From Polyangiaceae bacterium (GTDB lineage Bacteria > Myxococcota_A > Polyangia > Polyangiales > Polyangiaceae): DNA of 64,000 nucleotides. The notes beneath the pieces were generated by a model that worked only from the letters and a program-made list of their open reading frames with translations, was not told where the DNA came from and did not search any database. Below, one piece after another: positions 1 through 64,000 of the stretch (position 1 is the stretch's first letter; each line of letters begins with the position of its first letter). The translations under genes were made by a program, and so were the position numbers. The stretch is from the NCBI GenBank assembly GCA_044225865.1, contig JBGAID010000021.1:40280-104279 (forward strand), written 5' to 3'.

Positions 1-1
1 G

Positions 2-322
2 TACATCTACAGCGACTTCGGCCGCACGTTCGCGAGGAGCGGCGAGGACGGCACGGACCACCACCCCGCGACGTGCGCGCTGCTCGTCGGCGGCTCCGTG
101 AAGGGCAATCAAATGCTCGGCGGCTACGACGAGAGCGCGAGCGGCTCTCCCCTCGGCGCGCCCGTCGCGCTCGTCGAAGAGAGCGGAGAGAAGGTCACGC
201 GGCCTCCGACCTCACAGGACATCGCGGCGACGGTGATTCGAGCCTTCGGGCTGGAGCCCGGGAAAGACTTCTTCATCCCGGGAGGCTATGGCGAGTTCGA
301 GGGCGCCCTCCAGTCGGGGTGA
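2..322 (+). CDS. DUF1501 domain protein, C-terminal part (5' partial; gene starts upstream of window)
   Basis: Frame continuous from window edge to TGA at 320-322. Translation ...GTDHHPATCALLVGGSVKGNQMLGGYDESASG... matches the conserved C-terminal GTDHG/LLAGGGVKGG block of DUF1501 sulfatase-like proteins. High GC3. Confidence 0.55.
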   Translation, partial: YIYSDFGRTFARSGEDGTDHHPATCALLVGGSVKGNQMLGGYDESASGSPLGAPVALVEESGEKVTRPPTSQDIAATVIRAFGLEPGKDFFIPGGYGEFEGALQSG

Positions 323-1488
323 GCTTCTCCCGTCTCGAGATCGACTTCCGTCGTGGCGGCCGTGAGCGTCGGGACCTCGGCGGCGCGGTCCTCGAGGCCG
401 AGCTCGTCCAGAGACTCGCGGGTGTGGGCCCGCGCGCGGATCGAGACGACGGCGCGGATCGCCCCGGCGGGGATTGGCAGGTTCGCGTCACGGGTCTCTC
501 CCGGGCCCAGCACGGCCGCGCGCACCTCGGTCGCGTCGACGATCACGTCGACTGGCCCCTCGCCATTCTCTCCGAAGACGCCCAGCTCGATCGGCGGGGC
601 ATGCGCGATACGCCCGTCGGCGTCGACGTCGCCATGAGCCGCGAGCACCGCGTCGCCGTCGCTGAAGAATCTCACCTCTACCCAAATGCGTCGGAGGGCG
701 GCGACCCCGGTGGGGACCGCGTGCCCTGCCCCCAGGTTCTCGAGCCGCACGTGGAGGAGATCCCCTTCGCGCTCGGCTTGGAGAGAGAGCGCCCGCTCCA
801 GCAATCGCGCGCCGTCGCTCGCGCGCTCCGATTGAACAGCTGCGCCCTCCCCCCAGGCAGGTCGAAGTCCGACGAAGGTGTGGTCGCGCAGGCGCCGATC
901 CAGGCCGTCGCCGCTGGCGGCGGGCCCGTCGGGGAGCGTCGGCATGTGGCAGTCGATGCAGCTGTCCCGTCCGCCGCCGGACACGAAGGCCGCGTACTCC
1001 TCGTCCGTCGGCTCGACGAAGTGCTCCGGTCCGGTGACGGCGTGGCACGTGATGCAGAGCTCGCTGTCGGCGAGCAGGGCCCCCGATCGCGCGCCGTGAG
1101 GGCCTCCTTCGCCGCCGAAGGGTCCCATGGGGGGGCGGTCGAGGTCGATGATGAGCTTGCCGTCCCTCGGCTCCGCGTTCCCGATCGCGTCGTGACAGGA
1201 GACGCAAGAGACGTGGGCGTCCGAGGTGTGGCCGGGCGTGTGGCAGCCGTCGCACCGCTTTCGCGCCGCCTCGCCCCACGCCGCCTCGACCCGAGGCCTC
1301 AGCGCTCCGAACACCGGCGAGTCGGCGCTGCTCCCATGGGCGGAAGACGCGTGCTCATCCGCCTGCCGCGCATGACAGCTCCCGCACCCCTCGTCCGCCG
1401 CGCCGTCGAGGTCCGGCCGACCGGAGCAAGCGAGGAGCGCCGTGCTCCACACGACCATCGCGTCGAACGCGAGCGAATGGCGTCTCAT
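286..1488 (-). CDS. multiheme (5x CxxCH) cytochrome c, secreted
   Basis: Internal ATG at 1488 gives MRRHSLAFDAMVVWSTALLACSG signal peptide. Five CxxCH motifs (CGSCH, CDGCH, CVSCH, CITCH, CIDCH). The upstream 5' extension of the ORF-track entry is Arg-rich junk. ATGA overlap with the upstream gene. Confidence 0.7.
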   Translation of the reverse strand: MRRHSLAFDAMVVWSTALLACSGRPDLDGAADEGCGSCHARQADEHASSAHGSSADSPVFGALRPRVEAAWGEAARKRCDGCHTPGHTSDAHVSCVSCHDAIGNAEPRDGKLIIDLDRPPMGPFGGEGGPHGARSGALLADSELCITCHAVTGPEHFVEPTDEEYAAFVSGGGRDSCIDCHMPTLPDGPAASGDGLDRRLRDHTFVGLRPAWGEGAAVQSERASDGARLLERALSLQAEREGDLLHVRLENLGAGHAVPTGVAALRRIWVEVRFFSDGDAVLAAHGDVDADGRIAHAPPIELGVFGENGEGPVDVIVDATEVRAAVLGPGETRDANLPIPAGAIRAVVSIRARAHTRESLDELGLEDRAAEVPTLTAATTEVDLETGEAHPDWRAPSNSP

Positions 1489-2096
1489 AGCGGCAAATGC
1501 ACGGTGAGCCCCAAGGTGGCTTGGCCGAGCCCGAAGGTCCGATATCCGTCCCCGACCGAACCGGTCCACCCGAGGGCAGCGCGGTCGTGACCGAGGTATC
1601 CAATCGCTTTGAGGTCGGTGAAGAGCGAGACCTCGTCGACGAGCGCCACGTCCACCCCCGTCCCCGCCTGAAGACCAAAGAGGACATCGTCGGACCGCGG
1701 CCCGTCCTTTCGGTCGGGCTCGATCAGCGAGAAGACGACGCACATACCGGCCAGCGGTCGCAGACGAACGCGCTCGCCGAGCCGGATTGGAACGAATAGA
1801 TCGAACCCGACGGGATGATCGTGACGGAGGCCGCCCGGGTTCGGCACGAACACCGCCTCCCCGAAGAGGTCCAGCCCGAACCAACGATGCGGAACGAGCG
1901 CGATCCGGCCGCCGCCACCGCCGCCGGCGTACGCGCCCGCCCAGCCGAGCCCGTAGGCCGCGACGGAGAGGATGCGGTCGAAGGCGGGCTTGCTGGGGGA
2001 CAGGAGCGTCGGCGCGGCGACTGCGTCCGCGGCACGGGCGAAGCTGGGGAGGAGCAAGGACGCGCCGATCAGCGCGGCGAAGACGTAGGTACGCAT
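1485..2096 (-). CDS. secreted hypothetical protein (possible small beta-barrel/OM protein)
   Basis: Internal start gives MRTYVFAALIGASLLLPSFARA signal peptide. Gly/aromatic-rich alternating pattern. Stop overlaps the cytochrome start (ATGA), implying an operon. Confidence 0.5.
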   Translation of the reverse strand: MRTYVFAALIGASLLLPSFARAADAVAAPTLLSPSKPAFDRILSVAAYGLGWAGAYAGGGGGGRIALVPHRWFGLDLFGEAVFVPNPGGLRHDHPVGFDLFVPIRLGERVRLRPLAGMCVVFSLIEPDRKDGPRSDDVLFGLQAGTGVDVALVDEVSLFTDLKAIGYLGHDRAALGWTGSVGDGYRTFGLGQATLGLTVHLPL

Positions 2097-2507
2097 GGAC
2101 GGTTCACCTCCTGGACTCGTCGATTTCACGCCCGGCGCGCTGCCGCGCTCGCCGACCCCTCGCAGGCGGCTCCGCTCCGAGAGGAGCTCCGCGGGGCGAC
2201 GGGTTGAATTTCGACAGGCGCGGGGATGACGCGAGCTTGGCGCTCGCCCCGGCCCTCACGCTTCGACGAGGACGAAGGGGACTTGGGGTCTCCCCGACGC
2301 TGTTCTGAGCTCGCCAAGGAAATTCCTCGCGCGGGCAGCATTGTGACGCTCTCTTGCGACCCGGAGCTCGCGAGCGAGCGACGCGGCGTCGGGAGGGAGG
2401 ACGAGGGCCCAGGGACATGGGGACCGCGAACAGAGGCTCACCCTGGCCCAGGGGCGGGTCGATCGGCCGGCGATCCGCCGGTTTCCACGCGGCACTGCAA
2501 TTGCCAG

Positions 2508-3332
2508 ATGGCCGGCGTGGCCTCCTTCAAACACCTCGCCGGACTGTTCATCGTCGTGTTCACCGCGGCTCCTCTCGCAGGCTGCAGCGCAAGCGTCGCG
2601 TGCGACGCAGGCTGCGACGACCAGGGGTGCCCCCTCACCGCGCCGAGCTCGGGAGACGCCTGCGACGAGGAAGGCCTGAGCTGTCCGTACGCCGACTCCT
2701 GCGGCTCCGCGGTGGCTGTCTGCAAAGACGGCGCGTTCGACGTCTCCGTCGACATTGCGAACTGCACCCCGGCCTGTCCCGACACCCTGCCCGCAGACGG
2801 AGACGCCTGCGACCCGCTGGTCGACTCCACGTGCAGCTACTCGAGCGGGCTCGACTACTGCGACGGCGATGTCGTCGCGACCTGCACCGCCGACGGATGG
2901 ACGCACACCGCGCCCGCGTGCGCTTGCCCAGCTGACGTGCCAGTCGACGGGACTCCTTGTCTCGCAGGAGCGTCGTGCTCCTATCCAATCGACGACTGCG
3001 GGGGAACGGCGATGGCAGACTGCGTCGACGGCACCTTCTCTGTCGGGTTCGATTCGATGACGTGTCCGGGGGACTGCTACGCAATGGACGAGATCGAGTG
3101 CACCGGTATCGCGTCCGATGTCTGCCGCTGGATCACGCCGGGCTGCTCCGACGTCCCGGAGGCGATCAAGACGGAGGGCTGCTTCCCAATCGAGCCCTGC
3201 GAGCCAGGCGCGCCCGACGCTTGCCCCGGCGAGACCCTCTGCCTCCAGGTCGACTACGATCCCTGCTATCAGCTCGACTGCGGATCGTGCAGCGACGCGA
3301 CGACGGTGTGCCTCCCCCCGCCGCCGCCGTGA
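2508..3332 (+). CDS. cysteine-rich secreted lipoprotein
   Basis: ATG at 2508 gives MAGVASFKHLAGLFIVVFTAAPLAGC lipobox. Mature part has ~40 Cys in repeated C-x-DG/CP motifs. The upstream part of the track ORF lacks coding character. Confidence 0.6.
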   Translation: MAGVASFKHLAGLFIVVFTAAPLAGCSASVACDAGCDDQGCPLTAPSSGDACDEEGLSCPYADSCGSAVAVCKDGAFDVSVDIANCTPACPDTLPADGDACDPLVDSTCSYSSGLDYCDGDVVATCTADGWTHTAPACACPADVPVDGTPCLAGASCSYPIDDCGGTAMADCVDGTFSVGFDSMTCPGDCYAMDEIECTGIASDVCRWITPGCSDVPEAIKTEGCFPIEPCEPGAPDACPGETLCLQVDYDPCYQLDCGSCSDATTVCLPPPPP

Positions 3333-3968
3333 AGGCCGCCGGAGCCCGACACGTAACACCGGGCGCGTGACTGGACGTTCTCTCCCAAAGACCCGCCGCG
3401 AAAAAGCCGGGGTGGCTTTGCGAGATCCCCCCTCGCGATTTCGCCGAGATCTGTCGAAACCGCGCCGTCGCCTCGGGGCACGCGCGCAGCGCCCGTCGAA
3501 CTACCGTGACGTTCGCGAAACCGCGCCCCCCCTGCCGCAAAGCCCCCCGCGCTCCTTCGCCATTCATCGATGCCCCCACCGGTCGCGCTGACGCGCGCCC
3601 ACCGCCCCCAAATCGCTCGCTGCGCTCGCTCAGGGGGCGGTCGCACCTGGCGTGATTCGGCTTCAGCGCCGTCCTCGACTCGGCTTGTGTCCTGGTGGAG
3701 CCGAGGGTGAGGCCCCGCCACCCGGCAGGCGGGCTACGAGGTCTCAGCGCGGACGACACCTCGTGCTCGAGACGACTGTGCAGTCAGTCTTCTGGTCTCG
3801 ATTGCTTCGGTCCCGGCGGCGGTAGATTTGCCCGTCCCCGACAGGCGCGTTGCGATCGCGACCACGACGGCGCTGGCATGGGTGAACCGGACCGACGCGT
3901 TCACCGGGCGCGCAAGCAGACGTTCGAGGGGCTCCCCAACCGGGCGAGCTTTCGCTAACAATATCGGT

Positions 3969-5039
3969 GTGAAAGCCGACTTGATCAGCGTGATAGAAGC
4001 CGCCTATCGGGTCGAGCAACGAGAGGGTCGATGGCTCGAGGGGGTGCTCGAGGCCGCGAGCCCGCTGCTCGACCGCGGGATGGGGTGCTCGGCGTTCTTC
4101 TACGACGCCCGCGACGTGGAGCAGCTGCGTCTCCACGGCTTCGTCGCGGCCGGCGCCCGCAACGACGAAGCGATCCTTCGCGCCATCGAGAGATCTTCTC
4201 CCGATCGCGTGGCGTGGGTCTTCCGCACCCAGGCTTGCCGCACCGCGAGCGAGGGCCCGGACTGGGCCAATCAACCGGCGGCCAAGCTCTTCCGGACGTG
4301 GGGAATCACCGACATTCTATTCGTGAACGGCGTCGACCCGAGCGGGATTGGCTGCTTCGTCACCGCCAAGCTCTCCGAAGGGCAGCGCGTCGATCGTGGG
4401 ACCAAGCGACGGCTCGCGCGCCTCGCGGCACACTTCGCGGCGGGGTATCGCCTCGTGCGCAGGCTCTCCGCGCCGCTCGATCCGGATCGCGCCGACGCGG
4501 TGCTCAGTCCATCCGGCAAGTTGCTGCACGCGCGCGAGCCGGCCAAAGACGACGCTTCGCGCGCGGCGCTGCGGGACGCCGCCGTCGCGGTCGAAGGCGC
4601 GCGCGGCTCGCTGCGCCGGCGCGACCCCGACGCGGCGGTCGAGGCGTGGCGCGGCCTCGTCGCGGCGCGCTGGTCGATCGTCGATCGCTTCGAGCATGAC
4701 GGGAAGCGCTTCCTCTTGGCCCAGGAGAACGCGCCCGTGAGCCCCAGCCGGCGCGAGCTCAGCGAGCGGGAGCGCCAAGCCCTCGCGTACGCCAAGCTCG
4801 GGCACTCGAACAAGCTGATCGCCTACGAGCTCGGGATCTCGGCGTCGACGGTGGGTGTGCTGCTATGGAGGGCAGCGAACAAGCTGGGCACCAAGACGCG
4901 GGAGGAGCTGCTCCGCGTGCCGCTGGACGACAGGCAGGAGGCGGAGGGACGTGGCGAGGCGCCGGACTCGAGACGATCCGGGCCCGGTCATGCCGAGGCG
5001 GCCGCTGTCGACGCGGACGAGCGGGGCCGGCCTCTATGA
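3969..5039 (+). CDS. LuxR-family transcriptional regulator (C-terminal HTH)
   Basis: C-terminal LSERERQALAYAKLGHSNKLIAYELGISASTVGVLLWRAANKLG is a canonical LuxR/FixJ HTH. Start placed at GTG 3969 (VKADLISVIEAAYRV). TTG 3828 is an alternative. Long (~630 bp) upstream leader. Confidence 0.65.
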   Translation: MKADLISVIEAAYRVEQREGRWLEGVLEAASPLLDRGMGCSAFFYDARDVEQLRLHGFVAAGARNDEAILRAIERSSPDRVAWVFRTQACRTASEGPDWANQPAAKLFRTWGITDILFVNGVDPSGIGCFVTAKLSEGQRVDRGTKRRLARLAAHFAAGYRLVRRLSAPLDPDRADAVLSPSGKLLHAREPAKDDASRAALRDAAVAVEGARGSLRRRDPDAAVEAWRGLVAARWSIVDRFEHDGKRFLLAQENAPVSPSRRELSERERQALAYAKLGHSNKLIAYELGISASTVGVLLWRAANKLGTKTREELLRVPLDDRQEAEGRGEAPDSRRSGPGHAEAAAVDADERGRPL

Positions 5040-5962
5040 AGTCCGAGGCGGCGGAGGTACGCTCCGAGGCGGCGCTGGAGGGCGCGATCATGGCGACGCG
5101 GGTCTTGGGCTGGGTGGTCGCGCTGGCGGCGGCGACCGGGTGCTCGGCAGCGCCGGCGCTGCTCGGCCCCGATGCGGCGCGAGCGCTCGTCGTTCATGCC
5201 GACAGAGCCGCGGACCGCGAGGACAACGCGGAGGCGGTGCGGGCCTACCTCCAGTGCGTCGAGACCTGCCCCGGGCCCGAGGGGCAGCTCGTGATAGCCG
5301 ATCTCAGCGCCCAGCTGAGAGCGAGGCCGGATTTGGCCGAGCTCCTATGGCAAGCGGTGGATCGCATGGAGGCGAAGGTCGTGGCGGGCGAGGGCGGCCG
5401 GGAGCAGCTCCACCAAACGGTCTCTAGGCTCGTCCGCATCTACGCGACGCACGCGGCCACGGAGCGACCGCGCGCGCTGCTGAGGCGCCTTTGGGAACGA
5501 GGAGCCGCGGAGGGATATGCAACGCTCCTGACGGCGTGTGCAATCGAGCTCCCCGCGAGCTTGAGAGAGCTCTCCACCCATGACGTCGAGCTGCTCGTCG
5601 AGCGCGCCGCGGGCCCGGACCGCACCGGGGACGACGGCGCTCCCCCCGAAGAGCGCGGGGAGCGCCCGCTGGCCAGCGGCCCCCAACAAGCGAAGAGGCG
5701 ACGCGCCGAACACGCCATCAAGATCGCCTCCTTTCTCCTCGACGCCGAGCGGGCGCCCGCCGCCGAACGCGTGATGCGCGCGGCGATCTTCGAGACGGGC
5801 TGCGAGACCGTGATGGACTGGCTTGGTAAGGAGGAGAGCCCAACGCTGGCGCTTGCATGCAGCGCATGCCCGTCCGCGCGCGCCTGTCTCCCGCCCGGAC
5901 AGTCGCCGCCGAGACCCAAGTCCTGGGTCTGCCGTGGGAGCGGCCCCGATCTGCCTCCCTAA
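5036..5962 (+). CDS. hypothetical lipoprotein
   Basis: ATG 5036 overlaps the LuxR stop (ATGA). An alternative ATG at 5090 gives MATRVLGWVVALAAATGC lipoprotein signal directly. Good GC3; Arg/Ala-rich helical protein. Confidence 0.5.
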   Translation: MKSEAAEVRSEAALEGAIMATRVLGWVVALAAATGCSAAPALLGPDAARALVVHADRAADREDNAEAVRAYLQCVETCPGPEGQLVIADLSAQLRARPDLAELLWQAVDRMEAKVVAGEGGREQLHQTVSRLVRIYATHAATERPRALLRRLWERGAAEGYATLLTACAIELPASLRELSTHDVELLVERAAGPDRTGDDGAPPEERGERPLASGPQQAKRRRAEHAIKIASFLLDAERAPAAERVMRAAIFETGCETVMDWLGKEESPTLALACSACPSARACLPPGQSPPRPKSWVCRGSGPDLPP

Positions 5963-6074
5963 ATCACATACGAAGCCACCGAGCGGATGATGGGCCCAGC
6001 GCCACATTCGGGCTCCGCTCAATCTCCTCATAGCCTCCAAAATTGCCCCGGGCCGGAGATGCCACCCTCTCGGC

Positions 6075-6746
6075 ATGGGCACCATGAACCTCGGGCTCGG
6101 CCAGACGGCCTTCGCGCGACGACTGACGACGGGCGGGCTCTTGACCCTCTTGTCGTTTTCGCTGCTCGTGGCGCGCGTCCTGCGAGTCGGGACCCTGACC
6201 TTCGCGTTCCTGGGTTGGAACCTGTTCTTGGCCTGGCTCGCGGTAGGGCTCGGGGCGGCGAGCTGCGCGCTTTGGGATCGGAAGAAGATCGCGGCGAGCG
6301 CGCCCTGCTTCGTCGCCTTCTTTGCGATGTTCCCCAACACGTTCTATCTCGTCACCGACCTCGTGCATCTCCGCCATACGCGCGGTCCGTTGTGGCACGA
6401 CTTCGCGCTCTTGTTCTCGTGCGCGGCCACTGGTGTGGGCCTCGCCCTCTGCTCGCTGTTCGAGGTGCACCGGCGCGTCGCCGCGCGCTTCGGTCGGGGG
6501 TGGGGCTGGGCCGTCGTAATGGCCTTCGGTTTGTCGACGGGGTACGCGATTTGGCTCGGACGCATCTTGCGCTTCAATTCGTGGGACCTCGTGGTGACGC
6601 CGGCGAAGGTCGCGCGCTCCGCGCTCTCACCGCTGTTCGCCCCGCGCGAGCATCTGCTCGCCTGGGGCATGACAGGACTGTTCAGCGCGCTGCTCCTGGT
6701 GCTGTACATCGCCTTTCAATCGCGCCACCCGAGCGCGCGCGCATGA
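6075..6746 (+). CDS. DUF1361 family integral membrane protein
   Basis: Multiple TM segments and the FPNTFYLVTDLVHL motif characteristic of DUF1361. Confidence 0.7.
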   Translation: MGTMNLGLGQTAFARRLTTGGLLTLLSFSLLVARVLRVGTLTFAFLGWNLFLAWLAVGLGAASCALWDRKKIAASAPCFVAFFAMFPNTFYLVTDLVHLRHTRGPLWHDFALLFSCAATGVGLALCSLFEVHRRVAARFGRGWGWAVVMAFGLSTGYAIWLGRILRFNSWDLVVTPAKVARSALSPLFAPREHLLAWGMTGLFSALLLVLYIAFQSRHPSARA

Positions 6747-6753
6747 AGGCGGG

Positions 6754-6784
6754 AGGCTCGGACCGCTCCCTGGAAGCCGAGCCT
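6754..6784. terminator. putative bidirectional terminator hairpin between convergent genes
   Basis: AGGCTCGG-(15 nt loop)-CCGAGCCT 8-bp inverted repeat in the 48-bp gap between the DUF1361 stop and the FDH Fe-S gene stop. Confidence 0.3.
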
Positions 6785-6794
6785 GAGCCGGGGC

Positions 6795-7763
6795 TCATCC
6801 GCCGCCCGCGTACTCCCAGCCGAAGCGGCCCTTGATGCACAAATGACCCTCCGTCACGGATGACTCGACGGGAGAGGTCACGCGCACGATGCGATTGTCT
6901 TGAACGCGCATCGTCAGGGCGCATCCGACGCCACAATAGGGACATGTGGTGGTGGTCTCGGTCTGCTTGGATTCGTCCCAGGTCCCGGCGGCGCGCATGT
7001 CGTGCTCGCGCTTGAAGACGAGCGCGCCGGTCGGACAAACCCCGATGCAATTGCCACAGAACACGCAGGCCGAGTCGTCGAGCGGGGTGTCGAGCTCGGT
7101 GGAGATGCGGGCCTCGAAGCCCCGCCCCGCGACCGCGATCGCGAAGGTGTTTTGGGCATCCGTCCCGCACGCCTCGACGCATTTGTAACAGAGCATGCAT
7201 TTCGCGTAGTCGCGTACGAACAGGTCATTGTCGACCTTGGGCGGCTGAGCGACAGTGGCGGCCTGTGCCCCTGTCGAGGGCGCGTGGTGTCCGGCGTGGG
7301 AATGATCCCGAGCGCCCGCCTCGGCGGGGGGAGCGGCGGGGCCGAAGCGCTCCGGCGCGGCGCCATAGCGGACCATCAGGTCGCCGATGCCGGGCGTGGC
7401 GGAGAGATCGACGCTCGAGCCGAGCAGCTCGAGGACGAGCCGGCGCGACGTGCGGACGCGCGGCGAGTCGGTGAGGACCACCATCCCCGCCTCCGCCTTG
7501 CGCGAGCAAGAAGGGACCAGGGTGCGAGCGCCCTCGAGCTCGACGACGCAGATGCGGCAGACGTTCACGGGGGTGAGGTTCTTCGCCCAGCAGAGGGTCG
7601 GAGTGTCGACCCCGCGCGCGCGGCATGCGTCGAGGATCGTCGCGCCTTCGGGGACGGAGACGCTCTCTCCGTCGACGGTGATCGAGACGTCGCGCGTAGG
7701 TCCGTCGCCTCGGTCGCGGAGGGCCCGGGGCGACGCGGGCTGAATGAGGGGCAACCGGATCAC
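6795..7763 (-). CDS. formate dehydrogenase Fe-S subunit: NuoG-like N-terminal module ([2Fe-2S] + 4Fe-4S clusters + MopB-type CxxCxxxC Fe-S domain), separate gene
   Basis: GTG at 7763 with GGAGGTG SD 5 nt upstream; GTGA overlap with the stop of the upstream NuoEF-like gene. Translation VIRLPLIQ...ITVDGESVSVPEGATILDACRARGVDTPTLC ([2Fe-2S] ferredoxin-like) ...CMLCYKCVEAC...CVFCGNCIGVCP (2x 4Fe-4S) ...TCPYCGVGCALTMRV...GHLCIKGRFGWEY (MopB Fe-S domain), then stop (AGGG*). The ORF-track entry 6795..8345 is an artificially long extension. Confidence 0.8.
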   Translation of the reverse strand: MIRLPLIQPASPRALRDRGDGPTRDVSITVDGESVSVPEGATILDACRARGVDTPTLCWAKNLTPVNVCRICVVELEGARTLVPSCSRKAEAGMVVLTDSPRVRTSRRLVLELLGSSVDLSATPGIGDLMVRYGAAPERFGPAAPPAEAGARDHSHAGHHAPSTGAQAATVAQPPKVDNDLFVRDYAKCMLCYKCVEACGTDAQNTFAIAVAGRGFEARISTELDTPLDDSACVFCGNCIGVCPTGALVFKREHDMRAAGTWDESKQTETTTTCPYCGVGCALTMRVQDNRIVRVTSPVESSVTEGHLCIKGRFGWEYAGGG

Positions 7764-9577
7764 GAGGCACCTCCGAAGAGCGCGCCGAGCTCTTTCACCG
7801 CGCTCTCGATCGCGCTCGAGGCCGTCTGACCGAGGCCGCAGATCGAGGCGTCGCGCATCACCTGTCCGAGATCCGCGAGGAGCGCGTGCTCCGCCTCCAC
7901 CGAGCCCCGCGGAGACTTGCGAACGAGGCGGGTCACGAGCTCCTCCTGCCGAACGGTGCCGACGCGGCACGGGATGCATTGGCCACAGCTCTCGTCGCGG
8001 AAGAAGCGCGCGAGCCGCTCGAGCACGGGCCCGATCGGGATCGACGCGTCGAGGACGAGGACCACGCCGGACCCGAGGGTCGCGCCCGCTTTGCGGACAT
8101 CCTCGAAGGTCAGCGGCAGATCGAGCTTGGACTTGCCGACGAAGGTGCCCGCGGCGCCGCCGAGCAGCACCGCCTGGACATCGCCAGCGCCCGCGAGCTC
8201 CAGCAGCTCGGAGAGCTTCGCCCCGAACGGGAGCTCGTAGAGGCCGGGGCGCTCGACCTTGCCCGAGACGCAGAAGAGCCGCGTGCCTGGCGAGCCCGCG
8301 GTGCCCGCGTGCCGGTACGCGGCCGCGCCGTGGGTGAGGATCCACGGCACGTTCGCGAGGGTCTCGACGTTGTTCACGACCGTCGGCCGCCCGAACAAAC
8401 CGGCCTCGACCGGGAACGGGGGCTTGGTCCGAGGCTCACCCCGGAAGCCCTCGATCGAAGCGAAGAGCGCCGTCTCCTCGCCGCAGATGTACGCGCCCGC
8501 GCCCCGCCGGAGCTCGATATCGAAGCGGACGCCTTTGCCCATGAGGTCGGGACCGAGATAGCCCCGCGCGCGCGCTGCCTCGATCGCACCAGCCAGCCGG
8601 GCGTGGGCGAGCGGATACTCCGCGCGGACATAGAGGAAGCCGAGCTCGGCGCCGACGGTGGTGCCCGCGATCGTCATCGCCTCGACGACGGCGAACGGGT
8701 CTTCCTCCATGAGGACGCGGTCCTTGAACGTGCCTGGCTCGGACTCGTCCGCGTTGCAGACGAGGTACTTGGGCCGGCCCGCCGCGGAGGCGACCGCCTG
8801 CCATTTGCGGCCGGTGGGGAAGGCGGCGCCGCCCCGACCCACGAGGCCGCTCTCGGTCACCTCTCGCAAGACGAACGCTGGACCGCGATCGAGGGCGAGG
8901 CGGAGCGCGCCATAGCCTCCGTGGGCGCGGTAGTCGTCGAGGCTCGTCGGGTCGACCCGACCGACGCGGTCGAGCAAGCGCAGCGGGAAACGCCCCCCGT
9001 CACGTCCTCTTTGGGGCACGGACGAAGCGCGCGCTGCGGAACCTCTCCCTTCATGGAGCGCGCCGAGCACCGCGCCCGGTGCGACCGGGCCCCACGCGTC
9101 CTCCTTCGACGAAGCGCCCGCGCTCACGCGGTACACGGCGGGGGCGCGCTCGCAGAGACCGAGACAGGGGCTCGAGTGCCAAGCCATGCCGTGCTTCGGC
9201 TCGCCCTCGGCGGAGTGCTCCTTGGCGAGGACCTCCTTCAGCGCGGGCGCGCCCGCGGCGTGACAGGCCAGGTCGTCGCAGACGTGGAGCGCGAGCGGCG
9301 GCCGCTCCGTGAGGGAGAACAGGGCATAGAACGTCGCCACCCCAAACGCCTCTGCGGGCGGGACGTGGAGCCGCTCGCAGGCGTGGCCGAGGGCACCGGG
9401 AGGGATCCAGCCGAAGCGCGCCTGGATCGCGTGGAGCACCGGCAAGAGGAGGTGGCGCAGCGATCTCGCCTCGCGCAGCCCCACCGTCGGGTGCGGGCTC
9501 TCGATCGCGCCGATGATCGCGTCGACGGCTTCGCGCTCTTCGGAGGTCGGCTTCGTTCGAATGGGGTGGAGATCCAC
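7760..9577 (-). CDS. fused NuoE-like/NuoF-like NAD(H)-binding flavoprotein-FeS subunit (FdsG-FdsB fusion)
   Basis: N-terminal thioredoxin-like [2Fe-2S] NuoE region (HVCDDLACH...CLGLCERAP). C-terminal NuoF region with GGAAFPTGRKW, CNADESEPGTFKDR and ESCGQCIPCRVG 4Fe-4S motif. GTG start 3 nt after the stop of the FDH catalytic gene. Confidence 0.85.
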   Translation of the reverse strand: MDLHPIRTKPTSEEREAVDAIIGAIESPHPTVGLREARSLRHLLLPVLHAIQARFGWIPPGALGHACERLHVPPAEAFGVATFYALFSLTERPPLALHVCDDLACHAAGAPALKEVLAKEHSAEGEPKHGMAWHSSPCLGLCERAPAVYRVSAGASSKEDAWGPVAPGAVLGALHEGRGSAARASSVPQRGRDGGRFPLRLLDRVGRVDPTSLDDYRAHGGYGALRLALDRGPAFVLREVTESGLVGRGGAAFPTGRKWQAVASAAGRPKYLVCNADESEPGTFKDRVLMEEDPFAVVEAMTIAGTTVGAELGFLYVRAEYPLAHARLAGAIEAARARGYLGPDLMGKGVRFDIELRRGAGAYICGEETALFASIEGFRGEPRTKPPFPVEAGLFGRPTVVNNVETLANVPWILTHGAAAYRHAGTAGSPGTRLFCVSGKVERPGLYELPFGAKLSELLELAGAGDVQAVLLGGAAGTFVGKSKLDLPLTFEDVRKAGATLGSGVVLVLDASIPIGPVLERLARFFRDESCGQCIPCRVGTVRQEELVTRLVRKSPRGSVEAEHALLADLGQVMRDASICGLGQTASSAIESAVKELGALFGGAS

Positions 9578-9580
9578 GGG

Positions 9581-11515
9581 CTACTCGGCGGCGGTGACGT
9601 TGGCGCTGATCTTCTCGATGCGGACAGCGGCGGCCTTGAACTCCGCCGTCCCCGACTTGGGATCGGTGGCGTCGATGGTGAGGACGTTCGTGTCGATCTC
9701 GTTGGGGAAGTGGAACGTCATGAAGACGAGCCCGGGGCGGAGCCGCGCGCTGATGCGCGCGGGCACGTCGAGCGAGCCGCGGCGCGACGAGACGCGGACG
9801 ATCTCTCCGTCCGCGACGCCGAGCCGAGCCGCGTCCTCGGGGCACAGATCGACCGTCTCCCCGCGCCGCAGCGGCGAGCGGTAGCTCCCCGACTGCACGC
9901 CGGTGTTGAACGAGGAGAGGCGACGCCCGGTCGTGAGCCGGAACGGGAAGTCCGCGTCGAGCGCCTCCACCGGGCCTCGCTGCTCGGTGCAGTGAAACGG
10001 CGCGCGGGGGCCCACGAGCGGCTCGGCCCAGAGGCGTCCGTGGAGGAACGGGGAGCCCTCGCTCGCCTCGTCGGGGCAGGGCCATTGCACCCCGCCGAGC
10101 CGCTCGAGCTTCTCGTAGCTCATGCCGGCGTGCATCGGCGAGAGGGTGCGGAGCTCCTCCCAGAGCTCGCGCGGGGTCGGGTCCCCGAGGTCACGCCCGA
10201 GGTGCCGCGAGAGGTCCGCGATGATCGCGATGTCGTCGCGCGCTCCTTGGGGAGGGGAGACGGCCCGGCGCACGCGCTGGACGCGTCGCTCGCTGTTGGT
10301 GACCGTCCCCTCCGCCTCCGCGAAGCTGGCGGTGGCCGGCAGGACCACGTCGGCGAGCTCGGCGGTGCGGGTGAGGAAGATATCCTGCACCACGAGGATC
10401 TCGAGGCCCTCGAGCAGGTGGGTCGCGTGCTTCGAGTCCGCCTCGGATTGGGCGGGGTTCTCGCCGATCACGTAGAGGGCGCGCATCTCGCCGCGCTCCA
10501 TCGCTTCGAACATCTGGGTGAGGTGCCAGCCCGCCTTCGGCGGGATCGTCACCCCCCAAGCGCGCTCGAACTTCGCGCGGGCCGCTTCGTCCTCGACATC
10601 CTGGAAGCCGGTGAGCTTGTGGGGCAGCGCCCCCATGTCGCCCCCGCCCTGGACGTTGTTCTGGCCGCGGAGCGGGTTCAGCCCCGAGCCCCATTTTCCG
10701 ACATGGCCGGTGAGGAGCGCGAGGTTGATCAGCGAGAGGACATTGTCGACCCCGTCGTGATGCTCGGTGATGCCGAGCGTCCAGCAGATCATGGCGCGGT
10801 CGGCGCGCGCGTAGTCCCGCGCCGCCTGCTCGATGAGGGCGGGGGCGATGCCCGTCTGCGCCGCCACGCGCTCGAGGGGATAGCGCTCGAACACGTGCGC
10901 TCGGTAGGCCTCGAAGCCCGTCGTCGCGCGCTCGATGAAGGCGCGGTTCTCGAGCCCCTCCCGCAGGATGACGTGGGCCATCCCGTTCGCGAGGGCGATG
11001 TCGCTCCCGACGTCGAGGCCGAGCCAGCCGTCCGCCCAATCCACCGACGTCGTCCGGCGGGGATCGACGGCGTAGAGCTTCGCCCCGCGGCGCACCCCCT
11101 TCAGCACGTGGTGGAAGAAGATGGGGTGCGTCTCGCGCGCGTTCGAGCCCCACAGAAGGATGACATCCGTCTCTTCCGCTTCGCGATAGGAGCTCGTGCC
11201 GCCGCCTGCTCCGAAGACCGTCGCCAGACCGACGACGCTGGGGGCGTGTCAGGTTCTGTTGCAGCTGTCGATGTTGTTCGACCCGATCGTCGACCGGATG
11301 AACTTCATCGCCATGTAGTTCACCTCGTTGGTCGCCTTCGAGCACGAGAAGATCCCGAAGGTCCGGGGGCCGTGGGCGTCGACGGAGGCACGGATCCCTC
11401 CCGCCGCCCGCGCCATCGCCTCTTCCCATGTCGCCGGGCGCAGCGGCCCGCGCGTCCCGTCGGGGTTTCGGTCACGCACGAGGGGCTGGGTGAGGCGCGG
11501 GAGAGGCTTTCGCAT
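9581..11515 (-). CDS. fdhA: formate dehydrogenase catalytic (molybdopterin) subunit with in-frame TGA read as selenocysteine (around 11249-11251); lacks the usual N-terminal Fe-S domains
   Basis: ATG 11515 with GGAG SD. Two ORF-track pieces (11249..11515 and 9581..11107) are in the same frame, separated only by TGA. Translation ...FGIFSCSKATNEVNYMAMKFIRSTIGSNNIDSCNRT-U-HAPSVVGLATVFGAGGGTSSY... aligns with the FdhF active-site block CARVUHGPSVA. Downstream MopB and molybdopterin dinucleotide-binding domains, ending ISANVTAAE*. No Fe-S N-terminal domain is present in this gene. Confidence 0.8.
11213..11238 (-). promoter_or_regulatory. candidate bacterial SECIS hairpin immediately 3' of the in-frame UGA
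   Basis: mRNA: UGA CAC GCC CCC AGC GUCGUCG-GUCUGG-CGACGGU. A 7-bp stem (including 2 G·U pairs) whose apical region contains GGUCUG, as in the E. coli fdhF SECIS (GCAGGUCUGCACC). Begins 13 nt after the UGA. Confidence 0.5.
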
Positions 11516-11581
11516 GGCGGGCTCCGAGGGGCGGCAGCATACCGGAGCAGGCGGGCGAATCCCACTCGCGCGAGTGGAAAG

Positions 11582-12643
11582 ATGGGCCTCCGCGCGCTAA
11601 GCGTCCACGTTGTGTCGCGCATCGGACAAGCCCTCGTTCGGCACTCCCTCTCCGAGGCCGTCGACGACTTGCGCGCGGACGTTTGGTCCTCCCTCGCCGA
11701 CGAGGCGGTCCTGGAGCGCCTCCCCCTCGAGGTCGATCGCGACGCCTCCGAGCTCACCGCGGGGAGCCGGCCCCAAGTGGTGCTGCGAGACCGGGGGGGC
11801 CGGAGATACCTCTTCAAGCTCGCACCGCCCGACCAGATCGCGGCGGAGCTCCTCGCGTACCGAACGAGGCGCGCGCTCCGTCGCCTCCATGTCCCGGCGG
11901 CGCGGCGCACGATGAAGCTGCCCGAGCTCGGCGAGCGCGAAGGCCTCGTGCAGCCGATGATCCCGCACCATCAGGCTCGCCTGTCGACGGATCCCCTCCA
12001 TTGGACGGCGCTCGCGACGGAGCACCTCCTCCGCGAGCACCCTTGGGAGTGGCTCCTCGCCAACCTCGACACGCACGTCGACCAATACGTGCTCGTCGGT
12101 CCCCACCGGCTCCCTATCAATATCGATTGGGACCACACGCTCGTCGACCTCGACGTGGAGGCATTGGATCGCTTCAACAAGCGCAGCGCGACCGTCGCCC
12201 CGATTCGGAACCTGTTCTATTCCGAGTATGTGGCCGGCCGCGTCCGCGGCGACTTCTATGGCATGCTCCTCGAGGCCCGGCGCATCGAAGCGCGGCTCTC
12301 CGACCGCCGCCTCTCGACGCTCGTGAACCGCTATTGTGATGAGCTCGCCTTGGGGCGGGAGCGCCGCCGTGAGCTCGTGAGCCGGCTCCTTCGCCGGAAG
12401 CGAGGGCTGCCCGCGGCCTTCGATGCGTTCGTCGCCGAGCTCGACCACGATCGGCGGGTCACCCTCGGCGTGGCGACGTCCCGCAAGACGGCCGTCGAGC
12501 AGCTGGCCGCGCGCGCCCAGGACGCTTGGCAGCGACTGTCCATTACCGTCCTCCACGACCACGTCGTGAGACCAAGCTTGAAGGCCTACCGCGCCGTGCT
12601 CGGGGTCGGCGAGCGGGTCATCGGACGCGCCGCCCGCGATTGA
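11582..12643 (+). CDS. hypothetical protein (353 aa), divergent from the FDH operon
   Basis: ATG 11582. Diverse composition (W/Y/F/N/I) and strong GC3, unlike the R/G-rich remainder of the 1585-aa track ORF. HWTALATEHLLREHPWEW...DTHVDQYVLVGP...INIDWDH is faintly kinase/phosphotransferase-like. Confidence 0.55.
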   Translation: MGLRALSVHVVSRIGQALVRHSLSEAVDDLRADVWSSLADEAVLERLPLEVDRDASELTAGSRPQVVLRDRGGRRYLFKLAPPDQIAAELLAYRTRRALRRLHVPAARRTMKLPELGEREGLVQPMIPHHQARLSTDPLHWTALATEHLLREHPWEWLLANLDTHVDQYVLVGPHRLPINIDWDHTLVDLDVEALDRFNKRSATVAPIRNLFYSEYVAGRVRGDFYGMLLEARRIEARLSDRRLSTLVNRYCDELALGRERRRELVSRLLRRKRGLPAAFDAFVAELDHDRRVTLGVATSRKTAVEQLAARAQDAWQRLSITVLHDHVVRPSLKAYRAVLGVGERVIGRAARD

Positions 12644-12667
12644 ACACCACGCTCTCTCTCGGAAGAG

Positions 12668-15292
12668 TCAGACGAGGGCGAACGCGCTCACGATCTGCTC
12701 CGATGCAGCCGACCCGCGATAGAGCGGAGCGGCGGCCAGGACCGACCGCACGATCGGCCCCGCCACCTCCGCCTCTTGCGCGTCGAAGCCGCTCAAGATC
12801 GCGGCGACGGAGCTGGGAAGCCCATCCGGCAACGCCTCGCCGAAGGGACGGGTGAGCAATGCAATCGCGAGCGCGGCCCGGCCCGCGTCGTCACCGGTGG
12901 TCGTGCCCACGAGCTTGCGGAGGCTCGCGAGGGTGCGCTTGAGCTCGGCTTTGAAGAGGCCTTCGCGGTGCGAATGCCCCCGCGCGACGAGCGCCGCCAC
13001 CGCCGCGAGGGTGACCGCGAGATCGCCCCCGAAGATCCCGTCTGCCCCTTGCAGGAGGATCAGCGCGCGAAGCCCCGCCTCGTCGTTGGTGAGGGTCGGC
13101 GGCGGCGCCGCCGCGCGCGCGGGCTGCGCCGGGAGCGCCACCGATCGCGGTACGGCGGGCGCGGGGGCCCGCATCGCGACGGGCGGCGGAGGCGGAGGCG
13201 CCGCGGGAGGAGGGGGTGGCGCGAAGCCTTGGGGAGCGGCCATTCCCATCGGCGCCATCCGGGGCGGAGCGGCCATCGAAAGCGGCACCGGCGGCCCGAA
13301 GCCTGGCGGTCCCCCGAAGCCGCCCGCGAGAGGTGGGCCTGCCGAGAACGCCGCGGAGACGACGTTGGCCGGCATCGGGAGGGCGACGGGGATGCTGCCC
13401 GTCACCACCACCCCGCGATCGTCGCCGTGGGTCGCGACGAGGGCGACGGCGCGATTGGCGAGGCCGAACGCCGTTCCCAGCGCCTCCAGCGTCGGATCGT
13501 CGGCAGCATCGAACTTATAAGTGAGCCGCCTGTTCTTGAGCAGCGCCCACACGAGCGGAGCGACGCCTTCCCCTTGCTCGTTCGAGGCGACCGCGCCCAC
13601 GTCCACGCTGAGCCGCAGGTCTTCTCCGTCGGCGCGCTGCCCCGTCAGGACGATGCGGTCGCCCGCCTCGACCGCGCCGCGAAACGCGAAGAGCGCCGGC
13701 TCGCCCCCAAACAGATCGAGCGGCCCCGCGGGCTCGAGCTGCCTCGGCGCGCGCAGATCTCCGGCGTGGTCGACCGCGACCTTGATGGTCGTCCACAGCG
13801 GTGCGTAGATCGCGTTCTTCAATCGACTGAGGGCGCGCTCGAGGTCCTCGTCCGTGGTGACGGGGATGTAGACCCCGCCCCCCGCCGCCGCGAGCGACGC
13901 GAGCATCGCGTGGTTGACCGAGTTGCCGATGCCGATGACGTGGACGCGCGTATCGACGAGCTTCGCCCGCGCGGCCGCGAGCACGGCCTCCGCGTCCCCC
14001 ACATCGCCGTCGGTCATGAAGACCACCACCCGAAGGCGATGAGGCGCGTCGTCGCCCTTGGTCGGCGCCGTCATCGACACCGCCGCGTCTCCAAGACGCG
14101 CGTCCAGGACCGCGCCGATCGCGAGGGACGCGTGCGTCCCCCCTCGGGAGGAGATGCTCCCGATGAAGGCGTCGGCCGCGGCCAGCATCCTGTCGTCGAA
14201 CGGCACCGGGCGATCGGCGAACGCCTCCAGCGCGTCGTCGAACGCGAGGATGTTGAACCGGTCAACGGGACTGAGGGCGCGCAAGCAGCCGCGCACCGCT
14301 CGAATGGCGGAGCTCATCGGACCGGAGGCCATCGACCCGGAGCGATCGACCAAGAAATGAATGGTCCTCGGAATGACCGGCCCCTCGTCGGCATACGCGG
14401 GCGGCACGATCGCAATCGCGGTCGTCGGTCCCGCCCCATCGGGGCCGGGGGTCGCGTCGTAGCGATGCCACAGCACCGGCACTTCACCCGGCGGCCGGTC
14501 TCCAATTTCCAGGATGAAGTCCCGATCGAGCGGCGCGGGCCCCATCTTCACGACCGTCACCCTCCCCTCCCCCGCGCTCGCAGAGGTGGGGTGGCTCGCG
14601 CACTTGAGCTTGGGCGCGCCCGCGGGCCCGTGCGCGACCGAGACCTGGACCTTCGCGCGCGCGGCGAGGATGAGCGGCCGGGGGCGGTCCACCGCCGCCG
14701 CCTCGATCGGCTTGAGGGCGGCAGGATCCTCCACGAAGCGCGGCATGTACGTGAGCGGGACGATCAAGCGGTGGCCGCCGTCCGTCGGGAGCAGCGTCTG
14801 CACCACCCCCAGCACGACCTCGACCCGCTCGCCCGCCTCGATCGGGGCCACGCGCAGCTGCGCGAGGTCCTCGCCCTCCGTCTCCCCGAGGGCGGCCGTC
14901 TTGCCCGCCTCGAGCGCGCGCGTGTACTCGGCAGCGGCCCGGTCGCGCGCGCGGATCTTCGCCGTGAGGGCGCGCCCGCCGACCGTGACCACGAGCTTCG
15001 CGAGCGCGGCCGAAGGCGGCAAAGGAAAGATCAGATCGCCTTCGACGACCCGCCCGAGGTCGTTCTCGAAGACGACGGCGAGCTCCGAGAGCGCGAAGGG
15101 GCCGTCGACGACCACCTCCGCGTCGAGGCTACGCACCGAGAGATGATCCCCCTGGGCCGTCTCGAGCTGCACGCCCCAGCGCCGGTCGCGCCTTCGGGGA
15201 GGCTCCGCCGCCGCGTCGGTCAGCGGCCAGGTGCACACAGCGCAAGCCGTCAGATTGTTCGCGTTCGGCGCCCCGCACCTTGCACAGTTCAT
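12668..15292 (-). CDS. VIT (vault protein inter-alpha-trypsin) + von Willebrand factor A domain protein with N-terminal zinc-ribbon and Pro-rich region
   Basis: N-terminal MNCARCGAPNANNLTACAVC zinc ribbon, then a VIT-like beta region. vWA MIDAS motif FLVDRSGSM...TDG. Pro-rich low-complexity linker (PPPPPAAPPPPPP). Confidence 0.8.
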   Translation of the reverse strand: MNCARCGAPNANNLTACAVCTWPLTDAAAEPPRRRDRRWGVQLETAQGDHLSVRSLDAEVVVDGPFALSELAVVFENDLGRVVEGDLIFPLPPSAALAKLVVTVGGRALTAKIRARDRAAAEYTRALEAGKTAALGETEGEDLAQLRVAPIEAGERVEVVLGVVQTLLPTDGGHRLIVPLTYMPRFVEDPAALKPIEAAAVDRPRPLILAARAKVQVSVAHGPAGAPKLKCASHPTSASAGEGRVTVVKMGPAPLDRDFILEIGDRPPGEVPVLWHRYDATPGPDGAGPTTAIAIVPPAYADEGPVIPRTIHFLVDRSGSMASGPMSSAIRAVRGCLRALSPVDRFNILAFDDALEAFADRPVPFDDRMLAAADAFIGSISSRGGTHASLAIGAVLDARLGDAAVSMTAPTKGDDAPHRLRVVVFMTDGDVGDAEAVLAAARAKLVDTRVHVIGIGNSVNHAMLASLAAAGGGVYIPVTTDEDLERALSRLKNAIYAPLWTTIKVAVDHAGDLRAPRQLEPAGPLDLFGGEPALFAFRGAVEAGDRIVLTGQRADGEDLRLSVDVGAVASNEQGEGVAPLVWALLKNRRLTYKFDAADDPTLEALGTAFGLANRAVALVATHGDDRGVVVTGSIPVALPMPANVVSAAFSAGPPLAGGFGGPPGFGPPVPLSMAAPPRMAPMGMAAPQGFAPPPPPAAPPPPPPVAMRAPAPAVPRSVALPAQPARAAAPPPTLTNDEAGLRALILLQGADGIFGGDLAVTLAAVAALVARGHSHREGLFKAELKRTLASLRKLVGTTTGDDAGRAALAIALLTRPFGEALPDGLPSSVAAILSGFDAQEAEVAGPIVRSVLAAAPLYRGSAASEQIVSAFALV

Positions 15293-15319
15293 CGAAGCCT
15301 CCCGGGGCCACGATACATG

Positions 15320-17095
15320 TCAGAAGGCCTCGTCGGGGATCCTCACGTGGCTGTCCGCGCCCGAGGCGCACAGCGCGACGAGCGGAGCAACCCTCGGCAG
15401 CTCCGTCTCGAGCCAATAGGCGGCGCACGCGAGCTTTCCTCGATAGAAGGGATCCGCATTGTCCAACTTCGCCGCCACCGCCGCTTGCTCGAGCCACACC
15501 CATGCCACCACGACAATCGAGAGGGCCTCGAGGTAGTCCGCGCTGTGGAGGAGCATCCCGTCGACGTCCCCCGCCGCGCCCTTCGCCCCGAGCTGCATCG
15601 TGAGGACGATGATCCCGTCGAGGGCCTCCAGGACGGCGGGCCCGCCGGGCACCGACGCCGCCTCGACACGCTCCGCGGTGCGCGCCACCTCCTCGCGCAG
15701 CAGACGGAGCGGCTCCCCTCCCCGCGCCACCACCTTTCGGCCGAGAAGGTCCAAGCCCTGGATGCCCGTCGTCCCTTCGTGGATCGAGTTGAGCTTCTGA
15801 TCGCGCAGCCACGACTCCGGCAAATACTCGCTCGAGTAGCCGTATCCGCCGTGGACTTGGAGGGCGAGCGCGTTCGCCTCGAAGCCGCGCTCGGCCGGGA
15901 ACGTCTTCGCGATCGGGGTCAACAGATCCAAGAGCAGCTGGCTCCGCTCCCGCGCCGAGGCGTCCACCGCGTGCTGCGCGAGATCCCCATAGCGGGCCGC
16001 GAACGCGACGAGGGCGAGGCCCCCCTCCACGATGGCCTTCTGGCGGAGGAGCATGCGGCGCACGTCCGGGTGCTGGAGGATGGGCACCTGCGGCGCGCTC
16101 GGATCCTTCGCGCTCGCGGGCCGGCCTTGGGCCCGCGTCCGCGCATAGTCCAGCGCCGCGTGATAGGCGACGGACGCGGTCGCGACGCCATTGAGGCCCA
16201 CCATGAGCCGCGCCTCGTTCATCATCTGAAACATGTAGGAGATGCCGCGGTGGGGCGCCCCGACGAGCCATCCATGACAATCGCCCTTGTCGCCGAACGC
16301 GAGGGTCACGCTCGGCAGCCCCCGCCATCCAATCTTGTGGATGAGGCCGGTGATGGTGACATCGTTCGCGACGAGCGCCCCCTCCGCGCCGACGCGCCGC
16401 TTCGGAATGGCGAACAAAGAGACCCCTTTGATCCCGGCCGGCGCCCCCTCGATGCGGGCCAGCGTCAGGTGCACGATGTTGTCGCGCATGTCGTGATCGC
16501 CGGCGGAGATGAAGGTCTTGTCCCCTTTGACACGGTAGGTCCCGTCCCCCGCGGGCGTAGCCGTCGTCTTCACGTCCGCGAGGCTCGAGCCCGCGTGCGG
16601 CTCCGTCAGGGCCATGGTCCCTGTCCAATCCCCCGAATAGAGCCGCTCGAGGAACAGCCCCTTCACCTCTTCGCTCCCGAACGCCTCTATCAAATGGCCC
16701 GCGCCCGTCGTCAGGCCCAAGTAGCCATAGGCGGAGAGGTTGCCCGCCATGAGATAGACATGCGCGAGGGTGGCCACCGTCATGGGCAGGGACGCGCCGC
16801 CCACCGCCTCCGGGCGTGATGCGGTCAGCACGCCGAGCTCGATCATCGGCGCGAGCAGCCTCTCCAGCTCGGGATGCACGAGCACCTCCCCGGCCACGAG
16901 GCGCGGGGGCGCCTCATCGAGCGCTCGGTACGCCGGAAACAGCACCTCCCGCGCGATCCGCCGGGCTTCCCGGAGGAAGCCGTCGAACGTGCCGCGGTCG
17001 TGGTGGGCGAACGCGGGCAGCGCCGTGAGCGCGGTCGCGTCGAGCACGTCGTGCAGGAGGAAATCGACGTTCCGATCCGAGACGAGAGGATTCAT
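15320..17095 (-). CDS. acyl-CoA dehydrogenase family protein (long, ~590 aa)
   Basis: ACAD N-terminal, middle and C-terminal signature regions (…[16 protein letters not shown]…, …[34 protein letters not shown]…). Confidence 0.85.
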
Positions 17096-17202
17096 CGGAG
17101 TGGAACGTTAGCAGGCCGCTGCCGCGAGGGGTCCGATGCCGACCGGGCTCTTCGACGAGCGATCGGCATCGGCGCCTTCCTCGGCCGCGGATCAGGAACG
17201 CG

Positions 17203-17796
17203 TCAGATGCAGAACCCGTCGACGTCGCAGATCAGATCGCCGCAGCAATCCAGATCCCCGAGGCACGCCTCGTCGACGTCCGAGCAGACGTTGCAGGTGG
17301 CGGTGCTGTCGCAGACGAGGCCATCGCAGCAATCCAGGTCCTCGACGCAGGCCTCCGCGACGTCGAAGCACTCGACCGCCCCGCAGATCCCCAGGTCGCA
17401 GACCCCGGTGCAGCAGTCCACGTCGTCCACGCAGGTCTCCCCGTCCACGAAGCACGTCCCGGGGACACCGCAGAACCCGTCCGACGCGCAGTACTCACTG
17501 CAGCAATCGGCGTCCGTCAGGCACTCTACATCGTCCTCGAAGCAATCGACGGCGGCGCTACACGTCCCGTCGGTTGCGCAACTGTGGCTGCAACAATCGG
17601 CGTCGATAGTGCAGGCGCCACCGTCGTCGATGCACGTCCCGGAGCTCGGGTGGCAAAAGCCATCCGCCCCACAGGTAGAATCCGCGTCGCAGTCGGCGTT
17701 CGACACGCACGTCGTGGGGTCGACTACGAGGCAACCGGCAAGCAAAGAGAAGAGCCCGAGCGCCGCGGCGGCGCCCCCCAACAATCTTCGTTTCAT
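17203..17796 (-). CDS. cysteine-rich repeat lipoprotein
   Basis: MKRRLLGGAAAALGLFSLLAGC lipobox. About 6 tandem ~18-aa D-x-DCC-x(3)-C-x-DG-x-C modules. Confidence 0.6.
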   Translation of the reverse strand: MKRRLLGGAAAALGLFSLLAGCLVVDPTTCVSNADCDADSTCGADGFCHPSSGTCIDDGGACTIDADCCSHSCATDGTCSAAVDCFEDDVECLTDADCCSEYCASDGFCGVPGTCFVDGETCVDDVDCCTGVCDLGICGAVECFDVAEACVEDLDCCDGLVCDSTATCNVCSDVDEACLGDLDCCGDLICDVDGFCI

Positions 17797-17865
17797 GTTC
17801 GTAAGACCTCCGGCGAAAGAGCATTGCAAGCGTCGAGCCGGTAGGACGCCCCCTCGCCCCCGTCT

Positions 17866-19290
17866 CTACGTCAGCTCTTCGAGGGAGCGCCCCTCGCTCG
17901 GCACACAAAGAAGGCGGGCGACGATCGCGGCCGCAACCATCAGCGCCGCCGCGAACCCATACCCGGCAAACAGGCTCGCCGGGTCTCCCTCCTCGATGAT
18001 CCGGGCGAACAGCGACGGCGCCACCGCTCCGCCCCCCGTGCCGACGGCATAGAAGAGCGCGATCGCCATTCCGCGCACCTCGACCGGAAACAGCTCGCTG
18101 ACGGTGAGGTAGGCCGAGCTCGCCGCCGCCGACGCGACGAAGAACACGACGCACCACGCGATCGTCTGGGTGCCCGCGTCGAGGAGCCCGCCCCAAAACA
18201 AGAGCCCCGTTCCGAGCAGCAACACGCCCGAGGCGGCGTACGTGATCGGGATCATCACCCGCCGCCCCAACCGGTCGAAGAGCGGACCAAGCAACAGAGG
18301 ACCGAGGAAGTTCCCCGCTGCGAACGGCACCACGTAGAGGCCAATGCGCTCCGGCCGGACGTGGTGAAACCGCTCCAAGATGAGGCCATAGGAGAAGAAG
18401 ATCGCGTTGTAGAAGAAGGCTTGCGCGATCATCATGACGAGCCCCAGCACCGTCCGCCGGGGGAAGCGGCGCATCAGCACGTGAAAGACGTGCCTCGGCC
18501 CCACCGCCCCCATCACCGTGATGTCGACGAGGGCCAGAGCCTCGGCCGCGGCCACGGGACCTCCTGCTCCTCGGATCTTCTCCTCGATCGCATCCAAGGT
18601 GCGCGAGGCCTCCCTCACATGGCCGTGCATCAAGAGCCACCGCGGGCTCTCCGGGACGTCGCGGCGCACGACGAGAATGGCGAGCCCGATGATCGCGCCC
18701 ATCCCGAACACCAACCGCCAGCCGATCTCCACCGGGATCCACCTCGGATCGAGGAGCACCAACGTCAGCCCCGCCCCGAGGGCGACCCCGACCCAATAGC
18801 TGCCGTTGATCCCGAGATCGATCCGACCGCGCAGCCGCGCCGGCACGAGCTCGTCGATCGCGGAGTTGATCGCGGAGTATTCGCCCCCGATGCCCGCCCC
18901 CGCGAGGAATCGAAAGACGAGGAACACGGCGAGCCCGGGCGCGGCCCCGCTCGCAGCGGTAGCGGCCAAGTAGAGACCGAGCGTCACGAGGAACAGTCGC
19001 TTTCGCCCGTAGCGGTCCGTCAGATGACCGAACACGAGGGCGCCAACCACCTGCCCGATCAAGTAGACGGTGTTTGCGAGGCCGACCTCGGAGACCCGCA
19101 GCCCCAGCGTCCTCTCGTCTTGCAGCGTTGGAGCGAGGCTCGCGATCAGGCTGGCCTCGAGCCCGTCGAGGATCCACGTGATGCCGAGCGCCATGACCAC
19201 CCGACGGTGCCACCGCGACCACGCGAGCGCGTCCAGGCGCGTGGGCACGTTCGACCGAACGACGGAGCCCCGAGTCGCGTCTGGCCGCAT
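17866..19290 (-). CDS. MFS transporter
   Basis: 12 predicted TM helices. MFS motif GHLTDRYGRKRLF between TM2 and TM3. Confidence 0.8.
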   Translation of the reverse strand: MRPDATRGSVVRSNVPTRLDALAWSRWHRRVVMALGITWILDGLEASLIASLAPTLQDERTLGLRVSEVGLANTVYLIGQVVGALVFGHLTDRYGRKRLFLVTLGLYLAATAASGAAPGLAVFLVFRFLAGAGIGGEYSAINSAIDELVPARLRGRIDLGINGSYWVGVALGAGLTLVLLDPRWIPVEIGWRLVFGMGAIIGLAILVVRRDVPESPRWLLMHGHVREASRTLDAIEEKIRGAGGPVAAAEALALVDITVMGAVGPRHVFHVLMRRFPRRTVLGLVMMIAQAFFYNAIFFSYGLILERFHHVRPERIGLYVVPFAAGNFLGPLLLGPLFDRLGRRVMIPITYAASGVLLLGTGLLFWGGLLDAGTQTIAWCVVFFVASAAASSAYLTVSELFPVEVRGMAIALFYAVGTGGGAVAPSLFARIIEEGDPASLFAGYGFAAALMVAAAIVARLLCVPSEGRSLEELT

Positions 19291-19484
19291 CGCGGGACCG
19301 TAGCAGATCGTTTGAGGTCAAACGATTTGCGGTCGCCCGTTCGTGGCGCCCCGGTGTCCATCGCCGGTGGACACCCTGTCCCTCCCCGTCACCCGCAGGT
19401 GGACACTCCCCCCGACAATCCCTCGAAATTGGAGGACATCACCGGTGCAGCGCTGCCGGCACGGTTCGTGATTGGCGACTCGCC

Positions 19485-20480
19485 ATGCTTCGATGGATCG
19501 CGCTCACGACGACCAGCCTCGCTCTCGTCTCCAGCGCCTGCGGCGGCGAAAGCCAGCCCGCGACGGAGGGCGGGGGAGGCGCGGAGAGCGCCGCCGGCGG
19601 CGAAGGGGGCGAGGGAGGCGCGCCGCCCGAGGCGGGAGGAGGCGGGGCCGGCTTCGAGGGATCCGGCGGCGGAGCGATGGACGGCTGCAAGAAGGTCGAC
19701 TTCCTCTTCGTGGTCGACAACTCCGTCTCGATGAATGACGAGCAGGACGCGCTCGTCGTCAGCTTCCCGTCCTTCATGGAGACCATCGAGAGCACCCTAT
19801 CGGCGGCGGACTATCACGTCCTCGTCGCCGACACCGACGCGTGGGGGCGCTGCAACACCGCGAACGGCTGGGTGGGAGAGACGCCGGACCACCAGACGTG
19901 CAACGACTATGTCGAGACCGCGCAGTTCGAGGAGTGCGACCGGGTTCGAGGAGCGGGGGTCATCCATCCTGCCGGTGAATACGCGAGCAACCAGATTTGC
20001 GACGTCTATGGCGGCAATCGATACATCGTCGATGGCGACCCGAACGCGGCCGAGACGTTCTCATGCATGGCGAAGGTGGGCACGGCCGGCAGCGCCTCCG
20101 AGCGCCCCATGGAAGCCATCGTCGGAGCCGTCTCGCCCGAGCTCAACGCGGCCGGTGGCTGCAACGAGGGGTTCATTCGATCCGACGCGATCCTCGTCGT
20201 CACGTTCATCAGCGACGACCCGAACTACGAAGACACAGGGACCCCGCAATCCTGGTACGACGCCGTCGTCTCCGCCAAGGGCGGCAAGGCGGACGCGGTC
20301 GTCGTGCTCGGGCTCACGCCCTACGACGGCGGCACCGCCGGGCAGCACTGGCACGACTTCATCGGGCGGTGGGGAGACCGCGGGCTCGAGGCCTCCGTCG
20401 AGCTCCCCGACTACTCTCCGTTCTTCGCGGAGGCGGTGGACCTGATCGATCAGACTTGCGACGACTTCGTCCCCCAGTGA
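19485..20480 (+). CDS. secreted lipoprotein with vWA-like domain
   Basis: MLRWIALTTTSLALVSSAC lipobox. Gly/Glu-rich linker. DFLFVVDNSVSM MIDAS-type motif. Confidence 0.65.
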   Translation: MLRWIALTTTSLALVSSACGGESQPATEGGGGAESAAGGEGGEGGAPPEAGGGGAGFEGSGGGAMDGCKKVDFLFVVDNSVSMNDEQDALVVSFPSFMETIESTLSAADYHVLVADTDAWGRCNTANGWVGETPDHQTCNDYVETAQFEECDRVRGAGVIHPAGEYASNQICDVYGGNRYIVDGDPNAAETFSCMAKVGTAGSASERPMEAIVGAVSPELNAAGGCNEGFIRSDAILVVTFISDDPNYEDTGTPQSWYDAVVSAKGGKADAVVVLGLTPYDGGTAGQHWHDFIGRWGDRGLEASVELPDYSPFFAEAVDLIDQTCDDFVPQ

Positions 20481-20483
20481 CGG

Positions 20484-21914
20484 TCAGTCGGCCGGCTCGA
20501 TGACGAGCTCGCTCCCGCCGCAGACGACATCGGCGCGGCCTGCCGAGTTGGACACCTCCGCCACGACCCCGTCGCAGCGCGCCGTGACTCCGCCCGGGTA
20601 CAGCCGGTGGGGAATGGCGATCTCGTGGGGCACGTCGGCGGCCGCGCCCGACAAAGCGACCGTGAGCCTCCGCGGCCCGGGCTCGAACGAGAAGGACTCG
20701 ATGGTCCCCGCCACCGCGGATGGATAGGGGCGCGCGAGGGCGTCCGCGACCTCCTCGCGCAGCGGACCTCGCGCTTGTCCCGAGGGGGGAGGGTCGTAGA
20801 GCCCCCACGCGCCTTGCGAGGTCTCTTCGTAGAGCCACCACGCGCTGGAGATCGCTCGCGCGTCGAACACGTCCAGGCAAGCGCGCACGTATCTCAGCCC
20901 GTGCTCGTCGGGGCCGTTGCCGAACTCTCCCACGTAGAGCGCCGCTCCGTACGCGTCCGCCTCTCTCCTCGCCGCGTCCACGCTGGCCTCGACCGCCGTG
21001 ACGTCCTCGCTCGCCCACCCATCCTCGAACACGTCGACATAGACGTGCGGCGAATACACCGCGTCCTCGAAGCCGATGGGGGAGAGCACGGTCGACGAGT
21101 CGGTCAGGTTGCGCAGACTGTCGGGCTCGAAGAAGATGGTCAATGCGGGCGCTGCGGCGCGCACCGCGTCCCCCACCCGCCCATCGAAGTCGTCGAGGCG
21201 ATTGGCGAAGATCACCACCACCGGCTCGTTCATGAGCTCGAGCCCGAGGACGCCGGGCTGCCCCGCGATCCGTCCCGCGAGCCAGCCCGCCATGTCGGCG
21301 TAGGCCTGCTGGACGCCCTCCGCGTCGTTGAAGAACGAGTCGAAGGCGCCAATCACTTGCGCGCTCGTTCGCCGCTCGTCGAGGTCGGTGAGAGGGCCGG
21401 AGAGGAGCTCGGTCGGCGGCGGCACGATGGCCCAGAGCGGCGCTCCGTCCTCCCCGATGTGCTTGCTGAAGGCGTCTTGATGCAGATCCACCAAGGTCGC
21501 CACGCCGTGGGCGTCGCAGGCGGCGGCGAGGGCGAGCACCGCGTCCACGTAGTCGTCCCGATACTCCCCGCGGACCGGCTCGATCGCGCTCCAACTGACG
21601 GGCAGGCGGAGATGATTCATCCCGAGCTCCTCGGCGATGAACGCGCAGTCGGCCTCCGTGAAGGCGGGGATGGACTCCACCGGAGCGCGCCCGTCGTCGA
21701 ACGTCACGTCGAAGATGCCTGCGACCCGCGCGTTCACTCCGCGCAGCACCCGCTGCCGGCCCTGCGAATCGCGCAGCACCCCTTCGCTCGCGGTGAGCGC
21801 GTCGGTCGGGGTCACGGTGGACGCGGGCGGCGACGAATCACCGCAAGCGGCGCACGCCGCGATCAGCAAGAGCGAGGCGCCTTCGTGGCGGGGTAGGGCC
21901 GCGACCTTCTCCAT
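20484..21914 (-). CDS. glycoside hydrolase family 5 (cellulase-like) lipoprotein
   Basis: LLLIAACAAC lipobox. GH5 catalytic-region motifs (LVDLHQD..., ...LELMNEP...). Confidence 0.75.
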   Translation of the reverse strand: MEKVAALPRHEGASLLLIAACAACGDSSPPASTVTPTDALTASEGVLRDSQGRQRVLRGVNARVAGIFDVTFDDGRAPVESIPAFTEADCAFIAEELGMNHLRLPVSWSAIEPVRGEYRDDYVDAVLALAAACDAHGVATLVDLHQDAFSKHIGEDGAPLWAIVPPPTELLSGPLTDLDERRTSAQVIGAFDSFFNDAEGVQQAYADMAGWLAGRIAGQPGVLGLELMNEPVVVIFANRLDDFDGRVGDAVRAAAPALTIFFEPDSLRNLTDSSTVLSPIGFEDAVYSPHVYVDVFEDGWASEDVTAVEASVDAARREADAYGAALYVGEFGNGPDEHGLRYVRACLDVFDARAISSAWWLYEETSQGAWGLYDPPPSGQARGPLREEVADALARPYPSAVAGTIESFSFEPGPRRLTVALSGAAADVPHEIAIPHRLYPGGVTARCDGVVAEVSNSAGRADVVCGGSELVIEPAD

Positions 21915-21966
21915 TCGCAGAGACTAACCGACCCGGTCCCTCGGAGCGGACAGCCCGCGGCGTTCG

Positions 21967-23259
21967 GTGTACATCGCGCCCATGTCCGATTCCACCTCGT
22001 CTCCCGCGCATCGGCGCCACCCTCAGACCAGCTCGGTGTCGGAGGGCTTCGATCCGCGCCTCAGCGTGATGGCGGTGCGACCACCGATCTATCCGGTCTC
22101 GACGTACTGCTTTCCTTCCGCGGAGGACGCGGCGCACTACTTCGAGGTCGCGCTCGGGAAGGTCGAGCAGCGGCGCGGAGAGAGCATCGGGCTCATCTAC
22201 GCGCGCCTCAATCATCCGAACGCGGAGATGTTCGAGGACGGGCTGCGCATGGTCGAGAAGGGAGCGCGGGCCGCGCTCGCGTTCACGAGCGGGATGGCCG
22301 CGATCACGACCACGGTGCTCTCGATCGTCCGCCCCGGTCAGAAGATCCTCTATCAGCGACCGGTCTACGGCGGCACCGATCACTTCTTCCGGAGCATGCT
22401 CCCGGAGTGGAACGTGCGCGCCATCCCCGTCCCGGACGGGTGCTGGGAGCAGGCCGTCGCCGAGCACGGACCCGAGACCGCGCTCGCGTACGTCGAGACT
22501 CCCGCGAACCCCACGCTGCGCATGATCGACATTCGCGCCGTTCGCGCCGTGCTCGATCGCGCCCCCGGCGGGCGACGGATCCCCCTCGCGGTCGACAACA
22601 CCTTCCTCGGTCCCGTGTTCCAATCGCCCCTCGTCCACGGCGCCGATCTCGCCCTCTATTCGGCGACCAAGTTCCTCGGCGGCCACAGCGACCTCGTGGC
22701 CGGGGCGGTCGTCACCGCCGACGAGCGGGCCGCCGATCCGATCCGCGCCTCGCGCGCGTTCCTTGGCACCATCTGCGAGCCGTTCACCGCGTGGATGCTG
22801 CAGCGGAGCCTCGCGACCCTGTGGCTGCGGATGATCAAACAATCCAAGAACGCGAGCCGGCTCGTCAATGTCGTGAAGGCTCACCCCGCCGTCGAGCGCG
22901 TCCACTACCCGACGCTGCTCGTCGGAGATCAGGCCCGCATCTTCGAGAGCCAGTGCAACGCCCCCGGGTCCATGATCGCGCTCGAGCTCCGCGGCGGCCG
23001 CCCCGCTGCCTTCCGCTTCCTCAACAGCCTGCGCATCGTCCGCTGCGCGGTGTCCCTCGGCGGCGTCGAGTCGCTCGCCTGTCATCCCCGCTCCACGACC
23101 GCCTCCGAGATGAGCGAAGAGGATCTCTCCGCGAGCGGGGTCACCGAGGGCCTCGTCCGCCTCAGCATCGGCGTCGAGTATTGGCGAGACCTCGAACAGG
23201 ACATTCGCGGAGCCCTCGACGCGGCGCTGGAGTCGCTCGATCGAGGCTCGGGGATTTGA
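21967..23259 (+). CDS. PLP-dependent Cys/Met metabolism enzyme (cystathionine gamma-synthase/methionine gamma-lyase family)
   Basis: Family-typical blocks (RLNHPN..., ...YSATKFLGGHSDLVAGAVV... with PLP lysine). Start may be the ATG at 21982. Confidence 0.8.
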   Translation: MYIAPMSDSTSSPAHRRHPQTSSVSEGFDPRLSVMAVRPPIYPVSTYCFPSAEDAAHYFEVALGKVEQRRGESIGLIYARLNHPNAEMFEDGLRMVEKGARAALAFTSGMAAITTTVLSIVRPGQKILYQRPVYGGTDHFFRSMLPEWNVRAIPVPDGCWEQAVAEHGPETALAYVETPANPTLRMIDIRAVRAVLDRAPGGRRIPLAVDNTFLGPVFQSPLVHGADLALYSATKFLGGHSDLVAGAVVTADERAADPIRASRAFLGTICEPFTAWMLQRSLATLWLRMIKQSKNASRLVNVVKAHPAVERVHYPTLLVGDQARIFESQCNAPGSMIALELRGGRPAAFRFLNSLRIVRCAVSLGGVESLACHPRSTTASEMSEEDLSASGVTEGLVRLSIGVEYWRDLEQDIRGALDAALESLDRGSGI

Positions 23260-23399
23260 GGTCTGAATTGGATACCGTCTTCGATGTTCGCCCGGCGAGC
23301 TTGCCGCCAATTGTGCACCGGCTGCGCGACAAACCGACGGGGCGCCAAGGTGCCGGCGCGTCACTTAGCGCATGCTGAATGGTGTGCTAGACGACGCCA

Positions 23400-24146
23400 A
23401 TGCGAACAACGGTAGGAGCTTCCCTCTCGAGCCGTTCCCGGGCGGAAGCCATCGCTGCGATGAAGAAGGCGTACCGGCGAACGGTCGTGCTGCCCGCGCT
23501 CTATTGGCGGGCCAAGGGCGTCGTCGACCAGGCGATGTTCCGCTATCGCAGCGCCGTGTTCGATCGAGCCATGGGGGTGGAGACGACGCGCTCGGTCGAC
23601 CGGAGCCGCCTCGACGTCGCGCCGGCGAAGCGCGAGCAGGCTTGGTCCTACCACGCCTGCGACGTGAGCCGGTTCTATCGCATCATGAGCGCGATCGATC
23701 TCGCCCCCGAGCAGACGACGTTCGTCGATATCGGATCGGGCAAGGGGCGGGCCCTCTTCATGGCCGATCGACTAAAGCTCGCGCGCCTCGTCGGGGTCGA
23801 GCTCTCGCCAGCCCTCCACGCGGCCGCGCAGCGGAACGTCCAGTCGTACCGACAAGTGACCGGCTCGTCGACGCCCATCGATCTCGAGAACGTCGACGCG
23901 ACCGAGTACGAGCTGCCGCCCGGCCGCGTCGTCGTCTTCATGTTCAATCCATTCCAGCGGGAGATCATGGAACGCTTCGCGGCGAAGCTCTCCCGAGCGG
24001 GCATCGAGCGCGGCCCCGACCTCACCGTGGTGTATGTGCACCCGGTCGTCCCCGGCCCGCTCGAGGCGGCGCTCGGGCTGGTGAAGGTGCACGAAGACCG
24101 CGGCTCCCTGGACTTCATGGTCTTCGCGGGCGCCCCCCAGGCTTGA
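23400..24146 (+). CDS. class I SAM-dependent methyltransferase
   Basis: Motif I FVDIGSGKGRAL and post-I acidic residue. Start could be the downstream ATG (MKKAYRR, ~23460). Confidence 0.7.
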   Translation: MRTTVGASLSSRSRAEAIAAMKKAYRRTVVLPALYWRAKGVVDQAMFRYRSAVFDRAMGVETTRSVDRSRLDVAPAKREQAWSYHACDVSRFYRIMSAIDLAPEQTTFVDIGSGKGRALFMADRLKLARLVGVELSPALHAAAQRNVQSYRQVTGSSTPIDLENVDATEYELPPGRVVVFMFNPFQREIMERFAAKLSRAGIERGPDLTVVYVHPVVPGPLEAALGLVKVHEDRGSLDFMVFAGAPQA

Positions 24147-24264
24147 TCCGACCCCCGGCGCGCTGCGCGCTCGCCGACCCCTGCCAGGCGACTGCGCTCT
24201 GCGAGCTCCGTCGCGGCAGGGGTTGATTTGAGACGCGCGGCGAATCGTTCTCTATGATGGGGCG

Positions 24265-25824
24265 ATGCGCCGAGGCGCCCCCGGCAACGAGAGAGTCTCG
24301 ATCGGTCGTTACGAGATCGTCGGGCCGCTCGCGTTCGGCGGGATGGCCGAGGTCGTGCTGGGCCGCGTGCGCGGGCCGAGCGGCTTCGAGCGCCCCGTCG
24401 TCATCAAGCGGATCCTGCCGCACCTCGCCCGCGAGGCGGAGTTCCGCCAGATGTTCCTCGACGAGGCGCGGATCGCCGCCCGCATTCGCCACCCGAACGT
24501 CGTGTCCGTCGAGGAGCTCGGCGAGGCCGCGGATGACCTCTACCTCGTCATGGAGTACCTCGAGGGGGAGAGCCTCTCGACCCTCGGCAAGCTGCTCGCG
24601 AAGCGGAGCGAGGCCCTCTCTCCGCGGTTGGCTGCTCACATCGTCGCGGAGGCGTGCGCAGGTCTCCACGCCGCCCACGAGCTGAAGGGACCGGACGGCG
24701 CGCCGCTCTCCGTGGTGCATCGGGACGTCTCTCCGCAGAACGTCTTCGTCCTCTACGAAGGGCACGTGAAGGTCATCGACTTCGGCATCGCCAAGGCGAA
24801 GACCAGCGAGTCGAAGACCCGCACCGGACAGGTGAAGGGGAAGTTCGCGTACATGGCGCCGGAGCAGCTGCTCGCCCAGCCCTCGATCGATCGGCGCGCG
24901 GACGTCTTCGCCCTCGGCATCCTGCTGTTCGAGCTCAGCACCGGCACGAGGCTCTTCGAGCGCGCGAACGATTTGATGGTCCTGCGCGCGGTCTGCGAGG
25001 ATCCGCTGCCGCTGCCCACCAGCCAGGTCCCCGGCTACCCGAAATCGCTGGAGGAGATCTACCTTCGCGCCCTCAGCCGCAACCCGGAAGGTCGCTATGC
25101 GACGGCGGCGGCGATGCGGCGCGACTTGCTCGCGGCGCTGAAGGATATCCCCTCCACCGAGCCGGCCGAAGAAGAGCTCTCCGCCCTCATGATGCAGCTG
25201 TTCGAGGACCGGATCGCGAAGAAGCGCGCGATGCTCGCGAGCCTCGAGCGGGGAGAGCAAGTCACGGAGCTGCCGCCCGGAGAGGACTCGTTTCGCTCGA
25301 GCAAAGAAGCAGAGACCGAGGCGGCCGCTCCGGAGCCGCCCGCCTCGGTGGTGGCGGCGGAGGCCCCCTCCGCGACGAGGACGAATGTCGTCGCGGGGGG
25401 CGAAGAGGCAAGAGAGCGACCTGCTCGATCGCGCTGGCCGTTGATGGTCGTCGGGCTGGCGGTGCTCGTCGTCGCGGCGGTCGCGGTCCCGATGGCGCTC
25501 CGAGGACCTCGCCAGGCGGCCGACGTCGAGGCCGGGCGAGCGAGCGCGCCCCCACCGGAGGCGGCCGCGACGACCGCGATCCCCGCGATCACCGTCTCGC
25601 CTTCCATCCCTACCACCACCCCATCGGGCAGCCCCACAGAGGCAGTCTCGAGCGCCAACGCCTCCCGCCCGACCGCCTCCGCGGACGCCTCCGCGGGGGT
25701 CGCGGCCGCCGATGCCCAAGCGCGCTCCAAGCCCAGAGTGGGAGCCCCTCCGCCTCCTCCGAAGACGGCCGCGCCCTCTGCCGAGCCCGCAAAATCCAGC
25801 ACGGGCTTCCGACGATTCGACTGA
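24265..25824 (+). CDS. Ser/Thr protein kinase with C-terminal TM helix and Pro/Ala-rich extracellular tail
   Basis: Hanks kinase subdomains (GxGxxG-like GPLAFGGMAEV, VIK, HRDVSPQN, DFG, APE). TM segment WPLMVVGLAVLVVAAVAV. Confidence 0.85.
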   Translation: MRRGAPGNERVSIGRYEIVGPLAFGGMAEVVLGRVRGPSGFERPVVIKRILPHLAREAEFRQMFLDEARIAARIRHPNVVSVEELGEAADDLYLVMEYLEGESLSTLGKLLAKRSEALSPRLAAHIVAEACAGLHAAHELKGPDGAPLSVVHRDVSPQNVFVLYEGHVKVIDFGIAKAKTSESKTRTGQVKGKFAYMAPEQLLAQPSIDRRADVFALGILLFELSTGTRLFERANDLMVLRAVCEDPLPLPTSQVPGYPKSLEEIYLRALSRNPEGRYATAAAMRRDLLAALKDIPSTEPAEEELSALMMQLFEDRIAKKRAMLASLERGEQVTELPPGEDSFRSSKEAETEAAAPEPPASVVAAEAPSATRTNVVAGGEEARERPARSRWPLMVVGLAVLVVAAVAVPMALRGPRQAADVEAGRASAPPPEAAATTAIPAITVSPSIPTTTPSGSPTEAVSSANASRPTASADASAGVAAADAQARSKPRVGAPPPPPKTAAPSAEPAKSSTGFRRFD

Positions 25825-26384
25825 AGGTCGGCTAAATCACCGATCGTGATCCTGACACATACGACGCTTCAGAGCGGATGATGGGTGCCCCGTCGCCGCA
25901 GGCGATGGGGGGCGCCCGCGTTTGGCGGGGTTGGTTTCTAGTAACGCGAACCCGACTTCTCGGCCCGGCGCGGCCAGCGTTGAACACGGAGGCGGAGGGG
26001 GGCCCCACGCGGAGCGTGGGGGGAGGGCTGCATCAGCCCTCCGGACCAGAACTGCCGGCCGGAAGTCCGCTTCCGGATCCGGCATCCACGGCCAGACTTC
26101 GCGCTTCGTGCCTGGAGCTGCTCCGCCCTTCACTTGCCGCGCCGTGCGCGGGGGCGGAGCAGATCCAGGCACGAACCGGATTGGACGCAGTCCACGCAGT
26201 GGACGGAGTCCAAGGAGGTCTACGCAGTGAACTTCGGGCCGGCAGTACTGGGGGCGCTCTGCGGGGCCTCACGTAAGCGGACGTATCATCGAGGCACGGC
26301 GAGAGAACCCAGGCCCAGACCCGGTAATCGAATCGCGCGAGGATCTTCGATCGAGAATTGCGCTCGCTCATTTAGCATCGGGGA

Positions 26385-27701
26385 ATGCTCGACCGGCGCT
26401 TGCTCATGGCAGCCCTGCTTGGATGGGTGCCGTTCGCGTGTGTCTTGCCCGACGTGAGCCTCGACGGACGACCTTGCCCGTGCACCGACGGTTACGTCTG
26501 CGACGAGGCGACCCAGACCTGCGTGATCTCTCCGAGCAGCGGCGCCGGCGGCCAAGGAGGAGCCCCCGTCTCCCAAGGGGGCAATGGAGGTGACCCGTCG
26601 ACCGGAGGCAACCCGTCGACGGGCGGCATGGGCGGCGCGGGCGACGGCGGTGGTCCGGCGACATTGGCGACCCCGCTCGAGCTCAGCGGCGACGCCTCGA
26701 CGGAGTTCTCGTTCAAGGTGGCGGGCAAGTTCCTGCTCGTCGCCCCGAAGTCGAGCGACTACCAACTCTCGCGATGGTTCGATCTCGGGACGAGCGACTC
26801 GCTGAACCTGAGCGACAACAACCTCCTCCTCGAAAACCTCTACGAGGGGTGGGCGCTCGCCGACTCGATTCAATGGTACACCTACAAGGACGTGACTTCG
26901 TCGGCCGGCGCGGTGACGGACCAGACCCCGGTGCGCGCGGTCCTCGTCAGCTCCGTGCGGCTCCCGACTGCGGGCGGTGTCGACGTCGTCACCGAGCAGA
27001 CGATCTACGCGAGCGGGCGAGTCTCCGTCACCACCCTGGTCGCCAACAACCAAGACGTCGACGTCCAATTGACCGGCTCGGAGTACCACCATCTGACGGT
27101 GTCGGAGTCGCTCGAGTGGGCAGGCGCCAACCTCGGAACCCACGGCGCAATCTTCAGCCGCACGATGGGCGCGCAGCCCTTCCCGAACGTTCTGATCGCG
27201 AACCTGGGCCCCGAAACCGGCCTCGGCGCGGACCACACCTACAATCGATATTGGGACGGGGGCCCCTTCGCCCTCGCCCCCACCGACAGCCACGTCGCCG
27301 TGGGGGAGCTCGTCGTTTACCCCTCCGGGATGTCGGCGGGCGAGGCCCAAGAGCACGTCACCGAGCTGCGCGATCCCGGATTGGAGATCTCGATGGGGGC
27401 GACGTTCTCTCGCGTCGAGCGCGGCGCGTATGTCGTGTCCGTGACGGGCACCCCGGTGCAGCTGGGCACGTCCGCGACCCACGCGCGGATGTCGCCCGCG
27501 TTCGTGCTCGAAGGCTGGACGTCACCCGCGTGGGAGATCCGAAGAGGCGGAGCGGTGCAGGCATCCAATGATGCGCCCATCGGGCCCGACGTCATCGCTC
27601 GGTACGACGAGGCGGCGCACGAATTGATGTTCGAATACATCGGGACGATCCCCGCCGGCGCCCCCGCCGAAGACACCATCTACGAAGTGGTGGTGCCATG
27701 A
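26385..27701 (+). CDS. secreted hypothetical protein with Gly-rich linker
   Basis: Signal peptide MLDRRLLMAALLGWVPFACVLP. GGQGG/GGNGG linker followed by a ~330-aa beta-rich domain. Stop overlaps next gene start (ATGA). Confidence 0.6.
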   Translation: MLDRRLLMAALLGWVPFACVLPDVSLDGRPCPCTDGYVCDEATQTCVISPSSGAGGQGGAPVSQGGNGGDPSTGGNPSTGGMGGAGDGGGPATLATPLELSGDASTEFSFKVAGKFLLVAPKSSDYQLSRWFDLGTSDSLNLSDNNLLLENLYEGWALADSIQWYTYKDVTSSAGAVTDQTPVRAVLVSSVRLPTAGGVDVVTEQTIYASGRVSVTTLVANNQDVDVQLTGSEYHHLTVSESLEWAGANLGTHGAIFSRTMGAQPFPNVLIANLGPETGLGADHTYNRYWDGGPFALAPTDSHVAVGELVVYPSGMSAGEAQEHVTELRDPGLEISMGATFSRVERGAYVVSVTGTPVQLGTSATHARMSPAFVLEGWTSPAWEIRRGGAVQASNDAPIGPDVIARYDEAAHELMFEYIGTIPAGAPAEDTIYEVVVP

Positions 27702-28468
27702 GCGCTCGCCGCGCCGCCGCCCTCGCGCTCGGAGCCGCCCTCCAGCTCGCCGTCGTCGGAGGAGCCCACGCCGCCCCTGCCGCCTCGGATCGGGCTCAGA
27801 TCCTCTTCGAGCAGAGCGAGACGGCCTATCGAGAGGGCCGCTTCGACGAGGCGATTAGCCTGCTCAAAGAGGCTTATCGCCTCACCCCCGATCCGGTCGT
27901 CTTCTACAATCTCGCCCGCGCCTACGAGGGCAAAGGCGATCTCGAGCAGGCCGCCTCCGCGTACGAGCGCTATCTGGCCGAAGGAAAGGACATCCCCGAC
28001 CGTGGCGCGCTCGAGAAGAAGATCGAGACCCTCAAGAAGCTCGCCGCCGAGCGAAAGGCCGCGGAGACCGCCAAGTCCAAGAGCGAAGAGCCGAAGCCCG
28101 TCGTGCCGGCCAAAGAGACAAAGCCCGCGAACAAGAGCAGCCCGAGCCCCGTCCCCTGGGTCATCGCCGGGTTCGGCGGGGCGGGGACCATCGCCGGCGC
28201 CATCGTGGCCGGCCTCGGCTTCGCGAAGAACGAAGATGCCGACGCCGCGAGCTCGCAACGAGAGACCGCCGACCTGCGCGCCTCCGCGGAGGACATGGCC
28301 CTCGCTGGGAACATCACGATGGGGGTCGGCGGAGCGATCCTCCTCGCGGGCACGATCTGGGGCATCGTCGACGTCGTGAAAAGCGGAAAGAGCACCCCCG
28401 CCGAGCGCGCTACCGTGCGCGTACGCGTGGGTGCGGGGTCGGTCTCGTTTTCCATCGGCTTCGATTGA
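27698..28468 (+). CDS. TPR-repeat protein with signal peptide and C-terminal membrane anchor
   Basis: Signal peptide MSARRAAALALGAALQLAVVGGAHA. TPR-like repeats (AYREGRFDEAISLLKEAYRL..., YNLARAYEGKGDLEQAASAYERYL). C-terminal hydrophobic helices. Confidence 0.6.
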   Translation: MSARRAAALALGAALQLAVVGGAHAAPAASDRAQILFEQSETAYREGRFDEAISLLKEAYRLTPDPVVFYNLARAYEGKGDLEQAASAYERYLAEGKDIPDRGALEKKIETLKKLAAERKAAETAKSKSEEPKPVVPAKETKPANKSSPSPVPWVIAGFGGAGTIAGAIVAGLGFAKNEDADAASSQRETADLRASAEDMALAGNITMGVGGAILLAGTIWGIVDVVKSGKSTPAERATVRVRVGAGSVSFSIGFD

Positions 28469-28666
28469 GCAACACCGCCCGCTGACCAGGCCAAAGCGCG
28501 TCTCTCTGCCCCCGAGACCCAATCGATCGAGGGCTCCTGCCCCTCCGTGCCGGTGACGAAGGGCACCTCGCCGAGCCCTCGGCCTGGCATCCACCGCAAG
28601 CGGCCGCGCCATGGCGCCTCGCGGAGCAGAGGTCGCTCTGGTCCGTCCGTTGCTTCGAGGCCCTTC

Positions 28667-29263
28667 ATGCGACGCTTCGGATGGACGTCTCTCCTCGCGC
28701 TCACCCTCCTCTGCTGCAAAGAAAAACCTCTCAAGCCGCTCGAAGCTCGCCAGAAGGACGGGATGGAACGGATGGCCGAGCAGATGGACACCATGAAGGC
28801 CGACCCCGGCACCAAGGCGCGCATCGCCGCCGCGAGCCTGGCCGAAGGTGAGCAGGACCGCCTCCCGGCGAACCTGCTGCGTGGCCTCGACGACGCCTCC
28901 GGGCAAAACATCGATGCATCACAGAGATCGACCTTGCTCTTCACTCGGATCGACGACGACGTCTGGGAGAAGACCTGCCGAGACCCGAAAGTGCGGGACG
29001 AGACCAGCGGCCGAAGCATCCCCTTCGCGGAGAAGAGCCAGAAGATCTACGAGCGATGCGATTTCGCCCGCTTCCAGCTCGTCACCCGCGAGCAAGCCCT
29101 CGCCGCGAACCCAGGCGCGCTCGCCGTCGCGATGGTGATGTACGACATCCTCCAAAGGCACGATTCGCTCGTCGACGTGGAGAAGAAGCTCCTCGCCGTG
29201 CTCGTCGTCGACTCCGCCGGCTGGGGGACCGACCCGCGCCCAAACCCCGAGGAGCCGCAATGA
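28667..29263 (+). CDS. hypothetical lipoprotein
   Basis: Internal ATG gives MRRFGWTSLLALTLLCC lipobox. The upstream part of the track ORF is Arg/Ser-rich non-coding-like. Confidence 0.5.
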   Translation: MRRFGWTSLLALTLLCCKEKPLKPLEARQKDGMERMAEQMDTMKADPGTKARIAAASLAEGEQDRLPANLLRGLDDASGQNIDASQRSTLLFTRIDDDVWEKTCRDPKVRDETSGRSIPFAEKSQKIYERCDFARFQLVTREQALAANPGALAVAMVMYDILQRHDSLVDVEKKLLAVLVVDSAGWGTDPRPNPEEPQ

Positions 29264-29269
29264 GCAGCG

Positions 29270-38520: not shown

Positions 38521-39441
38521 TTGCCCATGCCCGCCGAAGGGATCCACCTCACCGCGTTTCGAGAAGCGGCGTTCTCCGCGAGAATGCCTCACGAGGCTCG
38601 CCGCGCCGCCGTTCGCTTCGAGGACGTGGGGCGGCTCGGCGCCATCGCCCCCGATCTGCCCTACTTCGACCATTACGCGGAGGAGGTCGTCCGCTACGCC
38701 CTCGGGATCACGCCGCGCCCGAGCCCGCTCGGCGCGATTGTCCATGACGGGGCCGCCCCCCGAATCGTCCACGCCCTCGCGGCCCAGGCGCGCCGCTCGC
38801 GATCCGCCGAGCTCGCTGCCCTCGCCCTCGGGGCCGGGTCCCACGCCGCCATCGATCGCGCGATTCACCCGCTCGTCAACGCGCTCGCTCGACGCTTCGC
38901 CGAGGGTCGAAGCCACGACGCCGCCCACCGCGAGGTCGAGAAGTTTCAATCGATCTGTTTTCACGAGCGCTACTTCGGCAAAGACAGGATGGGCACGGAC
39001 GGTATCGTGCGGCTCGTCCGCGTACCCTGCGCCGAGCTCTTCGCGAGCCCGGTGATTGCAGCCGCCCTCGCCGGCGCGTTCGAAGCCGCGATTGAACAGC
39101 CAGAGCTGAGACCGTCCCGAGGCGACCTGGCCCGGATGGGAAGAGGATACGAGCAGCATGGAAGGCTCCTCGGCAGCCCGCTCGGCAAGCGCCTCGGCCC
39201 CGAGCGCGAGAAGGCCCGGGCCCGCCCCAAGTACATGGCCGGAGCCTGGGGGCGCTTCGAGGACGTGCTCGAGCGCGCCATTGCATCTTCCATCCCCGTG
39301 CTCGAGCGCGTCTGGGAGGCGTGCACGGCGAGCGCGGGCGAGGAGGAGTCGGTCACCCGCGCCCTCGACGGCGTGCTCCCGGCGGGTTCGATCGATTCGA
39401 TGGGCGACGAGGTGGATCTGACCGCGCCATTCATGGCCTGA
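38521..39441 (+). CDS. zinc-dependent phospholipase C-like family protein
   Basis: GIHLTAF..., APDLPYFDH and LGAGSHAAIDRAIHPLVNA resemble the zinc-ligand blocks of Zn-dependent PLC/P1-nuclease-like proteins (HLWI, YYD, LGxxxHYxxDxxxPxH). Confidence 0.45.
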   Translation: MPMPAEGIHLTAFREAAFSARMPHEARRAAVRFEDVGRLGAIAPDLPYFDHYAEEVVRYALGITPRPSPLGAIVHDGAAPRIVHALAAQARRSRSAELAALALGAGSHAAIDRAIHPLVNALARRFAEGRSHDAAHREVEKFQSICFHERYFGKDRMGTDGIVRLVRVPCAELFASPVIAAALAGAFEAAIEQPELRPSRGDLARMGRGYEQHGRLLGSPLGKRLGPEREKARARPKYMAGAWGRFEDVLERAIASSIPVLERVWEACTASAGEEESVTRALDGVLPAGSIDSMGDEVDLTAPFMA

Positions 39442-39514
39442 CGGCCCACCCAAAAAAGTGGCACCCGATGCCACGTCGGTTCTCACCTGAGCTCCGCGGC
39501 GGCATGTTCGGGCC

Positions 39515-40972
39515 ATGAAGGTCGTCGACTGCATCTGCATCTCCCTCGTCGTCTTCACGAGCGCCTGCATCGAAATCCTGCCGGACCAAGAGGCGCCGAC
39601 CTCGACAGCGCCGGCGCGCCCCCACCGCACCCACCTCCATCGCGGCGGCGCGGCCATCCGCGATCGCCCCGACTCCGTCGCGGATGCGCTCGCGAGCCGC
39701 CTCGCGGATGCGAAATCACCCTCCGCTCGAGCGGCAGCGCGGTTGGAGATCGCGCGCGCGCGGGTGGTGGACGGCGGGAGCGACTGTCAGGTCGCCGCGC
39801 GGGGCCAGGTCGTCTGTCGCGGCCCGCAGCGCGCGCGCGACGCGGTAGACGCTCGCTACCGAGCCGACTTCGAGGGGAGATCTCGGGAGGTCGCGCTCGA
39901 GACCTTCTTCGATCGATGCTTCCGCGGTCTCCCCACCGGGGGCGTCGTGGCCCTCACCGCCGACCCCCTCTGTGCGCTCCTCGCGAGCGAGCTCTCCGGA
40001 GCCGCCGCTCCCGGTGAGAACGAGCTCGAACGTCGAGAGGTCGCAGCCCTGCTGAGAGACGCGGGGGACGCGTTCGCCGGAAGGTCATCCTCCCTCCCTC
40101 GAGAGCCAGGCAGCGGCGACGAAGCGGCGCAGGCCGAGCTCCTCGCAAAAGCCCGCGCCACCTCCGATCGATGGCGGCGTGAGGTCGAGGAGCACGCCGA
40201 GCTCGTTCGGACCGTCGTGGCGTGGGGCTTTCGCTCCAACCACACTCGATGGTCGGCGTCGGACGACGATCGCGTCGTCTGTCGCTCGCGAGTCCCCGAG
40301 GCCTTCGCCGCAGGGCTCCACGCGAGCCGCGGCGCCGCGTTCGGCGACGTTCGCGAGCGAGCGCGCACGAGCCCCGTCCTCTCCCTTCTCCTCGACGTCC
40401 ACTCCATGTGCCATGAGACGGGAGCGTTCGGCGAGGGCCCGTCGAAGACGGTGACCCCCAAGGCCCTTTACACCCGCGGTCGCTACGAGTGGCTGCGCGA
40501 CCCGGCCCGCCAGCAGCCCTATCCTCTGTCGCTGGGCGGGACCGTCGCTACCGTCGCCGCCGTCGCCAAGCAGGGCGACACCGCCCTCGTCACGTTCGCT
40601 CCCATCGAGGACGTCGACGAGCAATTCTCCAATTGCGTCGCCACGAACAAGATCGCCGGCTACGTCCGCAACGGCCGGGACCTCGACGTTCGCTATGAGC
40701 AGCGCTGCCAGGTCCGCAGGCTCAAAGTCATCACCGCGCTCGCCCCCATCACCGTGGACCCAGCCATTGCGGCCGCCCTCGCCCGCGGGACGGTCGTCGT
40801 GCTCGACCGTCCCCTCTCCCGCACGCAGGTGAAGAGCGCGGCCCAATCCCCTCCCCTCTCCGCCGAGCCCGCCCACGTGGAGTGGGCCTTCGCGCGCGGA
40901 GCGGAAATTCGAGCGCAGGTGCCCGACGACGCAAAGGTCGTGGTCGCGCTTCATCATGCGTTGAGCCCGTAG
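39515..40972 (+). CDS. hypothetical lipoprotein (485 aa)
   Basis: MKVVDCICISLVVFTSAC lipobox. Arg/Ala-rich, no recognisable domain. Confidence 0.5.
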   Translation: MKVVDCICISLVVFTSACIEILPDQEAPTSTAPARPHRTHLHRGGAAIRDRPDSVADALASRLADAKSPSARAAARLEIARARVVDGGSDCQVAARGQVVCRGPQRARDAVDARYRADFEGRSREVALETFFDRCFRGLPTGGVVALTADPLCALLASELSGAAAPGENELERREVAALLRDAGDAFAGRSSSLPREPGSGDEAAQAELLAKARATSDRWRREVEEHAELVRTVVAWGFRSNHTRWSASDDDRVVCRSRVPEAFAAGLHASRGAAFGDVRERARTSPVLSLLLDVHSMCHETGAFGEGPSKTVTPKALYTRGRYEWLRDPARQQPYPLSLGGTVATVAAVAKQGDTALVTFAPIEDVDEQFSNCVATNKIAGYVRNGRDLDVRYEQRCQVRRLKVITALAPITVDPAIAAALARGTVVVLDRPLSRTQVKSAAQSPPLSAEPAHVEWAFARGAEIRAQVPDDAKVVVALHHALSP

Positions 40973-41055
40973 GCGCGATCGACTGACTGGCTTGTCATCG
41001 CAGCGAAGGAGAACGCGAGAAGGAGCCCAGGCCTGGCGACGCCAGCGAATGTTCC

Positions 41056-42006
41056 ATGTCCGCGGCCGCCAAGATCTCCGCCAAACCCGGCAAGTCCGCC
41101 TTGGAAGAGGCGAAGGTCGGATGTGACGGCGGAGACGGCGCCTCCTGTCAGGTCCTCGCCGGCATCTATGACGAGGGCTTCGCGGGTGTCCCGGCAGATC
41201 CGGCAAAGGCGCGCGCTCTTCGCCTTCGCGTGCAAGCGCGTCCCGCCAAAGGCGCGAGCGGGCCGGCCCCCGCGACCGGAATGCCGCCCCTGCGAATTGG
41301 CGGCGTCGTCGTCACCGCGCTCGGCGGGGTCGGCATCGTCTTGGGTGCGACGTTCGGCGTCCTCGCGATGCAGCGTCGCGACGAGAGCAACGAGCCTGGG
41401 CAGTGTGACGAAACGACCAATCTCTGCCGCACCGCCGCGGGGGTAGACCTCCGCGCGCAGTCTCGCCTCTTCGGCGATCTCTCCACGGCCACCTTCGTCA
41501 TTGGAGGGCTCGCCGGCGCCGCCGGCATCGTCCGTCATGCTCGCCGTTCCGATTGGCCGCGCGCCCGTGCGAGCGGCCGTGTCACCCTCGTTCATCGGCG
41601 CCGAGGGGACCTTTTGACCATGACATTCCGTCGATCGACATCGCTCTTCGTCGCGATCCTCGGCACCGGCTGCAACCTCCTCCTGGGCACCGAGGAGGGA
41701 ACGCTGAACGCCGTTGACGGCAGCGGAGGACCGGGCCAAGGGGGCGCGACCACGAGCGGGGGCGGTGGCGGAGAGAGTGTCGGCGGCGCCGGCGCGAGCC
41801 CCGGGGAAGGCGGCCAACCTCCCTGCACCGGGGCTCACTGCAAACTACAGGGAGGATTGTTTGGTCCGTCGCCTCGCCGGTTGGGCGCGTCCGCGTTTGG
41901 CGAGAGAGGCCGAACCGCGCAGCGGTGCTGCTCGAGAATCGCGCTCGGTCATTCAGTCTTGCACGAAGGACACTCGTCGATCGTGAACGCGACCTTCGCG
42001 ACGTGA
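41056..42006 (+). CDS. Sel1/TPR-like repeat membrane protein; 3' end uncertain (possible second lipoprotein ORF from ~41623)
   Basis: CDGGDGASCQVLAGIYDEGFAGVPADPAKARAL Sel1-like repeat, then two TM helices. In-frame MTFRRSTSLFVAILGTGC lipoprotein-type signal at ~41623 followed by Gly-rich low-complexity sequence. The last ~60 codons overlap the effector gene's 3' end and look non-coding. Confidence 0.35.
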   Translation: MSAAAKISAKPGKSALEEAKVGCDGGDGASCQVLAGIYDEGFAGVPADPAKARALRLRVQARPAKGASGPAPATGMPPLRIGGVVVTALGGVGIVLGATFGVLAMQRRDESNEPGQCDETTNLCRTAAGVDLRAQSRLFGDLSTATFVIGGLAGAAGIVRHARRSDWPRARASGRVTLVHRRRGDLLTMTFRRSTSLFVAILGTGCNLLLGTEEGTLNAVDGSGGPGQGGATTSGGGGGESVGGAGASPGEGGQPPCTGAHCKLQGGLFGPSPRRLGASAFGERGRTAQRCCSRIALGHSVLHEGHSSIVNATFAT

Positions 42007-44216
42007 AACTTGTCGCGACGTCGCTGGTCGAACTTGCCGGGGCCCGCGCCGTTGACGAGTCGAAAGAGCTCGTCGACGTTGCTGTCGGCCCAGCCGCGGT
42101 CGGCGACGCTGTTGGCGTCGTAGGATTTCCACCATCCGAACGTGGAGACCATCGCGCCGACCGCGGTGGTGGACGCGTCATCCGGTGATTGAATGAGATC
42201 GACCCCGCACTCGGGAGCGACCTCGTCGATGACCTTCTGGCTCCGCGTGTAGTTGTTCCGTCCGGTGAGCTGGATGTAGCCGCGGCCGCGAAACGTCCAG
42301 CCGTCGCCAGGCTGGTGGTTGCCCATGTCGGAGCTGCCGCTCCGGATGATCATCAGCCGCCCGTCGGGCAGCTTCTCGACGTTGGGCTTCCCTTCTTGAA
42401 GCACCGTGCCGTCTTCGTCCACCCAGCCGCCATAGAGGACGTTCGCGATAGGCTCGGCCTGAGCGTCGCCGTTGCCAGTGCCGGCATACTTGGTCGCGAG
42501 GGATGGGTGGAGCTGGAAGTTGTAGGGGGCGTTCTTGGGCGGCTCCGCGGTGACGTTGGTGAGGTTGTAGTAGCGCTGCCCCGACACCACCTTCCCAGTG
42601 AGCGTATATTGCGTCAGGTCTTCTTCTCCATGCTCGAGGCTCGGCTTCGTCTCCGCCGACACCTGAGCCCAGAAGTGCGCCTTGCGCAGGCAGGTCGCGA
42701 GCTCGAACGGGATGAAGTAGTCATTGAACGCGGCCACCGCCTCCGCGACGTTGGTCGCGGTCCCCTTCGGGAAGAGCTGCTTCAGCTGATCGGCGCTGAT
42801 GGGCGCTCGACAAGCCTTGCAGCCGTTCGGCGCGACCGGGTCGTCCCCAGCGTCCGTGTCGTCCTCGTGCAGCCCGATGATGATCGGGATCTCGGCGGTG
42901 ATGGCGTGGATGACGTCGGGCGAGTAGGGCAGCGCCTGGTGATCGGTATCGAGGACAGGGGCTGGGGCCGAGATGAAGGTCGCGAAAGGACGAAAGAGGA
43001 TGTCCGAAGGCGGCTTGACAGCGTACGCGGGGACGGCGCCGTCTCCCTTCCCGAGCCCGATGCCGAGCTCGGGCCCCTTCGCCATCCCGAGCCAGCTGAC
43101 GTCGGGCGTGTAGACGTTCTCGCCGCTCTGGACGTTGATCGTCCCATAGGGCGGCAGGTCGACCTCCGCGGAGGTATCCATATCGAAGCAGCCCACACAA
43201 TACGTCCGGGGGTGGACGTAGACCTGGTCGGTGACCTTGAGCTGCTCGTGCAACAGGTGAGCGGCGTCGACGCGCGCGGCGTACTGGGTCCGCTTCGTCG
43301 CGTCGTCGCCGAAGCCCACGAAGATGTCTTTGTAGACTTGAGGAAAGTCGGTCGTGGCGTCGGCGAGGGGCTTCGGCGCGGCGCCGGCCTTGTATGGATA
43401 GCCGGACTGGCTCGTCTCGAACGTCAGCCAGCTCTTGTTCTTGTCGCAGTAAACGCGGGTGGGCAGCATCTCGTAGGCCCCCGGCAAGGCCCGCAGGAGA
43501 TCGCGGGACGCCGTCGCGCCGAGCCCCATCCGCAGGCGGATGAACAGCGTCAGCCAATCTCCGGTGTCCAGGGGGACGCCTGCCTTCATCGTCGTGAAGG
43601 CAGAGACGGCGCCGAGGATGGGGCTCCCGACGAGGAACATCGCGCGGACGGATCCGCGGCCGCCGAGCTTGCGAGAGTAGTATCGGCTGACGAGGCCACC
43701 CTGGCAGTGGGCGACGATGATCACCTTCTCGCGTCCGTTCTCGGCGCGCGCGTCGGCGACGACGTTCTGGAGCCTTGTCGCGGCGGTCGCGGCGCTGAGG
43801 CGCCAATCGTAGCCGCACCCGTAGACGACTGCCTTCCAGGCCGGGGTGCCCGTCTCCGCGTTGGCGAGCCCGCTGAGCCTTCCGAGGGCCACGCACAGGT
43901 CGCGGTAGTAGTCCGGGATGAGGTTGGAGAAATGTCGAATGGTCTGATTGTCTGCCTTCTCTGTCGCCGTCGCGTCGGCGAGGGGCTCGGCGGGATCCAG
44001 GGGGGCGAGGTTCATGAGGCGAGCGGTGTCGGCCGCGAAGTCCCCGGGGGCCTCCCCGCCATAGCCACCGCCGGTGGGGTTCCAGACGAGCTTCTTGCTC
44101 GCCGAGTCATAGAGGCGCGTCCCCATGAACCCGGGGACGACGACGATGGGGATTCGGCGTTCTTCGGTGGAGGCGTGGCTCTCTTCGGACGGGCTCGCGG
44201 TGAGGTTCTCGGCCAT
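41949..44216 (-). CDS. bifunctional putative T6SS effector: N-terminal alpha/beta-hydrolase lipase-like domain (Cys at nucleophile position) + C-terminal GH19/COG3179 lysozyme-like peptidoglycan hydrolase domain
   Basis: IVVVPGFMGTRLYD and IIVAHCQGGLVSRYY (nucleophile elbow GHSxGG with Cys replacing Ser). C-terminal GRGYIQLTGRNNYTRSQKV...GVDLIQSPDDASTTAVGAMVSTFGWWKSY matches the GH19-type predicted-chitinase/endolysin motif. 14 nt downstream of VgrG on the same strand. Confidence 0.75.
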   Translation of the reverse strand: MAENLTASPSEESHASTEERRIPIVVVPGFMGTRLYDSASKKLVWNPTGGGYGGEAPGDFAADTARLMNLAPLDPAEPLADATATEKADNQTIRHFSNLIPDYYRDLCVALGRLSGLANAETGTPAWKAVVYGCGYDWRLSAATAATRLQNVVADARAENGREKVIIVAHCQGGLVSRYYSRKLGGRGSVRAMFLVGSPILGAVSAFTTMKAGVPLDTGDWLTLFIRLRMGLGATASRDLLRALPGAYEMLPTRVYCDKNKSWLTFETSQSGYPYKAGAAPKPLADATTDFPQVYKDIFVGFGDDATKRTQYAARVDAAHLLHEQLKVTDQVYVHPRTYCVGCFDMDTSAEVDLPPYGTINVQSGENVYTPDVSWLGMAKGPELGIGLGKGDGAVPAYAVKPPSDILFRPFATFISAPAPVLDTDHQALPYSPDVIHAITAEIPIIIGLHEDDTDAGDDPVAPNGCKACRAPISADQLKQLFPKGTATNVAEAVAAFNDYFIPFELATCLRKAHFWAQVSAETKPSLEHGEEDLTQYTLTGKVVSGQRYYNLTNVTAEPPKNAPYNFQLHPSLATKYAGTGNGDAQAEPIANVLYGGWVDEDGTVLQEGKPNVEKLPDGRLMIIRSGSSDMGNHQPGDGWTFRGRGYIQLTGRNNYTRSQKVIDEVAPECGVDLIQSPDDASTTAVGAMVSTFGWWKSYDANSVADRGWADSNVDELFRLVNGAGPGKFDQRRRDKFHVAKVAFTIDECPSCKTE

Positions 44217-44230
44217 GTTCGATCGCTCCG

Positions 44231-46870
44231 TCAGTTTCCGTGGACTTCGGTCAGCTTCGCCGCGGTCGCGCCGTCGAGATCGCCACTCGGCTCGAGGTCG
44301 TGATCCTCCTGGAAGTCGATGATCGCCTGCTTCGTCTTGGGGTCCATCCCCGGGCCGGCGCCCGTCTCGTAGCCGAGGTTCGCGAGGCGGGTGCGAGCGC
44401 CCTCCGTCGTCGAGGCGGGCTCCGGGTCTTCAATCGCGATGTCCCAGACGTGGCGCTTCCCCGCCGGAGGCTCTCCCTCCCAGAGGACGAGGTGGGCCTT
44501 CGTCGCGCCCTTCGGAATGTCCTGCGCCACCGTACCGTCCCCGCTCGTCGTGCCGGAGTATCTTCGGCCGTCGACCGTCAATTCATAGGGACGGCTCGCG
44601 TAGGGCTGGAAGGCGCCATCGCTCAGCTTCAGCTTGAACGGCTGCGTCTCGGGCGGCGCCGCATCGGCCGTCGCTTTGGGCGGGTCGCCCTCTCGATAGC
44701 CGAGCTTGATCGCGGCCCCCTTCGTGTAGACGTCCTTGGTGAGCTCGAAGCTCGACCCGGTGCCGAAGAAGCGCGCGGCGGGGGCGGAGATCTTCGCCTC
44801 GCCGTCCAGGGCCACGATCGACCTGTCGCTCTTCACGGTGGTGCTCTCGGCGCCATTGACCACGATCTCCTTGGCGGTGATCTCGACACGGTCGGGCGTC
44901 ATGCGCAGCACGCTGTCTCCGCATTGAATGGTCACGCTCCGCTCCGCGTGGAGGACGAGATCCTCATCGGCGCCGAGGTTCCACGAGCCGGTCGCGTGGA
45001 GGGCGGCGGAGGCGGGCGCGTCGATCCCCACATTCACTCCCAGGCCTCCAATGGCGGTCAGGCTCGCGTCGTGATCGACGCGCACGCTCGCGGTCGCGTG
45101 GTAGCGCGCAGTCGCCGCTCCCGTCACCTCGACCGTGTCGACGCCGCCGACGACGTCGGCTCGGTTGCCGGTGACATTGGACGAGACATTCCCCGTCGTG
45201 TCCTCCGCGCGATTGCCCCGCACGACGTCGAGCTTGTCGCCGCCGACGGCGAGGCTCTGCTTGCCCGTCACGCTCTCGCTGCGGTTGCCGCCGATCGTGA
45301 TGGAGCGATCTTTCGCCACGGTCGTCGTTTGGTTCGCCCCGACCGTCTCGGTCAGGTGCTTCTCGGCGCGGAGCTCGATCGCCTCCTCGCCGAGCTTGTC
45401 CTCGAACGCGAGCTCGTTGTAGCCCTTCCCTCCCGGCATGGATCGGGTGCGGATCCCGCTGCGCGTCTGGCCCGACGCCTTCGCGTAGATCGGCGGGTGC
45501 TCCGCGTTGGGGACGCTCCCGATGACGATGGGCCTGTCCACGTCTCCCCCGAGGAAGGCGACGAGCACTTCCATCCCGATGCGCGGAATGAATTGAAAGC
45601 CCCAGCCCGCACCTGCCCACGGCTGCATGACTCGGAGCCAGCACGACGTGGCCCCGTCGAGCTTGCCCTCGCGGTCCCAATGAAACTGCACCTTGATGCG
45701 ACCGAGATCGTCCGTGAACAGCTCATTGCCGGGCGGCCCCACGACGACCGCTGTCTCGAGCACCTGTTGAATCCGCGGAGCGGGCGGTTCGGGCCGGAAC
45801 ACCGTCGTCGAGGGGACGGCGCGAAACGTGTTTCGATAGGGCGGCTCGTTCGACGCGCCGCCGTCGTAGTGAGGGTCGCGACCGAAGTGATCGACGCTCA
45901 CGACCGTGTAGGTCCCGTCGTGCGACTCGAGATCGGCGTCTGCGATCTCGATCCCCATGCCGGCGGCGAGGGACGCGTTCTCGGTGTCCCCGCGCGCCAC
46001 CCACCGCAGGCGCCGGTGCTGCTCGAGGCGCACCGAGGCGAGCGCGCTGGAGGTGGCGATCGGGTCGAGGACGCCGTCGTGATGATATTGCTCGCCCTCC
46101 TCTCCCTCCTTCGCCTCCGCCTTCAGATCGAGCGACGGACGATTGAAGTCGAAGTCCTTCACCACCACCGAGCCCGCGTGCGCGCGCCGCTCGAGGCTGA
46201 ATCGGCGAACGTCAGGGGTGTCGCTCCGTTGTCCATAGTCCTCGCGCGGGTGGAGCTTGGGGGCGCCCGGGACGAGGGCGCACGCGGTCGCGCTGCTCGC
46301 GAGGACGAGCACCTCTTTGCCGCGCTCGTCCGCCTGCTGCTCAAAGAAATAGAAGCTCCCATCCTCGGCGAGCAACCGCTCGACGAAGGCGAGATCGGTC
46401 TCTTGGAATTGGACACAATACTCGCGGTGCGAGATGTCTGTGGCGGACCGGTCGGAGACGTCCAACCCCGAGGCAGAGAGCACCTCGGAGATGATGGCGC
46501 CCGTCGACTTGTCCTGGAAGACGCGGCTGTTCCGCTTGAGAGAGACGAGCGCGAGGCGCGGGACCACCTCGAAGGTGTAGAGCCGCATCTCGGGCCGGCT
46601 CCGGGGCGCGCCCGTGACCGCGACGCTCCGAACCACCCCGTGCACCCACCGCCGTGCCCGAGCGTCGCCGAACCCGAGGTGGCACGTCTTGCCGACGTAT
46701 TGGTCCTCGACCGTCTTCGCGTCGAGGGGGGCGCGCTCCACTCGAACCTCGAAGCGATAGGGGGTCGAGATCGCCTCGACGCCCGAGAAGCTGGTCACGA
46801 CGAGGTGCTCGGGGGCCCCGTCCACGTCGAATTCGAACAGCTCATCCTGCGCCGCGGCCATGCGCGCCAT
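44231..46870 (-). CDS. vgrG: type VI secretion VgrG spike protein with C-terminal peptidoglycan-binding domain
   Basis: ATG 46870 (MARMAAAQDELFEFDVDGAPEHLVVTSFSGVEAISTPYRFEV); ATG 46861 is an alternative. gp27-like and gp5-like OB/beta-helix regions (VVGPPGNELFTDDLGRIKVQFHWDR...). C-terminal TRLANLGYETGAGPGMDPKTKQAIIDFQEDHDLEPSGDLDGATAAKL PG_binding_1-like domain. The 5' extension in the track ORF is junk. Confidence 0.85.
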   Translation of the reverse strand: MARMAAAQDELFEFDVDGAPEHLVVTSFSGVEAISTPYRFEVRVERAPLDAKTVEDQYVGKTCHLGFGDARARRWVHGVVRSVAVTGAPRSRPEMRLYTFEVVPRLALVSLKRNSRVFQDKSTGAIISEVLSASGLDVSDRSATDISHREYCVQFQETDLAFVERLLAEDGSFYFFEQQADERGKEVLVLASSATACALVPGAPKLHPREDYGQRSDTPDVRRFSLERRAHAGSVVVKDFDFNRPSLDLKAEAKEGEEGEQYHHDGVLDPIATSSALASVRLEQHRRLRWVARGDTENASLAAGMGIEIADADLESHDGTYTVVSVDHFGRDPHYDGGASNEPPYRNTFRAVPSTTVFRPEPPAPRIQQVLETAVVVGPPGNELFTDDLGRIKVQFHWDREGKLDGATSCWLRVMQPWAGAGWGFQFIPRIGMEVLVAFLGGDVDRPIVIGSVPNAEHPPIYAKASGQTRSGIRTRSMPGGKGYNELAFEDKLGEEAIELRAEKHLTETVGANQTTTVAKDRSITIGGNRSESVTGKQSLAVGGDKLDVVRGNRAEDTTGNVSSNVTGNRADVVGGVDTVEVTGAATARYHATASVRVDHDASLTAIGGLGVNVGIDAPASAALHATGSWNLGADEDLVLHAERSVTIQCGDSVLRMTPDRVEITAKEIVVNGAESTTVKSDRSIVALDGEAKISAPAARFFGTGSSFELTKDVYTKGAAIKLGYREGDPPKATADAAPPETQPFKLKLSDGAFQPYASRPYELTVDGRRYSGTTSGDGTVAQDIPKGATKAHLVLWEGEPPAGKRHVWDIAIEDPEPASTTEGARTRLANLGYETGAGPGMDPKTKQAIIDFQEDHDLEPSGDLDGATAAKLTEVHGN

Positions 46871-46939
46871 CTTCGATGCCGCCACCACGCCGGGCAAGGG
46901 CCACGCGCGGAGTGACAGTTCGCTCCCAATCTGGCAACA

Positions 46940-47662
46940 ATGCCCCCCGTGAGGTCTGCACCGAAATGGCGGCTCTATGCGACCTGGGAGCCGCGGCCGG
47001 AGCCGCCCGCGGACGCGGTCGATCGGCTCCTCGTCCTCTTCGACGCCCTGCGGGCAGGCTCCGATCGCGCTTGGACCGCCGCCCTCGGCAAGTCGGCCCA
47101 GCCCCACCCTTGCCGCGACGGCGCTTCCGTCGAGTGGGCGCTCCGCGCCGGCAGCTTTCCACTCGAGCGACGCCCTCGCGCGGGCGACTTCAGCTGTCAA
47201 AGCTTCTATCTGGGCACCTTCCGCCGCTGGGAGAGCAAGCTCACCGTCGCGTGCGGCGCCCGCGACAAAGTCGCCAATATCGAGACTCCCAACCGAATCG
47301 AGATCTCGGGCACCCACGAGCGGGAGCCCCAATCCCTCCGCGAGCTCCTCGTCGTCGTGATCGCCGCCTTCCGCCCCGCGTGGGCGTTCATCGCTCGTGG
47401 CGACGCCCCCCAGTTTCCCGTCCCCGGAATGGCCACCCCCACCGTGGGATGGATCACCTATCTATCGTCCGCGTTCGGCCCGGTCCCGCCTCACCCGTGC
47501 CTCAGCCCCGTCCCCGTCCCGCGCTTCGGCACGCTGGTCCAAATCGCCAAAGACGGAGAGAGGATCGAAGAGAGCTCCGTCGCTCAGCTGCGCGCGGTGA
47601 CGCGAGCATTGAAGAGCGCAGGGGTGTTTCGATCAGAACGTGAGTCGAAGCGAGAGCCCTGA
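46940..47662 (+). CDS. hypothetical protein divergent from vgrG (240 aa)
   Basis: Strong GC3, W/Y/F-containing composition. 70-bp divergent intergenic region with vgrG. No domain recognised. Confidence 0.5.
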   Translation: MPPVRSAPKWRLYATWEPRPEPPADAVDRLLVLFDALRAGSDRAWTAALGKSAQPHPCRDGASVEWALRAGSFPLERRPRAGDFSCQSFYLGTFRRWESKLTVACGARDKVANIETPNRIEISGTHEREPQSLRELLVVVIAAFRPAWAFIARGDAPQFPVPGMATPTVGWITYLSSAFGPVPPHPCLSPVPVPRFGTLVQIAKDGERIEESSVAQLRAVTRALKSAGVFRSERESKREP

Positions 47663-48265
47663 CCGGACGCTGGGCGAACGCTCCGGGAGGTCGCCCCACC
47701 GCAACCTCGGGATGGATCCGATCACGGTGAGCGTCACGCCGCCGAGGACGGCGGCGCCCCCGACGATCGCCCCCACGAGCCCGATGGCGTCTTCAATCGC
47801 CCCGTCTTCGCTCGGCTCGGCGTCCCCTCCGGTGAGCAGCACGATCCCGAGGGCGAGGCTCACCGCCCCGATCGCGCCGAAGCCGGCGCCGGCCCCCAAC
47901 ATGCCCGGGTCGACTTTCTTCGAGAGCCGCCGGATCGGCAGGGTGGTGGTGCGACCGGCCTCGATGACGACCTTCTCCGTCCCGAGATCCGCCGACGACT
48001 CGCCCTTGGCTGTGCTCGCCGAATACCAGACGGAGTACTCGCCCGGCGGCAGCTCCCGCGGAGCGTCGTCACCCGATTGGAAGTGGGATCCCGACTGAAC
48101 CTTCAGCGAGAGCGAATGAGACGGCGGCAGCGACGCCCTATCGACGCGCAGCGTGCCCTTCGTGGCCCCCGCGGTGGCGGGGCCCTGGGGCCTGAACGGG
48201 GGCGCGCACCCGAGGACGAAGAGAAGGACGACGAGGCCGGCTCGCCACGAGCCACCGAGAAACAT
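47633..48265 (-). CDS. hypothetical lipoprotein with C-terminal membrane helices
   Basis: MFLGGSWRAGLVVLLFVLGC lipobox. Gly-rich TM-like C-terminus. Confidence 0.5.
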   Translation of the reverse strand: MFLGGSWRAGLVVLLFVLGCAPPFRPQGPATAGATKGTLRVDRASLPPSHSLSLKVQSGSHFQSGDDAPRELPPGEYSVWYSASTAKGESSADLGTEKVVIEAGRTTTLPIRRLSKKVDPGMLGAGAGFGAIGAVSLALGIVLLTGGDAEPSEDGAIEDAIGLVGAIVGGAAVLGGVTLTVIGSIPRLRWGDLPERSPSVRSGLSLRLTF

Positions 48266-48349
48266 CAGGACCTCCAAAGGAGCAAGAAAGCGAGATCCTC
48301 TTACGACAGCGCGCCTCGCTTGCTTCCTCCCGCTCGTCGACCGAGCTTC

Positions 48350-50005
48350 TCACCCATCGATGGCGCGGGTGGAGCCGGCCCGCGCGCGCAGCTCGAACTT
48401 CTGGATCTTCCCGGTCGAGGTCCGCGGCAGGGGACCGAACACGATCGAGCGCGGCACCTTGAAGCCGGAGAGCCTCTCCCTGCAAAACGCGATGACCTCC
48501 TCCGCGGTGAGGGTCGCCCCTGGTCTCAGCTCGAGGAAGGCGCACGGCGTCTCGCCCCACTTCGGATCCGGCTGGGCCACCACGGCTGCGCCCGTCACGT
48601 CGGGGTGGTGATAGAGGATGTCCTCGACCTCGAGGCTCGAGATGTTCTCTCCTCCCGAGATGATGATGTCCTTGCTGCGGTCCTTGATCTTCAGATAGCC
48701 GTCCGGCTGCCGCACCCCGAGATCGCCAGTGTGGAACCACCCCCCCGCGAACGCGTCGCGGGTCGCGGTGGGGTTCTTCAAATAGCCCTTCATGGTGATG
48801 TTCCCTTTGAACATCAGCTCCCCCATCGTCTCGCCGTCCGCCGGCACCGGCCTCATCGTCTCGGGGTCGAGCACGTCCACCGCCTCTTGGAGGTGATAGC
48901 GCACGCCCTGGCGGGCGTTGAGCCGGGCCCGCTCCGAGATTGGCAGCGAAGCCCACGCGCCGTGGCGCTCGCACACGGCGGCGGGGCCGTAGACCTCCGT
49001 CAGGCCATAGACGTGCACGAAATCGAACCCGATACGCTCCATCGACTCGATGAGCGCCGCGGGCGGGGCCGCTCCCGCCACCATCGCCGAGACGCGCTGC
49101 GGGATGTCCCGCCCATGCTCCCCCGCCGCCGCGGCGAGCGTGGAGTGCACGATGGGCGCGCCGCAATAGTGGCTCACCCGGTGCTCCCGCATCAGATCGA
49201 AGATCACCTTCGCGTCGACCTTGCGCAGGCAGACATTCGTCCCCGCCCGCGCCGCCACCGTCCACGCGAAGCACCAGCCATTGCAGTGGAACAGCGGCAG
49301 CGTCCACAGGTACACCGGGTGCTTCGGCAAGTCCCACTCGAGGATGTTGGACACGGCGTTCATGAACGCGCCGCGATGGTGATAGACGACCCCCTTGGGA
49401 TCTCCCGTCGTCCCCGACGTGTAGTTTAGACAGATGGCGTCCCACTCGTCGGCGGGGCCCTCGTAGACAAACGCGGGATCGCCCTCCGCGAGGAGCGCCT
49501 CATAGGCGACCCCGGGCGTCGCGGGCAGCCCCAGCTCCGGGGCGTCCACGTCGACCACCAAAATGTCTCTCCGCAGGCGATCGAGCGCTCCCCGCGCGAG
49601 CGCCCCCAGCTCCCGATCCACGAAGAGCGCCTTCGCCTCCCCGTGCGCGAGCATGAAGGCGATGCTGTCCGCGTCGAGCCGCGTGTTGAGGGCGTTCAAC
49701 ACGGCCCCGCTCATCGGCACCCCGAAGTGCGCCTCGATCATCGCCGGCACGTTCGGCATCAGGGCCGCCACCGTGTCGCCCCGCCCGATCCCGCGCTTCC
49801 GCAGCGCGCTCGCGAGCCGCCGGCACCGCGCCTCCGTCTCCCGCCAGGTCTGCCGTAGCTCCCCGTGGATGATCGCCACCCGCTCCGGGTGCACCTGCGC
49901 CGCTCGCGAGAGGAACGTCATCGGCGTGAGGGCGACGAAGTTCGCCTCGTTCTTCTCCAGGCCGAGCTCGTAGATCGATTGCATGCGCCCCATTGGAGCA
50001 TCCAT
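48350..50005 (-). CDS. AMP-dependent acyl-CoA synthetase/ligase
   Basis: AMP-binding motif YTSGTTGDPKGV. Also ...TGDLG...KDRSKDIIISGGENI.... Start may be the downstream ATG (MQSIYELGLE, ~49984). Confidence 0.85.
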   Translation of the reverse strand: MDAPMGRMQSIYELGLEKNEANFVALTPMTFLSRAAQVHPERVAIIHGELRQTWRETEARCRRLASALRKRGIGRGDTVAALMPNVPAMIEAHFGVPMSGAVLNALNTRLDADSIAFMLAHGEAKALFVDRELGALARGALDRLRRDILVVDVDAPELGLPATPGVAYEALLAEGDPAFVYEGPADEWDAICLNYTSGTTGDPKGVVYHHRGAFMNAVSNILEWDLPKHPVYLWTLPLFHCNGWCFAWTVAARAGTNVCLRKVDAKVIFDLMREHRVSHYCGAPIVHSTLAAAAGEHGRDIPQRVSAMVAGAAPPAALIESMERIGFDFVHVYGLTEVYGPAAVCERHGAWASLPISERARLNARQGVRYHLQEAVDVLDPETMRPVPADGETMGELMFKGNITMKGYLKNPTATRDAFAGGWFHTGDLGVRQPDGYLKIKDRSKDIIISGGENISSLEVEDILYHHPDVTGAAVVAQPDPKWGETPCAFLELRPGATLTAEEVIAFCRERLSGFKVPRSIVFGPLPRTSTGKIQKFELRARAGSTRAIDG

Positions 50006-50163
50006 GGCGGACAGGTTGGAGGGGCGCCGCCCCGTGGCGAACGCATTGCGCGCGGGGTAAAGGAGTGTATGAACCGGTCAGAGCGCGAACTGGAACTGCG
50101 GAATGTCCAGCTCGCTCTGCATGACCAAGAGAAGCTTCTTCATGGCTCGAGCATGGCGCGCTC

Positions 50164-50934
50164 TCACCTCCTCTCGAGCACGCGCATCTTCGCCTTGGTG
50201 AACGGATTGACGAGCTCCCTTACGACGGCAAAGCCCTCGGGGACCGCTCCGTCTCCCTCCAGCATGTACTTCCCGCCCGGCCCTGGGCTCACGCCGGGAG
50301 GCAATCCGGTCCCCTTCGGCGTCGCTGCCTCCGCGAGCTCATCGAGGTCGAGCATCTGCTTTCCCCCGAGGACGTTCGCCTCGTGCTCCGCGAGGCGCTC
50401 GGCGAACCAGTCACCCTTTCGTCCGGGTACGATGCCCGCGAAATAGCCGAGGAACACGTCGAGCCCCGGATAGGTGATCCCGACCATCGAATTGTCGGGC
50501 TCGGCCGAGAGCACGGGCAGCTCACCGATCGCATCGGGCTTGGACGGATAAAGAAAGTGGTATGCCTTTCGACCGCTGAAGGGCAGCGGGTAGCACGGCC
50601 GCGACAAGATCGTCATCGCGGGCGCGACGAGCTCCCCGTCATCTTCGGCGAGCTCGACGAGCGTCCGCGGCACGACCTCGCCTTCATTGTCGATCCATTC
50701 GCAGAGCGACCCGTCGAACGAGAGCCACGCTCGGAGGGACGGCGTCAGCGGCATGTCACCGTCCAGTCGAGCCTCATCCAGGATCTCCGCGTCGATCGGC
50801 CGAGGCTCGTGATCGACGGCGACGCTGCTGAACGTCCCCCCGAACCGGCGGCCGAAGGTCTTCGCAAAGCCGTTCGAGCGCACCAGCTCGATGACGGCCT
50901 GGACCAGCTCGACCCCCTGAAGATTGTTCGTCAT
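50164..50934 (-). CDS. hypothetical protein (256 aa)
   Basis: Good GC3 and diverse composition. No domain recognised. Confidence 0.5.
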   Translation of the reverse strand: MTNNLQGVELVQAVIELVRSNGFAKTFGRRFGGTFSSVAVDHEPRPIDAEILDEARLDGDMPLTPSLRAWLSFDGSLCEWIDNEGEVVPRTLVELAEDDGELVAPAMTILSRPCYPLPFSGRKAYHFLYPSKPDAIGELPVLSAEPDNSMVGITYPGLDVFLGYFAGIVPGRKGDWFAERLAEHEANVLGGKQMLDLDELAEAATPKGTGLPPGVSPGPGGKYMLEGDGAVPEGFAVVRELVNPFTKAKMRVLERR

Positions 50935-51604
50935 CGGCGCATCCTATCCAGATCGCGCCGAAGCCACGCAGCCCTTCAGGATCCTGACGTCCGTCCTTGA
51001 AACGAGGTCGTCAGGCACGACGCGGCTCGCACGTACGATCCCCGCCTTGAACGTCATCTTCCGTCGCACGGGCCCGCGCCGATACGCGGTCATCGTCGAG
51101 CCGCTCGCGGGCACGCCCCAAGCCATGGACCCCGCCCCCGGGTACGACGACGACATTCCGCACGATCTCGTCCATTACGCGGTCGAGGCCGAGCTGGGGC
51201 TCGACCATGGCGTGTTCGGGCGCGCCGCGAAGGGCGGGGGCACCTTCACGCCTGAGCCGCGAGGCGGAGCGCGCGAGCTCGCCAGAAGGCGACGCAAACA
51301 ACACCGCCGCGAGGAGCGATTGGCCGGCGCCGACGGCGCGACCTCCAAGGACATGGTGACGTCGGAGCGGTTGGCCGCCCTCGTCGACCTGGCGTGGAGG
51401 AGGCGGCACGGACAGAGACCCGAAGCGTCGCGCCTCGCGCCGACCGGCCCGCTGACGCCGGCCGACGAGGCGCGCATCGAAGCGTGCGTCGCGCAGCTCG
51501 ACGCGCTGGCGTCGCAATGGCGAGCGCTGCCCGTCGGCGGAGAGCTCGTGCTCCCGTGGCCGCGCCACGGATCGAGGGTCACGAAAGAGCGCGACGGCCG
51601 GTGA
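50924..51604 (+). CDS. hypothetical protein; start uncertain (TTG 50924 or ATG ~51125)
   Basis: Better coding character than the antisense ORF 51011..51625 (Arg-rich). DIPHDLVHYAVEAELGLDHGVFG motif of unknown function. Confidence 0.35.
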   Translation: MFVIGASYPDRAEATQPFRILTSVLETRSSGTTRLARTIPALNVIFRRTGPRRYAVIVEPLAGTPQAMDPAPGYDDDIPHDLVHYAVEAELGLDHGVFGRAAKGGGTFTPEPRGGARELARRRRKQHRREERLAGADGATSKDMVTSERLAALVDLAWRRRHGQRPEASRLAPTGPLTPADEARIEACVAQLDALASQWRALPVGGELVLPWPRHGSRVTKERDGR

Positions 51605-51631
51605 CGGATCGGACGCGCCGGGCATCGATGA

Positions 51632-52546
51632 TCAGGGGCTCGTCCCCCCGTCCCACGGCGGCACCGCCGGCAGGCACGCCGGCGTCGGGTGGGCCTCCAG
51701 ATAGTCCGCCGCCGCCTTCTTCAGCGCCGCGACGTCGGTGACCTTCTTGAAGTCGATCCCGTCCACGAACGCCTTGGTGTGCGCGCCGAGATCCTCGCCG
51801 CACTCGACCGCCTTCGGGGTGAGCAATGTCTGCTTGGCGTCGACGACGCTCTTCCACGCCGAGTCGTCGCCGGTCTTCACCGATGCCTCGAGGGGCTCCT
51901 TGCCGAACTCCGGGTTGGTCTGTCGCAGCTCCGCGACCTTCACGACGCCGTCGACGGTCATCAGATCGAGCATGTCGATGTCGTAGAGGACCTCGGACTC
52001 CGCGGTCGTGGGCTTTGGATAGGAGCGCCCGCAGAACTTCGACATGAAGCGGCGCGAGAGCCACCGCCAATTGAAGCCGCACGGCCCCATGTGCTCGCGG
52101 ACGGCGGTCGTCGCGAGGCGCGTGAACGCCTCCGACTTGCGCATCTCCTGGAGTGTCTTCTCGGTGAGCTCGGCCCCCTGATCGCCGTGGGTGCAGAAGC
52201 GCTCCTTGGGCGCGCCCTCGCCGTCCTCTTTGGTCGCGTCGTGGAGCAAGGCGGCGGCGCGCACCGCGTCCACGTTCGCCCCCCGCGCCTTGGCGAATGG
52301 AGGCGCATAGTAATAGAGTCGTCGCATGTGCAGGTGATTGGGACCGCCCTCCTTCACGTGCCGCCGCATCACCGCGTAGATCTTGTCGACCTCGACCGGG
52401 GTGAGCGAGTCGCCGGGCGACGGCCGCAGCGCCACATAGCAAGACCACGCGCCGAGCGCGACGAGCGCGCCCAGCGCCACGCGCACCCACCACCTCCTGA
52501 GCGCGACCCGCGCGAGCAGCTTGGCGACATAGAAGAAGCGGCGCAT
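51632..52546 (-). CDS. HD-domain phosphohydrolase-like protein with N-terminal membrane anchor/signal
   Basis: MRRFFYVAKLLARVALRRWWVRVALGALVALGAWS hydrophobic N-terminus. HD motif region HLHMRRLYYY...AALLHDATK. Confidence 0.6.
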   Translation of the reverse strand: MRRFFYVAKLLARVALRRWWVRVALGALVALGAWSCYVALRPSPGDSLTPVEVDKIYAVMRRHVKEGGPNHLHMRRLYYYAPPFAKARGANVDAVRAAALLHDATKEDGEGAPKERFCTHGDQGAELTEKTLQEMRKSEAFTRLATTAVREHMGPCGFNWRWLSRRFMSKFCGRSYPKPTTAESEVLYDIDMLDLMTVDGVVKVAELRQTNPEFGKEPLEASVKTGDDSAWKSVVDAKQTLLTPKAVECGEDLGAHTKAFVDGIDFKKVTDVAALKKAAADYLEAHPTPACLPAVPPWDGGTSP

Positions 52547-53023
52547 CGCGACAGGATAGCCTCGACGTCGCGCGCCGCCCAAGGCCCATCGCGCTCAAGC
52601 GGAGCGGCTCGCGCTGGCTGCCTCGCTCGCCCCCGCGAGGCGCAAGACGATGTCGTCGCGCGCCGCACCGTGATCGCCGCCCTCAAGGCCCGAGCCGAAC
52701 CACCCAATCGCTGGCGCCGGTCGCGGTGGCGTCTTCGAGGGCCAAGGTCTGCCCGGGGGCAGCCTCGAACGGTGAGTCCGGCAACGCCTCTTCCGAGCCG
52801 TCCCCGGAGAAGAGGCCGAGGAGGGAAGAACCGCGGGTCATCACTGTTCACTATCAGGTTGAGCCAGCCGGAGGCAGGGCGATCCGTTCGCCGAGAGCAA
52901 CCGCGCTATCGGGCTGCCGGTTCACGACCCATTCGGCGGCAACGCGTTGTATGCAATGGTCACGGTCGGCGCGCGCGGGCATCGCTTCGGCCCCATTTGA
53001 AGCTCAACGAGCAGGGCGGGCGC

Positions 53024-53515
53024 TCACTCGGATGGGCAGCGCCGGACCTCGATCGTCCCGCTCGCCGACGCGTGCGGGCGGTGCGCCTCCGCGAGCTCGA
53101 AGGAGAGCGTGGCGGCGATGCTGTCCTCGTCGGCGCTGGTGATCTCCACCGTCCCGAAGCCGCCGAGCTGCTTCGACCCGTCTGCGGAGAGGCTCTCGTA
53201 TTCGAAGTACGCGTCGTAGACGCCCGCGACCGGCTCGCCGACGCGAATGACGAGATACAAGCCCTCCGGGTTGCCTTCCCCCACGACGAGGTGGTGCTCG
53301 CAGTCGATGGGCCGATCGCCGAGCTGGATCTCCAGCGTCGTCCCGAGGACCTCGTCGCTCGCGTCGAGGGCGACCGCGAACGTGGGCCGAAACTCCGCCC
53401 CGTCGTACTCACCCTCCACCGCCCCGGACTCGAGCGCTACGCCCTCCGAACAAGCGCCGCCCAGCGCGACGAAGAACAGGGCAACCCCGAGACGACGACC
53501 CATCGGCGCGAGCAT
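53024..53515 (-). CDS. hypothetical lipoprotein
   Basis: MLAPMGRRLGVALFFVALGGAC lipobox. Beta-rich acidic mature domain. Confidence 0.5.
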   Translation of the reverse strand: MLAPMGRRLGVALFFVALGGACSEGVALESGAVEGEYDGAEFRPTFAVALDASDEVLGTTLEIQLGDRPIDCEHHLVVGEGNPEGLYLVIRVGEPVAGVYDAYFEYESLSADGSKQLGGFGTVEITSADEDSIAATLSFELAEAHRPHASASGTIEVRRCPSE

Positions 53516-53529
53516 ACTCCACGATCCGA

Positions 53530-54162
53530 TCACCAGGAGGCTTCGACCGCCCCATTGGCGATGTCCTGGAGCGACACGCGCACCCGCCCCGTCACGCCGA
53601 AGTGCTCGAAGACCCCTTGGACCGTGCCCACCTGGTACGTCTCGATGAACGCCGGCAAATCGAAGCACTCGAACACCAAGCGACGCGCCTCTCTCGAGAC
53701 GACGCGGACCTCACCGAAGCTCATGCTCAGGCGATAGGCCTTCGGTGCGAGCGCCAGCACGTCGCCGACCGAGTCCCCCACCGCCAGCACGAGGACGCGT
53801 CCCACGTGGCTCCCGAGGAACGTCGAGAACGACGTCCTCCCGATCTCCGCGAGCGCCTCCCCCAATGCGAGCCGCGGGTACACGCGGCGCGCGACCTCCA
53901 CCGTGAGCCGCAGGTTGTCGCGCATCGGATAATCGAGGAACGGCGTGTAGCGGCGGGCCGGGATCCCCGCCGCCTTGGCCAGCTCTGCCGGGCTCCCCGC
54001 CGCGGCCCCGAGCGCGAAGATCGTCTTGAAGAACATCCCCTTGCACGAGGCGTCGCGCGGAAGGCGCTCCAAATGAGCGTCGAGATCCACCGGCTCGCGC
54101 AGCCGCGGGGGCGCGAGCTCACGACCGGCGCTCGGCTCTCTCTCTCTTCGCCTCTCCACCAT
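53530..54162 (-). CDS. TIGR02265/DUF2378-like Myxococcales-restricted family protein
   Basis: Internal ATG (MVERRRE...). Family-like length (~210 aa) and C-terminal ...TYQVGTVQGVFEHFGVTGRVRV... pattern. The 5' part of the track ORF is junk. Confidence 0.45.
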   Translation of the reverse strand: MVERRREREPSAGRELAPPRLREPVDLDAHLERLPRDASCKGMFFKTIFALGAAAGSPAELAKAAGIPARRYTPFLDYPMRDNLRLTVEVARRVYPRLALGEALAEIGRTSFSTFLGSHVGRVLVLAVGDSVGDVLALAPKAYRLSMSFGEVRVVSREARRLVFECFDLPAFIETYQVGTVQGVFEHFGVTGRVRVSLQDIANGAVEASW

Positions 54163-54320
54163 CGCGGATTGCCGACCATAGCGAAAGCCTCGAACGACCG
54201 CGAGACCCTTGGGTCCACCCCCAACCAACGGCGCCGTCCCTACGGCGCAATGGGCGTCTTCCTCGGGGACGCACCGCCTGAAATTGGGCTCACGCGCTGA
54301 CCGCCTGATCGTCGGGGCTC

Positions 54321-55376
54321 TCAGCTGGCCGCGCGCATCAAGTTGACCCCCCGAAAGCACCCCTTCTTGCCAGTCGCGCCTTGGACGGTGTGCCACTCCA
54401 CACGCGCCCCGACGACCTTCTCTCCGAGTCGTGCTTGGACGAACGAACCCATGGGATACTTTGCGCGCTGTCGGAGGACCCGCGTCGCGAGCTCCGTCCC
54501 CCCCTTCGGCACCGCGCCCTTCCAATACTTCCACCCCACCGGTGGCGCCGGGTTGGTGGGACAGGGCGTTCCTGGTGGGTGGGCCGGAGGAACGCGCGGA
54601 TCGATGACAGCAACCTCTTCATCTCCGGCCGGAGGCGGCGGCGGACTCCAGGCGCTGGACGTAGCCCCGACCGCGAGCCGATTGGCAGGCGCTTCCAGGC
54701 GGCTCGCTGGAGCGGCCCTCGACGGATCGGCGACCGACGCGACGTCGAGATCGACCAGCAAGCTTCCGCCTGGCACAGCGATTCGGCAGTTCTGAGCCCA
54801 TTGCCACGCCACCACGGCCGGCGTGGCGGCGCTTCCCTCCATCTCCTCCCTGAAGGGTGCCGGCTTCGTCCCGCCGACGTCGGCGAGCCTGAACTTGAAG
54901 ATCCATAGAACGAGCCCCGGGACGGCGCTCGACGCGCTCTTCGCGCTCGTATGAGAGAGGTAGGCGCCCGGAGTGTATCCGCCCGCCGCGACGTGAGCGC
55001 ACCAAGCCTGCAAGTACGCGACGAATGCCGGAGAGAGCGGCCCACCCACTTCGATATCGAGATAGAGCACGGCGCCGGCAGGAAACCCCGCCTTCGCCGC
55101 CAATAGACAGGCAGCCTTGCCGTCGCGGCGGCCATGCGCCGCGTCCACCTGGTGAGAGCCGGGCCCCGCCTCTTGCTGTCCCACGTACAGGGGAGCGAGG
55201 CCCCATCCGCCGCTGACCAAGCTGGCGCGCTTGGACATCCAAGACGTACCGCGGTGCGACGGCGCAGGACCCAAGTAGAACCCGCACCACCGCAGGTTCG
55301 TCTTCGATCGCAAGTGCGCCATGACCCCGTCACCCGGATACACGGCCGTATCGATTCCCGCGAAGCCCATCATCAC
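54321..55376 (-). CDS. DUF1906 (glycoside-hydrolase-like TIM barrel, Rv2525c-like) domain protein
   Basis: MMMGFAGIDTAVYPGDG...WCGFYLGPAPSH... resembles the DUF1906 N-terminal block. Pro-rich linker and C-terminal small domain. Confidence 0.55.
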   Translation of the reverse strand: MMMGFAGIDTAVYPGDGVMAHLRSKTNLRWCGFYLGPAPSHRGTSWMSKRASLVSGGWGLAPLYVGQQEAGPGSHQVDAAHGRRDGKAACLLAAKAGFPAGAVLYLDIEVGGPLSPAFVAYLQAWCAHVAAGGYTPGAYLSHTSAKSASSAVPGLVLWIFKFRLADVGGTKPAPFREEMEGSAATPAVVAWQWAQNCRIAVPGGSLLVDLDVASVADPSRAAPASRLEAPANRLAVGATSSAWSPPPPPAGDEEVAVIDPRVPPAHPPGTPCPTNPAPPVGWKYWKGAVPKGGTELATRVLRQRAKYPMGSFVQARLGEKVVGARVEWHTVQGATGKKGCFRGVNLMRAAS

Positions 55377-55678
55377 CTCCCACCACCCCTCGACATCGAA
55401 CTGCCATGCCGCGTCGGGGTCTCCAGAAGCGAGCGTACCTGAATCTCGGTTCCGGCCACCGGCGGAACGTCCCGCACCGAGCGCTCACAGCTTGGAGCTC
55501 CCACGACCACCGCCGCTCCGCCGCGACAGCTTCCGCCGTCCTGGAGCGGCGCCCGATCCCGCTTCTCAAGCTACCAAGGATATGTTCCACTCATCCGCGT
55601 TCAGGGGGTGGGGAACGGGCGTGGTCGAAAGGGGGCCATTGCCACTGCCTTCCGCTGAACCCGCGGCATGGAGGCCAT

Positions 55679-56719
55679 ATGAAGGACAGCGAATTCATCC
55701 TCGACGACCTTCCCGACTACATTCGAGCGTCGATGGAGCTCCGGGACAAGTGGCTGAAGAGCGCCTCGAGCGGTGGCTTCGAGTTCGTCTTCTCCGACGT
55801 GACGGCATGGGCTCCCGGCCAAGTCGTAACAGTCGCCTTTCTCGGCGGCGATGAAGCGCTGCGCAAGGACATCGCAGACGCAACGACGCAAATCACCGAG
55901 GCATGCAATCTCAAGCTCGACTTTTGGACCGACGGGTCACGCACGAAGTTTCGAGAATGGTCCGAGGCGGACACTGCGTACAGCGCGGACATACGGGTCA
56001 GCTTCGACATGGGCGGCTATTGGTCGCTCGTCGGACAGGACAGCATCAACACGTCCATCGCCGGACCAGGCCAGCCGGTAGGGGGCCGCCCCAATCAGCG
56101 CAGCCTGAACCTCGGGGGGTTCGCCGCCTCCAGGCCGGCCAGCTGGAAGGGGACGACTCGCCACGAGTTCATGCACGCCGTCGGCTTCCACCACGAACAC
56201 CAAAACATGCGCGGCCCCGCCGAGGTCGAGTTTCGCTGGGAGGACGACCCTGGCTACACGCCCACGACCGACGGCCACGGCACCTTCGTCACCGACAACG
56301 GGGGACGTCGACCCGGAATCTACACATATCTCGCCGGTCCGCCGAACCGCTGGTCCAAGGCGAAGATCGACTTCAACCTCCGAACGACCGACAACCCCGA
56401 CGCCGTGGCGAGCGCCTTCGACAACGCGTCGGTGATGCTCTATCGCTTCCCGGCGCTCTTCTACAAGCGCAATCCGAGCCCGGCCGCCCCCGCTGGCGAC
56501 GGGCAAGATCTTTCGGAAGGCGACAAGCGCGGCCTGCGGCTCCTCTACCCGTTCCAGGAGGTCCGCGCCGTCGACAATCTGCTCGAACGCCGTTCCCACT
56601 TGGCCAAAGCAGCCGCTGGCGGCTCTGGGAGCGCGGGCCTCGAATCGGCACGTGACACCGGCGAGCCCGCCCTTGTCGAAAGCATCCGAACCGCATTGAA
56701 GAACAACACGAAGCGGTAG
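55679..56719 (+). CDS. astacin-like (M12A) zinc metalloprotease without signal peptide
   Basis: ATG 55679 with GGAGG SD 5 nt upstream. HEFMHAVGFHHEHQNM = HExxHxxGFxHEH zincin/astacin motif. SVMLY Met-turn. No N-terminal signal peptide. 170 bp upstream of the eCIS cluster on the same strand. Confidence 0.75.
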   Translation: MKDSEFILDDLPDYIRASMELRDKWLKSASSGGFEFVFSDVTAWAPGQVVTVAFLGGDEALRKDIADATTQITEACNLKLDFWTDGSRTKFREWSEADTAYSADIRVSFDMGGYWSLVGQDSINTSIAGPGQPVGGRPNQRSLNLGGFAASRPASWKGTTRHEFMHAVGFHHEHQNMRGPAEVEFRWEDDPGYTPTTDGHGTFVTDNGGRRPGIYTYLAGPPNRWSKAKIDFNLRTTDNPDAVASAFDNASVMLYRFPALFYKRNPSPAAPAGDGQDLSEGDKRGLRLLYPFQEVRAVDNLLERRSHLAKAAAGGSGSAGLESARDTGEPALVESIRTALKNNTKR

Positions 56720-56890
56720 CTCCCCGCCGGCGAGCTCGACAATCGTGGACGCGCCGCTCGTCACGGCGGCTCGCCGATGTTTGTCCTGTTCTCGAGCAGA
56801 GATTGGTCGTCGCAGTCGCGTTCACGAAGGCGCTTTTGGCAGTTGACGAGACAGTCGCGAGCGTGTTTTGGTTCATAGCTCGGGGGCAGG

Positions 56891-57523
56891 TTGGAGCGCA
56901 TCCTCGCGCTCGGGTTTCGCAATCGGGTAGGTCAGGGGATGATCGGGACAGTTCTCGCGTTCGTGCGAAGACAACTCGACGACTTTTTGCGCGCCGAGTT
57001 TCCGGCTGGGAGTGACCCTGTCGGCGACAAAGTCGTCTTCCCCGACGGCGACAAGATGGATCCGCTCACCTTCGCGCCCGAGGCGATATCTCTCCTTTTG
57101 CTCAACCTCGAAGAGGATCGGGTCCTCAGGCCGCCCGACTTGCATTCCAGGTCCCTGCCGAACGAGCCTCCCGCGCGCGTCCACCCGGAGATCCGCCTTA
57201 TCCTCAACCTCCTCTTCGTCGCGCGCTTCAAGCAATACGAGGGGGCGTGGAACCACTTGACCAAGGTCCTCTCCTTCTTCCAGTCACATCCGCTCATCGA
57301 AGGGGGCGCCGCCGAGCTCCCCACCGGAGTCGAGCGGCTCACGTTCGAGCTCGTGACGCTGCGCTTTGCCGAGCAGAACGAGGTCTGGAACGCGCTGCGC
57401 GCCACCCAGCATCCGTCTCTTCACTACCGATTGAAGATGGTCGTGCTTCGCGATGCGAAGCCGGACCCGTCGCCGCAGATCATCAATCCTGTCGACATCC
57501 GGGTCGCCCGCTCGACCCCCTGA
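56891..57523 (+). CDS. DUF4255 (Afp16/Pvc16-like) contractile-injection-system tail terminator/cap protein
   Basis: MIGTVLAFVRRQLDDFLRAEF... N-terminus typical of DUF4255. First gene of the eCIS cluster. Start TTG 56891 or ATG 56939. Confidence 0.7.
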   Translation: MERILALGFRNRVGQGMIGTVLAFVRRQLDDFLRAEFPAGSDPVGDKVVFPDGDKMDPLTFAPEAISLLLLNLEEDRVLRPPDLHSRSLPNEPPARVHPEIRLILNLLFVARFKQYEGAWNHLTKVLSFFQSHPLIEGGAAELPTGVERLTFELVTLRFAEQNEVWNALRATQHPSLHYRLKMVVLRDAKPDPSPQIINPVDIRVARSTP

Positions 57524-57549
57524 CCCCAACCTCGTGAGCCTCGAGCACC

Positions 57550-64000: not shown

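Follow-up and report, generated by a model that had tools for sequence, protein, structure and literature searches.

FdsABG(D) of Rhodobacter capsulatus and Cupriavidus necator (6tg9; PMC7171172) has the same cofactor chain as the candidate formate dehydrogenase (FDH) described here, namely bis-MGD, the FS0 cluster, two [4Fe-4S] clusters, a [2Fe-2S] cluster, a NuoF-type [4Fe-4S]/FMN site and a NuoE-type [2Fe-2S] cluster. The two differ in how this chain is distributed over polypeptides. FdsA is one chain of ~958 aa with an active-site Cys, whereas the alpha subunit here is split at the boundary between the FS0 and pterin domains and has selenocysteine (Sec); FdsG (NuoE-like) and FdsB (NuoF-like) are separate proteins, whereas here they are fused; and FdsA has an additional cluster, A4 (His117/Cys121/124/130), at the dimer interface, which the split module does not have. 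The fds genes, according in part to PMC7171172, stand in the order fdsGBACD and include one for an FdsD subunit, while the order here is catalytic subunit, NuoEF, Fe-S protein. The tungsten FDH1 of Methylorubrum extorquens AM1 (Fdh1A/Fdh1B; 7e5z, 7vw6) is likewise soluble and NAD+-linked and its beta subunit is a NuoE-NuoF fusion, but its alpha subunit is a single chain of ~990 aa with Cys, to which no more than residues 187-319 of the Fe-S module align. Escherichia coli FdhH (FdhF) has the same Sec-His active site and conserved Arg as the protein described here; unlike the split enzyme, it carries FS0 in the same chain, has no NuoEFG-type partners and belongs to the formate hydrogenlyase complex. 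Precedent exists in formylmethanofuran dehydrogenase, whose Mo/W-bis-pterin catalytic polypeptide is spread over two genes (FwdB/FwdD); the separate piece there is a C-terminal cap domain rather than the N-terminal FS0 and NuoG-like clusters. The split case of M. wolfeii is noted in PMC7171172.

The three-subunit layout itself has been described for FDH3 (FdhA3/FdhB3/FdhC3) of Actinomycetospora chiangmaiensis DSM 45062, in Table 1 and Supplementary Fig. S4 of Rohwerder et al. 2020 (PMC7176365). In those parts of the paper the FDH3 subunits are given as 640, 614 and 316 aa (644, 605 and 322 aa here); the alpha subunit has pterin domains only, a Sec residue at U80 (U89 here), and a SECIS is predicted for it; NuoE and NuoF are fused in the beta subunit, as here; and the Fe-S protein, likewise stand-alone here, is called "separate but homologous" to the N-terminal domain of FdsA/Fdh1A. 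FDH3 is termed a cytoplasmic NAD+-dependent FDH, its three subunits were all found in the proteome and were up 2-3 fold on a formate-yielding substrate, and formate removal by the organism was selenium-dependent, formate building up without selenium; the evidence presented there consists of proteomics and a selenium phenotype, with no purified enzyme (PMC7176365). We liken FDH3 (WP_084681743.1, WP_018332443.1, WP_018332444.1) to the present proteins by its published description, not by sequence, and its host is an actinomycete whereas ours is a Polyangiaceae-like myxobacterium. Text searches of the main text and full supplement of PMC7176365 returned nothing on the rotation of the gene order, the missing A4 cluster or the range of phyla in which the layout occurs. 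In the general FDH literature that was searched the split is not mentioned; it is described in that work on formyl-CoA metabolism (PMC7176365).

Three genes and their products

The window, i.e., the whole stretch of 64 kb that was analysed, contains the features listed in Table 1. A sequence-only reading of this DNA had placed three tightly coupled genes on the minus strand in the order catalytic subunit, NuoE/F fusion and Fe-S protein, and all of its coordinates and junctions hold when re-read from the sequence. The catalytic gene has its own ATG at 11515, preceded by GGAG (11525..11522), and ends with TAG at 9583..9581. The fusion gene starts with GTG at 9577, three bases past that stop codon (TAG-ccc-GTG), and the Fe-S gene starts with GTG at 7763, which overlaps the TGA of the fusion gene (GTGA). 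The stop codon of the Fe-S gene, at 6797..6795, directly follows ...GHLCIKGRFGWEYAGGG, and the C-terminus of the protein lies just past the MopB 4Fe-4S domain. The operon is flanked by a convergent DUF1361 gene on one side and a divergent gene on the other. A promoter and terminator scan of the locus gave nothing useful, and an Rfam scan gave no family at gathering score.

Table 1. Features of the operon, with positions counted from the first nucleotide of the window.
Feature	Position	Strand	Remarks
fdhA-like catalytic subunit	9581..11515	-	644 codons; Mo/W-bis-pterin domains only, without FS0
fdhB-like diaphorase, NuoE-NuoF fusion	7760..9577	-	605 aa; Pfam, NCBIfam and PDB matches
fdhC-like stand-alone Fe-S module	6795..7763	-	322 aa; Pfam, FdsA alignment
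Shine-Dalgarno-like GGAG	11522..11525	-	6 nt upstream of the catalytic ATG; read directly
In-frame TGA, codon 89, read as selenocysteine	11249..11251	-	Context NNIDSCNRT-TGA-HAPSV; active-site position
SECIS core hairpin	11219..11237	-	nt 15-33 after the U of UGA; 7-bp stem, loop GGUCU

The catalytic protein matches Pfam Molybdopterin (PF00384, 4.3e-68) and Molydop_binding (PF01568, 1.9e-28), and its active-site triad, Sec89-His90 and Arg283 (in NPLRGQNNVQG), aligns with the same residues of solved FDHs. Pfam finds no FS0 [4Fe-4S] domain on this polypeptide, the corresponding PF04879 being located on the separate 322-aa protein. The division of the alpha subunit is also apparent from the NCBIfam model of Fdh-alpha (TIGR01591), which is cleanly split: its positions 1-48 are matched by the C-terminal end of the Fe-S protein, and its positions 52-672 by the catalytic protein. 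The catalytic protein scores 636.8 bits, just below the curated cut-off of 666.25, and the Fe-S protein contributes 50.2 bits for the N-terminus of the model, the two summing to roughly 687. In alignments, the catalytic protein covers residues 308-932 of R. capsulatus FdsA (6tg9_A) and residues 60-690 of E. coli FdhH, and the Fe-S module covers residues 24-303 of FdsA, such that the two halves together span FdsA with nothing lost and the cut lies between residues 303 and 308. The earlier claim of a cut exactly after the MopB Fe-S domain is borne out by both the alignment and TIGR01591.

The Fe-S module consists, by Pfam, of Fer2_4, two Fer4 domains and Molybdop_Fe4S4. Its predicted ligands are C58, C69, C72 and C86 for the 2Fe-2S cluster, C189/192/195/199 and C233/236/239/243 for the two ferredoxin-type 4Fe-4S clusters, and C274, C277, C281 and C309 for FS0, and these cysteines are invariant among 41 homologs. 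Truncation of the module relative to its homologs was a possibility raised in the sequence-only reading; it is complete at both ends and keeps the cluster ligands listed above, but the A4 ligands (His/Cys3, [4Fe-4S]) are absent, there being no Cys/His motif between residues 87 and 188. This motif was seen in the NuoG controls but in none of the split modules that were examined. Cluster A4 of RcFDH lies at the dimer interface and off the main electron path (PMC7171172), and its loss would consequently leave the electron chain intact. An AF2 model of the Fe-S module alone, built with 41 close homologs, was mediocre (pLDDT 65.7, ferredoxin region disordered); a Foldseek search with this model ranked FdsA (6tg9_A) first at a TM of only 0.46, which may be counted as weak support for the resemblance. 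A search of a representative library with the module gave mostly metagenomic fragments and made the split/fused boundary no sharper.

The fusion protein matches Pfam 2Fe-2S_thioredx, Complex1_51K, SLBB and NADH_4Fe-4S as well as NCBIfam nuoF_fam (3.3e-126). Its NuoE part has the 2Fe-2S ligands C100, C105, C138 and C142; the motifs for FMN and NADH are located at 247 and 275, respectively; and the N3-type 4Fe-4S cluster has the ligands C531, C534, C537 and C580. PDB matches include the FDH beta subunits FdsB and Fdh1B (7e5z_B matches residues 212-601) and NuoF. Bifurcating HydA/HydB chains are also among the PDB matches, and a separate NuoG-like Fe-S subunit accompanied by NuoE/NuoF-like proteins is reminiscent of the Hyl/Hyd complexes, which raises the alternative of an electron-bifurcating or ferredoxin/hydrogen-linked complex of the HylABC-FdhF2 or HydABC kind. 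We consider this alternative highly improbable. Pfam detects no extra ferredoxin-type domains in the 605-aa fusion, only NuoE, 51K, SLBB and the N3 region; the Fe-S module lacks the His-ligated cluster; and no conserved hydrogenase or ferredoxin genes occur near the operon. Moreover, the hosts belong mostly to aerobic heterotroph lineages.

The in-frame UGA and its hairpin

The frame 9581..11515 is not open; the sequence-only reading passed over the TGA at 11251..11249 in silence and overlooked the selenoprotein. At the active-site codon, TGA is present in 65 of the 65 related loci in which the active site could be read; in Saccharopolyspora, Streptomyces and uncultured homologs the codon is TGC. 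The hairpin that follows the UGA (Table 1) is paired in 96.4% of cells across 59 sequences. Among 103 conserved four-fold codon columns, for which the mean third-position entropy is 1.39 bits, zero third-position entropy is found only at codons +5, +6, +7 and +9 after the UGA, and the hairpin string is not retained in Cys-type genes. With a stem that hardly varies, the hairpin shows minimal true covariation, and covariation shuffles were uninformative; the third-position entropy and the Cys-type control are more telling and show that the hairpin is constrained at the level of RNA. The hairpin is in the same register as that of E. coli fdhF: the spacing is the same, G23/U24 are located in a GGUC-type loop, and the codons GGU CUG are shared. 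The Rfam SECIS models gave no hit at gathering score, the best being SECIS_3 with 13.8 bits and E = 2 at 11193-11254 (threshold 63). Given the in-frame TGA at the active site and the fdhF-like SECIS hairpin, the catalytic subunit is, on its sequence, a selenoprotein. No selA/B/D genes and no tRNA-Sec were found in the 64-kb window, so the Sec competence of the host organism is deduced from conservation.

Distribution and conservation of the split

The stand-alone Fe-S protein of ~300-340 aa represents a large family, and all of the best 120 matches share this form. For comparison we used 79 loci from other species. The split is identical in all related loci long enough to show three genes and occurs in at least nine phyla; hosts include Myxococcota, Planctomycetota, Acidobacteriota, Armatimonadota, Gemmatimonadota, Rokubacteria, Acidimicrobiia and Limnochordia. 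The order catalytic subunit, NuoEF, Fe-S protein is nearly universal in loci long enough for all three genes, the exceptions being loci with unrelated genes inserted or without a nearby catalytic gene. Every Fe-S gene ends 2-30 codons past the GW.. motif, except in the frameshifted locus L049. Relative to the closest relative, a Polyangiaceae locus (L004), dN/dS is 0.15 for the catalytic subunit, 0.20 for NuoEF and 0.15 for the Fe-S protein, values that show purifying selection. The same three genes in the same order are present in 3/3 cultured actinomycete genomes examined (two Saccharopolyspora and one Streptomyces), and the Fe-S protein by itself was also found in Nocardiopsis, Lentzea, Amycolatopsis and others. 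The subunits are 63%, 58% and 65% identical to their same-layout orthologs in Saccharopolyspora (Pseudonocardiales). No close fused relatives are among the retrieved loci; apart from one archaeal Cys-FDH at 40% identity, the only fused ones are three NuoG genes at 35-36% (L080-L082), which are followed by nuoH. Complex I NuoG, with its degenerate pterin domain and nuo operon, was considered as an identity for the present gene and is ruled out, the active site here being intact.

These comparisons bear on the possibility that the operon is a broken gene or an assembly artefact, i.e., that an FdsA-type alpha subunit was disrupted by rearrangement or frameshift and its pieces are non-functional. 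Such a suspicion is reasonable insofar as the cut falls within one polypeptide of every solved relative and the catalytic frame holds a stop codon. It is effectively refuted by the recurrence of the same cut, nearly always in the same order, across independent assemblies from many phyla and in cultured actinomycetes, with a start codon for every piece. The dN/dS values of 0.15-0.2 for all three genes also speak against a broken gene, the supposed stop codon is a UGA that is conserved and has a hairpin under constraint behind it, and in the FDH3 sections of PMC7176365 the corresponding subunits are reported as detected proteins. The earlier proposal of a functional rearranged three-subunit enzyme thus stands: the conservation of sequence, split and order supports the operon as a functional member of a recognised FDH class rather than a pseudogene. 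The search for other genomes with the same split and order, suggested at the same time, was successful to the extent that the novelty then attached to the layout proved over-rated, since it is widespread, occurs in cultured actinomycetes and is described in the supplementary part of PMC7176365 cited above. Although the layout is real, it is common among soil bacteria and already noted in one actinomycete, and the copy here is accordingly an ordinary member: a well-conserved myxobacterial one that adds little by itself.

Another alternative is that NuoEF and the Fe-S protein form a free-standing diaphorase serving several molybdoenzymes, with the adjacent catalytic gene as one client. The NuoEF-Fe-S pair occurs without a nearby catalytic gene in five loci (L020, L021, L051, L053, L059), and in three more (L017, L023, L037) unrelated genes lie between the pair and the catalytic gene. 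We nevertheless judge this very improbable: what the catalytic subunit lacks is precisely the FS0 domain that the module carries, on contigs of sufficient length the pair is as a rule accompanied by the catalytic gene, fdhD is still found beside some of the orphan pairs, and no alternative partner was identified for them.

No FdhD homolog is encoded anywhere in the 64-kb window; fdhD adjoins the operon in 17 related loci and also in L086 and L087. A formate-THF ligase gene is carried by L087, together with a mobA-like gene, and by L002. Cys-type operons, including those of the cultured actinomycetes, adjoin fdhD, a mobA-like gene, formate-THF ligase or a TPP-enzyme/CoA-transferase cluster, the last being the case in Saccharopolyspora. 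This cluster resembles oxalyl-CoA decarboxylase/formyl-CoA transferase or 2-hydroxyacyl-CoA lyase, and with either identity it could supply the enzyme, as it would yield formyl-CoA or formate. The possibility that the enzyme functions mainly in reverse, as an NADH-dependent CO2 reductase feeding folate-linked C1 assimilation, draws on two loci in which formate-THF ligase adjoins the operon, one from a planctomycete and the other an uncultured Cys-type locus that also has GCV_T and 5-FTHF cyclo-ligase. NADH-driven CO2 reduction is, however, thermodynamically uphill, formate-THF ligase serves formate release from formyl-THF as well, the Saccharopolyspora neighbours supply formate or formyl-CoA, and the Acidimicrobiia loci lie amid MttB-like, GMC-oxidoreductase and ETF genes (judged by representative sequences, not Pfam). 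Metal-dependent FDHs are reversible (PMC7171172), but the accumulation of formate by A. chiangmaiensis without selenium, as given in the FDH3 account (PMC7176365), points the other way. On balance we regard a mainly reverse function as improbable.

Proposed electron path and its implications

Formate oxidation coupled to NAD+ reduction remains the preferred reading. The three genes very probably encode a cytoplasmic, Sec-dependent, Mo- or W-containing FDH that passes electrons from formate to NAD+. From the comparisons above we infer that the three proteins assemble into one complex, as well as the catalytic direction and the metal. The heterotrimer and its NAD+ specificity are proposed on the basis of homology and gene context because, to our knowledge, no split-type FDH has been purified or had its structure solved. 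To make the catalytic subunit, the cell would require SelB-dependent recoding of the UGA, directed by the downstream hairpin. By homology to RcFDH, the 644-aa subunit would oxidise formate at its bis-pterin metal site (Sec89, His90, Arg283). The electrons would then cross a subunit interface and enter the 322-aa Fe-S protein at its C-terminal FS0 [4Fe-4S] cluster, pass through the two ferredoxin-type [4Fe-4S] clusters and the [2Fe-2S] cluster of this protein, and finally reach the NuoE-NuoF fusion, whose [4Fe-4S]/FMN site would reduce NAD+.

The split FDH family is, so far as we know, the only Mo/W-bis-pterin group in which the FS0 and pterin domains reside on different polypeptides. With FS0 on a separate polypeptide, NuoEF and the Fe-S protein could act as a detachable "diaphorase" module, and the position of the UGA-containing gene at the head of the operon, combined with the tight spacing, could gate synthesis of the partner subunits on Sec decoding. 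If true, a selenium gate on assembly would be built into Sec-type operons. We consider the idea unlikely; it is weakened because unrelated genes part the catalytic gene from the rest in the three loci mentioned above and because Cys-type operons have the same gene order.

While the individual operon is unexceptional, the class to which it belongs is common in soil and water bacteria and under-studied, and it appears to provide aerobic heterotrophs with a widespread route from formate to NADH. By its division at the FS0/pterin boundary it also offers, ready-made in nature, a two-piece form of an enzyme that attracts interest for CO2 reduction. The catalytic subunit is routinely cut short by gene callers at its Sec codon, with lengths of 500-560 aa in most database entries, and consequently genome-based surveys probably under-count split FDHs.

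The split enzyme and its distribution

Three tightly packed genes, all on the minus strand, encode the enzyme (see the table of features). The catalytic protein consists of Molybdopterin and Molydop_binding domains, the second protein of a NuoE-type 2Fe-2S domain followed by NuoF FMN, SLBB and 4Fe-4S domains, and the Fe-S protein of a 2Fe-2S domain, two ferredoxin-type 4Fe-4S motifs and a MopB Fe4S4 domain (Pfam). The NCBIfam formate dehydrogenase alpha profile is cut cleanly, its positions 1-48 matching the C-terminal 50 residues of the Fe-S protein and its positions 52-672 the catalytic protein; likewise, in alignment with the solved R. capsulatus enzyme (RcFDH), FdsA residues 24-303 correspond to the Fe-S protein and 308-932 to the catalytic protein. 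Because the profile divides so cleanly and FdsA is covered in this way, the three-gene anatomy proposed in an earlier sequence-only reading holds to the residue.

Coordinates of the features discussed (window positions)
Feature	Position	Strand	Remarks
Catalytic gene	ATG 11515 to TAG 9583..9581	minus	GGAG six bases 5' of ATG
In-frame TGA	11251..11249	minus	codon 89 of catalytic gene
NuoEF fusion gene	GTG 9577 to 7760	minus	GTG three bases past catalytic gene's TAG
Fe-S module gene	GTG 7763 to 6795	minus	start overlaps NuoEF stop (GTGA)
tRNA-Arg(tcg) call (ARAGORN)	8395..8491	minus	97 nt, inside NuoEF coding region
LuxR-family (GerE) regulator	3828..5039	plus
VIT-vWA protein	12668..15292	minus	874 aa
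Ser/Thr protein kinase	24265..25824	plus
Vault-domain protein	30710..33658	minus	982 aa
RHS-repeat protein	33495..37388	plus	1297 aa
VgrG-like spike	44231..47332	minus
Phage-tail-sheath-like protein	57550..58857	plus
Lower-GC segment	56-62 kb		GC down to 0.64-0.66

Each of the 120 top-ranked database matches to the Fe-S protein is a stand-alone protein with its domain set; the lengths are 300-392 aa except for one of 510 aa. A scan of species-representative genomes yielded 79 loci. Among those with 48% identity or more and enough sequence for all three genes, the order is nearly always catalytic, NuoEF, Fe-S on one strand, and the hosts include Myxococcota, Planctomycetota, Acidobacteriota, Armatimonadota, Gemmatimonadota, Rokubacteria, Acidimicrobiia and Limnochordia. 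The Fe-S genes end 2-30 codons past the GW.. motif at all loci save the frameshifted L049. Among the relatives recovered, fusion was seen only in one archaeal Cys-type FDH (40%) and in three true NuoG genes with nuoH downstream (35-36%). Against the closest relative, a Polyangiaceae MAG locus (L004; 80-87% identity), dN/dS is 0.15 for the catalytic gene, 0.20 for NuoEF and 0.15 for the Fe-S gene. The earlier view of a functional enzyme rather than a pseudogene, for which a homology search for the same split and order in other genomes had been proposed as a check, is borne out by the recurrence of both in many phyla, by the low dN/dS values and by the stand-alone Fe-S family; judged from these comparisons, the split operon is real and functional. 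The rotated gene order could have arisen if an [EF][FeS-cat] operon was duplicated in tandem and its outer pieces were then lost.

Five of the related loci (L020, L021, L051, L053, L059) have the NuoEF-Fe-S pair with no catalytic gene within the fetched flank, and in three others (L017, L023, L037) unrelated genes, some on the opposite strand, lie between the catalytic gene and the pair, so the three genes are not always one transcription unit. A Terriglobia MAG (L029) has, ~5 kb 3' of its complete operon, an additional and incomplete copy of the Fe-S module at 11398..11973 (60% identity, residues 124-319).

Predicted selenocysteine codon and SECIS hairpin

The sequence-only reading placed the boundaries of the catalytic gene correctly but overlooked the in-frame TGA at codon 89 (NNIDSCNRT-TGA-HAPSV), the site at which formate dehydrogenases carry Sec or Cys followed by His. 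TGA is found at the active site, within an almost invariant peptide, in 65 of the 65 related loci where the active site is readable. The 33 bases 3' of the UGA fold into a 7-bp hairpin with the loop GGUCU, whose G23 and U24 have the UGA spacing of the E. coli fdhF SECIS. With 96.4% of hairpin cells paired, conservation is too high for covariation, and shuffles were uninformative. Third-position entropy is a clearer sign of hairpin constraint: it averages 1.39 bits over 103 conserved four-fold-degenerate codon columns in 63 genomes and is zero in just four of them, codons +5, +6, +7 and +9 after the UGA, with Leu +8 likewise invariant. Homologs with Cys (TGC) lack this nucleotide string and provide a natural control. 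In Rfam, SECIS_3 was the best sub-threshold match, at the right place and not significant (13.8 bits). On these features, the catalytic subunit is a predicted selenoprotein. Most database entries for it are 500-560 aa long, and the practical lesson is that gene callers routinely cut such catalytic subunits short at the Sec codon.

One 645-aa catalytic homolog (P0292, 67% identity), on an ENA metagenome contig of 2183 nt, has Arg at the Sec/Cys position (SCNRT-R-HAPSV), which could reflect a TGA-to-CGA change, a sequencing error or an inactive copy.

Proposed electron path and relation to known enzymes

The cluster, FMN and active-site motifs are all located in the window proteins. Formate would be oxidised at a Mo or W bis-pterin site (Sec89, His90, Arg283), and electrons would cross the subunit interface to FS0, the [4Fe-4S] domain normally N-terminal on the alpha chain (C274/277/281/309 of the Fe-S protein), then pass to that protein's two ferredoxin-type clusters and its 2Fe-2S cluster (C58/69/72/86), and finally to the N3-type cluster (C531/534/537/580) and FMN of the NuoEF fusion, where NAD+ would be reduced; the NuoE 2Fe-2S cluster (C100/105/138/142) would be an off-path N1a equivalent. 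We infer the cluster order by analogy with RcFDH (PMC7171172); the assembly of the subunits, the direction of catalysis and the identity of the metal are likewise presumed.

The Fe-S protein has the residues to bind one 2Fe-2S cluster and three 4Fe-4S clusters. Its domain content had been read correctly, but not the absence of ligands for the His/Cys3 [4Fe-4S] cluster of FdsA (A4), a motif missing from every split module examined and found in NuoG controls. In RcFDH, A4 lies at the dimer interface and outside the main electron path (PMC7171172), so the Mo-to-FMN chain is intact in the window enzyme. Pfam detected no extra ferredoxin domains on the NuoEF fusion, which speaks against electron bifurcation.

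Among enzymes already described, the nearest is FDH3 of Actinomycetospora chiangmaiensis, as presented by Rohwerder et al. 2020 (PMC7176365). Its proteins have the accessions WP_084681743.1, WP_018332443.1 and WP_018332444.1. There, FdhA3 (640 aa, Sec at 80, predicted SECIS) shares homology with FdsA/Fdh1A in the pterin-binding C-terminal part alone, FdhB3 is a NuoE/NuoF fusion of 614 aa, and FdhC3 (316 aa) is 'a separate but homologous' Fe-S protein in place of the alpha N-terminal domain. All three were found in the proteome, up 2-3 fold on 2-hydroxyisobutyrate, and the strain depended on selenium for formate removal (PMC7176365). We assign the window enzyme to the FDH3 type because it matches this description and is orthologous in sequence to the same layout in another Pseudonocardiales member. 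In contrast to FdsABG and Fdh1AB, it has no single-chain alpha subunit, no cluster A4 and no accessory genes in the operon; it is therefore filed under the split FDH3 type, presumably working like those enzymes. It is a further example of a recognised but uncharacterised kind of FDH. Text searches of the main text and full supplement of PMC7176365 returned no mention of the rotated order, the A4 loss or the spread over many phyla, where Sec is nearly universal outside actinomycetes; these are incremental points beyond that article.

Gene neighbourhoods and the rest of the window

Full-length catalytic homologs (635-659 aa, 61-63% identity) with Cys at the active site occur in cultured bacteria, namely Saccharopolyspora species and one Streptomyces, in loci with the identical three genes in identical order; identity to the Saccharopolyspora trio is 63% (catalytic), 58% (NuoEF) and 65% (Fe-S). 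The stand-alone Fe-S protein also occurs in Nocardiopsis, Lentzea, Amycolatopsis, Actinomadura and others, some records being named 'NAD-dependent formate dehydrogenase iron-sulfur protein'. The Saccharopolyspora operon adjoins a TPP-dependent decarboxylase/lyase, a family III CoA-transferase and an acyl-CoA synthetase. These neighbours may represent an oxalyl-CoA decarboxylase/formyl-CoA transferase system or one built on a 2-hydroxyacyl-CoA lyase, and in both cases the product is formyl-CoA or formate. The Streptomyces operon has fdhD downstream, and an uncultured Cys-type relative has fdhD and a divergent formate-THF ligase upstream and a mobA-like gene downstream. Among the first 82 loci, fdhD adjoins the operon in 17. 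Neighbours in Acidimicrobiia, read from representative sequences, are an MttB-like methyltransferase, a GMC oxidoreductase and ETF genes. Neither fdhD nor Sec machinery was found within the 64-kb window, where the operon flanks are unrelated (a DUF1361 membrane protein, a gene without family match, the VIT-vWA gene and acyl-CoA dehydrogenase genes).

The tRNA-Arg(tcg) call is probably a false positive, since the Rfam tRNA model had no match there at its gathering score. Genes such as the Ser/Thr kinase and the LuxR-family regulator are usual in myxobacteria; these two have no link to the FDH operon. The RHS-repeat protein, the VgrG-like spike (Phage_GPD, gp5 C-terminal and OB domains, with a C-terminal peptidoglycan-binding domain) and the sheath-like protein suggest a contractile injection or type VI-like system with toxin cargo. 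Two proteins of this bacterial window carry vault-related domains: one has Major Vault Protein shoulder and vault-repeat domains (E about 1e-8), and the other VIT (vault protein inter-alpha-trypsin) and vWA domains with a long Pro/Ala-rich region.

Follow-up and report, generated by a model that had tools for sequence, protein, structure and literature searches.

Among bacterial selenoproteins, the formate dehydrogenase FdhA is the most widespread (PMC1794560, PMC13188914), and the active sites of formate dehydrogenases (FDHs) have been sorted into motif classes, including class I (PMC8808070). The closest described systems fall into two groups. The first is FdhH of Escherichia coli, whose gene, fdhF, specifies selenocysteine (Sec) at codon 140 by means of UGA and a downstream SECIS hairpin. 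The second, in which the metal ligand is Cys, consists of FdsABG(D)-type enzymes, for which those of Rhodobacter capsulatus (6tg9/6tga) and Cupriavidus necator (6vw7) served as comparators, and of the tungsten enzyme Fdh1AB of Methylobacterium extorquens (7e5z/7vw6). The locus described here shares its UGA with the first group and its diaphorase with the second. From sequence comparison we consider it very likely (probability about 0.9) that the product of the gene at 11515..9581 is the Mo/W-bis-pterin catalytic subunit of a soluble FDH linked to NAD(H), and that UGA89 of this gene is recoded to Sec.

A split formate dehydrogenase operon with an in-frame UGA

The features on which the analysis turns, all lying on the minus strand of the window (the whole 64-kb stretch of DNA that was analyzed), are as follows.

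9581..11515, minus strand: gene for an FDH Mo/W-bis-pyranopterin catalytic subunit of 644 residues, with predicted Sec89, His90 and Arg283
11249..11251, minus strand: in-frame UGA, codon 89, predicted to specify Sec as the Mo/W ligand (from alignment and conservation)
11220..11236, minus strand: putative minimal bacterial SECIS hairpin of 17 nt that starts 12 nt after the UGA (from pairing, covariation and codon constraint)
7760..9577, minus strand: NuoE-NuoF fusion gene, 605 aa, encoding an FdsG+FdsB- or Fdh1B-like diaphorase (from Pfam and PDB matches)
6795..7763, minus strand: FeS subunit gene, 322 aa, whose product matches the first ~300 residues of FdsA (from Pfam and alignment)

The catalytic gene opens with an ATG at 11515, just preceded by GGAG, and closes with a TAG at 9583..9581. 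Translation of 11515..9581 gave 645 codons with no frameshift, and the only internal stop, TGA (11251..11249), stands within ...NIDSCNRT*HAPSVVGLATVF...; the predicted Sec-spanning peptide of the subunit would read ...SCNRT-U-HAPSVVGLATVFGAGGGTSSYR. A preliminary description of this DNA had held that the open reading frames at 11249..11515 and 9581..11107 on the minus strand share one frame, and the frame check and translation bear this out. The product matched the Pfam families Molybdopterin (4.3e-68) and Molydop_binding (1.9e-28) and, among solved structures, 7qv7_S (7e-151), 6tg9_A (2.6e-136, chain residues 308-932) and 1aa6_A (1.5e-135). The same description had placed the UGA at the catalytic Sec/Cys position, and there it indeed falls: the column of the TGA is that of the Mo/W-ligand Cys of solved FDHs (CARLCHAPTV in 7qv7_S, CARICHGPSV in 7bkb_D, CARVCHSPT in 6tg9_A) and that of Sec140 of E. 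coli fdhF (CCARV*HGPSVAGL in NC_000913.3). The remainder of the class I active site (C/U-H ... R-G-Q) is present as well, as U89-H90 and L-R283-G-Q-N-N. The gene had been likened to FdhF/FdhA. It does encode an FDH catalytic module, but an incomplete one, corresponding only to the Mo/W module (residues ~308-932 in the alignment with 6tg9_A) of a split FdsA-like subunit whose proximal [4Fe-4S] domain belongs to the product of the second gene downstream.

The two genes that follow belong to the same operon. The GTG start of the NuoE-NuoF fusion gene lies 3 nt past the stop of the catalytic gene, and the FeS gene starts with a GTG at 7763 that shares nucleotides with the nuoEF stop (GTGA). The fusion protein combines a thioredoxin-like 2Fe-2S domain with an FMN/NAD(H) site and a 4Fe-4S domain (Pfam 2Fe-2S_thioredx, Complex1_51K, SLBB and NADH_4Fe-4S), and its PDB matches were 6vw7_B, the beta subunit of an NAD-dependent FDH (5e-109), 7e5z_B (1.9e-93) and 6tg9_B (1.3e-89). 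In the FeS subunit, a single 2Fe-2S motif and two 4Fe-4S motifs of the ferredoxin type are joined by a C-terminal Molybdop_Fe4S4 domain (Pfam Fer2_4, Fer4/Fer4_7 and Molybdop_Fe4S4), and the chain aligns to FdsA residues 25-303 (9wxb_B, 6.7e-47; 6tg9_A, 1e-44). Cys is absent from the interval between its residues 87 and 188, and it therefore lacks a His-ligated cluster like N5 of NuoG. In the three-gene operon, as read from these alignments, an FdsA-like alpha subunit is split exactly at the boundary between the Fe4S4 and Mo domains, with a permuted gene order; that order (Mo, NuoEF, FeS) was found in 76/76 loci with enough sequence. No FdhD-like protein was found among the neighboring open reading frames scanned with Pfam, and the window contains no fdhD.

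We infer that the three polypeptides would assemble into an NAD-dependent complex. Decoding would begin with the ribosome at UGA89 and SelB.GTP.Sec-tRNA(Sec) bound to the hairpin 12 nt downstream, the contacted element being a stem of 6 bp capped by a GGUCU loop in which G23 and U24 are placed as in E. coli fdhF; delivery of Sec by SelB would compete with release factor 2. In the folded enzyme Sec89 would ligate a Mo or W atom, with His90 and Arg283 completing the class I "U-H ... R-G-Q" site. Electrons from formate may then pass to the proximal [4Fe-4S] cluster on the separate FeS polypeptide (7763..6795), travel along the FeS chain of that polypeptide, and reach NAD+ by way of the FMN in the NuoE-NuoF fusion (9577..7760); flow in the reverse direction would reduce CO2.

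Conservation of the UGA and of the hairpin that follows it

The TGA was kept in 78/78 orthologous loci that cover the region of codon 89. These loci come from ~7 phyla and lie in metagenome-assembled genomes (MAGs) labeled Polyangiaceae/Myxococcales, Actinomycetota, Acidobacteriota, Planctomycetota, Chloroflexota/Dehalococcoidia, Vulcanimicrobiota and Betaproteobacteria. The identical TGA recurs in five independent metagenome assemblies of the same sequence, which is found in activated-sludge samples (for example SRR28480388 and ERZ27282990). Against the closest relative, dN/dS was 0.148 upstream of the TGA and 0.146 downstream, and the two halves of the gene are thus under equal purifying selection. 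The best genome match, a Polyangiaceae MAG, is similar over the operon only, with flanks that show no synteny, so that assignment of a host is tentative.

Homologs with Cys at the position of codon 89 do exist. Six proteins read CNRTCHAPSV there, and in three of them the TGC codon was confirmed in DNA; the Cys homologs in Saccharopolyspora and Streptomyces are full-length, with 61-63% identity. The replacement of TGA by TGC that the preliminary description proposed looking for is therefore found in these two genera, but not the universal Cys that it named as a refutation, given the TGA in all 78 orthologs and all five assemblies.

Downstream of the UGA, the hairpin consists of a 5' arm GUCGUC (11236..11231), a loop GGUCU (11230..11226) and a 3' arm GGCGAC (11225..11220). 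In this register, pairing was intact in 100% of 342 cells from 57 distinct sequences, C-G to G-C swaps occurred in 10 distinct sequences together with U-G/C-G/U-A alternation, and RNAalifold recovered the same helix independently. The compensatory swap falls on synonymous third positions, where GTC/GCG interchanges with GTG/GCC. Codon usage is constrained over the same interval: entropy is 0 at GTC(+6), GGT(+7) and CTG(+8) (GTC in 68/68, GGT in 77/77 and CTG in 77/77), against 1.0-1.85 bits at other invariant Gly/Leu columns, although GGT accounts for a minority of the Gly codons in the rest of these genes. Codon choice is free at +2 and +3 and again from +10, and synonymous variation collapses only across the hairpin. 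In the Cys orthologs, which serve as a control (n=3), the corresponding codons are GGG CTG, GGT CTG and GGC CTC, and the stem is not kept. The GGUCUG apex lies at an offset from the UGA identical to that in E. coli fdhF (comparison with NC_000913.3), and the 32-nt consensus of UGA plus hairpin occurred once in the window and in none of 100 shuffles.

A SECIS-like hairpin with a GGUCU(G) apex had been proposed at this site, and the pairing, the covariation and the fdhF-like offset all support it. Its start at the 13th nt after the UGA also stands, whereas its pairing register does not: the register first given (GUCGUCG/CGACGGU with the loop GUCUGG) pairs in 92% of cells and is broken in 32. The alignment instead supports a register shifted by three nt on the 3' side, which gives the GGUCU loop. 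The single-sequence fold is not exceptional for a region of 69% G+C (z = +0.93) and is uninformative; the significance of the hairpin comes from comparison with other sequences. In the Rfam search of a 251-nt stretch, the best family was SECIS_3 (RF01989), which scored 13.8 bits where the gathering threshold is 63 (E = 2.5), and the hairpin reached the gathering score of no Rfam SECIS family. The 6-bp stem is perfect and lacks the bulged U17 of the E. coli element. A lower helix reaching to the UGA is not well supported, since in the version given by RNAalifold some pairs are broken and compensatory changes are lacking, and third positions in the spacer vary freely.

Decoding capacity, alternative readings and wider significance

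Profile searches, ARAGORN and Rfam found no selA, selB, selD or tRNA-Sec within the window, as the preliminary description had stated. Sec machinery was likewise absent from the flanks (±10 kb) of the other 79 orthologs, with the exception of one Gaiellales carrier. In that locus selA lies beside selB (SelA, TIGR00474, 510.8 bits with a cutoff of 267.9; SelB, TIGR00475, 351.7 bits with a cutoff of 242.25), and SelA, SelB, FdhD and MobA are all encoded within 9 kb downstream of the FDH operon. This neighborhood lends the sole support, and that indirect, to Sec machinery in the host of the present gene. ARAGORN found no tRNA-Sec in 60 orthologous loci, and Rfam found none adjoining selA in the Gaiellales locus. 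Within the window, ARAGORN called a 97-nt "tRNA-Arg(tcg)" at 8395..8491 on the minus strand, inside nuoF; we rejected this call as a false positive because the interval has no Rfam tRNA or tRNA-Sec match at E <= 10 and the candidate is absent from the closest relative. A scan for further TGA-interrupted genes in the window returned antisense shadows and adjacent genes only.

The alternative that survives best, though we judge it very unlikely, is that the UGA is recoded with Cys or another residue, either by an opal-suppressor tRNA(Cys) of the selC* type that mimics tRNA(Sec) and acts with a SelB-like factor or by near-cognate read-through. There is a precedent in deltaproteobacteria, in which selC*, a tRNA(Cys) with a UCA anticodon, is accompanied by a second selB and can insert Cys at UGA (PMC5389517), and Cys works at the position of codon 89 in homologs; the window, moreover, shows no Sec machinery. 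However, selC* has been reported in anaerobes that have the full Sec apparatus too (PMC5389517), and if Cys were intended, TGC would be the simpler solution, as in the actinomycete homologs. The strict fdhF-type SelB-binding loop and the pairing of selA with selB in the Gaiellales locus point to genuine Sec, and near-cognate read-through would leave the constraint on the hairpin unexplained.

It is also conceivable, with very low probability, that the UGA terminates translation and that two polypeptides assemble, one of 88 aa and one of ~508 aa re-initiated at the GTG at 11107. This matches the automatic annotation, and in this family the FeS and Mo modules already come as separate chains. Such an arrangement would nevertheless leave untranslated the 47 codons from the TGA to the GTG, which are among the most conserved of the protein: within them HAPSVVGLATVFGAGGGTSSY is (nearly) invariant in amino acids, with normal synonymous variation from codon +10. 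The untranslated stretch would include the catalytic His90, and the Mo/W ligand would be lost as well. The starts chosen by gene callers vary among the orthologs (503-560 aa), so that no internal start is conserved. That the TGA is a nonsense mutation or a sequencing or assembly error in a pseudogene, as the 88-aa and 508-aa products called in every source and the lack of Sec machinery in the window might suggest, is scarcely credible in view of the same TGA in five independent assemblies and in every ortholog across phyla, the 645 codons with no other stop or frameshift, dN/dS of ~0.15 on both sides, and a nucleotide conservation and covariation in the hairpin that would not be expected in a decaying gene.

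Recoding of UGA89 to Sec thus remains the preferred reading. A recoded UGA here is of the commonest bacterial selenoprotein kind; the finding is correct but ordinary, and concepts of Sec decoding and of FDH function are unchanged by it. Its value lies in extending that commonest selenoprotein to a split, NuoEF-linked FDH that occurs widely among uncultured lineages of soil and activated sludge from ~7 phyla. All of the database entries seen for the UGA clade are truncated (~503-560 aa) or split with an 88-aa fragment, and reannotation that takes selenoproteins into account would give well over 100 protein clusters back their catalytic Sec and His and flag their hosts as Sec users. The 17-nt element, invariant at the expected SelB contacts and with a covarying stem, would be useful for SECIS covariance models, which at present miss it.

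Selenoproteins are rare in mostly aerobic soil and wastewater lineages, according to reviews. A bolder proposal, which we regard as doubtful, is that the operon is a horizontally mobile Sec-FDH cassette with its own near-invariant 17-nt minimal SECIS, and that it is the main selenoprotein, and hence the reason for retention of the Sec trait, in many such lineages, namely Polyangiaceae, Gaiellales/Thermoleophilia, Acidobacteriota, Vulcanimicrobiota and Dehalococcoidia. If this were true, the operon would represent an uncharacterized, probably oxygen-exposed class of Sec-dependent, NAD-linked FDH that annotation systematically truncates. Literature searches on Sec-FDH in Myxococcota and Thermoleophilia, on Sec in Sorangium and on FdsA, FdsB or NuoG with selenocysteine returned nothing specific to the split FDH family.

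Comparison with known systems

In the Rfam SECIS_3 model (RF01989), UGAC aligns on the UGA and the apical AGUCU on GGUCU, but at 13.8 bits the present element is a nonmember by the Rfam criterion. In E. coli fdhF, the UGA occupies the homologous codon (Sec140 there, predicted Sec89 here) and is followed by a His codon; in both, a short upper hairpin begins 12 nt after the UGA, with apical G22, G23, U24 and C25 counted from the U of UGA. The E. coli element differs in its bulged U17, where the present one has an uninterrupted stem of 6 bp closed by a loop of 5 nt, and its lower stem lacks support from covariation. At the protein level, FdhH shares the Mo-bisPGD fold as judged from sequence (1aa6_A, E = 1.5e-135), but it is a single 715-aa chain with its own N-terminal [4Fe-4S] domain and has hydrogenase 3 as its partner, whereas in the present enzyme a separate polypeptide holds that domain and a NuoEF-type diaphorase serves as partner.

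The FdsABG(D) and Fdh1AB enzymes resemble the present one in overall composition. Together, the FeS and Mo subunits cover FdsA 25-303 and 308-932; the NuoE-NuoF protein matches FdsB/FdsG and Fdh1B, the last of which is a fusion too; and the active-site His and Arg are conserved. These enzymes differ in having a Cys ligand in place of the UGA (predicted Sec) and in their single-chain alpha subunit, which is encoded after or beside the diaphorase genes, in contrast to the split alpha and permuted order seen here. They differ further in that no FdsD or FdsC/FdhD gene adjoins the operon in the window, according to a Pfam scan of the neighbors that was not specific for FdsD.

Further counterparts are the orthologous three-gene operons of Cys type in Saccharopolyspora and Streptomyces, whose annotation reads "molybdopterin oxidoreductase family protein." Our FDH and selenoprotein literature searches, which were not aimed at these operons, found no characterization of them. 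FdhD or oxalate-degradation genes adjoin some of them. They have TGC for TGA and conserve neither the Gly-Leu codons nor the stem at the nucleotide level, but they share with the present locus both the split architecture and the gene order.

An in-frame UGA at the active-site codon

The predicted formate dehydrogenase (FDH) operon lies on the minus strand of the window, which has a G+C content of 68.6%, and its elements are as follows.

11515..9581, minus strand: gene for the predicted selenocysteine (Sec)-containing Mo/W-bis-pterin catalytic subunit (Mo gene)
11251..11249, minus strand: in-frame TGA, codon 89 (UGA89)
11236..11220, minus strand: SECIS-like hairpin
Directly downstream of the Mo gene, after a 3-nt gap: NuoE-NuoF fusion, 605 aa, from Pfam and structure matches
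6795..7763, minus strand: FeS protein, 322 aa, overlapping the NuoE-NuoF gene in GTGA, aligning with FdsA residues 25-303 and ending in a Molybdop_Fe4S4 domain

One frame holds both ORFs 11249..11515 and 9581..11107. As the preliminary description had it, a single TGA interrupts the catalytic ORF: translation of 11515..9581 gives 645 codons whose sole internal stop is that TGA (...NIDSCNRT*HAPSVVGLATVF...). Pfam domains span the entire frame (Molybdopterin, 4.3e-68; Molydop_binding, 1.9e-28), which aligns end to end with the FDH catalytic subunits of solved structures, namely, Thermoanaerobacter kivui HDCR FdhF (7e-151), Rhodobacter capsulatus FdsA (2.6e-136), and Escherichia coli FdhH (1.5e-135). 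The proposed placement of the UGA at the Sec/Cys position of the active site was borne out, as the alignment puts it in the column of the metal-ligand Cys of solved FDHs (CARLCHAPTV, CARICHGPSV, CARVCHSPT), and the UGA of E. coli fdhF (codon 140, CCARV*HGPSVAGL, read directly from NC_000913.3) is the homologous codon. The "C/U-H ... R-G-Q" motif of class I FDHs (classification per PMC8808070) is complete in the protein, with His90 and Arg283 (LRGQNN).

We predict, with a probability of roughly 0.9, that the FDH subunit is functional and that its UGA89 is decoded as Sec. The small remainder is shared by Cys insertion through a selC*-like suppressor (PMC5389517), two separate products, and a pseudogene.

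Conservation of the UGA and of the hairpin

Orthologs were collected by scanning a single genome for each species, which gave 80 loci encoding relatives with 64-85% identity. They come from MAGs labeled Polyangiaceae/Myxococcales, Gaiellales, Thermoleophilia, Solirubrobacterales, other Actinomycetota, several Acidobacteriota classes, Planctomycetota, Dehalococcoidia/Chloroflexi, Vulcanimicrobiota, and one Betaproteobacterium. With regard to Cys insertion, Cys does occupy the Sec position in full-length relatives of ~640 aa from Saccharopolyspora and Streptomyces in the protein database (61-63% identity), and its codon is TGC in all three for which DNA was examined. The replacement of TGA by TGC considered in the preliminary description thus exists but is not general, since TGA is kept in 78/78 loci of the scan that include the region. 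The Gly-Leu codons of the three Cys orthologs are GGG CTG, GGT CTG, and GGC CTC, and the stem is not kept.

With regard to two separate products, the close relatives among the protein-database matches listed (71-86% identity) are all called as 503- to 560-aa proteins starting after the TGA. The 47 codons from the TGA to the gene-caller GTG start are among the most conserved of the protein and include His90. Speaking against a pseudogene, dN/dS relative to the closest relative, L002, is 0.148 before the TGA and 0.146 after it. Five independent metagenome assemblies contain the exact 88-aa N-terminal product, all of them with the identical TGA and downstream sequence, and sequencing error is therefore ruled out.

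Two metagenomic sequences deviate. In L094 (ENA ERZ1761205 farmland scaffold; protein P0022), CGA (Arg) replaces TGA at 413..415 with the hairpin intact (GTCGTC GGTCT GACGAC); the cause is either an error in the reads or the assembly or an inactivating T>C change of very recent date. L084 (ENA ERZ27282907 contig, 1571 bp) has its first 88 codons identical to the window and a post-TGA part that is just 79% identical at the protein level, and it may be a chimera assembled from two related strains or a product of recombination at the TGA point.

A single-sequence fold downstream of the UGA was unremarkable (z = +0.93 versus shuffles), and the Rfam SECIS_3 match was subthreshold (13.8 bits versus 63), yet anchored on the UGA. 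The decisive evidence beyond chance is the comparison with other sequences rather than the window sequence alone. In the register GUCGUC (11236..11231)/GGUCU/GGCGAC (11225..11220), standard pairs occur in 100% of 342 cells from 57 distinct sequences. One pair switches from C-G to G-C in 10 distinct sequences, through two synonymous changes at third codon positions (Val GTC to GTG plus Ala GCG to GCC); another varies among U-G, C-G, and U-A, and two alternate with wobble forms. RNAalifold, given no register, returns this same hairpin; a lower helix below its 17 nt is not supported. A SECIS-like hairpin 3' of the UGA thus stands, with GGUCUG, an fdhF-like offset, and covariation; the register first claimed, GUCGUCG/CGACGGU, is less well supported, being 92% paired (32 broken cells) and less stable in the window sequence (-6.5 versus -8.3 kcal/mol).

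In a codon-by-codon survey, synonymous variation collapsed solely at codons +5 to +9 after the UGA (GTC 65/GTG 12, GTC 68/68, GGT 77/77, CTG 77/77, and GCG 62/GCC 12), and the constrained element is therefore the 17-nt hairpin alone. Elsewhere in these sequences, invariant Gly and Leu columns have a codon entropy of 1.0-1.85 bits, with GGC preferred; variation is normal at codons +2 and +3 and from +10 on, and the 12-nt spacer between UGA and hairpin is free to vary. GGUCUG stands at exactly the same offset from the UGA as in E. coli fdhF, in which G23 and U24 are the SelB contacts. The E. coli hairpin differs in having a bulged U17, which the window hairpin lacks.

Sec machinery and other genes

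No selA, selB, selD, or tRNA-Sec was found in the 64-kb window, in agreement with the preliminary description, and the only credible tRNA was a tRNA-Met. ARAGORN also called a 97-nt tRNA-Arg (tcg) at 8395..8491 (minus strand), inside the nuoF coding region; we rejected it as a false positive because Rfam matched it to neither a tRNA nor a tRNA-Sec even at E <= 10, and nothing similar was called in the closest relative. Queries with E. coli SelA and SelB against all fetched loci found homologs solely in L059, a Gaiellales MAG, in which fdhD, mobA, selB, and selA (14487..20660) lie downstream of the operon within 9 kb on the opposite strand. SelA scored 510.8 bits (equivalog cutoff, 267.9) and SelB 351.7 bits (242.25); no tRNA-Sec was found in the examined L059 stretch. 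The TGA, hairpin, and intact frame have long been kept in the window and at least six Polyangiaceae/Myxococcales species-level genomes, which is hard to reconcile with a host unable to decode UGA and answers, indirectly, the refuting condition of a genome that lacks Sec machinery.

Separately, Polyangiaceae MAG STL-MYX14 (L016) carries 13 tRNA genes in 2.1 kb (19084..21165), ~7.6 kb downstream of its FDH gene. Other genes in the window are listed here.

12671..15292, minus strand: 874-aa protein with VIT and von Willebrand A domains
30713..33664, minus strand: 984-aa bacterial Major Vault Protein (MVP) homolog with MVP shoulder and Vault_3 repeat domains
33444..37385, plus strand: RHS-repeat toxin gene
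44234..47461, minus strand: VgrG-like spike gene with a peptidoglycan-binding domain
56879..63480, plus strand: extracellular contractile injection system cluster (Pvc16_N, sheath, CIS tube, gp25 baseplate wedge)

A split and permuted alpha subunit

The Mo-module protein starts at about FdsA residue ~308, its N-terminal [4Fe-4S] domain being absent from Pfam and structure alignments, and the FeS protein covers FdsA residues 25-303; the FdsA-like alpha subunit is therefore split exactly at the Fe4S4/Mo-domain boundary. The genes for its halves flank the diaphorase gene in permuted order (Mo module, NuoE-NuoF fusion, FeS module; 6795..11515, minus strand). The fusion matches the NAD-dependent FDH beta subunit 6vw7_B (5e-109), Fdh1B (7e5z_B, 1.9e-93), and FdsB (6tg9_B, 1.3e-89). 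This order recurs in 76/76 loci with enough sequence and in Cys-type operons from cultured Saccharopolyspora and Streptomyces and from one JGI contig, which makes it a stable architecture of the family rather than a window-specific rearrangement. Neighbors of the Cys-type operons encode FdhD or oxalyl-CoA decarboxylase and formyl-CoA transferase. A tandem duplication of a nuoEF-fdsA unit that then lost both its ends would yield this permuted order. Nucleotide similarity between the window (6799..11526) and L002, a Polyangiaceae MAG (9583..14299), is 81% over 4.7 kb and ends at the operon borders, with no detectable similarity in the flanks, a pattern that would fit movement of the three genes together as a cassette. 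The host is probably an activated-sludge myxobacterium, a tentative assignment given that similarity to this nearest genome goes no further than the operon. Single-chain FdsA has a His-ligated [4Fe-4S] cluster (NuoG N5 equivalent), whereas the window FeS subunit lacks it, because there is no Cys between residues 87 and 188. His, Ala, and Pro abound in that segment instead.

Among bacterial selenoproteins, FdhA is the most widespread, and many genomes encode no other (PMC1794560; PMC13188914); Sec-FDHs are also documented in aerobic actinomycetes such as mycobacteria (PMC13449736). The prediction therefore correctly identifies a feature of a known kind. Less ordinary are the FdsA-like architecture, split and permuted and joined to a NuoEF diaphorase, the wide range of mostly aerobic, uncultured lineages that share this architecture along with a near-invariant minimal SECIS, and the systematic truncation of these genes in databases.

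Follow-up and report, generated by a model that had tools for sequence, protein, structure and literature searches.

A vgrG gene followed by a gene for a two-domain effector, whose lipase-like half carries Cys at the position of the catalytic Ser, raises three questions: through which apparatus the effector is delivered, which protein is its partner, and whether the Cys signals new chemistry. The genes lie in a window of 64,000 nucleotides, the whole stretch of DNA that was analysed. We consider the locus to be an orphan T6SS "spike–cargo–partner" island of a Polyangiaceae-like myxobacterium, with a probability of about 60%.

Organization and conservation of the module

The module consists of vgrG, a gap of 14 nt and the effector gene, with an Imm52-like gene in divergent orientation (Table 1). 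The initial annotation described an effector gene 14 nt downstream of a vgrG and separated from any T6SS core gene, and its statements about the sequence all hold. Both genes are on the minus strand, the spacer has this length, and a Pfam scan of about 45 ORFs found no T6SS core gene in the 64-kb window. The two genes are an operon-like pair. The short region between the start codons of vgrG and the Imm52-like gene presumably contains a shared promoter region.

The effector protein was identical on three independent Logan assemblies. Two orthologues were 76% and 73% identical over the N-domain query and 81% and 74% identical over the full length, and both shared its architecture and its Cys. 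This indicates that neither the effector nor its Cys is an assembly artefact. The three-gene module was conserved in the window and in loci L004 and L006, and the flanks outside the three genes differed among these orthologous loci. The order VgrG, Tle4-like effector and Imm52-like protein was also found in the paralogous or more distant modules L007, L008, L009, L010 and L091. The closest effector paralogues have Ser at the nucleophile position with a GH19 C-domain (L007) or Gly with a weak M15-like peptidase (L008); L009 and L010 have Ser, and L091 has Gly. Purifying selection acts on all three genes (dN/dS 0.09-0.23 in every part, dS about 1). The values were 0.14-0.16 for the effector N-domain, 0.09-0.15 for its C-domain, 0.09-0.12 for the VgrG C-terminal extension and 0.20-0.23 for the Imm52-like gene.

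Table 1. Position of the module, its domains and residues, and neighbouring features in the window
Feature	Position (nt)	Strand	Basis or remarks
Imm52-family protein, 240 aa, no signal peptide	46940..47662	+	Divergent from vgrG; PF15579
Divergent intergenic region, 69 nt, between vgrG and Imm52-like start codons	46871..46939	.	Sequence read
VgrG, 879 aa	44231..46870	-	ORF; Phage_GPD, Phage_base_V, Gp5_trimer_C, PG_binding_1, TIGR03361
VgrG core, aa 1-600: gp27-like hub, OB domain, gp5-like trimerisation/beta-helix	45071..46870	-	Pfam and TIGR03361
VgrG C-terminal extension, aa 601-879, with stop codon	44231..45070	-	Weak DUF2345-like stretch, linker/beta-rich region, PG_binding_1
Spacer between vgrG and effector gene, 14 nt	44217..44230	-	Sequence CGGAGCGATCGAAC; GGAG Shine-Dalgarno-like motif 9 nt before ATG
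Effector, 755 aa	41949..44216	-	ORF; motifs PIVVVPGFMGTRL (aa 23-35), AHCQGG (aa 169-174), GRGYIQLTGRNNY (aa 644-656)
Effector N-domain, aa 1-455, LCAT-like alpha/beta-hydrolase with cap	42852..44216	-	LCAT PF02450, profile, fold
N-domain residues	Cys171 (codon TGC) 43704-43706; Asp392 43041-43043; His426 42939-42941	-	Elbow A-H-C171-Q-G-G
Effector C-domain, aa 461-755, GH19-type muramidase	41952..42836	-	phmmer, alignment A5, AF2/Foldseek
C-domain catalytic residues	Glu522 42651-42653; Glu532 42621-42623; Thr651 42264-42266	-	Alignment A5
CxxC motifs bracketing the C-domain, aa 466-469 and 749-752	42810-42821; 41961-41972	-	
Two clade-specific insertions in the C-domain, about aa 541-568 and 608-627		-	pLDDT below 50 in AF2 model
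Convergent ORF, 316 aa	41056..42006	+	Overlaps effector 3' end by 58 nt
eCIS gene set	56891-63916		Pvc16_N, sheath, three gp19-type tube proteins, CIS_tube, spike, gp25, CIS_spike_tip

Domains of the effector

The N-terminal half matched the LCAT family PF02450 above the cut-off (E=5e-8), and the profile of its family (alignment A3) matched Tle4 (PDB 4r1d_A) with E=1e-28 over profile positions 5-419. In Foldseek, the AF2 model of the N-domain (pLDDT 79.5) had 4r1d_A as its top match (E=1e-14), ahead of LPLA2 and LCAT. Fifty-seven of 70 family-conserved columns and the PGxMGxRL motif were intact, and Asp392 and His426 were invariant in A3. By this homology in sequence and predicted structure, the N-domain is assigned to the Tle4/TplE family. 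The two-domain architecture first proposed, a lipase-like alpha/beta-hydrolase with a GH19-type lysozyme domain, is confirmed, and its lipase-like part is specifically Tle4/TplE-like.

The homology to Tle4/TplE of the Pseudomonas aeruginosa H2-T6SS, which is paired with Tli4 (TplEi), extends over the whole domain, and PDB 4R1D is the best structural match. Each is a VgrG-linked cargo protein of the T6SS whose alpha/beta-hydrolase is LCAT-like and bears a cap, and the ORF sequence of the window effector contains no signal peptide or other export signal, as in Tle4. The adjacency to vgrG found in the window recurs in L004 and L006-L011. However, Tle1-4 are defined by GxSxG (PMC4832377), whereas A-H-C-Q-G stands in the window effector and both orthologues, with Asp392 and His426 present. 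Tle4/TplE is paired with a periplasmic immunity protein, Tli4/TplEi (PMC5611513). No such Tli4-type gene adjoins the module, whose partner protein is cytoplasmic and belongs to the Imm52 family. Unlike Tle4/TplE, the window effector also has an extra C-terminal muramidase domain.

In a phmmer search of PDB, the C-domain matched 8xcl (TseP-C, 3e-9), 8p8e (4e-9), 9ms6 (1e-8) and 4ok7 (2e-7), with matches extending overall to 3e-7. Pfam Glyco_hydro_19 (PF00182) reached only E=0.006, below the cut-off. The AF2 model (pLDDT 78.8, pTM 0.81) has a GH19 fold according to Foldseek, with 8p8e, 9eoi and TseP-C 8xcl at TM(target) 0.72-0.81; 4ok7 was also found, and GH19 chitinases were lower in the list. 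Alignment A5 placed E62 and E72 of the fragment (E522 and E532) on the glutamates of the HES...EEN pattern, which are at least 90% conserved, and T651 is the invariant threonine of QLT. The domain thus has the pair of Glu at a distance of about 10 residues and the Ser/Thr in a QL[ST] motif. The initial annotation had named loss of the catalytic Glu residues as an argument against the GH19 assignment; both are present, and E532 was retained in all three orthologues and in P0022.

Of the solved structures, the C-domain of the chimeric amidase–lysozyme TseP of Aeromonas dhakensis (PDB 8XCL) was closest in sequence and among the closest in fold. Both effectors are VgrG-carried two-domain chimeras with this type of lysozyme at the C-terminus. 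In TseP, a T6SS effector bound by VgrG, the lysozyme functions as part of a chimera: the N-domain contributes to secretion in a structural way, and neither catalytic Glu is dispensable (PMC11893102). A lysozyme of this type in a dual-function T6SS effector therefore already has a precedent in TseP. Instead of a Tle4-like hydrolase, however, TseP has a Zn-dependent amidase as its N-domain. Both of its domains are neutralised by TsiP (PMC11893102); the effector in the window is paired with an Imm52-like protein that lacks a signal peptide. The two insertions and the flanking CxxC pairs also set the GH19 domain apart from TseP. The fold is shared with GH19 phage endolysins (KTN6 gp46 8P8E, 9EOI and SPN1S 4OK7; TM 0.69-0.79 on the target), and the Glu...Glu...Thr catalytic pattern and the GRGxIQLTG motif of these enzymes are conserved. 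Unlike the endolysins, the C-domain is not phage-encoded, is fused to T6SS cargo and has about 50 extra residues in two low-confidence loops. Because of its homology to TseP-C and endolysins, the muramidase would be the most likely killing activity of the effector: in the periplasm of the prey, it would cleave the glycan strands of the cell wall.

The nucleophile position

Among 161 relatives, 135 have Ser at the nucleophile position, 22 have Gly and four have Cys. The Gly state was scattered over the family tree. Outside the three-member Cys clade, only Ser or Gly was found, apart from an independent Ser-to-Cys change in P0054. The elbow codon was TGC, TGT and TGC in the three orthologues; the Ser paralogue has AGC and the Gly paralogue GGA. 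Since the three orthologues use TGC/TGT/TGC, Cys171 is real, and together with the three Logan assemblies this settles the earlier doubt about a sequencing error. The other doubt, that homologs might uniformly have Ser, applies in part: the relatives outside the Cys clade mostly have Ser, and the Gly variants make the family non-uniform. The replacement of Ser by Cys stands as annotated. The thioester-forming or altered-specificity chemistry proposed with it is only one reading and, with 22 Gly variants, not the one that we favour.

Judged from these sequences, the Ser nucleophile is repeatedly replaced in the family, many times by Gly and twice by Cys, and the gene context stays intact throughout. 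As the nucleophile has been dropped repeatedly, the Cys need not signal new chemistry. The N-domain is what defines the family, and it is accompanied by the VgrG extension and the cytoplasmic Imm52-like protein. Because the gene context remains intact through these changes, the indispensable role of the N-domain would be independent of the nucleophile. It may consist of loading onto VgrG, binding of the Imm52-like partner and possibly binding to the membrane or envelope. Cys171 would then have arisen by a single tolerated step (AGC to TGC) and may keep a weak or altered acyl-transfer activity.

Alternatively, Cys171 may be a genuine nucleophile that forms a thioester acyl-enzyme, which would make the N-domain an active (phospho)lipase, thioesterase or acyltransferase with a Cys-His-Asp triad. 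We think this rather doubtful, although it is consistent with much of the data. The N-domain is under purifying selection and well preserved, with an intact fold, most conserved positions intact and Asp392 and His426 invariant, and a dN/dS of about 0.15 fits an active enzyme too. The Cys was kept in three lineages at a dS of about 1 despite a synonymous TGC/TGT change, which is compatible with selection for Cys, and it arose independently in P0054. As a thiol needs a reducing environment, such an enzyme would act on the cytoplasmic side, which would explain a cytoplasmic Imm52-like immunity protein; the partner is indeed predicted to be cytoplasmic. Natural Cys nucleophiles at the elbow of alpha/beta-hydrolases are found in, for example, the PHA synthase PhaC (PMC5509742), and Cys lipases can be made highly active, such as Cys-CALB (PMC6642262), whose structure, PDB 6ISR, was among the Foldseek matches of the N-domain model. 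Both have the elbow Cys together with His and Asp. Unlike the window effector, neither is a lipase-type toxin. If Cys171 is catalytic, the effector would be truly bifunctional and attack membrane or lipid as well as the cell wall.

However, two Gly variants, which cannot form an acyl-enzyme, keep the same Imm52-like partner and VgrG context, and the nucleophile position has flipped repeatedly across the family. A simple exchange of Ser for Cys in a lipase triad, if nothing compensates for it, generally destroys activity, and Cys-CALB needed further mutations (PMC6642262); comparable compensation could not be demonstrated for the window effector. Retention of the Cys is not statistically compelling either. 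The chance of no change on the three-taxon tree is about 0.18, a rough estimate from the dS values which assumes that the elbow admits small residues only. We therefore prefer the reading in which the N-domain acts independently of its nucleophile.

The Imm52-like partner and other immunity candidates

The initial annotation had named two immunity candidates, the divergent gene and the convergent ORF. The divergent gene held up as a conserved partner of the Imm52 family, without a signal peptide. Its product passed the gathering threshold of Pfam Imm52 PF15579 (E=4e-10, 40 bits, cut-off 25, profile positions 68-231 of 233). Orthologues with 69-71% identity lie in the same divergent position at L004 and L006, and paralogues were found directly downstream of the related effectors of L007, L008, L009, L010 and L091. 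A hydrophobic N-terminus was absent in seven of seven aligned homologues, and the ORF in the window is not extendable upstream. Altogether, an Imm52-like gene flanks the effector family in 8 distinct loci, two of them with Gly variants. Across these loci, effector identity is 33-100%, the genes occur in two orientations and the C-terminal architecture is of three kinds; in several of them the two genes are less than 10 nt apart or overlap. On these comparisons, the gene is a conserved partner of the effector family. Its product would bind the N-domain in the cytoplasm of the producer and there provide immunity or serve as a stabilising or loading chaperone.

The definition of Imm52 rests on its pairing with Tox-REase-5 toxins (PMC3482391; bioRxiv 10.1101/835710). 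The small cytoplasmic alpha+beta protein beside a T6SS toxin resembles such pairs, whereas the neighbouring toxin is a Tle4-like hydrolase: no match to Tox-REase-5 was found in the effector or VgrG, even when hits up to E=10 were admitted for the effector domains. A pairing of an Imm52-like protein with a Tle4-like hydrolase was not found in the literature searched. These facts and the divergent orientation in the window would suit an unrelated orphan immunity gene against the Tox-REase-5 nucleases of competitors, a chance neighbour with the true immunity gene elsewhere. We consider this very improbable, because the adjacency is kept over so broad a range of effector identities, orientations and architectures, in several loci at minimal distance, while the flanks beyond the three genes differ between orthologous loci.

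Neither a conserved signal-peptide gene nor a Tli4-like gene was found beside the module, and the search for a periplasmic immunity gene for the muramidase was also negative, which is puzzling if sister cells are the targets. The convergent ORF was rejected as a candidate: it has no similarity to its positional counterpart in L004 (E=10), and the downstream sequence of L006 is different. It has no Pfam family, and its GC3 of 0.76 and GC2 of 0.62 compare with 0.81-0.91 and 0.45-0.57 in confident genes. We judge it to lie outside the module, and it may be no real gene.

The VgrG spike and the delivery apparatus

The VgrG core contains the hub, OB fold and trimerisation domain of a T6SS VgrG (TssI), with matches to Phage_GPD (E=7e-60), Phage_base_V (E=6e-16) and Gp5_trimer_C (E=2e-23) in Pfam, and to TIGR03361 (T6SS VgrG; E=5e-143, 477 bits, cut-off 186) and TIGR01646 (E=3e-91). 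The domain matches of VgrG and the effector are far beyond chance. The trimer would form the T6SS spike. The C-terminal peptidoglycan-binding domain reported initially was recovered as PG_binding_1 above the Pfam cut-off (aa 826-873, nt 44252-44395; E=3e-8 to 1e-7), and the DUF2345-like stretch before it was below the cut-off (E=0.003). Between paralogous modules, the extension was better conserved than the core (61% vs 45% for L007; 52% vs 44% for L008). In L009-L012, which also have an effector of this family after vgrG, it could still be recognised (25-31%). This conservation, together with its co-variation with the effector family, makes the extension a likely docking region, by which the effector is most probably attached to the spike.

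That the pair serves the nearby PVC-like eCIS and not a T6SS is very improbable, and the least probable of the readings: the eCIS gene set and a window without T6SS core genes would fit it, but spike and tip genes are already present in the eCIS set itself, VgrG scores far above the cut-off of a T6SS model, orthologous and paralogous modules lie on other contigs without eCIS genes within 10 kb, and several such modules have PAAR-like DUF4280 genes instead, adjoining L007, L009 and L010. The eCIS cluster itself, about 10 kb from the module, was absent from the initial annotation and was judged unrelated. The related MAG GCA_046351325.1 carries at least three intact VgrG–effector islands.

Organization of the VgrG-effector island

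The vgrG product matched TIGR03361 (E=5e-143) and TIGR01646 (E=3e-91) as well as the Pfam families Phage_GPD, Phage_base_V, Gp5_trimer_C and PG_binding_1, the last at residues 826-873 (E=1e-7, above the Pfam cut-off). It is a T6SS-type VgrG. The effector gene follows after a 14-nt spacer, CGGAGCGATCGAAC, which contains GGAG. The identical effector protein is on record in three independent public assemblies, and the three strings quoted for it in the initial annotation were all located: PIVVVPGFMGTRL at residues 23-35, AHCQGG at residues 169-174 and GRGYIQLTGRNNY at residues 644-656. The coordinates of the features are listed in the table.

Features of the vgrG-effector module and of its surroundings in the window
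Feature	Position	Strand	Remarks
VgrG, 879 aa	44231-46870	-	upstream member of two co-directional genes in 41949-46870
VgrG C-terminal 279 residues	44231-45070	-	extension
Effector, 755 aa	41949-44216	-	no signal peptide; ORF downstream of vgrG
CxxC, aa 466-469	42810-42821	-	before the GH19 domain
CxxC, aa 749-752	41961-41972	-	after the GH19 domain
Imm52-like gene	46940-47662	+	Pfam Imm52, E=4e-10, above threshold
Convergent ORF	41056-42006	+	rejected as immunity gene
PVC/Afp-like eCIS cluster	56891-63916	+	reaches the window end; Pfam scan
VIT-VWA protein, 874 aa	12668-15292	-	
Protein with Major Vault Protein domains, 982 aa	30710-33658	-	MVP_shoulder E=1e-8, Vault_3 E=2e-8
1297-aa protein	33495-37388	+	no Pfam matches; convergent with effector
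Zn-dependent phospholipase C-like gene	38521-39441	+	weak match; convergent with effector
485-aa protein	39515-40972	+	lipoprotein-like N-terminus (MKVVDCICISLVVFTSAC); convergent with effector
DUF2378 protein	53530-54534	-	just upstream of eCIS cluster
Rv2525c-like glycoside-hydrolase-like protein	54321-55376	-	just upstream of eCIS cluster
Astacin-like metalloprotease	55406-56719	+	just upstream of eCIS cluster

We believe that the module is probably a T6SS cargo island (probability about 0.6). The effector would be carried on the C-terminal extension of VgrG, and its GH19 muramidase would do the killing, in the periplasm of the prey. The Tle4-like N-domain would serve chiefly as a loading and partner-binding module with a dispensable nucleophile. 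Cys171 would then be a tolerated substitution that may leave some chemistry in place. In the cytoplasm of the producer, the N-domain would be bound by the Imm52-like protein, which would act as immunity protein or as chaperone.

The VgrG extension was 61% and 52% identical to its counterparts in the paralogous islands L007 and L008, versus 45% and 44% for the VgrG core. It was still detectable in the more distant loci L009-L012 (25-31%), and its dN/dS of 0.09-0.12 was the lowest within the module. Such a pattern of conservation is expected for an effector-specific docking region, and the extension may well dock the effector.

Domains of the effector

The N-domain matched LCAT (E=5e-8) and generic alpha/beta-hydrolase families in Pfam. 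Short 'Tle3' matches below the cut-off (E=6e-4) were dismissed. A profile of 23 compact N-domain homologues (alignment A3) matched 4r1d_A over nearly the whole domain (E=1e-28), with LPLA2, LCAT and small bacterial lipases far behind. 4R1D is the Tle4-Tli4 (TplE-TplEi) complex of the P. aeruginosa H2-T6SS (PMC5611513, PMC4832377). The two domains were modelled separately by AlphaFold2. For residues 1-460 (pLDDT 79.5, pTM 0.85), the best Foldseek match was again 4r1d_A (E=1e-14), followed by LPLA2 and LCAT. Judged by profile and predicted fold, the N-domain is Tle4-like. The family alignment shows no variation at Asp392 (GDGAVP) or His426, and 57 of 70 family-conserved columns are intact, the deviations including N142, S145 and M172. 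Among the three orthologues the dN/dS of the domain was 0.14-0.16, similar to that of the VgrG core, at a pairwise dS of 0.9-1.4. This indicates that the domain is maintained. In the non-T6SS relatives P0051, P0085, P0086, P0090 and P0102, the same LCAT-like domain occurs in fusion with OmpA, PG_binding_1, hemopexin or Peptidase_S8; by their predicted domain content, such fusions are a recurrent link to the cell envelope or peptidoglycan.

A phmmer search of PDB sequences with the C-domain returned 8xcl (3e-9), 8p8e (4e-9), 9ms6 (1e-8) and 4ok7 (2e-7). The best of these, 8XCL, shows the lysozyme C-domain of TseP, a chimeric T6SS effector; the active residues of this domain are E654 and E663, and mutation of E663 abolishes activity (PMC11893102). 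The C-domain was aligned with 40 homologues named 'putative chitinase' (alignment A5). E522 and E532 fall on two Glu columns conserved to at least 90% (HES...EEN), so the GH19 catalytic glutamates, whose absence would have spoken against the first assignment, are present. T651 aligns with the Thr of GRGxIQLTG, which is invariant, and E532 occurs in all three orthologues and in P0022, the closest Ser paralogue. The C-domain model (pLDDT 78.8, pTM 0.81) matched GH19 endolysins and the TseP C-domain with target-normalised TM-scores of 0.72-0.81. By alignment and model, the C-domain is a GH19-type muramidase predicted to retain its catalytic residues.

Two insertions in the GH19 domain, at about residues 541-568 and 608-627, had low model confidence. 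The CxxC pairs flanking the domain (C466/C469 and C749/C752) are kept in the three orthologues and could form a Zn clamp or disulfides made in the prey periplasm. At the equivalent place P0022 has the Cys-rich stretch CSCGCPDCC. With its unusual loops and CxxC clamps, the muramidase domain is a candidate lytic enzyme.

The residue at the nucleophile elbow

A word-indexed search gave 21 relatives, and an exhaustive representative search gave 2831 at E<=1e-3, 78 of them at E<=1e-30. Position 171 was surveyed over 165 sequences, four of which were not aligned there. Ser was found in 135, Gly in 22 and Cys in 4. The Cys carriers are the window effector, its orthologues P0002 and P0003, and an independent case, P0054 (AHCLGT). 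P0002 and P0003 share the two-domain architecture and are 76% and 73% identical to the window effector with the N-domain as query; full-length identities are 81% and 74%.

The Cys that had been read at the elbow is real. It is encoded by TGC, TGT and TGC in the three orthologues, and together with the three independent assemblies and a dN/dS of about 0.15 this rules out a sequencing error or pseudogene. The codon is AGC in P0022 and GGA in P0023, the closest Gly paralogue, so that Cys and Gly are each one first-position step away from AGC. A metagenome scan for the Cys clade yielded no new members; its matches were fragments from the same organism plus a single distant relative. The scan of a genome collection with the family profile, whose patterns demanded AHS, mostly gave distant non-T6SS LCAT-like lipases from many phyla; two loci from it, L011 and L012, were useful.

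In the neighbour-joining tree, the Gly state was scattered across many branches of the T6SS-linked clade. The Gly relatives (AHGMGG) include P0013, P0023, P0039-P0041, P0047, P0048, P0055, P0056, P0062, P0065, P0070, P0077, P0081, P0083, P0089 and P0095. VgrG and/or Imm52 neighbours were kept in both Gly loci whose context was checked (L008 and L091). Scattered Gly variants (22/161) with kept neighbours suggest a widespread nucleophile-independent function.

A possible, clearly less favoured explanation is that Cys171 works as the nucleophile of a lipase, thioesterase or acyltransferase on the cytoplasmic side, with Imm52 as the immunity protein. Natural Cys nucleophiles exist in the alpha/beta-hydrolase fold, for example in PhaC (PMC5509742), and lipases as a rule lose activity when Ser is simply exchanged for Cys (PMC6642262). 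Our literature search found no paper on a Cys-nucleophile T6SS lipase. Roughly estimated from dS, the probability that Cys is kept in three lineages is about 1-2% if any residue is allowed at 171, and about 0.18 if the strained elbow accepts small residues only. These values show constraint at the position and do not prove a catalytic role.

The Imm52-like partner

Three genes, and no others, are common to the window and the orthologous loci L004 (Polyangiaceae MAG GCA_046351325.1) and L006: the divergent Imm52-like gene, vgrG with PG_binding_1, and the effector gene. The flanks on both sides of this module differ among the three. GCA_046351325.1 also carries L007 and L008. The gene order of L007 is VgrG, P0022 (AHSQGG plus GH19, 717 aa), Imm52-like and DUF4280, and its Imm52-like protein is 33% identical to that of the window (E=2e-37; Pfam Imm52 E=4e-5). 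The order of L008 is VgrG, P0023 (CHGQGG) and an Imm52 gene overlapping the effector stop. In P0023 (10001-12391 of L008), GH19 is replaced by a region that matches Peptidase_M15_3 weakly (E=0.003, below the cut-off). From these sequences the effector C-terminus looks polymorphic, with alternative cell-wall hydrolases swapped in. An SxHxxGxAxD...HxH-like motif was seen in the C-terminal regions of P0023 and the related P0072.

In the more distant loci L009 (a Byssovorax MAG), L010 and L091 (Gly), Imm52 lies directly downstream of a VgrG-linked effector, and L011 has a weakly similar gene at this position. The adjacency across loci indicates that the partner goes with the Tle4-like N-domain, whatever the C-terminal toxin or the residue at the nucleophile position. 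Both genes beside the module had been proposed as immunity candidates. The divergent gene held up as the candidate partner, with its Pfam Imm52 match and the same neighbour in orthologous and paralogous loci; that it is an unrelated orphan is very improbable. The convergent ORF, including its internal 'lipoprotein' start, was discarded, as it is not conserved in the orthologous loci and has poor codon-position GC.

No signal peptide was found in any of the seven aligned Imm52-like proteins, and the window ORF cannot be extended upstream. Neither a remnant of an Imm52 gene on the downstream side of the effector (tblastn and profile search, six frames) nor a periplasmic immunity gene for the muramidase at the module was detected. 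A word-based homologue search with the Imm52-like protein gave three close orthologues only. The Imm52-like protein further matches PDC-M17B, a PADLOC candidate defence component, along its entire length (E=2e-11) and, weakly, the uncharacterised PDB entry 4RHO (E=0.004).

Comparison with known effectors

The Tle1-4 lipase effectors of the T6SS are defined by a serine motif and periplasmic immunity proteins. Tle4 belongs to the ancestor family of the N-domain, but the Ser of its GxSxG is replaced here, and its periplasmic Tli4 is missing at the module. The Tle4-like family thus departs from both rules, consistently and in a conserved manner. By analogy, the effector may work like TseP, which is likewise a chimeric, VgrG-carried cell-wall effector. 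In the literature, Imm52 is the family of immunity proteins against Tox-REase-5 nucleases (PMC3482391; bioRxiv 10.1101/835710). The partner here does not follow this association, and domain scans found no Tox-REase-5 domain in the effector or VgrG. No paper describing an Imm52-lipase pairing was found in the literature search. The individual domains are ordinary; the conserved Tle4-like/Imm52 pairing and the recurrent nucleophile replacement are unexpected.

It is also conceivable, though rather doubtful, that Polyangiaceae hold a Tle4-derived effector class with an obligatory cytoplasmic Imm52 partner and an optional Ser. One possibility within this class is that the Cys clade would be the first natural Cys-His-Asp lipase-type T6SS toxin, with thioester chemistry and a cytoplasm-side target. 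A catalytic Cys would be the natural counterpart of a Cys-lipase chemistry hitherto obtained by directed evolution and would suggest that the target is a lipid or acyl compound in the cytoplasm. The other possibility is that the Imm52 fold would be a new T6SS adaptor or chaperone of a pseudo-lipase carrier ferrying interchangeable cell-wall hydrolases (GH19, M15-like). An enzyme toxin would then have turned into a delivery scaffold, and the Imm52 fold would reach beyond nuclease immunity. Either outcome would refine the prediction rules for T6SS effector and immunity genes, especially in predatory myxobacteria, for which few T6SS effectors are known to us.

Surroundings of the island

Pfam scans of the approximately 45 window ORFs supported by third-position GC revealed no T6SS core gene, in agreement with the initial annotation. 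The eCIS cluster, 10 kb from the island, encodes Pvc16_N, a tail sheath, three T4 gp19-type tubes, CIS_tube, a VgrG-like spike (Phage_base_V/GPD), gp25 and CIS_spike_tip. Despite this proximity, it is hardly credible that the VgrG-effector pair serves the eCIS: the cluster encodes a spike and a tip of its own, and VgrG islands related to this one occur elsewhere without an eCIS. The proximity is regarded as coincidental. The DUF2378, Rv2525c-like and astacin-like proteins could be eCIS-associated cargo or regulators. The DUF2378 gene, together with the relatives from Polyangiaceae and Byssovorax, suggests that the window comes from a myxobacterium. All contigs that carry the phospholipase C-like, 485-aa and 1297-aa genes belong to the same organism; the orthologous loci lack these genes. 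The window also encodes the VIT-VWA protein and the protein with Major Vault Protein domains; to our knowledge, bacterial homologues of vault proteins are unusual.
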